This document shows positions 1 to 64,000 of a stretch of 64,000 nucleotides of DNA, one piece after another. The notes under the pieces were generated by a model. It saw nothing but the letters and a program-made list of their open reading frames with translations, did no database searches and was not told the origin of the DNA. Each line of letters opens with the position of its first letter. The stretch's first letter is position 1. Source of the DNA: Eledone cirrhosa (lineage: Eukaryota); contig OZ024741.1 of NCBI GenBank assembly GCA_964016885.1, forward strand, positions 175,770,001 through 175,834,000, in the 5' to 3' direction. Position numbers and translations under genes: made by a program.

Positions 1-969
1 ATAACGGCCTTCCTTTCAACACTCAGCTATTCTATCGCAACCAAATATATAGTTGTTTAGCTCAGATATAAGCTAAAGTTTACCAATCATGACCATCATG
101 TCGTTCTTTCAAGAAGTGTGTATCCAGGACAACATACATTAGAAAAAATTATACTACAATTTCAAATGGTGTGATGTGATTTTAGTAAGAATTGGCTATT
201 TTTTCCTACGTTGAATTAGAAATGTTCCTGATGTAAACCATTTTAATCTCATTAATTTTCGAAAGCTAGTGACGTGTTTGGACAAACAACCAACCCTTTC
301 TCCTCACTTAGCTATTGAAATAAATACATGAATGAATAATAACTAAAATGCTTGTAGCTTCATATGAAGGGTTTCTGCTTGGTAGCAACTTGTTTTCCAT
401 CATATTCCTGGACCCTTTATCTATTACTGATAATAGTATCGGAGTTTTCTTAAAAATATCTTCCATTATTTAAAATTCATATCAACAATGGATATTGTTG
501 CTTGTATTCAAGTGCTTATTCACTGAAAAATATTCAACATTTCGTCAAATTTCCATATATGAAATAAAATTTTATTGATAATAATAATAATGATAATAAT
601 CAAAACAATTTAAAACTTTGCTTTTCAGCTCACAATTGAACGGTAAAGCAAATTCCAAGAAATTCTATTTATTCTTATTTTTCAGCCAACGAATTCGTAA
701 TAGATATGATCATGCAAAAATATTTCATGATATCCAAGTCTGCACATTTATAATATTGCGATATGTTTATTCATAAATACAAGAGTGTTGCATAAATTTA
801 ACTGGAAAGGAAAATGTTTCATCAAAATGAATTGTGTCTATGCGTGTATTTCTGAGTTTTATTTAAGCGTACACATTTGTTTGTGTCTATATATGTATTT
901 GTCTTCATTTATGATACGACTTTGCACATAGGTTTCTACACATACACATACACACACACAAAAACACGC

Positions 970-1038
<69 letters not shown>

Positions 1039-1041
1039 AAC

Positions 1042-1090
<49 letters not shown>

Positions 1091-1571
1091 TATGTGTAGA
1101 AGTAAACACAGTAAACCCGTGTCTAAAATTACGAGGGTACATTACACTACAAATGTTATATATTATTCAACCTGAATCATATGGGATGTTACAAGATTCT
1201 TACAAGATTTCTCATACATACCATATCAATAACCAGTTCATCTCCCGGAGAGACTAAAGATTTAATCTGTTCCGCCCTGAATAAATCGTGTTTGTAACAA
1301 GTAATCCGTAGGCATTTCGTCAGCAGGAGATAATACTAAATGTTACATAACTCCTATAACAATAAACTCACTAACGTTTACACCTCATGCGTTGAAAGTC
1401 ATTTGCGGTGCGCGTGGTTATGCTAGAGATAATAGCCTATTTACACTCATTTTTATAAGCTCAACAGATAAGGTGCCGAAATACAAATAAAATATAGAGT
1501 TATTAATTCATATAGATACCCTGCAATTAACAAGCTCAAAGTATAAATACTGAGCATTATAATATTAATAT

Positions 1572-1752
1572 GTGGATTGGCAGTATCGGTAGAGGGTCGG
1601 CGCCATGCTTTCCAGCATAGTTACGTCCCTTTAAGATCTGAGTTCAAATCCCGCCAAGGTTGACTTTGCCTTTCATCCTTACGGGGTCGATAAAATAAAG
1701 TACCAGTAATGTACTCGGTAATTGCTGGCCTTGTGCCAAAAGTAGAAACAAT
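1572..1752 (+). mobile_element. tRNA-derived SINE (Deu/Nin-like core)
   Basis: A box TGGCAGTATCGG, B box GAGTTCAAATC, core GCCTTTCATCCTTACGGGGTCGATAAAATAAAGTACCAG. Flanked by a 19 bp duplication ATTATAATATTAATATGTG (1556-1574 and 1751-1769). Confidence 0.85.
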
Positions 1753-1913
1753 TATAATATTAATATGTGTAGAAGTAAACACAGTAAACCCGTGTCTAAA
1801 ATTACTAGGGTAGAATACACCACAAATGTTATATATCATTCAACCTGAATCATATGGGATGTTACAAGATTTCTTACAAGATTTCTCATACATACCATAT
1901 TAATAACCAGTTC

Positions 1914-2005
1914 ATCTCCCGGAGAGACTAAAGATTTAATTTGTTTCGCCCTGAATAAATCGTGTTTGTAACAAGTAATCCGTAGGCATTTCGTCAGCAG
2001 GAGAT
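1914..2005 (-). ncRNA. Degenerate hammerhead-like motif (second copy at 1240-1331)
   Basis: Minus strand ATCTCCTG-CTGACGA-aat-GCCT..GGGC-GAAA...TC-CGGGAGAT. Stem I has 8 bp, but stem III is poorly formed and there are 3 extra nt before stem II. Confidence 0.3.
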
Positions 2006-2143
2006 AGACTAAATGTTACATAACACCTATAATAATAAACTCACTAACGTTTACACCTCGTGCGTATTATAATGCTCAGTATTTATACTTTGAGCTTGTT
2101 AATTGCAGGGTATCTATATGAGTTACTAACTCTATATTTTATT

Positions 2144-2186
<43 letters not shown>

Positions 2187-2250
2187 TCTGAGCAAATATA
2201 TATATATATATTAGATTAGAGCAAACATCACGGACGCTCTATCTGAAAAT

Positions 2251-2289
2251 TATTTTTGAAAAGCATTAGAAATGCGCAACCGGTAATAC
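2251..2289 (+). ncRNA. Degenerate U3-A8 variant hammerhead
   Basis: TTGAAAA-GCATT aga AATGC-GCAA-CCGG-TA. GAAA is mutated to GCAA. Same layout as 13753, 49178 and 55845. Confidence 0.45.
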
Positions 2290-2397
2290 TTAAAACCAAA
2301 ACTGAATACTAACCAATACTATTACCAATTCTCACTTATTCCTAATTAAACTATTTTTCACTGTGAACAATTTGTCAGCATTTTCTTTTCCGTTTAC

Positions 2398-3000
<603 letters not shown>

Positions 3001-3073
3001 TGTGAGAATTGATTTCCTATGGAATACTCAATACATTAGAATAGTGTAGCCATGTATATTTTATATAAAAATA

Positions 3074-3122
3074 ACGTCTACACGACTAGAAGTGTTTCAT
3101 TCGTATAAAACCACCAGGAATG
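3074..3122 (-). ncRNA. Degenerate hammerhead, same family as 50256-50304
   Basis: Minus strand CATTC-CTGGTGG-ttttatacgaat-GAAA-CACttctagtcGTG-TA-GAC, against CATTC-CTGATGA-tctcctacgaat-GAAA-CAGAtctagtTCTG-TA at 50.3 kb. Confidence 0.45.
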
Positions 3123-3473
3123 TCCTGGTTATTTCATACGTATGAAACATTTCTAGTAGTGTAATGTAATAAAACACACACACACACACACATGCATACA
3201 CACATACGCACACACACTCACAAACACACACACACATATATACATGCACACTCACACACACACACACACACATATATGTATATGTGTGTTCATATACAAT
3301 CAACGTATAAGAGCCTTCATATCAAAGAATACATATCTTTTGTTATGAAAAAATATTTTTCGCTTTCTGCTTGTGAACATGTCACCCCTATTATGTTTCA
3401 TGCTATCTCTTACCAATATATCTATATACAGTATCTACTAACAGTACAAATATATGTGTATATATATAGGTAA

Positions 3474-3554
<81 letters not shown>

Positions 3555-3561
<7 letters not shown>

Positions 3562-4268
3562 GACGTAAAATAAAAAAATATTTTTTAAAAAAAAATTCAA
3601 AAAAAAAAAATTTTTTTCTTACTTAAATTTTCACTCCAACTAATTAGTTTCTGCAATGGGATAAAGACAGTTACGTAATTCAACTGTCGAGAATTCATTG
3701 CGTCATCAGGAAGTCTATTCTCAGTTAAGTCTCCAGGCAATGCGCGGACACTGGCGGCTCATATAAAAATAATAATAATTCGGTAGATCGAACAGCTTGC
3801 GAGGACTGAATTCTATGTACCGAAATTCTCACTGCTTCAAGTCAAATGGCCGATTCTAAAGAATCAATCACGTGACACAGAGGCTAGTTAGAAGGAATGG
3901 GATGGTAAGATGACTGACGCCTACTAACACCCCAAAAAAATTTTTTTAGAAGTGGTTTTGACAAGTTTGCTCGACAAATCAGTGATTTGGAGATAAATAT
4001 AGATAATTTAATATATCAACTAACATAAGCGCACAGATGCACGCCCATGCCAGCAAATACACAGGTTATGTCATAGTACCTAGGTGGTTCAATGCAGGAG
4101 AATGCAGAACAATAATATAAAGGACGTAAAATAAAAAAATATTTTTTTAAAAAAAATTCAAAAAAAAAAATTTTTTTCTTACTTAAATTTTCACTCCAAC
4201 TAATTAGTTTCTGCAATGGGATAAAGACAGTTACGTAATTCAACTGTCGAGAATTCATTGCGTCATCA
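3555..4268 (-). mobile_element. 560 bp-period partial tandem carrying a hammerhead (non-autonomous PLE or retrozyme-like)
   Basis: 3555-3708 is repeated at 4115-4268. TA-rich tracts lie on both sides. The HHR lies in the repeat. No coding capacity is evident. Confidence 0.65.
3633..3714 (-). ncRNA. Type I hammerhead ribozyme
   Basis: Minus strand ACTTC-CTGATGA-cGCAATG...CATTGCa-GAAA-CTAATTAG-TT-GGAGT. Stem III is palindromic (ACTAATTAGT). The second copy, 4193-4268, is cut off exactly at the C of CTGATGA. Confidence 0.8.
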
Positions 4269-4890
4269 TATATATATCGAATATATATATCGAATATATA
4301 CATCATATATATATCGAATATTTTTTGCGGATATAGAGGTTATCTCCCTTGCTGAATTCCATGTGCGTTTTTTCAGCCTGGGTTATGCCTTTTCATTCGT
4401 TCGGACAAAAGCTCGTTGAGGAAGTAAATTCCGGTCCGCTGGCTCCTAGAAGTCTTATATATTTTTATGTGAGCTGATAGAGGGCAGTTTAAGGATTTAC
4501 AGAAACCCAAGAAGCTAGATTTACCATCTTTCTAGCTGGTCCGGGTATGCTTTTTACATTCATTCGATTTATTGATTTATTGATATTTTATCTGAGTGTC
4601 CCGAATCTTCCAGATCGCAATTTTTCGGTCGTATGGTTGATTATAGACTTGTTCTATGTGTGACGGTATTTTAACGATAGTTATAGCTCTGATTTATCTG
4701 AATTATTGAGCCCTCTGCCGCTCATTTCGAATTTTGTTTATCGCGAACTCGTGCGCCGATTTTTCGATACTCGATTATTCTACTATATATATATATATAT
4801 ATAGTATTATCCGTAGTGTTGTAATATGAATATTATACACAGTAGATGTACAGCTCCTTTTACTGAACTGTATCCATTTAAATCCTTCTA

Positions 4891-4955
<65 letters not shown>

Positions 4956-4968
4956 ACCATATAGGTAA

Positions 4969-5049
<81 letters not shown>

Positions 5050-5086
5050 ATTAATAAATGGAAACTATATTTATAAAACCATATTT

Positions 5087-5149
5087 ATTTCATTATATAT
5101 ATTTCAAGGATACCAAGTTAAATCATGGTATGCCTTCATCAGACAAAAT
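5087..5149 (-). ncRNA. Type I hammerhead ribozyme on a ~135 bp island in (TA)n
   Basis: Minus strand ATTTTGT-CTGATGA-AGGcATACC...GGTATCCTt-GAAA-TATATA-TA-ATGAAAT. Confidence 0.8.
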
Positions 5150-5178
5150 GCAATATATAACAATTTAAATAGAACTTT

Positions 5179-5216
<38 letters not shown>

Positions 5217-5273
5217 TAACCGATAAAAGTTTAAGCAAAGAATCGGTGCTTTCACCCTTTCTTCTGAAACTGA

Positions 5274-5333
<60 letters not shown>

Positions 5334-5362
5334 GTATATATATATATATATGTATATATATG

Positions 5363-5457
<95 letters not shown>

Positions 5458-5497
5458 AAAACGAAGAATCAGTGATGCATCTTAACACAATTTATTT

Positions 5498-5591
5498 ACG
5501 TATTACAAATGTTTCTCCGGCGAACAGCTCAAGGTGCGATCTGTTTGTCGATCGAACCTGACTCTGGATAACTCAAGTTCCTCAGATACGT
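5498..5591 (-). ncRNA. Type I hammerhead with long stem II insert, within an inverted pLTR-like segment
   Basis: Minus strand ACGTAT-CTGAGGA-(~63 nt)-GAAA-CATTTG-TA-ATACGT. Homologous to 57546-57641 and 60085-60180. Confidence 0.6.
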
Positions 5592-5788
5592 CTAGTGATT
5601 TCGAAGCAAATCCTCTTTCTGCCAGACTGCTACCCTTCGAGTTTCTATCATCTACCATCATCCTGCATGCGCGGCACTCCGGTTGGTTGATATTTCATGA
5701 CGTCATCTTTTATGTTTGACCATTTAAATGTGCCCACTGACCATTTCCATTCAGGCGTGAGCTGTCTTTGGTCTTTCTACTATCTTAA

Positions 5789-6130
5789 CTCAATATTAAG
5801 ATAGTAGAAAGACCAGGTACCTCCATAAACACACTTATTAGCAAGACATACCCTTTTCAAAGACGTCCCTGTATAGATAAGAAATGTATAATCTGTAAAT
5901 TAAACCCCCATATTAACTGTAAAACTAGAAATGTAGTATATAACATAAGATGTACTGAAGGACAATGTAGAGATAAAACTATAGTGTACATAGGTGAGAC
6001 AGCTCGTAGTATAGGGGAACGGATAAATGAACACTGGCGAAACCTTCAAGATAGTAAAGAATCAACTGTACTCTACCAACATGCTAAAATAGAACATAAG
6101 GGTAAATTAGAGAACATAGAAATAAAAATC
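5789..6130 (+). pseudogene. Penelope-like element GIY-YIG endonuclease fragment (not in ORF track, no ATG)
   Basis: Manual translation: LNIKIVERPGTSINTLISKTYPFQRRPCIDKKCIICKLNPHINCKTRNVVYNIRCTEGQCRDKTIVYIGETARSIGERINEHWRNLQDSKESTVLYQHAKIEHKGK. Contains VVY/YIGET motifs, the catalytic R and CCHH residues. Confidence 0.9.
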
Positions 6131-6398
6131 GGACCTTATATTGCGTTGTTTCCTTGATCAAGACACTTTATTTCACGTTGCTCCAGTTTACTCAGCTGTA
6201 GAAATGAGTTGTGGCATCACTGGTGGCAAGCTGTACTGGCCATAGCCTTTCCCTTGGACGTAATCGGTGGTGTGGAGAGGGGAGGCTGGTATGCATGGGC
6301 AACTGCTGGTATTCCTCAAACAAACTTGCCCGGACTTGTACCTCGGAGGGAAACGTTCTAAGTGCAAATAACATTCTCATTCGTGACGAAAGGAGATC

Positions 6399-6400
<2 letters not shown>
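6131..6400 (+). mobile_element. Probable SINE fragment of a second family
   Basis: CCTTGATCAAGACACTTTATTTCACGTTGCTCCAGTTTACTCAGCTGTAGAAATGAGT resembles conserved metazoan SINE central domains; it truncates the GIY-YIG fragment. Confidence 0.5.
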
Positions 6401-6471
<71 letters not shown>

Positions 6472-6515
6472 AATAACAGAAGGCTGGACTGGGGTAAATC
6501 CTTGAAAATGTTATT

Positions 6516-6573
6516 ATACTATGATCATTTCAATGACCGGGTTCAGTATGAATCCGGTGACATCATCAGGTAT
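6516..6573 (-). ncRNA. Type I hammerhead ribozyme
   Basis: Minus strand ATAC-CTGATGA-tgtcACCGG...CCGGTcatt-GAAA-TGATCA-TA-GTAT. Palindromic stem III ATGATCAT; the base of stem II is imperfect. Confidence 0.7.
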
Positions 6574-6741
6574 TCAACTACCTGTCCAAGCTGTAGATCA
6601 ACATAAGGTGACACAATTGTTAACTCTATGGTGAACTAACTGTTGTGTTACTACTTCTACCAAACTCGTCCCATGGACTGAGTGCTCTACCACTACGGAT
6701 ATTACCTTCCAGTGTTCGACCTCTCTCTCACTATATATATA

Positions 6742-7070
<329 letters not shown>

Positions 7071-8781
7071 CATATATATAATATTTAGACATGAAAGAAA
7101 ATGAAATATCTATCTGAATGTGAACCATTTCTGAACGATAGCGTGAAATGAAAGTATGAAGCTGTAATAACCGAAACTCATTGGAGAGTCCTTTGATATA
7201 ACTCAATAAATCCTTGCTTAATAGAAGCATTATGGTTTTGATCTGTTTTTGCTTTAGCAAAAATAAATAAATTAGTGGTGGTGAGTGGCGTTGTCAAAAT
7301 TAAAAGTGAAATTTGGTTTTGTCATGGATTCAATAGATTCTTGCGTAAAACGAATAAAGATATAAAAATAATTATATAAATAAATATAATGAAAATAAGC
7401 ACACTCACATCAGTGCATTTACATACACAAGCTCACGCACATATATACCTCTATAAACATACACAAAATGCTGCACGGACGCACAAACATATGCATACAC
7501 ACATGCAGGGAAATTAGTGTATGTATGTAAAGCAAATATCTGCAGAATTAGTTTCATGTTATAAAAATCTGTAAATTCGGCTGTCGCTTTTATTAATGCG
7601 TTCGTCTCTGTATCTCACACTATTTGATGGCTTTGTTGATGTTGTATTTTTGTATTGTTGTAATTGCTGTTAATGTCTTTATTGTTGCTTGTACTTAGCT
7701 CTATACTTGGTGTGTTTGATCTTGTTGCATTGATCTTGATTTTGTTGTTATTTTTCTTGAGTTGTTGTTCTTCGTGTTGTTGTTGCTAGCTCTATCTGAT
7801 GAATTTGTTGTCGTTTTCCAATGCCTCTTTTAACAATTTTATGGTGAATTAGAGACCGTTTGCTGGAAGAAATGATTTTTCACAGCGGAATTATTAAATG
7901 GAGATCCCCAAAGAAAATTCTTAGGTCATTCAGGTTTGTAAAACACACACACACTATTTATACTACATTGTTTCTAACTAGTTGAAAATGTTATACTTCA
8001 ACACAAAATGCACAGAGAAAAACAGTTAACTAAGACGAACAGACAGCCGCATCTCTACCTCGTCAGCCACCAGCTTACGTGCAATTTCGCGCATTAATGT
8101 GATATAGTACTTGTAATGCCAGTTTGCACAGCAGATTGGGAAATTATTCTGTTAGTAAGCTGCGTATGAGACAATGCCACAACAAGAATTGACAGGACAA
8201 TATACAAGACAATAAACAGATGAATATATGAAAATATTGAGTAGAAATAGCCAAGATATATGACTGAATTTAAACATGATATTATTTACAGCAAACACAT
8301 TCCCGCGGACGATGGCCAGTGACACCCATTGCAATAGCCAGCCAACATAGCGGGGCTCGCTCCTCAGAGTGGCCGCACAAGAAGGGTTGGCCTGTAGTAG
8401 CAAAGCTTTTCTGTCCGAAATGTGAATGACGTTTTGCGTACGAGTAAGTCACTGTACCAGTAATGAACTGGGTAATGCCTGGCCTTGTGCCAAAAATAGA
8501 AACAATTATTAGTTTTACGCCCATTATCACTATGTTTCGGGTTACAACTATGCTCCCCCGATTGTATAATCAGTTGTGATTCCGGAGATAGATAGAATTA
8601 AGAATGTACATATGGTTGTTTATCGATGTGTATGTGAAAGTATGTACTTATCATAGTGTGCGCCTTTGTATATGTGAATATGTATGGGTATGCGCTCACT
8701 GGATACAAAGACTTTCGTGAACATCAATTTAGACATATACTGTTGGATGGCTAGATGTATAGACGAATATATATGTGCGTG

Positions 8782-8812
<31 letters not shown>

Positions 8813-8887
8813 CAGCCATGTAGAGCGAACTTTTTTTTTTTATTTGAATTTGGCAAAGCCGGCCATTTATCGCTCGTATACACGAAA

Positions 8888-8995
8888 CTGACTGGCCAGT
8901 CTGCTGATATGCAAATCTGGCTTATCAGTGGATCTGCTAATATGCAGATCTGACTGATCAGCCAGTCTGCTAATATGCAAATCAAGCCGATCAGT
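8888..8995 (+). repeat. 33 bp minisatellite (about 3 units) containing the octamer ATGCAAAT
   Basis: TCTGCT(G/A)ATATGCA(A/G)ATC recurs, with octamer-like words at 8909, 8942 and 8975. Confidence 0.8.
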
Positions 8996-9059
8996 CACTG
9001 CATATTTTTTAAAATAGCATATATTTTCATAAGCTCTGACAGTTTGGCAGGTGAACAGT

Positions 9060-9109
9060 GAGCTGTACTGATGAAGGGTGATACCCAGAAACATTAGTGT
9101 CTGCAGTTC
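9060..9109 (+). ncRNA. Type I hammerhead ribozyme (GUC site)
   Basis: GAGCTGTA-CTGATGA-aGGGT gat ACCCa-GAAA-CATTAGTG-TC-TGCAGTTC. 8 bp stem I; near-palindromic stem III. Confidence 0.85.
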
Positions 9110-9904
9110 TGTTCGCATGCCAACACAAGAGCAAGAATGAAGTGTTCATTCTACTGACATGGCTATAAAAATGAGGCTTGTTTTCAAAATTGCAAACGAA
9201 TCGAATGTTATTAATATTCGAAAAACTCAGATCATAAAGGGCCGTAGCTCTATGCTGCAAAGTATGTTGTCCGACGCTCTACCGATACTGCCAATCCAAA
9301 GGCGAATGAGTATACTCAGTAAAATAAAGATCAAAGGAATTAAAGTTGAGTAAATATAATCAGCAAAGTATAATCCGATATAGAATAAGTGCTATCATCG
9401 GAAAAAAGCACCACATATTTGAATAGAGGAATACAGTCTTATATGCTAAGCATAAAAAACTCCATCTCAACAGAAAGTTTGAAAATGTATCATTAGCTGA
9501 CAGTTGATACAAAATTATGAATAAAAGGAAGGTAATTCATAAATGTTTTTTATAAGAGCGTTACAAATTATTAAATGGAAAAATAAATATTTAGTAAGTC
9601 AAGGTGCAATTACATAAACATTTGATTTAGGGCTAATGATTATAGAACAAAAAAATCTAAAAAAAAATTATTAAACAAATTTTACAAATACAAATAAAAT
9701 AAAAAAAATTATGTACATATGTTAAATAATATCAAAAGATAAAAAATTATCTAACTATAAAAAATCTATACTAGCTAATTAAATATTTAAGAAATTATAA
9801 CAATATTGAAGATATATTACTGAAAAAATATAGTGATAACACTCATTCTATATTGGATTATACTTTGCTGATTATATTTTCTCCTTTGAATGGTTTGATT
9901 AATA

Positions 9905-10445
9905 ATAATTTCTTATATAGGCACACGGCCAGTAATTTTGGGGTAGGGGAAAGTCGATTAAATTGACCCCCAGTGCGTGTCTGGTACTTTATTTTATCGA
10001 CGCCGCAAGGATGAAAGGCAAAGTTAACCTTGGTGGGATTTGAACACATATCATAAAGGGCCGTAACTCTAAGCTGTAAAGCCTGGCGTCCGACCCTCTA
10101 CTGATACTGCGAAACCACCGCCCTAATGGTTTGAAAAATAATTGTTTCTACTTTAGGCACAAGGCCAGCAATTTACAAGTGCATTACTGGTACTTTAATT
10201 TATCGACCCCGTAAGGATGAAAGGCAAAGTAAACCTCGGCGGGATTTGAACTCAGACCGTAAAGGGACGTAACTATGCTGGAAAGCATGTCGTCCGACTC
10301 TCTACCGATTCTGCCAATCCACCGCCCTATGGTTTGAAACATAATTGTTTCTACTTTAGGCACAAGGCCAGCAATTACCCAGTGCATTACTGGTACTTTA
10401 TTTTATCGACCCCGTAAGGATGAAAGGCAAAGTCAACCTCGGCGT
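9905..10445 (-). mobile_element. Cluster of about three tandem tRNA-derived SINE copies
   Basis: GGATGAAAGGCAAAGT core recurs near 10010, 10215 and 10418; junction CCACCGCCCTA(A)TGGTTTGAAA is repeated. Confidence 0.85.
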
Positions 10446-11261
10446 TTGAAAAATAATAGTTTATCTTTATGACTGAATGACGCAGTCGAATATTTTATAT
10501 CCATTAATAAAAATATCTTTTGGAGATGTATTTTTTTATATTTTTTAAAATTTGTATTTGAACTGCACACCTGATTTTATTAACTTTAAACATTTTTACA
10601 ATGCTTATGATATATGTTAATTTACTAATTATGTCTTGCACTATACTTAACTTCTCTTTAACAGCATGTTTCTATATAGCAGTGTGTTTTTAAAATTATT
10701 AATGCTTAGATCTGCTCCTAATTATCTTTTATTGGATTCATATGCTCCCATTTTTCAGATGCTTCTTCTACCTTTGCTATCTTTTCTTATATAAATGCTG
10801 ATACTTATGCGTACTTCAATTTTTTAATTACTCTAGCGTTGAGTGCTTCATGACAGTCTCGAAATTCAATCGGATGCGAATCTGCTACTTGCAGCTGCAA
10901 CTTCATTTATACTTATTACTATTATGTATATAGGAATAAATAAATAACCAAGGTTTCATGGATTGATACATTATTTAAAATGATTTATGTATGTTTCTTT
11001 CAAATGCAGAAGGAGGTTGCATTTGAAAAAAGTAAATAAGTTTTATATATATTAGGGAGAGCGTTAAATATAATGTAAGCCTAGATATGTGAGGAATGGA
11101 ATTTTTCAACTGCATGAATTATCTAGCGGTTAGTTTGACTAGTATATTTAATGCTCATATTTTGACTTGAATATACATTATAAGAGTGAAGTTAGGGCTT
11201 ATCAATTAATTCCTTAACTTTACAAGCATATATACATACACACAAATATCTATATCTATAC

Positions 11262-11326
<65 letters not shown>

Positions 11327-11328
<2 letters not shown>

Positions 11329-12420
11329 TTAAAACAATGAAATAAAAAATCAAGTCATTAGAGATATACTTCACTGCTTTACGATCGTTTCTAGATGATG
11401 ATAATACATTTTAGCTATACTCCGTTATTGATCTATGTAAGGTTAGTTACAAAATATCAGATAAAGAGAATATTTACTTACATGCATATCACCAGCTGTT
11501 TTCAAAAGCAATAATAATTTTATTTAGAGTTAGTAGTATGTTAGTATTATGTCCTTATTTGGGGGTCGTTGAAGAACTAACCAATCAAATTGTTTTTTTC
11601 ATATGGTGTTAAGATGAAAAGTAATACACTTTAGTTGAGGTCATGACCCTTTGAAAGGAATGGTTGAATGGTGTTAATAGTAGAATTGGCATAAAAATCT
11701 ATTAGGAGGAAAGGGATTGTCAAACTGATAGTTGAATGTATATGGTATAGTGAAGTTAAAAAGAATGTCAAAATAAATGGTGATTAGTGTTGTATTGAGT
11801 TTTTAGGTGAATATAAATTAAGGCTATGGCTATGGAAGATAGTATATTAAAAGATGAAAATTATAATAAGATAATGAAATACAGTAATACGATAATATAC
11901 AACTTAACCAACACAATAGAGTATGGTGTGGTTAATTGCACTTAGTATAATACAGCATATGATACGCTCTAAAATACTATCAAGTATGTTTTTGCATAAA
12001 TAATTGTTTCTACTTTAGGCACAACCAGCAATTACCCAGTGCATTATTGGTACTTTATTTTATCGACCCCGTTGGGATGAAAGGCAAAGTCAACCTCGGC
12101 GGGATTTGAACTCAGATCGTAAAGGGACGTAACTATGCTGCAAAGCATGGCGTCCGACCCTCTACCAATACTGCCAATAAATAATCAAACTCACATAAAT
12201 ACATGTTGGCATAGTTAAAACACTTAAATTTCATACATTACAAAGTGCATATATCCACACTATATATATAGAGAGGTACAGTTATATTGATATCCAACCA
12301 AAAATATACATACGCACAAATAGATGCAAACCTAAATACACATTTACACATATGCACATAATCATATACACACATATCCATACATATCTATATCCACACA
12401 TACACACCTATACCCACATA
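11327..12420 (+). repeat. Dispersed ~0.9 kb repeat starting at (TA)n; copies at 43225-44160 (+) and 60283-60498 (-, partial)
   Basis: GTTAAAACAATGAAATAAA..TCAAGTCATTAGAGATATACTTCACTGC.. colinear between copies; family unclassified. Confidence 0.85.
12001..12177 (-). mobile_element. tRNA-derived SINE with target-site duplication
   Basis: Same core as other copies; flanked by ATAAATAAT; absent from the paralogous repeat at ~43895. Confidence 0.88.
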
Positions 12421-12936
12421 TATACATATATACATATACGCACATATACATGCACACACATATATATATATATACATATACATATATATATATACACACA
12501 CACATATATATATATGTGTGTATGTACACTCCTCATACATGTACACACACTCATATATAAACACTCATACACCTATACTCACATATACACACAAACACAC
12601 ACATATATATATATATACATACACACATACACACACACATACATATACATATATATATATACATACATATATACACATACATAAATATATATATATACAC
12701 ACACATAAATATATTTCCATATCATATATAGATATATATTTTCTCATGCAATTACGGGTGGTTATGTACCGTGTTGCCTTTAGTCATTAACGCATAACCC
12801 TAAGGAAGCTAAAACATTGAAAGGTAAAAAATAAGCATGAATGCATATAATTAGGGGAAAGGGGTACTAATAAATGTTACTCTATATAGAATTATAGTGA
12901 GTTGCTATTTAGAATATTTAATTAGGTTTATAGTAT

Positions 12937-13713
12937 TTAATTAGGTTTATAGTATTTAAATGTTCTTCGTATACGGTGATTAAAAAGTATGATCAGTTCC
13001 TGGCTTTTATTTAATAAATCGTTCTTAGATTTAGTAATTTCCAAGATCTCCCCTGAATATAATCTGCATTCCCCCCTGTTCCCAAGATATGGAGTTCTTT
13101 GTAGAATGGTTTTCCAAGATAACTTGAAATCAATTTTTTTCTTTTTATAATTATTTACCGCTTCAGCTAAAGATATGGTGTTAGCTAGTTTAGTATTGTT
13201 GAAACTACTAGAGTGTGCGTAAAATATTTTCTTAAATGTGTTTGATGTACATCCTATATATGTTTTGTTGGAGTCTGTAGTAGACCCAGTGCATTTATAT
13301 ATTACATTATTAATCAAACAGTTGCCATTTAAGGGACAAATGCTTCTATTTCTGCAATTATAGCCATACGTAAGATGGTTGTTGGAGGTGTCTATACTAT
13401 TCTCATTAATCCTTGAACTATTCCTATTGTAATTAATGATAGCAGGAGAATGAAGGTTGCGTTGTGGGTGGTTTGGTGCTAGGGTTGTATTGTGATTTTG
13501 TGTTCTGTTGTTTTTGTGTTGGTGATTTGGGTGGCTGTGTTTTCTAGGTTGAACGATTGTATTATTTGCCTTTTTAAAAGGTGCAGTCCTATTTAAATTA
13601 TGTTGTGGTGGTGTAGTCATATTATTTTTAAGTTTATAAATGTTGTAGTTGCTTATGTTTTACTGGAGATTGCTTGATGTAGAGTATGAGAATATAACAG
13701 TATATTTGTTAAA
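12937..13713 (-). pseudogene. Penelope-like element remnant (RT-EN linker and GIY-YIG endonuclease)
   Basis: ORF 12937-13620 has YNCRNRSICPLNGNCL, NVIYKC and TYIGCTSNTFKK. Upstream IFNKYTVIFSYSTSSN matches the 52996-54039 ORF. Confidence 0.88.
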
Positions 13714-13752
13714 TATATATATATATGAAAAACCACAAACCTTCCATCTCAA

Positions 13753-13796
13753 TTCTACTTTTGAAAAGCGAAAGAACTGCGAAACCGGTAAAGGAA
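13753..13796 (+). ncRNA. U3-A8 variant minimal hammerhead (inverted copy at 14407-14450)
   Basis: TTC(ta)CTT-TTGAAAA-GCG aaagaac TGC-GAAA-CCGG-TA-AAGGAA. Confidence 0.65.
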
Positions 13797-13979
13797 CAAA
13801 ATAAATATTCTGAAAAAGACTCCAGTTGCATTTTCGATTTCATCTTTTTTCCCTATATATACGTACATTTGAAAGTGGGGATGACATTGCATGCGAGGAT
13901 GACATTACATGCTTCTGTATACGTGTATATATTCAGTAGCTTATATATGTATGTATGTATATATATATATATATATATA

Positions 13980-14167
13980 ACGAAGGAAATGTGGTAAGGA
14001 ACCAGGTGGACCAGAACGCACCAAAGTACTCAATACTTGAGGTAGTAGAGTGGGTAATAGGAACCAGTAAGACCCCGACAGCTGAGCTCAAGCCGTTTCG
14101 ACGGCTAATTCTGGACTGAATTAGCCGTCGAAACGGCTTGAGCTCAGCTGTCGGGGTCTTACTGGTT

Positions 14168-14172
<5 letters not shown>
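13980..14172 (-). mobile_element. ~190 bp hairpin-plus-tail element in (TA)n
   Basis: Perfect 55 bp inverted arms 14057-14111 and 14118-14172 with a 6 nt loop, plus a unique ~77 bp tail; (TA)n on both sides. Confidence 0.85.
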
Positions 14173-14249
<77 letters not shown>

Positions 14250-14577
14250 CATACATATATAAGCTACTGAATATATACACGTATACAGAAGCATGTAATG
14301 TCATCCTCGCATGCAATGTCATCCCCACTTTCAAATGTACGTATATATAGGGAAAAAAGATGAAATCGAAAATGCAACTGGAGTCTTTTTCAGAATATTT
14401 ATTTTGTTCCTTTACCGGTTTCGCAGTTCTTGCGCTTTTCAAAAGTAGAATTGAGATGGAAGGTTTGTGGTTTTTCATATATATATATATTTAACAAATA
14501 TACTGTTATATTCTCATACTCTACATCAAGCAATCTCCAGTAAAACATAAGCAACTACAACATTTATAAACTTAAAA

Positions 14578-14688
<111 letters not shown>

Positions 14689-14730
14689 CTATATTAAACA
14701 AATGGAAACTATATTTATAAAACCATATTT

Positions 14731-14794
14731 ATTTCGTTATATATATTTCTGGAATATCATATTAAAAATATGGTATGCCTTCCTCAGACAAAAT
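14731..14794 (-). ncRNA. Type I hammerhead ribozyme, paralog of 5087-5149
   Basis: Minus strand ATTTTGT-CTGAGGA-aggcataccatatt tt taatatgatattcca-GAAA-TATATA-TA-ACGAAAT. Relative to the paralog, N7 and the stem II loop vary and a stem I G-U becomes G-C. Confidence 0.75.
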
Positions 14795-15167
14795 ACAATA
14801 TATAGGCCGTTTTATAAATAAATTTGACATACCTTAAAATAATGCAACTTGCATTTAAAAAGTTGATTTGGTAGTGAAACTGTTAAGAAAGAAAGACGAA
14901 GAAAACGAAGAGAAAAAAGAAGGAGATGAAGAGATGTATGTAAAGAAAAACAACAGAGCGAGATAGAGAGAGAAGGAGATATGGGAGAGAGAAATATATT
15001 GAGGAAGTGAAAAATGGTAGGCAGCTTGGGGACAGATGATCAGCGTACAAGTGAGAGGTTAAGGAGGGAAGGGATACAGTTAAAACAGCCGACACATAAA
15101 TCCCGTCAAGTGTAGAGGAGAAAAAGAAAGAAAGATGATATATTTAAAATATATTATGTCTCATCCA

Positions 15168-16595
15168 TTTGAATTATCAATTTTTATGAATTAGGTATTA
15201 TAATGTAAATATCAATATTCATGAATGAGACACATATCCATAATGTGTGAAAAAAAAAAAAATTAAAAATAATGACCCCATGTTTAGTTTTAAAATTCTT
15301 AGGTTTATAAGCAAAATCTGAGATAAAACTTCAAAAATACATAAGTATATATGCATGTTCATGAAAAAAGGAAAACAGAGAAAAGAGAAGGTTATCTCAA
15401 ATTCAAGTTGACAATTATAGACACACATGTGAACTTACGTGATATGCTCCGCAAATTCCTATTTTTCATGAAAATCTTCATTGCGTTACAAAAGATTCCA
15501 CCATACATATATGTACATACATATATATATAGACATAAAATATACATTAATATTAATAGTAATATTCTTGCCCTCACTTACATGATTATCGTTCAAGCAT
15601 AGAATAGACAACAGATATCAATATATTAAAAATTAAAAACGCCAAGAATATCTTCGTCACTCCTCAGAGTATCTAGGGACGTAAGAGAACATAGTATGCC
15701 ACGCATATCAATCACATAAAACCACCCTTCCAATTCATTTGACAATATGTTGTCAAGTTCATTAGAAGCAATCAGAATCAAAAGCAAACAAAAACCTTTC
15801 TGCATGAATATATAATTAATGAGATTAATTAAACTACCCTATAATGGCGATGTTCCCAATCTATTGAATACATTTTTAAGCTAGATAAACTTCTATAATA
15901 AATATAAGAGCATTTGTAGAATAAGTTTTTGAATGATTTCTGCTAAATAAGTTTTGTTGAACAATTTTGGTTTTTGTTTGCTTTTGATTCTGATTGCTTC
16001 TAATGAACTTGACAACATATTGTCAAATAAATTGGAAGGGTGGTTTTATGTGATTGATATGCGTGGCATACTATGTTCTCTTACGTCCCTAGATACTCTG
16101 AGGAGTGACGAAGATATTCTTGGCGTTTTTAATTTTTAATATATTGATATCTGTTGTCTATTCTATGCTTGAACGATAATCATGTAAGTGAGGGCAAGAA
16201 TATTACTATTAATATTAATGTATATTTTATGTCTATATATATATGTATGTACATATATGTATGGTGGAATCTTTTGTAACGCAATGAAGATTTTCATGAA
16301 AAATAGGAATTTGCAGAGCATATCACGTAAGTTCACATGTGTATCTATAATTGTCAACTTGAATTTGAGATAACCTTCTCTTTTCTCTTTTTCCTTTTTT
16401 CATGAAAATGCATATATACTTATGTATTTTTGAAGTTTTATCTCAGATTTTCCTTATAAACCTAAACATTTTAAAACTAAACATGGGGTCATTATTTGTA
16501 TTTTATTTTTTTTTCACACATTATGGATATGTGTCTCATTCATGAATATTGATATTTACATTATAATACCTAATTAATAAAAATTGATAATTCAA

Positions 16596-16596
<1 letters not shown>
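15168..16596. repeat. Long inverted repeat, arms ~630 bp (15168-15796 and 15969-16596)
   Basis: Reverse-complement match with scattered substitutions; mirrored ORFs in the track; the right arm ends at (TA)n. Confidence 0.95.
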
Positions 16597-16655
<59 letters not shown>

Positions 16656-18802
16656 GATTGAAAAAAGGAATGTATATATACACATACATATATATATATA
16701 TAAGATATTGAATATATACACGTATATAGAAGCATGTGTATGTGCACATATGTAATTCAAAACGCATACCCACGCATGCAATATCCCAACTTTCAAACGT
16801 ATACAGAGAGACATAATATATTTCTCTAGAACATACAAACCTATATACATACATCTCTATTTACAGAGAGCCCGATCGGTGGCAGATAGGTCGGTAGGCA
16901 GGCATGCTTGTAGTTTGGAACGTAGATACATTGATAAATAAATTGATAGCTGCATGCATGAACGAATGGATGGATAGGTAATTAGATAGAGAGACATACA
17001 TACATATAGATAAACCGAAAGTTAGATAGACTGGTTGGTGTACAGGCAAGTAATTAGACAATTAGCTGTATATATGAATGAATACATGGTTATATACATA
17101 CACAGTTATACAGAGACATTCACATAGCCATTCAGACAAACAGACGGTTAGATAGGAAAGTAGGCATGTAGTTAATTAGATATATGTCATTAGTTTCTAT
17201 TTAGATTGTAGTATGGATATGATATAATGTAAAAGGGTTAGATTTAGATGCTTAATGAATTGTGTTAAACGTTGTGTCTTTGTAGCTGAGTAATTGTATT
17301 TCATAAGATGGGTCTTCTTTTGTTTAGGTTGTATTTGTTTCGTGGCTTGGCGTGGCTTTAAGTGAAGGAATTTTATATATATAGTTCGATAGCCAGCTGT
17401 GTGAATGAATGGATCAATATAGAGATAGAAAGATGCACATACAGACGAAGAAAAAGAAAAAGTAACATACTAATGGAGATAGGTAGGTTTTGAAACATGT
17501 AAGTAAGCAGATAGATAGCTATGTAGATTTTGTTTTTGATTGCTATGAATATTGGTATAAAGCCAGTCAAGTGATGATAATTGAATATGTAAAACCAACA
17601 CAAAAAGCAAATAGTTTACCACAGAACACTAGAAGATTTTATGATTGGCAATCAAAATACCATGTTTTTAGTAGAGTTATCTAGTAGAACATTGCTGTTT
17701 CAAGAAAATAAGAAAATAATTAAGTAATAGACACAAACATTTCAATATAAAATAGCATTAAAAAACAATTATATCAAATGACACCAGGGTTTTGACAAGA
17801 AATAGGCTTTTATAAACTGTGAAATATTTAAAAAGTAAATGGAAGTTAATCAGAATATCATACACACACACATATATATATATAAATAAACAGATAAATG
17901 TATATATGTATATATTTATTGTTACATTTGGGTCATGCTGCCAATTAAAACACACGTACCTGTTTGGTTTTCACTTCAATTTATTATAAACTTCCAGTTG
18001 GTTAGTTTACTAACAGGATAGTTGTTTAGTTATTTATTGGCGAAGCTCTTTCGTCACACATTTTGTGACCTCCTTAGTGACTAATTTGTTATTTTGTGTC
18101 TTTCCTATACATACGTGTGATATTGACGAACGTGAGAATGAGAATTCAACACCGAAGTAATTTAATAGCATGCTTTATTATGATTAAGTGAAGAGTTTTG
18201 TATCATCCCCAAAGAGTGAAGTTACTGACAGAGCGACTGTATAAGTAGGGAACTACGAAGGGAGGGGAATAGTGGGGCGTGACATATTTTGGAATGGATT
18301 AGGATTTTAGGGGAGATGTGGACAGTAACGGAGAGATTATGAGGGAACAAAAACTAAAAGTTAAAAAGAATGGACAAAAAGGAAAATGGAAAAATGAAGA
18401 AAGTAGGGAAGAAAGAAAGAAAAAGAAATAAAGAGAGTAAGGAAAAATATAGAGGAAGTGGAAAAAGAAGGTTGACAAAATGAGAAGGTGGAGAGAAAGA
18501 AGTGGGGTAAATGGAGTGAAAGAAACTAGAATTGAGGGAATGCTGGTCAATGGTAGATAAGCACCACCAGGGATATTGTGTAAAATCAATTTTAAAAAAT
18601 GAATAAATTTGAACAGTAACAATGTAGAGTTTGTAGTCAGCTAACTACACGTCTAGTAAATCAATGGTGCTTATGTAGATAAATAACAATAGATAGTTAT
18701 GGAGTATGAGATGGTGATGATGATGAAAAATAGATGATGATGTAAAATTAACAAACTAAATTAAATTGGTATGTGAATGGGTGTCAGTTATTAGAAAATA
18801 CA

Positions 18803-19990
18803 TATGCGAAGGTGGTTCGGAAAGTTTATATTATAGGATGATTATGAATGAGTGATGCTAGAGCTGTGAAATCTTGCAGTCTTTAATTTCAACTCATCGC
18901 ATTAATAACTGTATTATTTCCTTCCAGGTAAACCGATATCTGACTGTTCATATAAGTCTTCAAATTTAACTATTTGCGGCTTCTTTTGAAAATGAACAAC
19001 ATTTGGCATCGTGGTGTTATCAAGTACCTGCAGAAAAGCATCTAGTACACAAGGACATGATTACTACATTAGGAGATGATGCTCTCCAGCTTTACCAACA
19101 GTGCAAAATTGGGCAGCTGAATTTAGGATGGGAAGAGAGAGTCTTGAGCCATGGTCTGGAGATTCCGCAACTGCCGCCATCGAGGAAAACATTGATCATG
19201 TTCACCTTATGGTGATGAATGGCTATAAATCAAATAGCTAATGTTATTAGCATATTTCGTGAGAGGGTGAGAATATTCTTCATGATGAACCTGAGATAGA
19301 AAGTTTCTGCTCGATGCGTGCCACATCTTCTGACAACTGATCAAAAACGCACCAGGCTGATCACATGATAGAGAAATCTGACATTGTTTGAGGCAGATCA
19401 AGCTGGCCTCCTTGAATCTTTTCTAACCTAGTATGTGTGATAGGTTCATCACTTTGAGCCAGAGTCAAAGAGTCAATCCATGCAGTGGATATACCCCTTC
19501 ACACTGTCTCCAAATTAGGCCAAGGTGGATTCATTTGCAAGGAAGGTGATGGATTAAATATTTTGGGGATGCAAAAGGCCTTTTTTGCATTAACTATCTT
19601 GAAACGAGTAACGCACTCAATAGAGAGTACTATGCCAATTTGCTGGGGGCAATTACGAAAGGCTATCAAAGCCAAATGCCCTGGAAAACTGACGAAAGTG
19701 GTCTTGTTTCATCAGGACAAGGACCAGCCCACAAGTCCTTGGTGTCAATGGCTGCCCTGCATGACTTTGGCTTTGAACTGGTTCATTCCCCTCCCTATTC
19801 TTCTGATTTGGCCCTATCTGACTATCATCTGTTCCCCAACATAAACAAATAAAAACACTTGGCAGGGAATCAGTATCGCAGTGATGAAGACATCATATCT
19901 GCTATTGATGACGTTTTTTTTACCAACAAATGAAAGCATTTTCACCAAGCACTGCAACATCAATGGAAGAATTGTGTGGAAATGTAGAAT
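18803..19990 (+). mobile_element. Decayed Tc1/mariner (mariner, DD34D) transposon
   Basis: RCVPHLLT (WVPH motif, ~19313), VLFHQD, and HSPPYSSDLALSDYHLFP (YSPDLAP motif) in shifting frames. TIR-like TATGCGAAGGTGGTTCGGAAAGTT at the left end. Confidence 0.9.
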
Positions 19991-20486
19991 CCCAAATTTG
20001 AAAATACATGGAAAAACAGCCTATCATAAAGGAAGATCTGCGGGACTGCGTACGGTTTATCCCGTTTGTAAAATAAGTTGGATTACTTTGAATAAATAAT
20101 GAATGAATATTACATAATTGATCTACTCAATTTCGTAAACAAAAATAATTTCGTAAAAATAAATAATTTAAAATTGACTTCTTTTCAAAGTTGCACTTCG
20201 GGTATATCGTCGCCACTTCAACTACCATATATATAGAAAGAGAGAGTGTGTGATGTCAACACTTCCGGTGGCGACCGCTTAAATAAACATACTAATATTC
20301 TCCCAATGCAGTTTATATAAAACATCGACTTTTTATGTATCATGGATTACGTTACTGATTACATAAGAGAGTGTAACGCAGTCTTCGTTCAATTTCTGTG
20401 TATATTGTCAATTACGATTTTATTTGATGTATCATATCTACATGTATATATACCTGCGTATAATATCAATATACACACTACACATA

Positions 20487-20879
20487 CTAGCAAAAAACCA
20501 CCCGAAGGGTTTTTTTCTGCTAGTTATTATAATAGCTTAGAAAATAGGGTAAACTATCTTTAGAGATACAGATATCGATTTTCCATAGCAGCAGCTGGAC
20601 ACTGTTTCCCGTCTTTTGTCATATGGCTTTACATAAGTTTTTGATTAACACCAAAATTTAACGCACTAAAAATATATTTCTTCTGTGCTACGTATACTGG
20701 TCAAAATTTTAGATCGAAGTAGCATTTATTTTCTTTAATATATTTCTACAAATTGAAGAGGAGTTCAAAGGAATTATATGATAGAGAGCTATACTGAGGT
20801 AGATGTAGTTAATGGTTTTCAAATAAATTAATTGTAAAAGTTATTTACACGTCTGTATATGGGTTTTATATACGGACGG

Positions 20880-20912
<33 letters not shown>

Positions 20913-20925
20913 CACATAGATATAG
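20487..20925 (-). mobile_element. Possible non-autonomous Helitron (3' end clear, 5' end uncertain)
   Basis: Minus strand hairpin ACCC TTCG GGT followed by ...GCTAG|T at 20487. Confidence 0.35.
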
Positions 20926-21171
20926 ATATATTTGTTTTGTAAGGTTTTTTTTATATGAAATCGTGTGTTGAAACAAATATTGTTATACTTGGGGAGGTCC
21001 ATATTGTTGCAATATTGCCAGAAATAATAACAGAACACACTGTTTGGTTGTTTTTCGCTTCTGTATCTGATTTTGTCTACAGTTGTTTATTGCCAGGTCA
21101 AAGGCCACTGCTCTTTTCAACAACGCCAAACAACAACTCTCCACACACACACGCACACACACACACACACA

Positions 21172-21315
<144 letters not shown>

Positions 21316-21403
21316 AATGAAGAGAGAAAGAGGGAGGGACAGAGAGAGTAAGAAATGTGTGTGTGTTTCGTACACATATATCTACCTATCTATCTATCTC
21401 CAA

Positions 21404-21577
21404 CAGGGGGCTCACACATGCGGCCCGCGAACTACTTATCTGTGGCCCATGGTAGAACCAATATTTCACATCGCATTATAACTGGTGAAAATGTTCACCC
21501 ACCACCACGTTTGGCCCCCTGTGCCTCTCCTCCAGGACGTAATAGCCCTTTTGTGTCCTTGAGTTTGAGAGCCCCCT
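21404..21577. mobile_element. Probable hAT-type MITE
   Basis: Imperfect TIRs AGGGGGCTCACAC / GTTTGAGAGCCCCCT and subterminal GCGGCCC/GTGGCCC motifs; no clear TSD. Confidence 0.5.
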
Positions 21578-21579
21578 TC

Positions 21580-21612
<33 letters not shown>

Positions 21613-22151
21613 ACTCACATACATATTTTACTTTTTTTTCTGTGTCTGGACTACGCCATGCTGGAGCATCACCTTGGTATGTTATGGGGACGTTAACAAA
21701 CCAACAAGCATTGGTGGGAGGGCAAACACAAACGCGCCCGTACATACACACGCACACATGGTACTATTTATTGCTTTTCTTCCCCTCTTATTTCCACATA
21801 CATCACACACACACATGTCTCTACACTGACACATATACATAGTGTATCCAACACACCGTTCACTTTGCTTCTCTGTTTCTTACTCTCCTCTCTCACTCCC
21901 TCATTGGCATTATGCATATTAATTTAAGTTTGGCATCGTTGAAGTGGGCGAGTCGTTTGAAACCTATGAACCAATGATAATCGAGAATTATGACACACGG
22001 AATACTGACAATGTTGAAATTAATATATAGATATATATGTATAGTAATGAATTAGAAAGTAGTAGGTTAGAATTTAACTACATTCTATTCATTACGTAAT
22101 CAGCCATACTAAGAGTGAGAAATGAAATTTCATTTTTTCCATATATATATA

Positions 22152-23068
22152 CTAGCAGTAAAGCCCAGCGTTGCTCGGCGCTGCTCAGTAGCTGTGTTAA
22201 AGTTACAATGTTAAGTTCCTTTCGTGGCTTAAAACTTTAGAGTCTACAGTGTAGACTTTCATGTGGTACTTTTGATTAATATTCCCCCAACCAACAGTAT
22301 GCCTTATGAAGTTAATAAAACATAACCTTAACCCGAATGTTAAAACAAAAGAGGATGTTGTGGATAAAAACTGCACTGGTAATCTATTAACAAAAATCGA
22401 AAACGTAAACGCTGCAACATTTGTCACAGAGAAAAACATCAGCGTAACCAAACTATCAGTTATTTTGAAACAAAGAAATTGGATGGACATGAACCCCCCC
22501 CCCAAAGATGCGTTATCTGTCTGTCGTTTAAAATCATTGCTTCTAAATGAAAATCTCATAAGGCTTTATTCGAGATCAATCCCTTTTTTTACAAAATATT
22601 TTCTTGTTTTACGGTGTATTCAAATAGGCTTGTTTTCAAGTAAAAATATTGTTTTAAAAGATTTTTAATGGAAATGAAGGAAAATGGAAGCTTAATGTTG
22701 AAATTTCGAACTCATGAATTTTGCAGGTTAAAATTTTGCTGGTCCGAAAACTGTTCGCGTATTTTAGTACTTTTGCACGCGTCGTTTATTCGTAACGTAA
22801 ATAGAATGACGCCATAAAAGGGAAATAACTTATCTCTCATCTCTATTTATACATTTGAACTGAAAAATCAATACATTACAAATTCGATTTTTACACTTGG
22901 CGTTGGTCGATTTGAAATTTTTTTGACCGATGACTCCGCCGGACCTTCATCTTTAAGTGTAGCAATTTCACCGAAATTTGAACGTACGGTTCAGGAGGAG
23001 ATGTGTGCCGACCGTTTTAGTAGACAGACAGACAAACAGACAGACAACCTCAGTTTTATATATATAGA
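22152..23068 (-). mobile_element. Complete non-autonomous Helitron (917 bp)
   Basis: On the minus strand it begins A|TCTATATATATAAAAC with (GTCT)n and ends with hairpin CCGAGCAACGCTGGG, then TTTACTGCTAG|T. AT target, no TSD. Confidence 0.85.
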
Positions 23069-23609
23069 TATATATGCTTACTAACTTGCTGCCAGCAAAT
23101 GACTACGCTTACCATCTGAGAAATATGAGCTGATGAACTGTATTTGCCATTAATCAAGAAGAAAATATTGAGAGTGACAGAAAAAAGATTGAGTAAATGT
23201 TTGCATCCTGTTAGCAGCTGGATGGTCCTTTCTATCTTCTTCGCCTTCTTCTGATTACTTTGCTTTCTTTCCGGGACGTTTGAAGTGCTACACTTCTCCC
23301 GAAATAGAAACAACTATAAAATATATTGGAAGTCCACACATTAATATTGTTGCAAGATGATGCTTTTTTTTCTGAATGTTTGTAATGTGTTATTTTAGAC
23401 ATATGTAGAACATGTTTGAATATCAGAATGAATTACAAACTGTATATTTAAGGAATTAGAATGTATATATTCTTGATCTTACTCCGTGGTACTAGAATGA
23501 CGAGGCGATCAGGGTTTCCAAATCTTGTAGTATCAACATGAAGCTAAATGTAAAAAAAAAATTACAACATTTTACTTTAGCGTTCATTTTGTAGTGTTTC
23601 TATCACAAC

Positions 23610-23624
23610 ATCTATCTATCTATC

Positions 23625-23719
<95 letters not shown>
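23610..23719 (+). repeat. (TCTA)n microsatellite, left remnant of the Tx1 target array
   Basis: Directly visible. Further remnants at 29518-29552, 35253-35264, 35334-35383, 41107-41153, 41473-41506 and 42019-42040. Confidence 0.98.
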
Positions 23720-23950
23720 TAATCTAGCTGTCGTCTGTTCTACAGTGTGGATGTCATTCACTTCGCACAGAAGTTTTGTTCAAATTTATTGAGGAAATTT
23801 TGTGAGTTCAAACTTAATTTTGATACAATTGTGTAGCTTGACCCTCCGTCTGAACTGTCAGGCGGTGGGTCAGCTCATCTTTACCCCTCCTAGAGGTGAA
23901 AAACCTGTTTTAAAAAATTTTGTGTAAAAAATTTCAATCGTCTAACAGAA

Positions 23951-25831
23951 ATGTTAAACGCAGCGAACGAAAATAGTGGTGGGGGGACAGCGGTAAGAGT
24001 TGTAAGCTCGCACGCTTTAGTCCTCCCTTCCTTCCCAACTAACGTCATAGAGAAGGAAGGAAAAATGAAAATAAAAACGGACGAATCTGCGGAGGAAAAA
24101 AAATTAAATGACGAAAACAACGAAAAAAAAAAATTTGAAAAATTGCATGACAATACTAATAACACAAACAAAGACACAACAAACAAAAAAATAACAGTTG
24201 AAAATAACATAATATCAGAAAACAAAGCAGACGACAAGATTTCTTTTGCACAGAAAACAAAGAAATCTTTGACTTATATAGCGGAAAACATTTCAGATGT
24301 GGTACGAAGGATCACGGACGCAAAACAATACATAAGTGAAGGTGAGAATGGTATTTTATTGGTAAAAATGCCTCAAGAATTCACGAAAGACATTGAAAGC
24401 CGAACGGTCAAGTTTCGGACCATCAACAACAGTACAAAAAAACCTGAACAGCCTTCTCAAGCAGATATCAAAACAGTACTCGCAGAAGTACTGAATGAAA
24501 CAACTTTCATAAGAAAAGACAGACTGTATGGAAGCCTAGCAATTATCATGAAGAACGAATCGGCGGCAAAAAAATGTGCTTTGTCACCGATTCGTTCGAA
24601 AAATTTCACCTTTTATCCATCTTATATGGGGAAAAAAACTCAACGCATATGGCTGGATGCAATGATGCCAGATGTGGACTACTGCTGGCTCATAGCTGGC
24701 TTCATCGATCCAGTGAATGACAACGTGATTTCCATTGGGAAAACCACAGGCAATGCGTTCAGTGGAACAGGTATAGAGCTGGTAGTACAAATGAAGCCTG
24801 AACGCATCGCCCAAATACCCGACAGAATCCTATTAGAGGACCACGGGTATATAAACATTAGCGTGGAGGGGAGAAGGCCGTCCTGCCATATCTGTGCAGG
24901 CAGAGGGCACCTGAAGGCCGCTTGTCCCCAACTCAACAAAAAGAAAACCCTGCTACCAACACCAGCTCCACCACCACCACCACAACAGATAAACAAACAA
25001 CAAAACTCAGTCCCACCCAACCCGTCCCTCAGTAACACCACAACACCACCACAACACAAACAGTCACAACACATTACCCCAAAACAAAATACAGGCCCAC
25101 CCAACCTCTCACTCAATAAAACAACACAACCACCGCAGACACAACATACAACACAGTCTAACATAGTGACATCCATCTCCCCCACAAAGAAAACCAACAC
25201 GGAAACATTACCAGCAAACATACCTCTTCCCTCCAACACTGAAGATAACCCAACGAATTCGGAGGAAGAAACGGAGTCCTTCAGACAGATTAAAAGGAAA
25301 AAAAGAAAACATGTGCAAAACACACAAGGACAAACAACCCCCACCCAAATCGCAACACAATCTAACAAAACAGAAAACACCCCTCCAGCAACAAACAAAA
25401 CCAAACCTGCCCCTCCCCTCTTCGAAACACTCACACCATCGGAAAAAAAGACATTACACTATACTTACATCAACAGAAACAATAATAAATTAAATGAACT
25501 CATATACAATAATCCTTCGGTACAAACCGAAGGTGTAAACTTTGTTTCATCAGAAAACCACCCACATTTAAAACTAATAAAAATCCCAATGAACCTCTAC
25601 CAAAAACTAAAAAAGGATTTTAAGGAGGACGTAGGACCACCCTCTGTCAAACCCATAAACCGCGTCCTACTAAAAAGCTTTCCCCCTCCCCTTCCCCTCC
25701 CCAACACAACTCCAAACACCCCAACCCCACCACACACCGACGACCCCACACCACCACAAGACACCCCTTCACCCAACACCCCCGACCCCATGGAAGTCGT
25801 GCAACCCGAACCCCGGGAAGCGGAAAGGTAG
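23951..25831 (+). CDS. Tx1-type ORF1 nucleic-acid-binding protein with CCHC zinc knuckle
   Basis: 626 aa; VEGRRPSCHICAGRGHLKAAC knuckle, Pro/Thr-rich linker, basic KRKKRK cluster; lies upstream of ORF2. Confidence 0.9.
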   Translation: MLNAANENSGGGTAVRVVSSHALVLPSFPTNVIEKEGKMKIKTDESAEEKKLNDENNEKKKFEKLHDNTNNTNKDTTNKKITVENNIISENKADDKISFAQKTKKSLTYIAENISDVVRRITDAKQYISEGENGILLVKMPQEFTKDIESRTVKFRTINNSTKKPEQPSQADIKTVLAEVLNETTFIRKDRLYGSLAIIMKNESAAKKCALSPIRSKNFTFYPSYMGKKTQRIWLDAMMPDVDYCWLIAGFIDPVNDNVISIGKTTGNAFSGTGIELVVQMKPERIAQIPDRILLEDHGYINISVEGRRPSCHICAGRGHLKAACPQLNKKKTLLPTPAPPPPPQQINKQQNSVPPNPSLSNTTTPPQHKQSQHITPKQNTGPPNLSLNKTTQPPQTQHTTQSNIVTSISPTKKTNTETLPANIPLPSNTEDNPTNSEEETESFRQIKRKKRKHVQNTQGQTTPTQIATQSNKTENTPPATNKTKPAPPLFETLTPSEKKTLHYTYINRNNNKLNELIYNNPSVQTEGVNFVSSENHPHLKLIKIPMNLYQKLKKDFKEDVGPPSVKPINRVLLKSFPPPLPLPNTTPNTPTPPHTDDPTPPQDTPSPNTPDPMEVVQPEPREAER

Positions 25832-25864
25832 GTCTCTACACTCTCCTTTGGCTCTGCCGCCCAC

Positions 25865-28800
25865 ATGGATGTGTTAAGAGTAGGATGTTTGAATGCACGT
25901 GGCCTGGGCTCAACTTGGAAGCAAGCAAAGCTTCTAAATGACCTCAGGTCATGTAGTATAAATGTAATGGTTATCTGTGAGACTCGAATCAGCGTCATGC
26001 GGCAGCTGGCCCCCACCTTCGATGACTTTGAGGTGCATGCATCTCTCTGTCAACCTGGAGGTGGGGGTGGGGTTGTCGTGCTGCTGCAAAAACACCTGGG
26101 TCTTGCCGTACAGGTTGTGCACTCGGACCCGGAGGGTCGTTTGTTGGTGCTAGACGTTGGCAGTAGTGAAAGTGCGGCCTTGAGACTGGTCGCCGTCTAC
26201 TCCCCTTTCGGAGCTGAACGGCCCGACTTCTTCCAGCGTTTGGAGACTTTTCTGGGAACGTCGCGTTCCCTGCTTCTAGCGGGGGATTGGAATGACATCC
26301 TAGATGCACGTTGGGACTATGCAGGAGCATGTCCTAATAGAGGGGGGTGTAACAGACTCAAGGGGTTACTCGACCGTTTTAACTTGGTCGATAGATATCG
26401 ACTAGATTTTCCAACTGTGCCTACCTGGACTTGGAGAAACCACAGTGGTCAATCTAGATCGTACTTAGATAGATTCTTAGTTAGAAGTAAGGATAGGGAC
26501 ATATTAAGCTGTCCAGAAATGCGCACGGTTGGCTACACGGATCACAAATTAGTGACCTGCGTGGTCAATCTCGAGAAAACACATAGACAGGGTCCCGGTT
26601 ACTGGAAACTTAATTTGTCTTTACCGGCAAAAGAGACTTACAGAAACCGGATTAGCAGATTAGTTAAGGAGAGGTTGACGGGTGCAATCGTCAACAACCG
26701 ATGGTGGGCATCTCTCAAAAGAGAGATTAGAACAGAATCAATAAGTTATAGCAAGATGTTAGCTGCCAATAGGAATAGAAACGAGAAAGAATTAACAGGT
26801 AAATTAGAAGAGGCAATCAAGAGCGAAGATGTGGCCAGAGTGCTGGCATCGAGGACGGCCTTGAACCAGTTTTTCGATGCAAAGCATGAAGGCTGCGTCA
26901 TTCGAAGTAAAATACGTGCTCTAGGTAATGAGGGGGCCAAAGCCGTTGGATGGGCCCGCGTGACAGAAGCTAAAAGTGGAAATCGATCCACCATCCGGTC
27001 GTTGCAAGACGAAGATGGACGAGTGATCCGGGAGCCTAAGCAGATGTGCGAGGCCTTTCAAAAGCACTTTGCCCGATTGTTCGGGGGAGGCGAGGGTCCG
27101 GGCCGGGGCGTGGATTTCGGTCCATACCTCGACGGCCTGCCGCGTCTCTCGAACAAAGAGGCGGAGTCCTGCGAGGGACCAATCTCGGCTGATGAGATCG
27201 GAGATGCGCTGAGCCAATGCAGCAGACGCAAATCTCCAGGTCTCGATGGTATACCTTACGAACTTTATTTAGCAATGCCGGTCTTCTTCTCCGAACTCCT
27301 CGAAGCGGTCTACTGCAATTGGCAGCAGAACGGGAGAATTCCTTGTTCTGTAGCCAAGGGCGTAGTCACGCTGGTGAGGAAGGACGAGAACAAGGGGGAT
27401 AGTATAAATAATTTTCGGCCCATAACCCTGCTAAACACAGAGTTAAAGATTTTGGCCAAGGTGTTAGCAAAGAGGTTGGCGCTTGTCGTGGGTGGCCTGG
27501 TGGGAGATGCGCAGACATGTGCTATCCCATCCAGGTCCATTCACGATAACCTCCACCTCATGCGATACATCATAGAGAGGGTTGGCAACAAACCCGGCTT
27601 CGGTGGGGCCCTGATCAACTTGGATCAGTCTAAGGCCTTCGATAGGGTCGACCATGGTTACCTGGATGCGGTGCTAGCGGCGGCTGGGTTCGGTCCTGTT
27701 TTCAGAGGCTGGATCACTGCCCTACATAGCAACCACATCTGTTCTAGGATCAAGGTGAACGGCTACCTTTCGAAGCCGTTCGAAATCACACGATCCATTC
27801 GACAGGGGTGCCCTCTCTCCTCCCTTCTGTACGTATTGACTCTCGAGCCTTTACTGAGGAAGTTGGAGTTGTTGCAGGGTATCCCCCTGGAACCAGGATT
27901 GAGCAAAGCGGTGTCGGCCTACGCCGATGACGTAACAGTAATGGTATCAACCGACTCGGAGATCGAGGCGATCGGTACCCTACTGGAGGAGTACGAAAGG
28001 TTGTCAGGAGCGAAACTGAACCGGGAAAAATCCATCGGGCTGCAACTCGGAACGTGGAGAGGCAAACCGATGCCTCCTGACGGTGTCGTCGGACACTGGA
28101 CGGAGGGCCCGGTAAAGTTGCTTGGGGTCTGGTTTGGACCGGACCTCCAGGTGGAAAAGAACTGGAACGAGGTTACGAACAAGGTGTTTGCACTAACCCA
28201 GAAATGGGCCAAGTGTAAGCTGTCCCTAAAAGGCCGGGCGGAGGTGGCGAACATTTACATAGCGTCCGTCACTTACTACCGCCTGACTGTCGTGCCTTGC
28301 CCTAAGGAAACACTCACCACCATGGAACGCATGCTCTTCCAATTTCTTTGGAAGAAGCGTCCTCCTATGGTGAGAAGATCCATCTGCTGCCAACAACCTT
28401 CGAAAGGAGGACTGGGGATGCCGTGGTTGATGATGCGTAGGCACGCATTAAGGCTACGGCACCTACAGGTATTCCTCACTGGTCAACCGGTGTGGGCTCC
28501 GTTCGTGAAACGAGCCTTTCCGAGACTCGTCTCACTCACCGAGCTACAGTCCTGGGTCAAGCAAAGATCCGGAAAACTGGGAGACTGGCACACTGAGTGT
28601 GCTCAGGCGCTCAGGGCTCTCTGGCAAGCGGGCTGGGCCATCGGTGGAGAATCCACCTCATCATTCTATAGAGGGCTGGTGGCTAGCAGGGGCGATGACA
28701 CCCTTGGAGAGTCGCTGGACATGGAAGAAGACGAACTGGCCAGCCTGTTCGGTAGGACTTTCGGCCCAGGACCAATGGACAACTTCCAGAAGTCACTGGC

Positions 28801-29302
28801 CTGGCAGTGCTACCGAGGGGCTCTACCCGTTCGAGAGAGGCTCTACAGACACGGGCGCCCGGGCAGGGATCCCTCAAAAAAGATTTGCCCTAGATGCGTG
28901 CGTCACGAAGAAACCGTGGCGCACGCATTGGTGCAATGTCCTGGCGTGGCTGATCTGTGGGGCTACGCCGAACAACTGCTGTCGCGGGTGGCGCCGATTA
29001 AATTGACCGCCGAGTCCGTGATGACAATCAAACCGCCTCCCCTCTTCACAAAGGAAGCAAAGGCGGTTTTTCTGTGCGTAATAGCCATGTTGAAAGAGGT
29101 TGTTTGGTGGACACGATTGAAAGGTCTGAGGTCAGGCAACTTCCTCTCTGGCCATAGTCTGGTCTACTTCTTCCGATATCACTTCGGAAGAAGGATAAGA
29201 ATGGAGAGAGAGGTGCTTGGCCACAGGCAGTTTTATGAAAGGTGGGTGATAGTGGCGAGAATGGCTCGTGTAAATGGGCCTTCTCTGTATACCATCCTGT
29301 AG
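25865..29302 (+). CDS. Tx1-type ORF2: APE endonuclease + reverse transcriptase + C-terminal CCHC
   Basis: 1145 aa. Endonuclease motifs NARGL, CETR, GDWN, YLDRF, TDHK; then GPGYWKLN. RT motifs FRPITLLN, LDQSKAFDRVDH, IRQGCPLS, AYADD. C-terminal CPRC...HALVQC. Confidence 0.97.
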   Translation: MDVLRVGCLNARGLGSTWKQAKLLNDLRSCSINVMVICETRISVMRQLAPTFDDFEVHASLCQPGGGGGVVVLLQKHLGLAVQVVHSDPEGRLLVLDVGSSESAALRLVAVYSPFGAERPDFFQRLETFLGTSRSLLLAGDWNDILDARWDYAGACPNRGGCNRLKGLLDRFNLVDRYRLDFPTVPTWTWRNHSGQSRSYLDRFLVRSKDRDILSCPEMRTVGYTDHKLVTCVVNLEKTHRQGPGYWKLNLSLPAKETYRNRISRLVKERLTGAIVNNRWWASLKREIRTESISYSKMLAANRNRNEKELTGKLEEAIKSEDVARVLASRTALNQFFDAKHEGCVIRSKIRALGNEGAKAVGWARVTEAKSGNRSTIRSLQDEDGRVIREPKQMCEAFQKHFARLFGGGEGPGRGVDFGPYLDGLPRLSNKEAESCEGPISADEIGDALSQCSRRKSPGLDGIPYELYLAMPVFFSELLEAVYCNWQQNGRIPCSVAKGVVTLVRKDENKGDSINNFRPITLLNTELKILAKVLAKRLALVVGGLVGDAQTCAIPSRSIHDNLHLMRYIIERVGNKPGFGGALINLDQSKAFDRVDHGYLDAVLAAAGFGPVFRGWITALHSNHICSRIKVNGYLSKPFEITRSIRQGCPLSSLLYVLTLEPLLRKLELLQGIPLEPGLSKAVSAYADDVTVMVSTDSEIEAIGTLLEEYERLSGAKLNREKSIGLQLGTWRGKPMPPDGVVGHWTEGPVKLLGVWFGPDLQVEKNWNEVTNKVFALTQKWAKCKLSLKGRAEVANIYIASVTYYRLTVVPCPKETLTTMERMLFQFLWKKRPPMVRRSICCQQPSKGGLGMPWLMMRRHALRLRHLQVFLTGQPVWAPFVKRAFPRLVSLTELQSWVKQRSGKLGDWHTECAQALRALWQAGWAIGGESTSSFYRGLVASRGDDTLGESLDMEEDELASLFGRTFGPGPMDNFQKSLAWQCYRGALPVRERLYRHGRPGRDPSKKICPRCVRHEETVAHALVQCPGVADLWGYAEQLLSRVAPIKLTAESVMTIKPPPLFTKEAKAVFLCVIAMLKEVVWWTRLKGLRSGNFLSGHSLVYFFRYHFGRRIRMEREVLGHRQFYERWVIVARMARVNGPSLYTIL

Positions 29303-29552
29303 GTAAAGAAGTAAAGGAGAGGGGAGCACCTTCTCCATGTGCTCCCCGGGCAAAGGATTGCACACTTTTTCGGGGGTGTGTGCAACCCCCATCACGTCCC
29401 CTCCCTTTTGAGGTTATATTCGATTATTTTCATGTTACACCCTTTTTACTCGATTATATGTAAACTCCCCCTTTGTACTTGTCCCTTCTTTTTATGCCTT
29501 TATGGTAAATAAAGAAATCTATCTATCTATCTATCTATCTAGCTATCTATCT

Positions 29553-32500
29553 CGGAAAAAATAGACGTGTTTTTGTTTCGCTCCTGTATTTTGTCGGAAT
29601 TAATTACGAGAAGCGGTAGGTTTGTTTAAGTAACTTATTTGTTGTGTTTAACCCCTCGCCTGGGCCTGCAGACGTTGGGTAAAATAAGTTTCGTCCCTTT
29701 TTGGGGCGAAATTTAATAGTTATAAGTTGTCGATGAAAAGTCGTTTAGTGACAATGGACGCCATTAATACGACGCATGCCTCTCCCCCAAGGAAGGTGAT
29801 AGAGAGAAGGTAGCAGCACAACACTGTAAGCTTTCCCTCCTCACTCCCGCAAAGGACAACACGGAATCAAAAGAAAGAATTGTGGAAATGGGTGAAAACC
29901 CCAAAAGTAACAATTACACAAACAAGAACAACAATGACAATAACAACACAATCAACAACAGCAACAATGACAATAACAACACAACCAACAACAGCAATAA
30001 TGACAACAACAACAACAAAGGAAAAAAGCAAGCCAGCACGAATAACAACAACAACAATGATAACAACACGAAAGAAAATAGACCCACAGCTGCAGTCTCC
30101 TACGCACAGGCGGTCCGAGAAACGCAGACATACGAGGCACTGGACATCTCGAATGCCAAGAAATTGCTGAAAGAAGCAAGGAATTGTGTAACTTTCGGGG
30201 AAGGTGGGGAATTCATAATTATCTCCCCCGAAGAAATTAGAAGGAACACAGTCCCGAGGACCGTAATCTTTAGGAGAGTTTCGAACACGACTAGGAAACC
30301 GGCTCAATTGTCCCGAAGCGAAATTGAGCTGGTCCTAAGTAGTGCCTGGAAGGATATCGCTTTCATACAGAAAGGGAAACTGTATGGAAGCATATCTGTT
30401 TTAATGCAAGATGAATTGGCGGCACGGAAATATTCTGTGTCGCCAATTGTATCCAAGGCATACACCTTTTTCCCCACATATTGGGGAAAAGAACTCAAAA
30501 GATATGAATCTCGGGCATCAGGCCAATGCGAGCATTTGGTGGGTGCTAACGGGATTCTTAGAAGATGAGGACACATTCCTTTCGATAGCCGAATCCAGCG
30601 GGGGCATATTCGGCGGCAATAGCCTTGAAGTTCTGGTCCAAATGAGACCAGAACGGATAGCAAGAAAACCGCAGCGTGTGTCCCTGGATGGAGTCGCCTT
30701 CATAAACATTTCTGTTGAGGGCAGACGGCCTTCACGCTACCACTGTTCAAGAAGTGGTCACTTGAGAGCTTCCTGTCCCCTTTTATATGCCTCCCCCCAA
30801 AAAAGACGCTTCTGCCCACCCCACACACAAAATCACAACCACCACCATCACCACCACACCACCACCACAACAACAACCACAACGACACGAGAATATAACA
30901 ACACAAGACACTGTCCCACCCAACCCCTCCCCACCTAAAACAAATACAAAAGCAACCACAACAAAACCCCAAAATATACCCCTCCCAACAACACCGACGA
31001 GGACCCCTTATCAACGTCACCCAGTGACGAGGAGGGAGAACCCTTTCAACCGGTAAAAAGAAAGAAAAGAAGGCACCACATTAACAAAAATGCAACAAAC
31101 ACACAACCACAAGCACAAACAGAACAAACATCACAAACAAAAAAGCCACCCCTCCTGAAAACATAACACATACTACAAAATATAAACATACACAAGAACA
31201 ACAAACAAAAACAAACAAACACAACAAAAACAGTATACATACATCAACACAAACAACAAAACAATAGCCAAAGACCCTTCGGTGGAAACCGAAGGAAAAA
31301 TGTTCACCAACGCGGCGACTAAACCGTATTTAAAAATACTTAGGGTCCCAAGGGACACCTACGCAATGCTCAAACAGATCTTTCCCGAGGACGTGGGGAA
31401 CCCCTGCCTAGACCTATCAACCGCGTCCTCTTGAAACGTTTCCCCCCACCACCACAGACACCCCTCCCCCACCCCACCACAGACTGATGTCCCCACCACA
31501 TCCCAAACCACCATCCCACCAAACAACCCCGCCGACAACCCCATGAAAAGTGTGCAACCTGGTCGCCAGGAGAAGGACAGGTAGGTGTATTTTCCTTTTT
31601 TTCCACTCTAAACTCTTCACCACCAACATGAATGCTATAAGAGTTGCATGTTTAAATGTGTGCGGCCTGGGGATGTCCTGGAAGCAGGGCAAACTCTTAA
31701 ATGACCTCAGGTCGTACAGAATGGATGTGATAGCTATTTGCGAGTCCAGTATCAGCAGCGAGCACCAACTGTCTCCCATCTTCGACGACTTTGAGATCTA
31801 TGCATATCTCTGTCAGCCGGGGGGTGGAGGAGGGGTGGTCGTTCTGCTGCGAAAACACCTGGGCCTCGCAACACGGAAGGTACACCTGGACCCGGAGGGT
31901 CGACTGGTGGTTCTAGACGTCGGCAGTTGAGAAGGTGGAGCTTTCAGTCTGGTGGCAGCGTATGCCCCAACTGGGACACTGCGACCGGACTTCTTCCAAC
32001 GCCTAGAGACTTTTCCGGGAACGTCTCGCTCCTTGCTTTTAGTGGGGGACTGGAATGGTATCCTGGATGCAAGTTGGGACTATGTAGGGGCATGTCCCGA
32101 TAGAGGGGCATATAACAGCCTCAAACGGTTAATCGGCCGATTTGATCTGGCCGATAGATATCGACTAGATTTTCCGACTGTGCTACTGTGGAAGTGGACT
32201 AATCATAGCGGAACATCTAGGTCGTACCTAAATAGATTCCTAGTTAGAAATAAGGATAGGGACATATTAAGCTGTCCACGAATGTTCAAGTTGGTGACCG
32301 AAGTGGTCAACCTTGATAGAATCCATAGACAAGGACCCGGTTACTGGAAGCTAAACTTGTCCTTACCGACAAACAAAGCTTACAGTAAGCGGATTATCAC
32401 TCTAGTTAAGCAGCGGTTGACGGGGACAATTGTCAACAGCAGGTGATGGGGGTCTCTCAAGAGAGAAATTAGAATAGAATCGATAGGTTTTAGTCAGGAA

Positions 32501-35250
32501 TTAGCATCAGATAGGAATAGAACTGAAAGGATAGAGTAGAAGAGGCGATTAGGAGTGTCAACGTGGCCGGCGTGCTGGCGTCAAGAACGGCCCTAGACCA
32601 GTTCTTTGACGCGAAGCACGAGGGCTGCGTTGCCAGGAGTAAAATACGCGCTCTGGGTAACGAAGAAGCCAAAGCTGTGAGCTGGGCTCGAGTGACAGAG
32701 GCAAAAAGTGGAAACAAGTCCACAATTCTGTCTTTGAAGAATCAGGATGGACGCGTGATCCTTGAACCTGAGCGGATGTGTGCGGCCTTTCAACGGCGCT
32801 TTGCACGACAGTTCGGGAGGGGCGGCAGCCAGGTGAGGCCATGGATTTCGGTCCATACCTCGACGGTCTGCCGCGGCTCTCGGACAGTGAGGCGAAGTCC
32901 TGCAAAAGGCCGATTTCAGCCGCTGAAATAGGGGATGCGTTGAGCCAATGCGGCAAACGCAAATCTCCCAGTCTCGAAGGTCTACCATACGAACTTTATG
33001 TAGCGATGTCGGACTTGTTCTCCGATCTCCTTGAGGCGGTCTACTGCAACTGGCAACAGAACGAGAGTATTCCCAGTTCTGTGACCAAGGGCGTAGTCAC
33101 GCTGGTGAAGAAGGACGAGAATAAGGGGGAGGACATAGATAACTTCAGGCCCATAACTCTGCTAAACACAGAGTTAAAGATTTTGGCCAAGGTATTAGCG
33201 AAGAGGTTGGGCTTGTCGTTGGGAACCTGGTGGGAGAAGCGTAGAAATGCGCAATCCCGTCCAGGTCCATACACGACAACCTCCACCTCATGCGATACAT
33301 CGTAGATAAGGTAGGGAACGAACCCGGCTTGGTGGGGCCCTGATCAACTTGGATCAATCTAAGGCATTTGATAGGGTCGACCATCGGTACCTGGATGCGG
33401 TGCTCGCGACGGCAGGCTTCGGACCCGTTTTCAGGGGCTGGATTGCTGCAATGCACAGCAGCAACACCTGCTCGAAGGTCAAGGTGAACGGCTACCTCTC
33501 GGAGCCGTTCCAAATCACGCGATCCATCCGACAGGGATTGTCTCTCTCCTCCCATCTGTATGTGCTGGCTCTCGAGCCAATTCTGCGGAAGTTGGAGTTG
33601 TTGCAGGGAATACCCTTGGAACCGGGATTGCGGAAAGCGGTGTCGGCATACGCCGATGACATGACAGTAATGGTGTCGTGCGCCTCGGAAATCGGGCAGA
33701 TTGGCACCTTACTGGAGGAATACGAATAGTTTACAGGAGCCAAGCTGAACCGGGACAAGTCCGTCTGTTTGCAACTCGGAACGTGGAGAGGCAAACCGAT
33801 GCCCTCCGACGGCGTCGTCGGACGCTGGACGCTGGACGGAGGGACCGGTGAAGCTGCTCGGGGTCTGGTTCGGACCGGACCTCCAGGTGGAGAAAAACTG
33901 GGACGAGATAACGGGCAGGGTGTTGCACTCGCCCAGAAGTTCGCCGAGTGCAAACTATCTCTGAAAGGTTTAGCGGAGGTGACGTACACTTATATAGCGT
34001 CCGTCATCTACTACCGCTTGACCGCCGTGCCTTTGCCAGCGAAAACGCTCGCCAAAATGGAGTGCGTGCTCTTCCAATTCCTTTGGAAGAAGCGGGCCCC
34101 TTTGGTGAGAAGATCCATCTGCTGTCAACACCCTTCGAACGGAGGGCTGGGAATGCCGTGGCTGACGATGCGTAGACATGCATTAAGGCTACGGCACCTC
34201 CAGGTATTCCTCACCGGTCAGCCGGTGCGGGCCCCTTTTTTGAGGCGAGCCTTTCCGAGACTCGTCTCACTCACCGAGCTTCAATCCTGGCTCAAGCAAA
34301 GACCGAGAAAAGTGCGTGACTGGCACATTGAATGTGCCCAGGTGCTCACGGCCCTTTGGCAAGTGGAGACTCAACCTCAACATTCTATAGAGGGTTGGTG
34401 CGCAGCAAGTGCATCGACGCTCTCAGAGAGGCTCTGGGCATGGAGGAAGGCGAGCTAGCCAGTCTGTTTGGTAGGACGTCTGGCCCAGGACCGATGGGCA
34501 ACTTTCAAAGGTCCCTGGCTTGGCAGTGCTACCAAGGAGCTCTACCCTTTCGAGACAAGCTCTACAGACACGGGCGCCCGGGTAGGGACCCCTTGAAGAA
34601 GATCTGTCCGAGATGCATGCGTGACGAGGAAACCGTCGCGTACGCATTCGTATACTGCCCGACCGTTGCTGACCCGTGGGGCTATGTGGAACGACTACTG
34701 TCGCGGGTGGGACCAATCCGGTTGACCACCGAGTACATTGTCACGATCAAACCGCCCACCCCCTACAAAAACGAAGGAGAGGCGATTTTCCTCTGTGTGA
34801 TTGCTATGGCGAAAGAGGTTGTATGGTGGACGAGGTTGAAAGGGTTGAGGTCAGACACCTTTCTCTCCGGCCAACAACTGGTCCTTCTTTTCAAGTACCA
34901 TTTTAGAAGATGGATCAGAATGGAGAGAGAGGTGCTCTACCCCAGCAAGTTTTATGAAAGGTGGGTGAAAGTGGCGAGAATGGCCCGAGTGAACGGGCCT
35001 TCTCTCTATATCAGCCTGTAGATGAGAGAGAAGAAGGAGAAGAGGAAGGGAGCACCCGCTCTTTGTGCTCCTGAGGGTTGCACATTCTTTTCGGGGGTGT
35101 GTGCGACCCACGTCAACGCCCCCTCCCTATTAAGGACTTCGATTGTTGAATTTGATTTGTTATGTTTTTACACGTCCTTTGAAATGTATGTAAACTCCCC
35201 CCTTGTAATTTGTCCCAATCTTTGATGCCCTGGTGGCAAATAACTAGAAA
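29553..35250 (+). mobile_element. Full-length decayed Tx1-type element, copy 2 (distinct subfamily)
   Basis: ORF1 (~29754-31584) and ORF2 (31628-35021) are homologous to copy 1 but broken by many stops and frameshifts; flanked by (TATC)n. Confidence 0.93.
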
Positions 35251-35264
35251 GTTATCTATCTATA

Positions 35265-35333
35265 TGTAAAATCGTCGGCATGTGTCTTTGTATTGTCCCC
35301 TTTTCTTGTGCGCCCTTGTGGCAAATAAAGAAA
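35265..35333 (+). mobile_element. Extremely 5'-truncated Tx1 3' end, copy 3
   Basis: TGTAAA...CTTTGTATTGTCCCC...GCCCTTGTGGCAAATAAAGAAA between TATC tracts. Confidence 0.75.
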
Positions 35334-35585
35334 TATATCTATATATCTACCTACCTATCTATGAATCAATCAATCTATCTATCTTGATAGAGTAAGACAC
35401 GCTTCACATCGGCTCCGCTATTCCATCGGAATTAACCCTTACTATAGTAAGTACCAGATACATTTTTCAGTGCAACACATTTGGAACACTAACCCCTGTT
35501 ATTTAGGGAAACATTTTTACATTTACCCCCTTTTTAGGGGGTAAAATAAATATCTATTTTGCTGTAAAATTTCTTTCTTGGCAGC

Positions 35586-37432
35586 ATGGCGGAAAAGATG
35601 GCAGACATGTCTGCCATTACCTCTGCCACGCCCCCCAAGTCTGAAGAACAAAAAATAAATACAACAAAATTAGACAACGCAACAAACAAGGAAAATGAAA
35701 AAACAAATGTTACGGAAAATGAGCAAACGGAAAACAAACAAACAGAAAATAATAATACAAATAACAACAAGGCAACTTTCGCCCAGAAAACAAAACAGTC
35801 CATAACATATACACCAATAGACTTAACTGCCGCCAGAGAAAAACTGGCCGAAGCAAAGAAACACATTTTTTGGGGGGAGAACGGAATGTTTTCCATTAAC
35901 TCCCCCCCCCCCCCAGAATTCAAGAAAGCGAGAACAGAGAGCACAATTCTCTTCAGAACAATATTAAACCAAACAAGAAAGCCAGCACAGCCCAGCCAAA
36001 TGGAGATAGAGTTGGTCCTAAAAGACTATATGAAGAATATTCTCTTCATACGAAAGGACCGACTCTATGGCAGCATTTCGGTCTTAACAAAAGACAAGGA
36101 AACGGCGCAGAAGCTTTCCCTAAGCTCACTCTCATCGACAACATACAGCTTCTATCCCTCCTACATGGGTAAAAGAACACAGAGAGTCAAAGTACAAACA
36201 ATGCTGCCCACAATGGACTTCTGGTGGGCTATTGCTGGCTTCATAGACATGGGCGAGGACACAGTGCTGTCAATGGGGAAGGCATCCGGAGATGCGTTCC
36301 TGGGAATGGGCCTCGACCTACTAGTCCAAATGAGGCCCGAAAGAATAGCACAAATCCCGGATCGCATCTGGCTGGATGACCTCACCCCAATAGATATAAT
36401 TGTAGAGGGGAGAAGACCAGCATGCTATTTATGCACGGAAAGGGGACACGTTAAGGCTAACTGCCCGAAACCTATCCCCCAAAAAGGACTATTGCCCACA
36501 CCCACCACAAACAGTACACCAACACCACCCACCTCCAAAAATACACTAATGCCACACACAGCAAACAAAATACAGACACCACCAACCACAAGCACAACAC
36601 AAACATCACCACCACCAGCACCAAACACAAGCACGACACAAAAATCACCACCACCATCACCAACCAAAACACAAACATCACCACCACCATCACCAACCAC
36701 AAGCACGACACAAACATCACCACCACCACCACAAAACGCATTCCAAACAAATAATAAAAAAACAGCAACAAATCTACCCCTCCCGCAAAAAAAAACAACC
36801 AGACACGACGTCCCTCCCACCTAGCGCTGAAGAGTTTCCCCCAACTTCTGAAGAAGAAGGAGAAGAAGCCTTCAGACAAGTTAAAAGAAAAAAAAGAAAG
36901 CACACACCCAGCACACCACAAATAACCCACACACAAACACCAACTCCAATCAAAAACACCCCACCCTCAACAAACAAAAATAGATCTGCGCCTCCCCTCT
37001 CCGAAACATTGACAGCATCACAAAAAAAAGACATTGCAATACACATATATAAATAAAGAAAACAAAAAACTGTTTAAATTAATAAACAATAGCCCTTTGG
37101 TGCAGACCGAAGGGCCAAACTTTATCTCAACAGAGAACTTCACCCATTTAAAAATGATAAAGGTCCCTCTGGACCTTTATCGTTCCTTAAAAGAACAATT
37201 TAGACAGGACGTGAGCCCCCCCTGTTTAAAACCGTTAAATCGCGTCCTCTTGAAAGATTTCCCCATAACCTCCCCTCTCCCTGACACAACTCCAAACACC
37301 CCAACCCCACCACACTCGGGTACCCCCACACCACCACAAAACATCCCTCCACCCAACACACCTGACGCCATGGAAATTACACAACCCGGAGAGGTAGGTG
37401 CTTTTCTTTCTTCACTTTCAACACCAAAATAG
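35586..37432 (+). pseudogene. Tx1 ORF1 (frameshifted near A-run ~36787-36796)
   Basis: CYLCTERGHVKANC knuckle; the downstream frame resumes EEEGEEAFRQVKRKKRKH and the conserved C-terminal domain. Confidence 0.88.
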
Positions 37433-40400
37433 ATCAATTGAGAGTTGGCTGTTTGAACGCGCGTGGCCTGGGCTCAGCTTGGAAGCAAGCAAAGCTACTA
37501 AGTGACCTCAGGTCACGAAGTATAGATGTGATGGTTGTTTGCGAGAGTCGGATCAGCAGCGTGCGACAGCTGGCTCCCGCCTTCGATGACTTTGAGATGC
37601 ACGCATCTCTCTGTCAACCCGGAGGCGGTGGTGGGGGGGGGGGGGGTGCCGTACTGCTGGATAAACGTCTGGCTCTCGACGTACAGATTGTTCACTCGGA
37701 CCCGGGGGGTCGATTACTGGTGCTGGACGTCGGAGGCAGTGAAGGCGGGGCTTTCAGACTGGTCGGTCTTTATGCCCCCTTCGGGGCTGAAAGAGCCGAC
37801 TTCTTCCAGCGTCTGGAGACTTTTCTAGGAACGTCGCGTTCCCTGCTTTTAGTGGGGGACTGGAATGGAATCCTAGATGCGCGTTGGGACTATGCAGGGA
37901 CATGTCCCGATAGAGGGGGGTGTAGCAGCCTCAAGAGGTTACTCGATCGATTCGACCTGGTCGATAGATTTCGACTAGATTGTCCAACTGCGCCAACCTG
38001 GACCTGGGCAAACCGCAGTGGACAATCTAGATCGTACCTAGATAGGTTTTTGGTTAGGAGTAAGGATAGGGACGTATTTAGTTGTCCAGAATTGATCATG
38101 GTTGGCTATTCAGATCACAAATTAGTGACCTGCGTGGTCAACCTTGATATAACGCATAGACAGGGTCCCGGTTACTGGAAGATGAACTTGTCCTTGCCGG
38201 CAAAGACAGATTACAGGAACCGGATTAGTAGCTTAGTTAAGATGCAGTTGACGGGAGCGATCGTCAACAGTAGGTGGTGGGTATCTCTAAAGAGAGAGAT
38301 TAGAGTAAGTTCGATAGGTTACAGTAAGGAACTAGCGGCGAATAGAAATAGGAAGGAAAGGGAGTTAACAGATAAACTAGAAGAGGCGATTAGGAGCGGA
38401 GACGTAGCCAGAGTGTTAGCGGCGAGAACGGCGTTGAGCCAGTTCTTTGACGCGAAGCACGAAGGCTGCGTTGTCCGAAGTAAAATACGTGCTTTAGGAA
38501 ACGAGGGGACCAAAGCTGTTAGCTGGGCCTGCGTGACAGAAGCCAAGAGTGGGATTAAATCCACCATTCGGTCTTTGCGAGACCAGGATGGACGGGTGAT
38601 CCTTGAACCTGAGCGGATGTGCGAGGCCTTTCAAAAGCACTTTGCTCGACTGTTCGGAGGGGCCGGGGGGCCGGACGGGGATGTGGACTTCGGTCCATAC
38701 CTCGACGGTCTACCGCGTCTTTCGAGCGGCGAAACGGAGTGCTGCGAAAGGCCAATCACAGCCACTGAAATCGGGGAAGCGCTCAGCCAATGCAGCAGAC
38801 GCAAATCTCCGGGTCTCGATGGTCTACCATACGAACTTTATTTAGCTATGCCGGTCTTGTTCTCCGAACTCCTCGAGGCTGTCTATTGCAACTGGCAACA
38901 GAACGGGAGAATTCCCTGTTCTGTGACCAAGGGCGTGGTCACGCTAGTGAGGAAGGACGAGAGCAAGGGGGACGACTTAAGTAACTTTAGGCCCATAACT
39001 CTGCTGAATGCAGAGTTACAGATTTTGGCCAAGGTGTTGGCGAAGAGGTTGGCGCTTGTGGTGGGTGGTTTGGTGGGAGACGCGCAGACATGCGCTATCC
39101 CGTCCAGGTCCATTCAAAACAACCTCCACCTCATGCGATACATCATAGAGAGGGTTGGCAACGAACCCGGCTTTGGTGGGGCCCTGATCAACTTGGATCA
39201 ATCTAAGGCGTTCGATAGGGTCGACCATGGTTACCTGGATGCGGTGCTAGCGGCGGCGGGCTTCGGACCCGTTTTCAGGGGCTGGATTTCTGCCATGCAC
39301 AGTGGCAACATCTACTCTAGGATTAAAGTAAACGGCTACCTCTCGGAGCCGTTTCAAATCACCCGGTCCATCAGACAGGGGTGCCCCCTCTCCTCCCTTC
39401 TGTACGTATTGACTCTCGAGCCACTGCTGCGGAAGTTGGAGTTGCTGCGGGGCATACCCCTGGAACCGGGATTGCACAAAGCGGTCTCGGCCTATGCTGA
39501 CGACGTAACAGTAATGGTGGCGGACGCCTCGGAAATCGGGGTGATCGCCACCCTACTGGAGGAATACGAAAAGCTGACGGGGGCTAGGCTGAACCGGGAC
39601 AAGTCAGTCGGTTTGCAACTCGGAACGTGGAGGGGCAAACCGATGCCGTTAGACGGTGTCGTCGGGCGGTGGACGGAGGGCCCGGTGAAGCTGCTCGGGG
39701 TCTGGTTCGGACCGGACCTCCAGGTGGAGAAGAATTGGGGCGAGGTGACGAGCAGGGTGTTTGCGCTGTCCCAGAAGTGGGCCAAGTGCAAACTATCAAT
39801 GAAAGGTCGGGCGGAGGTGACGAACGCTTACATAGCGTCCGTCATCTGCTACCGCCTGACCGTCGTGCCTTGCCCCAAGGAAAAGATCACCATCATGGAA
39901 CGCATGCTTTTCCAGTTCCTCTGGAAGAAGCGGCCTCCCATGGTGAGGAGATCCATCTGCTGCCAGCACCCTTCGAAAGGAGGGCTGCGTATGCCGTGGC
40001 TGTTGATGCGTAGGCACGATTTGAGGCTAAGGAATCTACAGGTATTCCTCACCGGTCAGCCGGTGTGGGCCCCGTTTGTGAGGCGAGCCTTCCCACAGCT
40101 CGTCTCGCTCACCGAGCTGCAATCCTGGGTGAAGCAAAGACCGAGAAAACTGGGCAACTGGCACACCGAGTGTGCCCAGGCGCTCACGACTATCTGACAA
40201 GCGGACCCGAGTGTCAGTGGAGAATCCACCTCGACATTCTATAGAGGGCTGGTGGCTAGCAGGGGCGACGACACCCTTGGAGAGTCGCTAGGCATGGAGG
40301 AGGACGAACTGGCCAGCCTGTTCGGTAGAACTTTCGGCCCGGGACCCATGGACAACTTCCAGAGGTCCCTAGCCTGGCAGTGTTACCGGGGGGCTCTGCC

Positions 40401-40875
40401 CGTTCGAGAAAAGCTCTACAGACACGGGCGCCCGGGCAGGGATCCAGCGAAAAAGATCTGTCCCAGATGCGTGCTCGACGAGGAAACCGTTGCGCATGCA
40501 CTGGTACACTGCCCGGGCGTTGCCGATCTGTGGGGCTACGTCGAACGACTGCTGTCGCGTGTGGCGCCGATTCGATTAACCGCCGAGTCTGTGGTGAACA
40601 TCAAGCCGCCTCCTCCCTTCAGAAATGAAGCAGAGGCGGTCTTTCTGTGCGTAATAGCCATGATGAAAGAGGTTGTGTGGTGGACGCGCCTGAAAGGTCT
40701 GAGGTCGGATGACTTTCTCTCCGGCCATCACCTGGTTTACTTCTTCCGATACCACTTCGGAAGAAGGATCAGGATGGGGAGAGAAGTGCTTGGCCCCAGA
40801 CAGTTTTATGAAAGGTGGGTGAAAGAAGCGAGAATGGCTCGTGTAAATGGGCCTTCTCTCTACATTGTTCTGTAG
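37429..40875 (+). pseudogene. Tx1 ORF2 (APE-RT) with one premature stop
   Basis: The 919 aa and 207 aa ORFs share a frame; TGA aligns to TGG (Trp) in copy 1. Confidence 0.93.
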
Positions 40876-41105
40876 GTGAAGAAGTGAAGAGGAAAGGGGG
40901 AGCGCCTCCTCTCTGGGCTTCCCCCGCGAAAAGGGTTGCACACTTTTCGGGGGTATGTGCAATCCCCAACACGCCCCCTCCCTTTTGAGGACTTTTTATT
41001 ATTATATTATTATTGTTATTCCTTTTTTTCTTTACTCGATTTATGTAAACTCCCCCAGTCTGTATTTGTCCCCTTCTTTTGTGCCCTCGTGGAAAATAAA
41101 TAGAA

Positions 41106-41151
<46 letters not shown>

Positions 41152-41153
<2 letters not shown>

Positions 41154-41471
41154 CTCCGGCCAACAACTGATTCTTTTTTTCAAATACTACTTTGGAAGAA
41201 GAATCAGGATGGAGAGAGAGGTGCTGTACCCCAGCAAGTTTTATGAAAGGTGGGTGAAAGTCGTGAGAATGGCTCTTCGTACTCTTGGAGATGAGGGTTG
41301 GACATTTTTTCGGGGGTATGTGTTACCCATATGAAATGTCTCCCCCTATTGGGGAAAATTGATTAACTTTTCAATTGCATTTGTGATAATATTTTACACG
41401 TTTTTATTGTATGTAAACTTCCCCCTTTGTATTTGTCCCCTTCTTTTGTGCCCCTGTGGCTAATAAAGAAA
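41152..41471 (+). mobile_element. 5'-truncated, internally deleted Tx1 3' end, copy 5
   Basis: ORF2 tail (FGRRIRMEREVLYPSKFYERWVKV) and 3' UTR ending AATAAAGAAA, between TATC tracts. Confidence 0.88.
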
Positions 41472-41473
41472 CA

Positions 41474-41506
<33 letters not shown>

Positions 41507-42017
41507 GAAGCAGAGGCGGTGTTTCTGTGCGTAATAACCATGGCGAAAGAGGTTGTATGGTGGACGCGTCTGAAAGGACTGAGGTCAGGCACCTTTCTCT
41601 CTGGCCAACAACTGGTCCGTTTCTTCCAATATCATTTCGGAAGAAGGATCAGGATGGAGAGAGAGGTGCTGCACCCCAGCCGTTTCTATGAAAGATGGGT
41701 GAAAGTGGCGAGAATGGCCCGTGTGAATGGGCCTTCACTCTACATCAGACTATAGGTGAGGAAGATGAAAGACCAAGGGAGCACCCCTTCTCTGTGCTCC
41801 TGAGGAGAAGGGTTGCACACTTTTTTCGTGGGTGTGTGCGACCCCCCAAGGCGCCTCCTCTCTATTGAGGATTTTGTTAAAAATTTTATTTTTTGTTATA
41901 TCTTATTTTATTTTTATAATTTGTTATTGCCTCCTCCTTATTGAGGACGCCTTTTTGTGTAAACTCCCCCCTTTGTACTTGTCCCACTTTTGATGCCCTA
42001 GTGGCAAATAAAAGAAA
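41507..42017 (+). mobile_element. 5'-truncated Tx1 3' end, copy 6
   Basis: EAEAVFLCVITMAKEVVWWTRLKG...GPSLYIRL plus the full 3' UTR; followed by (TATC)n then (TC)n. Confidence 0.92.
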
Positions 42018-42033
42018 CATATCTATCTATCTA

Positions 42034-42108
<75 letters not shown>

Positions 42109-42349
42109 ATCTATCTATCAATCTCTCTCTGCCCCTCTCTCTCCCTCAACATTGACATGCCCGAATCAGACGATCTTTATCTATTCAGGGTGTGGTAGCT
42201 AGGAATCCATATGTTTCTGGGGACGTGAATGTGGAGACATAACTCATCCATTTTTGTGTTGGTTTTGTTTTATGAGACGGCACTGAATCATCAGGTGCAT
42301 TTAAATGTTTACATGAGATTTCATTATAAAGTTGCTATGGCAACGGAGC

Positions 42350-43110
42350 CCTAACTCAAGCCTAACTGGGATCTGTTGAGACCTACGTATAGTCCTTCGT
42401 TTGCGTGTCTGATTCTAGAAGTGTGGCGTAGGTCACGGAAGAACCAACCACAAAATATCCAGACAACTGATGTACTACGTCGACCATGATTCAAAAAGAT
42501 TAACTTTCTTCTACATACCAGTGAGTGTCTTCCACAGCCTACAGAGAAACCGAAAGTTTCACACATGCATTCACTTTAGATGCACAAACCACAAGACACC
42601 CAATCAATTGATATGTGGCATTCGACATAATTCCATCAGGTTAACCCTTTTCTGCATGCCTGTAACCGCCTTACTTGCGTAGTACACTCTGCCTGTCAGT
42701 AAAGTTTCACAGAAATTGGAGAGGTTCAAGTATCCTGGGACCATTTTCGTGAGTACTGGTGCACAGAACGCTAAATTAAATGCAATGCAGGAGCAATTTC
42801 AGAACTTGGTCATCAGAAGCCAAATTCGCTATCTTCTATTTGGGGACCGTGCCTACCATTAGCAGTGGTCATGAATTATGACTGAAAGAATATGATCGCG
42901 AATACAAGGGTCATTGGAGTTACTCTATAGAGGGTGTAGCTTGGAGATCAGGGAGTCATCACTTCTCTGAATTGACAGATCACAGCCCCGATACAACGGA
43001 CATGTGGTTAGAATGTTTTAGCAAAGAATCGCTGGAACGATTTTGTAGGCAAAGCTGACTGGCAGGAGACCGAGAGGTAGACTATGAGTAAGACGGTTGG
43101 ATAACAACAA
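42350..43110 (+). mobile_element. Decayed RTE-type LINE 3' part
   Basis: Remnant motifs ERFKYPG, RYNGHVVRM and GRRPRGR...RRLD. Confidence 0.6.
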
Positions 43111-44141
43111 TGAGCTGGTCTCATTTAGATATCCAGCTGGATTAAAATAGTTTCTGAGAACTCTGACTCCACAACCATCTCAGGAATAAGTGGTTGAAAA
43201 AGAATTATATATATATATATATATGTTAAAACAATGAAATAAATAATCAAGTCATTAGAGATATACTTCACTGCTTTACGATCGTTTCTAGATGATGATA
43301 ATACATTTTAGCTATACTCCGCTATTGATCTATGTAAGGTTAGTTACAAAAATATCAGATAAAGAGAATATTTACTTACATGCATATCACCAGCTGTTTT
43401 CAAAAGCAATAATAATTTTATACAGAATTAGTAGTATGTTAGTATCATGTCCTTATGTGGAGGTAGTTGAAGAACTAACCAATCAAATTGTTTTTTCATA
43501 TGGTGTTAAGATGAAAAGTAATACACTTTAGTTGAGGTCATGACCCTTTCAAAGGAATGGTTGAATGGTATTAATTGTAGAATTGGCATAAAAATCTATT
43601 AGGAGGAAAGGGATTGTCAAACTGATAGTTGAATGTATCTGGTATAGTGAAGTTTAAAAGGAATGTAAAAATAAATGGTGATTAGTGTTGTATTGAGTTT
43701 TTAGGTGAATATAAATTAAGGCTATGGCTATGGAAGATAGTATATTAAAAGATGAAAATTATAATAAGATAATGAAATACAATAATGCGATAATATACAA
43801 CATAACCAACGCAATATAGTACGGTGTAGTAAATTGCACTTAGTATAATACAGCATATGATAGACTCTAAAATACTATCAATTATGTTTATGTATAAATA
43901 ATCAAACTCAGATAAATAAATGTTGGCATAGTTAAAACACATACATTTCATAGATTCCAAAGTGCATATATCCACACTATATATAGAGAGATACAGTTAT
44001 ATTGATATCCAACAAATATATACATACGCACAAATAGATGCAAACCTAAATACATATTAACACATGTGCACATAACCATATACACACATATCCATACATA
44101 CCTATATCTACACATACACACCTATACCCACATATATACAT

Positions 44142-44176
<35 letters not shown>

Positions 44177-44276
44177 CACACATACAATCTCTCTGTGTGT
44201 GCGTGTATATCTGAGTATATGTGTATGAGTGTTTATATATTAGTGTGTGTACACGTATGAGGTGTGTACATACACA

Positions 44277-44358
<82 letters not shown>

Positions 44359-44471
44359 TTGAAAAAAAAATGAAAACGAAATTTCATTTCTCACTCTTAG
44401 CATGGCACTTACTTAAATGTAAGTATGTATGTATACGTACATACATATATGTATACAGACGTACAGTAGCA

Positions 44472-44526
<55 letters not shown>

Positions 44527-44688
44527 GCATACAGGTACACATACATATATGCACGCATCAGTTTAGCCGACGTTTATTATAACGCCGGCCGCTTTGTTCG
44601 TTTGTTTGTCAACAAACCGAACAGCCTGAATTTATGCCATACGGTGTTAAGGCAACCACGTCACCTTTTTGTTCAACACTGACACAGG

Positions 44689-44733
44689 AATGATGTACTA
44701 GTTTCAAGCTTGTTAGCTATCATCAGCACCGTT
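44689..44733 (-). ncRNA. Type I minimal hammerhead ribozyme
   Basis: Minus strand AACGGTG-CTGATGA-tAGCT aaca AGCTt-GAAA-CTAG-TA-CATCATT. Confidence 0.82.
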
Positions 44734-44969
44734 TACCCATCTGCCAGATAGTTGAACGTTCGAAAGTATATACTTTCCTTTTGAAAATTAACGGCTGAGC
44801 AGCCTAATTTGCATATTGAGTGAGTTAAATCGGTCAGGCATACCGAAAACGATAAACTGAAAAAAAAATGAAAACGAAATTTCATTCCTCACTCTTAGTA
44901 TGGCACTTACTTAAATGTAAGTATGTATGTATACGTACATACATATATGTATACAGACGTACAGTAGCA

Positions 44970-45052
<83 letters not shown>

Positions 45053-45204
45053 GCATACAGGTACACATACATATATGCACGCATCAGTTTAGCCGACGTT
45101 TATTATAACGCCGGCCGCTTTGTTCGTTTGTTTGTCAACTCAGCCGTTAATTTTCATAAGGAAAGTATATACTTTCGAACGTTCAACTATCTGGCAGATG
45201 GGTA

Positions 45205-45249
45205 AACGGTGCTGATGATAGCTAACAAGCTTGAAACTAGTACATCGTT
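45205..45249 (+). ncRNA. Type I minimal hammerhead ribozyme (inverted copy)
   Basis: AACGGTG-CTGATGA-tAGCT aaca AGCTt-GAAA-CTAG-TA-CATCGTT. 7 bp stem I; palindromic stem III ACTAGT. Confidence 0.85.
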
Positions 45250-45383
45250 CCTGTGTCAGTGTTGCATGCTACTGTACGTCTGTATACATATATGTATGTA
45301 CGTATACATACATACTTACATTTATATATATATATATATATATATAAACACACACAAACACACATACACACAAACACACACAT

Positions 45384-45432
<49 letters not shown>

Positions 45433-45608
45433 TAAACGAAGTAATTCCGTCGGAAATGTACAGGAAAAAAGAGTTTATCTATGTAGGTTACAGAGCTTAT
45501 TAGTTACGTAATAAACAACATTAGATAATTATTTCATTTACCAGTGGTTTCTATCACATAACTATATATATATATATATATATTATACATAATACATATG
45601 TGTGTGTA

Positions 45609-45657
<49 letters not shown>

Positions 45658-45776
45658 ATCTGTATTGGGAGACAAAGATAGATGACTGGTGGAATGTAGT
45701 GATACTTATTTTAAATAACACCAGCATCATGGCTGAGGCACTAGTATATATATGTACGTATATGTATGTGTTTATT

Positions 45777-45915
<139 letters not shown>

Positions 45916-45920
45916 ATATA

Positions 45921-46061
45921 TTCTGTACAGAATTAGCCGTCGAAACGGCTTGAGCTCAGCCGTCGGGGTCTTACTTGTTCCTATTACCCACTCTACTACC
46001 CTAAGTATTGAGTACTTTGGTGCGTTATGGTCCACCTGGTTCCTTACCACATCTCCTTCGT
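45921..46061 (+). mobile_element. Hairpin-plus-tail element, copy with only one arm
   Basis: Begins at the palindrome centre TTCTGTACAGAA and matches the 13980-14172 element; (TA)n on both sides. Confidence 0.85.
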
Positions 46062-47084
46062 TATATATATTCATATATATATAGATATACATATATGTGT
46101 GTGTGTGTGTCTATGTGTATGTATGTCTTTGTATGTGTGTTCAAATCAATATAAAGATAATATAGATAGAAATATAGATATATTGCTAAATAAGCGTTGC
46201 CTGTTTTGTTTTTCAGTTATTATTCTAACTTGAAAACCACCACTCAGTTCATATTATTTTCAAACGTTAGTATGTAGTAAAGTTTAAAATATATTTAATA
46301 GAAAATATTAAAATAGCTGCCTGCCACAACCATAAAATGAAACATATTTCTATTTTGTGACTTTTCACCATTGCTTCATATATCATAGTAATAATTTTAA
46401 CTCTTTCAGGCATTCATTATCAATTCTAGTATTTCGAAAATTTATCATGCTCCACGTACTAAAAATAATTACAAAAGCTGCCAGTAACATTCATATATCA
46501 CAACTGTTTTGTCGCCCTCCAAATTAACATTGACGTACAAATATATTGCAACATTTTCTGTAACTCTAAATATTTTCAACAATGTCCAGATATATCACAA
46601 TATTCTAACAACATCCAACAGCAGCTAATCCTTCGCAAATCATACCATTTTCGCGCCCATTTTGGTTTTATCTACTTGTAACCACGGCAAATCATCTCTA
46701 ATCTCTACTAAATCTATGAACGCTAACATTGAAAGCATCCTTACAAAGACAACTCTTATCTGACATAGCAATAGAATATTAAATTTAGGATATCTAAATA
46801 TGAAGAGAACGCAGCATGTTCGTCCCTTCTAGTGTTGATGCACATAGTAGGCCTCACATTCAGTAAAGATGTCGCTTTGCGGAAACGCAACTCCAATATA
46901 GTAAAACGCCATCACTTCACAATGAGTGCTCCGTCTCTTCAGCCATCAACTTCCAAATGTTCAAGAAGATAGTCAACGATATTGATCTTGCTGATTTCAA
47001 GGGTCTTGGATATGCCATGAGCTCTGATTCCTTCTCTTGAAACTGTCAGCCGACAAAATAGAAATGTATCATTAATTATTACCA

Positions 47085-47500
47085 TCACGGATTATTCGCT
47101 TTCAGCAGGCTGAGTATCATATGCACGCATCTCTCTATTTCTTGTGGTGCTTTAAAGCTTATCCAATTATTCACATTATCGATCCACGGAATTCTTGGTT
47201 TTCCTCTTTCTATTTTCTCATTCATTTTCCCTTCTATTAAGAGTCTCTGTAAGTGATTTCTAAGGAAATGTCCTAAATATCGTAGCTCATTTTCGTGTTC
47301 ATGTTGCCTCATGAAACTTCCTTTGTTTTTACCAGCCTTAATAATTCTTCAGTGGTTTCGTGTTAGATCCATGCTATGCTTAACAGCTGTGAGTATACTG
47401 ACATATCAAACACAGTTAATCTATTTGATGCGTGTTCGTTAATGTTCATGTTACAGTTCCACATAGAGCAGAGCATGCATAGCATATTGTAATCTTTTTT
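47085..47500 (-). mobile_element. Decayed RTE-type LINE 3' part (may extend to ~48.5 kb)
   Basis: LRYLGHFLRNHLQRLLIEGKMNEKIERGKPRIPWIDNVNNW. Confidence 0.75.
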
Positions 47501-48064
47501 TCGGGTTTGTGTATTAGTATTCTTTGATATTTATTTGTTGACAATTTTTGACATGACCTAGCAATCTCCATCCTTATTATGGTTTCTACTTTCCATTCCC
47601 CGTTTCTATATATATATGTCAGTTATATTATCGTTGGTGTTTATGTATTTGGCTTATACTCAGTTATAATTATTTTAGGTGACTTTTCTTCCTTGTTGAT
47701 TACAATCGAGGTTACTTTCCTTGTATCCATTTCTATTCCATCGGGTATTTTCTTTTCATACATTATGGATATAAAGTACATCTATGTGAAAGTAAATGAA
47801 GAAGTATCGTTTCCATATGTAAGATTGTATAACTCCTACTAGCATTCCTAACACCACGTCTATTGATTTGAAGATCTCAGAATCTAGTGTAAATATGATA
47901 GAGGATAGTACACATAGTCGCTCGACTTCTGTCTTAAATTTAACTTCTGTGATGTATTCAGTTAGTTCATACCAGCGCTGTTTGATCCCAGTAAATACTT
48001 TCATTATTTGGAAGTATGTAAGTGAGATGGGTTGATAGAATCGCTAGTATACCGGATGTAATAC

Positions 48065-48220
48065 AATATTTCATTACGGTTCCAAAACCCACCGACGTTA
48101 ACTTTACCTTTCCACCTCCCAGAGTCGATAAAGTAAAGTACCAGTAAAGTACTGAGGTCAGTGTAATGAACGCCCCTTTTCCCCAATATTGTTGGAGTTG
48201 TGCTTGTGTCAGAAATTGTT
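48065..48220 (+). mobile_element. Diverged tRNA-derived SINE
   Basis: ACTTTACCTTTCCACCTCCCAGAGTCGATAAAGTAAAGTACCAG core. Confidence 0.7.
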
Positions 48221-48879
48221 ATTTCGATGTATGTGAGACATATCACAAGTTCTGATAGACATTCAATTGGATCACTTTTGAATGGTATTACTCTCCAAAA
48301 TGCTCGGTTAGCATATATACGTTTGAATGGGATTCCCTGTCACATACATTGGTATTGTCTATAAGGCATAGATAAAGAATATGGTTTATGTTCTGATCTC
48401 ATTCGAATGTCGTTCATTGGTTAAATATTCTTCTAGGTGTTCTCATTTCAGTTCTAAAACAACTTTGCACTTGACTAAAACATTGCAACTAAAACAAATA
48501 TACTATTTGAACACAGCTAAATCACTTTTCAATTCTAGTTTTCTACACATCAGAAAATGCCTAGCGCAAATATTTCTAACGAGCTTAGACATGAAATAAT
48601 TGCGAAAGATAAATATGTTAAACCCAACTTAAATAATCTCTCTTTCTCTCAGCTAACAACAATGTATTGTACTCGCAATTCAAGGAGCTCTCCATGTCAT
48701 ACATAGTGTCAGAGTCAAACTCCTTGACAATTACATTAAGACTACAGGTGTCTGTGGAATGTTCAGCCGCTTATACGGTAATTTCTTATAAGTTAATTTC
48801 ACGACCAGACTATTTCATTGATTGAATCAACTCGAACACTCGTCATCGGAACCAACGGAAGTCCAACAACAACAACAAC

Positions 48880-48974
<95 letters not shown>

Positions 48975-49177
48975 ACAAACATAAGCACACACTCATATAT
49001 ATATATAAATTTAAACTACTACCACCTGTGTTGGTCAACTAGCAGAGAACGAAAGGGAGCCTCGGACAGAAACATGAACTTTCCTCTCTAAATATGTATG
49101 TAAAAACTAAAAGTTCTTCTTCTCCATTTTATTATTATTCGTATAAATATACAATTTAACTGCACTTATCACTTCAG

Positions 49178-49215
49178 CCGTTGAAAAAGCATACAATGCT
49201 GAAACCGGTACCACG
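49178..49215 (+). ncRNA. U3-A8 variant hammerhead core, stem I degenerate
   Basis: TTGAAAA-AGCAT aca ATGCT-GAAA-CCGG-TA. Confidence 0.55.
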
Positions 49216-49446
49216 ATTAAATGCGGAAATCCCCACTTTATAAATAAATGTTTTCATATTATACTGAAAAAATCCCCACAGCATTTTCTACTGTCCTTTT
49301 CCTGTTTACTACTTGTTTATATATATATATATATATACATATGTAACATATATATACATATATATATACATATATATATACATATGTTTCCATTCATATA
49401 TGAACACACACGCACACACACGCGCACACACACACACTCACACACG

Positions 49447-49562
<116 letters not shown>

Positions 49563-50255
49563 ACGCAGTTAGAGATAAACGACACGCTAAGTGCCCGCCC
49601 AATTACAGTTAATCGACTTTGTTGCTTCATCTATTAGAACGATAGCACAATATTTCACCAGATTTTTGTAAGCACAACTTTTTTAGCAAGTTTCACAAAA
49701 CTAGTTTTAAACACTGGAAAGACGATCGATATGGAGAGACAAATTATTGATATATTTAATGTTTAGTGATGGAAGCTATTGTAGTATTTAGAGTGAACAA
49801 TATTTTCTGTCACTTTCAAATATATTACTGAAGATGAATGGTTTGGTAGAATTAAAATTTGCCAAAATTCATAAGTGGCCTCTCAGTTTTGCTCAAATTA
49901 GAGTATGTATGTATGTATGTATGTATGTATGTATGTATGTATGTATGTATGTATGTATGTATGTATGTATGTATGTATGTATGTGTGTGTATGTATGTAT
50001 GTATTTATGTATATATGTATGTATGAATGTACGTATGTTTGTATGTATGTATATTAATTCATGCATGTATGTGTGTATATTATATTAATATATACATATA
50101 TGTGTGTTTAAGAATGTGCACATGCATACATCCCCACACAAGCACATATATGTAAATATATGTATATTCCAGAGTTGTGTCGGTGGATAACGACCGTTAA
50201 AAATATACTCAATACGTTGGTAGAGTATAGGCATCTTTATTATATGAATAGAAAG

Positions 50256-50304
50256 ATTTTTACAGAACTAGATCTGTTTCATTCGTAGGAGATCATCAGG
50301 AATG
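50256..50304 (-). ncRNA. Hammerhead with intact core but weak stems I and II
   Basis: Minus strand CATTC-CTGATGA-tctcctacgaat-GAAA-CAGAtctagtTCTG-TA-AAAAT. Confidence 0.55.
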
Positions 50305-50347
50305 TTCTGATAATTTCATACAATGAAGCAGTTCTATTCCTGTAGAA

Positions 50348-50457
<110 letters not shown>

Positions 50458-51580
50458 CATACACACACACACATATATATATATATGCACACACATATAT
50501 ATATATATGTATACACGCTCACACACACACACACATACATACATATATATATATATGAATAAGTGTGTGTGTGTGTGTGTGAAGATGTACATGTATACAT
50601 ATGTGATATCATACATAATACATGTATACATGTATGATGTATGCACACACTTACGGGCGTGTTAGCATGTGTATATTGAATTTATTCATGTAATAGTTTG
50701 ACAGCAATAAATCTGATTCAATTCTGAGAATGCCTAGTCACAAAAGAGTTTGTAACCAGATTCTTTAAAAATGAAATGGAATAACGACAAAGAATATTTT
50801 TTCTCTCTCTGTGTGCATACTATTTGACTAATAACAGTTACAACAACAACATCATTGCAGAATGACAACTTCCTTATCTACATTCCACCATAACCATTAT
50901 GTCAAAAATCTGTCAAAAACTGAAAAAAAAACCCCCAAAAACCATCTTGCTGCTTTAATTCAAACTTCATTTTACTGATGAACACATCGAAAAGTTTTGG
51001 CATATCTACATGCAGAAAAAAAACCGAAAAAACACACACGAGAATTGCTTTAAGATGGTGTGTGATTATGTGATGAAGTATGCATACACACACGCACACG
51101 TATGTATGCATATATGTACTCGTTTCTTTATCTTTCCCATTCGAGGTTGCCAAGTCCCAAAATGTTTTCCTTCTTTCAGTGTTTCTCCATCGACACACAC
51201 GTAAACGTCATATTTGCTTTCGAAAAAATCTATTTCTTTGTTCACACTGTTTTTATTTTTGAAGCACCTGTCTGTTTGTTTCAGACAAATGCGGTAGGTA
51301 ACTTCTTTTCTTGACACTGATTTGTTTGCTTTAGTCGAAATACACTCATATTCTATTTATTCATCCTTTATGTGTCCATTCTACATGAGCTAGAGACTTA
51401 CAAGATTCTCAGCGGCTGTACTACCAGTATGCATAGACAATACTTGTTACGTAAACTATTGTAACGTAGTTATGTAACCTACAGTCGATGGCTGAGGATG
51501 CGAATATTGTTTTCCATTTGTCTTTATCATTTATGTGTCCTTGTCCTCGTTTTTCTTATTTCTCTCCCTCTCTCTATTAC

Positions 51581-51716
<136 letters not shown>

Positions 51717-51747
51717 AGATCAAAAGATGGTTAAAGGAGTTCCATGT

Positions 51748-51816
51748 ATTTTATTATGCGCATTTCAAAAACAAACATCATCATGCAATAATATTTGTGT
51801 TTTCATCAGATAAAAC
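51748..51816 (-). ncRNA. Type I hammerhead ribozyme at the PLE 3' end
   Basis: Minus strand GTTTTAT-CTGATGA-AAAcACAAATA...TGTTTGTTTTT-GAAA-TGCGCA-TA-ATAAAAT; palindromic stem III ATGCGCAT. Confidence 0.85.
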
Positions 51817-52842
51817 AGGAGAACATGATATGAAGGCTAAAAAACACTTGTGGATAGTGCAGTTTTAAATCAACATATGAAAAGTGGTTTTAGATTGATG
51901 TGTGATATTGGGAAAAATATTTTATTTAGAGAGGGGGGGGAGGATGAAAAAGGGGAGGAGATGAGAGGGAGAGATGGGTGATAGAGAGAAAGAGATAGTT
52001 TTTATAACTGAGAGGAGATATATTGTTTTACATAGAGAGGTTGAAAACCGTTGGAAGATAATGTATAAATTAAAAAAATTTGAAAATTAACGAAAGGAGG
52101 ATATGTGCGAGGAAAAAGTATTTTATTTAGGGAGGGGGGGGGGGTGTGGAAAGGATGAAAAAAGGGGGAGGAGATGAGAGTGAAGGTGGAGAGGGAGAGA
52201 TGGGTGATAGAGAGAAAGAGATAGTTTTTATAACTGAGAGAAAGATATATTGTTTTACATAGAGAGGTTGAGAACCGTTGGAAGATAATGTATAAATTAA
52301 AGGAATTTGAAAATTAACGAAGGGAATTTATGTATGAAGATAGAGAGAAGAAATAATAATTGTGGATGAATATTCTAACGTCAAAAAAGGGTATGTTGAT
52401 AAGTATTGTGGCAATTTCAAAATTAACGAAGAGAAAAATTATTAAGGTTTGTGTGTAGAAGGATTTGAGAAAAATAATGTGAAGTTAAAGTTTGTATATT
52501 GGAGGAATTGATAATATATGCGAATAAAGAGTTAATATGTATTAAGAATGAGTTCGTTGATGGGGAGAAAAATAAATAAATTAAGGATGAAATTGAGATT
52601 AAAAAGATTTATGATAGAGAGAAAAAAAATAATGATTGCGGATGAATATTCTAACGTCAAAAAACAAATGTATATGTTATGAAGGATTTTACAAGGTGAA
52701 GATAGAATGAGGGTAATGAGTAAACAAGTATTATAGAGTGTATAATGCCCTTTAAAGTATGGTAGGAAGATGGGTATATTTTAAAGAGGTGGATGTATAT
52801 GTGCCTTTGAGAAAAGATTCTAAATTGATAAAGAATTGAATA

Positions 52843-54155
52843 TTAACTGTATACTTTGTGAAAAGTTCTATGGAATTTATGCAGGCAGATAGAAAACAAA
52901 TCTGTACGTCTATTTATTATAGAATCTAGGTTAGAGATAATGGTAAATTTTTCATTTAGGCAGAGATTACAGATTTTAGATAGAGAGCTGTTCAATTATG
53001 AGGATGCAGAAGAAACCTTCTTCCAAAAGATGGTATATTTAATGTTTTTGTCTTTTAAGGACCATATGAGTTCTGAGAGAGCAGTGTTGGTTCTTTTAAG
53101 TTTGTATTTGAAAGATGAATGATGATTATAGAGACGAGCTTTAAAAGAGGTGGAAGTGGAGCCAAAATAGGTGAAGGAATTGGTGCTAGTTATAATTTTA
53201 CATTCATAAATTAAGTTTTTATCGAGACAATGGTTGTTGAGAGGACATTTATTTTTAATGCGGCAGTTGCAATTAGAGAGATTATTAATGAGTGACCTAG
53301 TGTTATCTATAGAAGGAATTGGATTGGAGAAGTTGTTTGCGATAGGAATAATAGGAATAATAGTTTCTTGATTTAGAGTTGGATTATGAACATTTAGCGA
53401 AGTTGTGTTTGACGTTGTATTTGGGTTTACAGAAGTTAGCCTAGGGTTTACAATTACGTCGGGAGTACTATTACTGTTATTATGAAATTCAATGTTGGAA
53501 GGAAGAGATTTAGTATTTAGTATTTTATTGTTGTGTTTAGAGATGATGTTGGAAATATTGGAGGATGTGGAATAAGAAAATGTGATGGTGTGTTTGTTAA
53601 ATATTTTACTATAGATATGTGAGGGAGGGAAGCATTTATTTAAGGCACTAAAAAATAATTTAGGAATATTGTTATTAATAGAGATGGAGGAAGGAGCATT
53701 ATACCAGATTATGTTTTTGTATCTAGGTCTTTTATTAAAATTATTGGAATGATCAGGATTAATTATTCTACTGTAAGTTTTTCTAGAATTTGTTTCTTTA
53801 CTATATTTGATTTTATCTGGATAGCCGGCTTTAGAAAGTGCGTTATTATAGTAATTGGCGTTAGCATCAAAGATGTTTTTATTAGAGGATATGTTAGATA
53901 TTCTTTTTCCAATATTACTAACTATAGCATTCTTGATATTGGTAGGATGGTTAGATTTAAAGTTAACATTATTTAGGTTCTCATTGTTTTTATGGTAAGG
54001 GTAATATAGGCCAGTGTCAAGATTAAGAGATACATCCAAGAAATTAGCTAGTTTGATACTATTATCAAATTCAATTTTTAGGTTATGTTGGTTAAAGAGA
54101 TTACGTATATTGTTCTTAATAATATTAAGATTAACTATATTGCAATTTAGGATAG
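52843..54155 (-). pseudogene. Penelope-like RT C-terminus + GIY-YIG endonuclease
   Basis: NFLDVSLNL, CNCRIKNKCPLNNHCL, LIYEC, TYFGST, FKARLYNH. The frame continues past one TAA (52996) into ICNLCLNEK...NRRTDLFSICLHK. Confidence 0.92.
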
Positions 54156-54182
<27 letters not shown>

Positions 54183-54188
<6 letters not shown>

Positions 54189-56073
54189 ACAGGGAGAAAG
54201 AGACGATTATTAGGAAGAAAAATATACTTTTTTTCCTTTTTTGTTTCTCTCTCTCTTTTTTCTGGGTTAGAAAATGATTAAAACTAAATGTTTTACTTTG
54301 TGTGAAGTGTTAAGGTATTAGTTGATTTATTTATTATTTAACAATGACATTGATTTATCTATTTATAATAATTGTCTATTACCGGTTTCAGCATGTTTAT
54401 GCATTATCAAATGATAGTGAAATGTATTAGTGTGGTGTGGTACATGTTAAAGAGAAGATGCAGAAAGAATAATGTTATTTACAAACAAGGTTTATGAAGT
54501 GAAAAGAAAAAAGGAAAAAAGAAAATGAAAACGGACATAATGTAGAGCATAAAAAGTCAATGTGGAAGAAAAAATAATGTTATTATATATCATCATCATC
54601 GTTTAACGTCTATCTTTCATGCTAGCATGGGTTAGACGGGAATTGTCCAACTTGAGGCAAGATTGATCGGGTGATCCCGTCTCGCCGATATAGAATTGTT
54701 TATATGTACAAAATACTAGTAGTTTCTCAATGGCTATCCTGTTATATATCATTTATACTTCTTGTTTAATTGATTCTCTCAACTGATGTTCATGGAGCTT
54801 TTTTATTGACAAACATAATTGATATGTATTTTATATGTAATAGGATTATTTTCAACACACTTGACACGTATGTGTATATGTGTATATGTGTGTGTGTGTG
54901 TATGTAGATTGTACACACATGTGTAGTGAATGTTAGACGCTGCTTTCTGTAGTTTGTCATCACCCCTTCCTTCCTTATTCATTTTTAGTGTGTGACGTCA
55001 TCACCCCTTCCTTCCTCAAATTTATATATAAATTGATTAAACTTAAAATTAGTATATATAAATATATATATACGCCACAGTAGTTAACTGGTACATATTG
55101 TATCTACTCCACACAGATTGAAAGGATGAAAGGTAAGGCAAATGTCTAAATATAAATCTCAGCGAGATAACATATGAACCAGTTAACTACTGTGGCGTAT
55201 ATATATATATTTATATATACTAATTTTAAGTTTAATCAATTTATATATACATTTGAGGAAGGAAGGGGTGATGACGTCACACACTAGAGATAAATGAGGA
55301 AGGAAGGGGTGATGGCAAACTACAGAAAGCAGCGTCTAACATTCACTACACATGTGTGTACAATCTACATACACACACACACACACATATATATACGTGT
55401 CAAGTGTGTTGAAAATAATCCTATTACATATAAAATACATATCAATTATGTTTGTCAATAAAAAAGATCCATGAACATCAGTTGAGAGAATCAATTAAAC
55501 AAGAAGTATAAATGATATATAACAGGATAGCCATTGAGGAACTACTAGTATTTTGTACATATAAACAGTCCTATATCGGCGAGATAGGGTCACCCGATCA
55601 ATCTTGCCTCAAGTTGGACAATTCCCGTCTAACCCATACTAGCATGGAAGATAGACGTTAAACGATGATGATGATATATAATAACATTATTTTTTCTTCC
55701 ACATTGACTTTTTATGCTCTACATTATGTCCGTTTTCTTTTTCTTTTTTCTTTTTCTTTTCACTTCATAAACCTTGTTTGTAAATAACATTATTCTTTCT
55801 GCATCTTCTCTTTAATATGTGTGACACCACACTGATACATTTCACTATTATTTGATAATGCATAAAAATGCTGAAACCGGTAATAGACAATTATTATAAA
55901 TAGATAAATAAATGCCATTGTCAAATAATAATAAATCAACTAATACCTTAACACTTCACACAAAGTAAAACATTTCGTTTTAATCATTTTCTAACCCAGT
56001 AAAAAAGAGAGAGAGAAACAAAAAAGGAAAAGAAGTATATTTTTCTTCCTAATAATCGTCTCTTTCTCCCTGT

Positions 56074-56080
<7 letters not shown>
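54183..56080. repeat. Long inverted repeat, arms ~910 bp (54183-55097 and 55172-56080)
   Basis: Reverse-complement match with scattered substitutions; ~75 bp spacer; (TA)n at both outer ends. Confidence 0.95.
55845..55886 (+). ncRNA. U3-A8 variant minimal hammerhead (inverted copy at 54376-54417)
   Basis: CTATTAT-TTGATAA-tGCAT aaaa ATGCt-GAAA-CCGG-TA-ATAG. Confidence 0.6.
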
Positions 56081-56153
<73 letters not shown>

Positions 56154-56371
56154 CCTAACTTGTGTGCTTCCTCTCTACATTTTATTATATATATATATAT
56201 ATATACATATAATTTTCAGTATGTGTTAAACGCTGAAATTCGTTCATTCTTAATCATATGTTTTCAGTTCCTTAGAGCACTAACAACACACCATGGACCT
56301 GGGCATATCAATGTATTAACAAAGTAAAATATATTACAATATTATGTTTTCCTGTTTTTTTTCTGTTCAAG

Positions 56372-56438
56372 TTCGTACTGCCTGATGCTGTCATAGTTGT
56401 TGAATAATGGCTATCACTGAAATATATATAGCAGCGAA
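56372..56438 (+). ncRNA. Hammerhead with A9>C core mutation
   Basis: TTCG(ta)CTGC-CTGATGC-tgtcATAGTTGTT gaat AATGGCTATcact-GAAA-TATATA-TA-GCAGCGAA. Confidence 0.6.
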
Positions 56439-56483
56439 TATGAATAAACGAAGCCAATTTTACCCTGTTGAATTACACTTCTT

Positions 56484-56530
<47 letters not shown>

Positions 56531-56683
56531 GTATAAACAAAGTTTCGTAGACTTAACATGATTGCGTTGCCCTTGGTTTTGGGGTCCAGTTATAGAGAAG
56601 GCACTTTTAAACTAGACCTTGATTCCGGCACGTCGACATGGGGAGTAGCTCTCCTTCGACGAATTCTTCCTCCAAGATGGGAA

Positions 56684-56840
56684 GAACTCATCAGTACTAC
56701 ATCAACATGCTAAAATGAACATGTGAGCAGACTAAAAACATAAAAATAAAAATCATATCCACATACAAAAAAGACGCAATGCTCCGACAGATTACAGAAG
56801 CGACAAACATAAACGAACTCCAGCCAAAATTAAACAGAAA
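56684..56840 (+). pseudogene. C-terminal GIY-YIG fragment of the 5789-6130 Penelope-like family
   Basis: NSSVLHQHAK..EH..IKIKIISTYKKDAMLRQITEATNINELQPKLNR, overlapping the end of the 5.8 kb fragment. Confidence 0.75.
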
Positions 56841-57494
56841 TGGGACTTGCTTAGTTTTATTTTTAACATTACATCTGGCCTGTCTCGTATTATCTGCTTT
56901 TCTATTAAACGTTACTTTAACACCATGTGGGCTAATGTCTGATAGTTTGTATAGTCTGATACCAACTATATAGAATACCTACTCCCATTTATGATAGAAA
57001 TCTTGGTCTTGGGATCTTAATTAGCAAAATCGATAATTGGTGATTCATAACAATAAGATCGTTGGTTTGCGTCTTTTCTTCAATTTCTTGACACAGGTGT
57101 GTATAGCAAATTATTGAAATATTTACCCTCTTGAAGTAAATATATCTTCTTACAAATTAATTGTTCGGTATAGATGTACAAAATACTACGAGTGTCTCAA
57201 TTGAAAATATCGATATATATTCTTTTATGTGTCGTTTAAACTTATATATTTGATGCCCTGAACTAATGTTCAAGGAGGTTTTTATTGAGAAACACAACCA
57301 ATATAAATTTTATATGTATCGATTAAAAATAAATCCCGTATATAACCCCGCCCCCTATATAAATATATATATAATTATATAATATATATATATATATTAC
57401 ATATATATATTATATATAATTGGTGTTGGATGCTTAAAGCGTCCGTTTGCGGTAGGTCGTTTGAGCACTCGATGCGCTAATAGAACAGAGTATG

Positions 57495-60224
57495 ATATCA
57501 CAGAAAAAAATGGAGAATCAGTGTTGCGACCAATGGAATTTATTGGACATATTACAATCGTTTTTCTGGCGACCAGCTCGAGGCACGATCGATGTGATGA
57601 TCGAACCTGACTCTGAAAATCGTAAGGTCCTCAGATACGTCTTGATTCTACGAAGCAGACTTTCCTAATGTCCTTTTACATCGTTATCCTTCGGCTGTCG
57701 GCTTAGATCCTGTTGTTGTCATTCTATGAGTGGACAAGAATTGTACACGTCATCGATATTTCTAGCCACTCATGGTAGTCCACTATTTGGTTCTTTTCAT
57801 TCTCCACCTGTCAATGAAAGTTGTTTCTTAGATCGGAATTACTACTGTAGTAGGTAAGGGGTTGTATGCTTGAACTGCTGGCTGCCATTCGACGTCCTCA
57901 CTGTCTTTGGGGGCCCCCATCCGCACCGTCAATTCCACACCCGCAACTGTATTGTATGCGACAATCACCGTAAATAATGCTTGGAGGGAATTTTTAAAAC
58001 AAATTAGAAAAATATTTAGCATAACGTTTCAAGAACGCAGCCTCAGAATACCTTAAAACATACATATTTCAAATAGAAAAAACTTTGTACAAAGAACGTT
58101 TTTAAATGAATGCTTGGAACAGCCTTTAAAAAAAAAAGGTTATTTCGAAGGTATTTTTGATAAATATACACATATCTACACTTACACACTGTACTCAGGG
58201 AAGCGTGTATAGTTAAGACGCTGCACATATATATATACACAGATGAAAAAAAGAAAGATCTACACATAGGCATTCATACCTTCACACTGGCATGTTCATA
58301 TAAATACATCCACCCAGACATGTGTACACAAGTGCGCATGTATATGTGCGTGCACACACATACATACATGTACCCGCGTATGTTCATACCGAGGGCACAT
58401 ACTTGATGAATACACTCCCATCCATACACACACGCGCAACTGTGCACATGGTGCACATAGTATTATATGGGACAATGTTCTTGAGTCTTGGACCCAACCT
58501 GATCATGTGGCGATATAAGCCCGAAAGTGCATGCACAATATGCATAAATGTTATAGCCGCATAGTATCCCTGCACTAATCACATATAACTTGGGTGGCAC
58601 ATATATATAAAAATGCCTGTACGTACATAAAATAAATAATATAAAATAATATAATGTAAAATAAAATAAAATGCTGGAAAAAGGAATGTACACATGACAA
58701 GGATGCAGAGGGGGTCCGGACATTATTGGGGTGTGCGTAAAGTTGCATAAAATACTTGAGGGCTGTGGTGCATATGGTTATATAATATACATGGGGACTG
58801 GTGATCTAAGGTACTGGGTAAGAGTCTGCCATGATGCAGGTCTCATATCTGGTGGACCCATGGAGACCTTGCGTGTGTACACAAACAAGTTATATATATT
58901 GTGGATGTGTATAACATCCATTTCATAAAAGTATATATGAGATGTACATGGAGTGGATGTATACATGGAATATATAGGGTATGTGTTTCATAACAGTACA
59001 TATGAAATGTACGTGGAATGTATGCATGGTTGGAATGTGCCAGCGGCTTGTGTTGTAGACGTGTATATATCAACGGAAGGCAATGTTAAAATTAACTGCG
59101 ACATTAACCTTAAGACCAGCATCAGGTCCGGCATCTAAGTAGCAAATTAAACACCACGAATCGAAGATCGAAAATCAAAAATTGGAAATTTAAAAATTTG
59201 AAAATTTAAAACCCAGTCACTTAGATCACCAGTCCTCATGTATATTATATAACCATATGCACCACAGCCCTCAAGTATTTTATGCAACTTTACGCACACC
59301 CCAATAATGTCCGGGCCCCCTCTGCATCCTTGTCATGTATACATTCCTTTTTCCAGCATTTTATTTTATTTTACATTATATTATTTTAAATCATTTCATT
59401 TTATGTACGTAGCGGCATTCTTTATATATATGTGCCACCCAAGTTATATGTGATTAGTGCAGGGATACTATGCGGCTATAACATTTATGCATATTGTGCA
59501 TGCACTTTCGGGCTTATATCGCCACATGATCAGGTTGGGTCCAAGCCTCAAGAACATTGTCCCATATAATACTATGTGCACCATGTGCACAGCTTCGCGT
59601 GTGTGTACGGATGGGAGAGTATTCATCAAGTATGTGCCCTCGGTATGAACATACGCGGGTACATGTATGTATGTGTGTGCACGCAAATATGCATGCGCAC
59701 TTGTGTACACATGTCTGGGTGGATGTATTTGTATGAACATGCCAGTGTGAAGGTATGAATGCCTATGTGTAGATCTTTCTTTTTTTCATCTGTGTATATA
59801 TATGTGCAGCGTCTTAACTATACACGCTTCCCTGAGTACAGTGTGTGAGTGTAGATATGTGTATATTTATCAAAAATACCTTCGAAATAACCTTTTTTTT
59901 TTAAAGACTGTTCCAAGCATTCATTTAAAAACGTTCTTTGTACAGAGTTTTTCTTTTTGAAATATGTATGTTTTAAGGTATTCTAAGGCTAGAAATATCG
60001 AGAATGACAACAGCAGGATCTAAGCCGACAGACGAAGGATATCGATGTAAAAGGACATTAGGAAATTCTGCTTCGTAGAATCAAGACGTATCTGAGGCCC
60101 TTACGATTTTCAGAGTCAGGTACGATCATCACATCGATCGTGCCTCGAGCTGGTCGCCAGAAAAACGATTGTAATTTGTCCAATAAATTCCATTGGTCGC
60201 AACACTGATTCTCTTTTTTCTGTG

Positions 60225-60230
<6 letters not shown>
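57495..60230. repeat. Composite long inverted repeat (57495-57725 / 60002-60230 and 58038-58810 / 59220-59990)
   Basis: Mirrored ORFs in the track; the right arm lacks ~300 bp present on the left and ends in (TA)n. Confidence 0.93.
57546..57641 (-). ncRNA. Degenerate long-stem-II hammerhead (inverted copy at 60085-60180)
   Basis: Minus strand GACGTAT-CTGAGGA-(long)-AAAA-CGATTG-TA-ATATGTC; G12>A relative to 5498-5591. Confidence 0.5.
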
Positions 60231-60288
<58 letters not shown>

Positions 60289-60498
60289 CAAATAAGGCCA
60301 TGATACTAACATACTACTAATTCTGAATAAAATTATTATTGCTTTTGAAAACAACTGGTGATATGCATGTAAGTAAATATTCTCTTTATCTGATATTTTG
60401 TAACTAATATATAGATCAATAACGGAGTATAGCTACAATGTATTATCATCATCTAGAAACGATCTAATGACTTGATTTTTTATTTAATTGTTTTAACT

Positions 60499-60549
<51 letters not shown>

Positions 60550-60555
60550 GCACAT

Positions 60556-60602
<47 letters not shown>

Positions 60603-60884
60603 GCACATTAAGTACCAGTAATGCACTGGGTAATTGCTGGCCTTGTGCCTAAAGTAGAAACAATTATATATATATATATATATATATAATGTGCATTAGA
60701 CTTTTGCGATTAGATTGTATATTGATGGATTATTAATACCGACTCCCTACATTCAAAGTTCAGCCCCGGATGTTTTGCCTTTGATATTTCAGTTTAACAG
60801 ACTCAATATTAATGTCCATAGAATTATCTTTACTTGTTTCATGCCTACATCTAGGGAAGTACTAAATATATTCGTTCTTTTTAC

Positions 60885-60985
60885 CGGTATCGATAAAATT
60901 AAGTATCAGTTAAGTACTGGGGTCGATATAATCGGTTTCTTCCCCCACCGAAATTGCTGTTCTTGTGCTTTTATTAGAAACAATA
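60885..60985 (+). mobile_element. SINE 3' fragment
   Basis: TCGATAAAATTAAGTATCAGTTAAGTACTGGGGTCGAT...TTAGAAACAAT. Confidence 0.65.
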
Positions 60986-61342
60986 TTGTATTCTATATGT
61001 GCACATGGCCATTCCCATCCTCATTGTAATATTATCTGTTGTAGAAGAATACGTATTTAATATAAAATGCTTAACAATTACAGTTTAGACCATTTGAAAG
61101 GAAGCTTCACTGATTTTTGTTTTGCTTTTGTTTTTACATTTCATTTCTGGAAACCATCGCTATAAAGATTTTTTGAAAAAACAAAAGCAATAAAAACCAC
61201 CTAGTCTTTGACCCCGGTTTGTTCTAAGAGTTCAAAGGCCATGTTAGTTAATGGCAATCAATACATGATTTTAATCTGAAAGAGAAACGTTTGTCAAACC
61301 TTCAGTTTGCAAGTCATGCCACCTTTAACTTATTATTATTTT

Positions 61343-61562
61343 GGAGGGTGGATTGGCAGAATCGTTAGCGCGTCGGACAGCATGCTTTGCAGCATGGAGT
61401 TGTGGCCCTTTACGTTCTGAATTTAATTCCTGTCGAGGTTAGCTTTGCCTTTCATCCTTACGTGGTCTATAAAATAAAGCACCATTAATGCACTGGGGTC
61501 GATTTAATCAGCTTTCTCCTTCCCCCAAATTGTTGGCCTTGTGCCTATAGTAGAAACCATTA
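61343..61562 (+). mobile_element. Full-length tRNA-derived SINE
   Basis: GGAGGGTGGATTGGCAGAATCGTTAG head, GCCTTTCATCCTTACG core, GGCCTTGTGCCTATAGTAGAAAC tail. Confidence 0.85.
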
Positions 61563-62749
61563 TTTGTGACAAAAGTAGATATTTTGTGAAGCATTACTTC
61601 CTGATGCATTGATAAAGTATATAATATCTTTTTCTATATACCACGTTGTGAATGAAATTTGGTAGATGGAAGCTGTGTAGAAGCCCATCTTATACATATA
61701 TACCATGTACGTGCATATATATTTGCGTGTGTTCCATACTGCTCTTTATGTCCAGTTAAGTCGGCATATAAAGATCAATAAAATAAGTTAAAGGTTTAAA
61801 GGTAACTCCTGTTACGCATAAAAGAAATATTTTATGCAAGGGGTATTGAAGCATCACTTAGAAATAAATATGTCTGGTGGAACCACCAATAGTTCTTAAA
61901 GTCTACTGCTATATTCAATTTTATCAAGAAAATACTGAATTCAATCTATGACGTACCCGGTCTTATTTAACTCCCCTGTGGGTTTGTAGTCATGAAAGAT
62001 GAAATGCATGTTTAAATAGACCTCGCCTTGATTACATCAGATACGAAGGAATTGATGAGTAACTGAAAGAAATATATGTATTAATCTTCTTTCCTACTAC
62101 AAAGATTTGTTTCCTTTTTTAAATCAATATTCTTTTAATTGTCAGATAATTTCACTGGATAATCAAATAACTGGCAATTTTCTTGAAGATTATGTAAGTA
62201 AATCGTCTCTTATACAAAATATGGTCTTTATTTTATTGACTTCAACGAGATATATTTAGTGCTTTTATTCGTGAAGAAATATTATGTATATAACTATTTC
62301 TTCAAAAGAATTAATTTCACATTTCATGCTAGATAGTTTCAGACGGAGCATAGAAATTCCAAAAATACCCTATGATTAATTCCGAGAGAGAGATTGTGGA
62401 AAAATTGAAAATGTCGGCCATATATAGTACAACACTAGGCTAAAATGTTTTCCATGATTTAGTTTAGATTTTCAATTTCTAAGTACAAACTCTATCACGG
62501 TTCACTTTGTATTTTATCTCTTTAGACACAACTTGAGAATACTTTTCTGTTGTGTAAGAAGCTTACAACCTTGATATTGTCGGTGCCATGATATAATCAA
62601 TCCGAATCCGATACACACTATAAAGAGATTGGTGATAAGAAGGAAATCCAGCTGTGGCAACAGTCATGAAACTAGAAGGTATGTAAGCGAGACACGGCTT
62701 CCAGCCCATCTCAGAGAATAGATAGAATTGGTAGAACGCAAGGTAAAAT

Positions 62750-63175
62750 TATACTTACATCCTACCAATTGTGTTATATGGTCTTGACTGTGTTAATTGG
62801 ACGACAAGGTCACTCCAGAAGCTCTCTACATTCCAGAACCACATCATGTGTCTTATGACTGGCAAGCGGCTCAGCGACCGTATCTGTACCAGTGAGCTGC
62901 TCAACATTACCAAACGTAGACCAATTACATAAATTATCAAGTCTAGAGTACTCAAACTATACAGCCATATAAAAAGATCAACTCGTGGTGTGAGTAGGTT
63001 ATGCCTGGAAGGAAGGTTGGCTAGTAAGAGAAGCAGAGGCCGGCAGCCAAAACGATGGCTTGACAATGTCAACTTATGGTCTGGGCTTGATCTTTGCTCT
63101 TTGAACTCTGCTGATGATGATGGAACTTTCTGGAGAGAGATATCACATGTTAATGTGCACTCTGCAACTGGCTGA
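62750..63175 (+). mobile_element. RTE-type LINE 3' remnant
   Basis: YILPIVLYGLDC...KLYSHIKR...LCLEGRLASKRSRGRQPKRWLDNV. Confidence 0.8.
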
Positions 63176-63503
63176 GTGTAGCGTTACAAAAGAAGGTAAA
63201 ATATCACATCAGTATTTGTCCTTTTTTTCATATTATGATTTCAAATCCCACCGAGGTCAACTTTGTCTTTTATCGAATAATAAATAATAAATCAGACAAT
63301 AACTGGGTTTGATTTAATAAACATCACCTTTCTCTCAAAATTACAACGGCTATATGTTTATGCTGCAATCTTAGAAATAAACAAAAACCTACTTTCCGTT
63401 AGAATCGCTTAATTAACAGTGTTACTAAGCAGACGGTATTAGTTGAGCATTTATCTCATCCCCTAAGGTCAAAGCCTACATTTCCATATTTTTTCTATGT
63501 CAG

Positions 63504-63700
63504 GATCTAAAAGAAAAGTGCAACTAGAGTGAACCCCGCGAGCCTGAATGGCTATTTAATCACATCTTCTTCGTTGTCCTCCGAGCTACGCCTTTCTCCA
63601 TTCTTCTCGCAGGGACCACGAGGCGGCTTGTGTCGGGGGTTCCGCATACCAGAGAACATTCTCCAACATATTATGGACATGTTTAACTGCTGTTGCGATG
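63504..63700 (+). other. Candidate host exon (5' UTR plus start MDMFNCCCD)
   Basis: Polypyrimidine TTTTTTCTATGTCAG acceptor, a higher-GC island not repeated in this window, ATG at 63673, donor G|GTATGT at 63700/63701. Confidence 0.35.
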
Positions 63701-64000
63701 GTATGTTGCTGATATCTACACACCTCTCGGCACATACCCAAATACTACACCACAAAAATGGTTAAAGGGACAAAAACGACATATAAACGGAATTATAAAA
63801 CATATTTGTAACGGACTGGTGTAATTAACTTAGCCTAACGAATTAATTGTAGTCGCAATCACATGTCATGTTGTTTAACTACAACGATCGAAACGAATCA
63901 ACGACCGAATCTCTACGGTATTGCTTGACCTGCTAGCAATATTAAGCAAACCACATTCACATCAAGTCACACCGTCTTTAAAAAGAGAAGGACATATCGG

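Follow-up and report, generated by a model that had tools for sequence, protein, structure and literature searches.

APE-type LINEs insert through target-primed reverse transcription (TPRT), and how they acquire or change their targets is an open question. Several of them use microsatellites: ACAY, AC, TC, TTC and TAA repeats have been described as LINE targets (PMC3812793), as have TTCC and TTTC (PMC4494074) and TG (PMC4640811). Under the rule given by Kojima, a target preference exists when one repeat type occurs in more than 20% of flanks (PMC4494074). The mechanism of microsatellite targeting is described as not well understood (PMC3812793), and one study reports that loop grafting gave no modular transfer of specificity (PMC1950540). 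The closest described systems are Kibi in (TC)n, Koshi in (TTC)n and crocodilian families in (TTCC)n/(TTTC)n, which are, like the copies presented here, Tx1-group APE-RT elements in microsatellites (PMC4494074, PMC3812793).

The locus analysed here is a stack of six LINE copies in a (TATC)n array of Eledone cirrhosa. Very probably, it arose by six separate subfamily insertions of a young Tx1-group LINE whose insertion is strand-specific, falls at TC|TAT(C) within (TATC)n and leaves duplications of 15-22 bp, the process being likely TPRT.

Six LINE copies in one (TATC)n array

The window, that is, the whole 64,000-nt stretch of DNA that was analysed, has a GC content of 37% and abundant (TA)n and (CA)n. 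Within it, 18.4 kb are occupied by three full-length and three 5′-truncated copies of an APE-RT LINE, all six on the plus strand and with (TATC)n between copies (Table 1), an arrangement already given in the preliminary description and borne out by the coordinates and the ORF matches. The latter lie exclusively within the stack and exclusively on the plus strand, and (TATC) tracts of at least 4 units are confined to 23613-42039; outside the stack, the background of an 8-nt TATC run is 0.1-0.5% of 30-nt windows. As had also been claimed, no copy sits in the other tracts of the window: the (TA)n tracts, of which there are more than 50, and the (CA)n and (TATG)n tracts.

Table 1. Features of the stack, with positions counted from the first letter of the window.
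Feature	Positions	Strand	Source
(ATCT)27.5 microsatellite, upstream end of target array	23610..23719	+	
Copy 1, full-length, intact, subfamily A; 3′ end GAAA-TC-TATC	23721..29517	+	
Copy 1 ORF1, 626 aa, CCHC knuckle, Thr/Pro-rich tail	23951..25831	+	
Copy 1 ORF2 (1145 aa) with APE endonuclease, reverse transcriptase and zf-RVT	25865..29302	+	Pfam
(TATC)n spacer	29518..29553	+	
Copy 2, full-length, decayed, subfamily B; 3′ end GAAA-GT-TATC	29554..35250	+	
68-bp 3′ fragment; 3′ end GAAA-TA-TATC	35266..35333	+	
Degenerate (TATC)n spacer	35334..35383	+	
Copy 3, full-length, subfamily C; 3′ end GAAA-TC-TATC	35384..41106	+	
(ATCT)12 spacer	41107..41153	+	
5′-truncated copy, 318 bp, internal deletion; 3′ end GAAA-CA-TATC	41154..41471	+	
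(TATC)8 spacer	41474..41506	+	
5′-truncated copy, 511 bp; 3′ end GAAA-CA-TATC	41507..42017	+	
(TATC)5 passing into (TC)34, downstream end of array	42020..42105	+	

All six copies end in AATAA..GAAA, as first described; they do not pass straight into TATC as was then thought, since two bases (NN) intervene that are typical of each subfamily (Table 1), and the six copies present six different 3′ end variants. Their 5′ UTRs align at 48-55% identity, against 47% in a shuffled control, so that the strong difference reported for them stands, and their ORF2 DNA is 79-84% identical. Together, these features uphold the view that the copies are independent insertions. Decay differs among them too, in agreement with the earlier reading: copy 1 has both ORFs open, copy 3 carries two ORF1 frameshifts, one ORF2 stop and a non-ATG codon at the ORF2 start position, and the lesions of copy 2 are numerous. 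Most of 56 full-length relatives match the 5′ end of copy 1 at position 1-4, and relatives of copy 3 at other loci are 93-97% identical to it.

Tx1-clade elements are characterised by RNA-binding domains and a CCHC knuckle in ORF1 and by zf-RVT in ORF2. In copy 1, ORF2 matches PF03372, PF00078 and PF13966, the last with 26.9 bits and slightly below the cut-off, and its catalytic motifs align with those of human L1 ORF2p (175 bits). The ORF1 motif CX2CX4HX4C is visible in every subfamily, with a Pfam zf-CCHC match below the cut-off; the Atlas look-alikes of ORF1 are zf-CCHC and ZCCHC3-type RNA-binding clusters (0.90-0.92, a lead only), those of ORF2 generic RT clusters only. The two ORFs, with APE at the N-terminus of ORF2 followed by RT, the 5′ truncation of 25 of 81 copies, the lack of LTRs and the duplications of 15-22 bp are those of APE-type elements of the L1 group. 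The nearest named relative comes from Argonauta hians (67% identity over the RT region), followed by ENA proteins (45-53%) and then by fish and turtle elements. A metagenome scan yielded two APE-RT loci with a U2 snRNA 3′ flank (L184 and L189), with which copy 1 ORF2 aligns at 405 and 467 bits and about 29% identity; three other metagenome loci (L190, L197, L198) reach 44-54% best-segment identity and are decayed or short, with no readable target. In a FastTree phylogeny of 78 RT sequences, in which Keno-type references were identified by their U2 flank and named Tx1L, Kibi, Koshi and vertebrate L1 sequences were not included, the window copies form a group with elements of fish and turtles (0.95), this group is sister to the Keno-type clade (0.86), and plant and fungal L1s stand apart. 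These comparisons of sequence support membership of the family in the Tx1 group, and the affinity proposed at the outset is seen both in the tree and in the scores (467 bits against 175 for human L1).

Some side observations concern snRNA genes. The U2 flank at L184:4740-4790 and L189:5850-5900 reads (A)GTATCTG and shares TATCT, within two bases of the junction, with the TATC target; this may reflect chance or an old cleavage preference. At L191:9202-9356 a Tx1-like element adjoins a U1 snRNA (Rfam), and L188:75-105, beside another Tx1-like element, is by eye presumably a U1 snRNA 5′ fragment. The window holds further features outside the stack. Two open frames on the minus strand, 52996-54309 and 12937-13659, have no Pfam match, and their ends look to us similar to Penelope-like elements in the GIY-YIG endonuclease region. 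Positions 9969-10444 contain 2.3 tandem copies of a 203-bp unit, dispersed at other loci too (L247), which is presumably a SINE.

Junctions and target duplications across the genome

The 3.0-Gb genome was searched with the 3′ 518 bp of copy 1 and with exact and degenerate 3′-end patterns. The 518-bp query gave 1,294 candidates, of which the 40 scored were near-identical. The exact pattern of subfamily A found 1,565 ends, 858 continuing with TCTAT and 1,356 with NN-TATC, whereas the degenerate pattern, which takes in most subfamilies, found 16,983 family ends, 13,925 of them (82%) reading GAAA-NN-TATC and 1,427 NN-TATA; reversed-pattern controls had no match genome-wide. Measured by the rule of Kojima, 82% of flanks thus stands against 20%, and the mapping of 3′ ends that the preliminary description had called for favours a target preference. 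Of the 1,631 ends that show neither NN-TATC nor NN-TATA, subfamily D explains only 334. The NN-TATA class was considered as insertion into (TA)n and rejected, much of it being subfamily H at TATATC: among the first 100 ends listed of the 3′ end shared by B and H, a hand count gave 64 NN-TATATC and 27 of GT type. Run starts of (TA)6 number 6,662,505 in the genome and those of (TATC)3 53,610, so that, set against the 1,427 NN-TATA ends, the preference for TATC over (TA)n is of the order of a thousandfold, a rough ratio in that one array-start phase is counted, arrays are broken up by the insertions themselves and older copies escape the exact patterns. Among copies that are 99-100% identical, 38 of 39 read GAAA|TCTAT, and just 2 of 117 distinct 3′ ends enter TCTC. 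Strand- and sequence-specific targeting of TATC, as originally suggested, therefore holds and can be refined to a TC|TAT core that tolerates TATA. Poly(A) is absent from the 3′ junction, and AATAAA is found only about 6-10 nt before the end. Sequence related to the stack occurs in three organisms (four contig sets compared).

Whether TATC is a target or a tail of the element can be seen at the 5′ junctions. Our sample comprised 81 further subfamily-A copies, 39 being the top-scoring ones and the other 42 completing a set of the 47 copies that come first along contig C1; four copies with internal indels were counted as full-length and not as truncated. An 8-nt TATC run lies no more than 30 bp from the 5′ junction in 49 of the 56 full-length copies; 5 of the others show a single TATC and 2 show TATA. 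Among the 25 truncated copies the corresponding numbers are 12, 5 and 4, with 4 showing neither. One of these last four is a chimera with another subfamily and two are apparently true exceptions. A TATC run or a single TATC is thus present in 54 of 56 and 17 of 25 junctions, the single-TATC class being weak support for targeting. The preliminary description would have been contradicted by a majority of 5′ junctions outside TATC, and these numbers show the opposite. In 22 of the 81 copies, non-periodic bases fix the register of the duplication: 20 duplications measure 15-22 bp and extend out of TATC or TATA to sequence outside the repeat; the other two sit in longer repeats and are uninformative. 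Since the duplications reach into non-repeat DNA, the repeat was present before insertion and the site is TC|TAT(C/A), the context to the left of the duplication usually being TC. In five copies (L060, L144, L152, L164 and L169) the duplication begins exactly at TAT and NN differ between left and right, hence NN come with the element. In L169 the left and the right side both show TATA at the fourth base; L050 has one additional TATC on the right side only, as expected from a templated tail. For L064, no joint skipping the element was found among 15 of 92 matches listed (four contig sets).

A long TATC array is not required for insertion of A, as copies at L167, L168 and L062 sit in minisatellites with one TCTAT per unit and are flanked by 17-22 bp duplications. 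Two other copies, L068 and L154, are peculiar in structure: one A copy lies behind a 3′-shortened relative ending in TATC repeats, which suggests internal priming, and the other has a 367-bp ORF1 insertion.

Subfamily A is young. Over 73 copies, identity to the closest copy in the sample has a median of 99.67%, and of its 56 full-length copies 22 have an open ORF2 and 10 have both ORFs open. Stacking is frequent: 23 of 47 position-ordered A copies adjoin a family member, 16 having one upstream and 15 downstream. Of 22 long TATC arrays among the matches listed, 5 follow a copy, 11 precede one, 12 do either and 10 touch none that is recognised. Because an upstream neighbour is found for 16 of 47 copies against 5 of 22 arrays chosen blind to the element, random choice among already occupied arrays is enough, and no extra preference for stacking is needed. 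Four stacks elsewhere contain 4-7 copies each, on a single strand per stack, and one of the four includes two neighbours that are identical over 1 kb; stacks of the window type are routine in the Eledone cirrhosa genome.

These data bear on three other explanations of the locus. That (TATC)n is merely a 3′ tail encoded by the element, with the arrays on the left being tails of earlier copies, gains something from the two element-carried bases after GAAA and from the 16 of 47 copies that follow another copy; nevertheless, it is very improbable, as on both sides the duplications extend beyond TAT to unique sequence, TATC stands on the left even in copies without an upstream neighbour, and 10 of the 22 long arrays touch no recognised copy. 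Passive accumulation has been proposed for Waldo-A/B of Drosophila near CA repeats (PMC3812793), and the copies could likewise have inserted at random and been retained by selection or recombination in TATC arrays only. We regard this as extremely improbable: copies 99-100% identical already show the fixed junction and strand, and selection would fix neither register nor strand. Neighbours identical over 1-2 kb do exist in some stacks elsewhere, to which tandem duplication may add; for the window, though, tandem duplication of a single insertion has next to no probability, given six 3′ ends, unrelated 5′ UTRs, an ORF2 identity of 79-84% and closer relatives at distant loci.

Under insertion at a pre-existing TATC target, the APE endonuclease of the element would nick the GATA strand either at GATA/GA or slightly past it, the placement within TAT being ambiguous, and TPRT would start from that nick. 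Transcripts likely extend briefly into the downstream repeat, because AATAAA lies near the 3′ terminus and poly(A) is not copied. The read-through tail might then form base pairs with the nicked strand and so make the selection of TC|TAT sites more discriminating; the extra right-hand TATC of L050 lends thin support to such a templated tail. Pairing between RNA and primer at the target has been proposed for SART1Bm (PMC7265360). Each insertion would duplicate the target on both sides, and arrays would in consequence keep accepting copies. The idea that the stack grew by repeated insertion has held.

Sister subfamilies and the basis of target choice

Two sister subfamilies, D and H, have proteins 79-90% identical to those of the TATC subfamilies and insert at other repeats. 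D was found among the ends failing both patterns, and its ORF2 is 79% identical to that of copy 1. Every fetched D copy occupies the same position in a 72-bp tandem unit, whose array lies inside a dispersed element bounded by TTAA and with inverted ends starting CCC, which we take to be of piggyBac type. The D copies listed on contigs C1-C3 cluster near contig ends. Six near-identical ones form a 36-kb stack in the 72-bp repeat (G000:C1:4222000-4261999; L214-L217), and further D loci are L218-L263. Full-length D copies have their 5′ junctions at a single position, with different units on the left and on the right, which suggests a 5′ end joined by homology, without simple duplication. The junction can be read as YY-ACTC followed by TATA, that is, with a TC|TAT core, or alternatively as TT|ACTC; a truncated D copy that would fix the cut site was not found. 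Subfamily H shares its 3′ end with B (578 ends together) and is 90% identical to it. Its target is a degenerate minisatellite of about 35/70 bp, with insertion at CTC|TATATC (L294-L305), and its copies are about 95% identical and mostly decayed, one of them (L297) being truncated with a matching left flank.

TC|TAT is contained in all three targets, the TATC array, the 72-bp repeat and the minisatellite of about 70 bp. The ORF2 tree has TATC subfamilies to either side of its root; D and H fall inside, next to one of these subfamilies, and the node that joins the three has weak or no support. D and H are likely derived target switches. Two observations concern other flanks. At L225 and L233, a subfamily ending in AATAAACAGAAA-TT is followed by TGTC in both copies, and its target is possibly (TGTC)n or mixed. 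At L222:6499 (+), a copy with intact ORF2 is followed by a CTTACTAATAC-type tandem repeat, either another possible target or a stray.

How could so close relatives come to use different targets? One explanation is that the endonuclease alone selects the target, the RNA giving only NN, and that D and H switched through amino-acid changes; we consider it possible, at clearly less than an even chance. Endonuclease swaps do shift the target between SART1Bm and TRAS1Bm (PMC7265360), 18 residues are private to the D endonuclease, among them G116W in the loop that follows the YxP motif and G223D beside the SDH motif, and at L169 the same fourth base on both sides argues that no tail overwriting took place there. 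H is harder to accommodate, as only 9 of 240 endonuclease positions set it apart from the TATC-type B and T copies, the differences being mostly conservative and all of them outside the hairpin and YxP loops; moreover, the hairpin loop highlighted for L1 (PMC1950540) is alike in D, H and the TATC types. A change in the hairpin of H, considered as a candidate, came from one decayed copy and is absent in ten others. Selection by the endonuclease alone may apply, more readily to D than to H. Alternatively, target choice might be inherited through the RNA: a TC|TAT nick would be shared by all subfamilies, a short tail transcribed from the repeat around the parent copy would pair with the nicked strand, and a stray insertion would found a subfamily with a new target and little change in the endonuclease. 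We put this forward tentatively, as a rather unlikely account.

Known specific families are deeply diverged, whereas here three targets occur among endonucleases that are 75-90% identical. Intact copies are known for at least two subfamilies (A and D) and, with sisters this close, exchanging domains, single residues or RNA tails between them would thus be informative. If targeting were indeed inherited through the RNA, the family would amount to a natural series of retargetable LINEs that includes intact members. In addition, about half of the long TATC arrays (12 of the 22 sampled) adjoin a copy, which matters for the design of microsatellite markers and for repeat annotation in this animal group.

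Relation to described target-specific LINEs

The family is a well-supported, genome-wide case of a microsatellite-targeting Tx1 element with close sisters that target differently, and its target is apparently unreported. No LINE targeting TATC/GATA was found in the literature, Repbase and Dfam being outside that search; that the target is already recorded in some repeat database has a probability only somewhat short of even, and if it is absent from Repbase, (GATA)n joins the known LINE targets. In Octopus vulgaris, 13 recently active L1-Tx1 families are listed, so that such families are already catalogued as repeats; in the parts of that publication available, 'target site' does not occur in the text, nor 'TATC', 'GATA' or 'target' in the supplement (PMC13282606). 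Octopus repeat annotation likewise includes L1-Tx1 without targets in the available part of PMC8967140.

The host and target set these copies apart from Kibi, Koshi and the crocodilian Tx1 families, which live in fish and reptiles: here the host is an octopod and the target (TATC)n. Keno is likewise of the Tx1 group and targets the U2 snRNA gene (PMC4640811). The loci L184 and L189, which fit the definition of Keno by their U2 flank and contain TATCT in it, differ in that they end in an A-tract, sit in a gene and are only about 29% identical; the flanks of the window copies are microsatellite, and the window has no Rfam match that would indicate a U2 insertion. Subfamily D resembles Tx1L of Xenopus, which inserts into the non-autonomous piggyBac element Tx1D (PMC4494074, PMC1950540), in occupying one position inside a TTAA-flanked element. 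Unlike that of Tx1L, the target of D is a 72-bp tandem unit, and D forms its stacks near chromosome ends. Finally, the telomeric SART1 and TRAS1 also combine a short-repeat target, a fixed cut and a proposed RNA-primer pairing, but they belong to the R1 clade and have poly(A) at the junction (PMC7265360).
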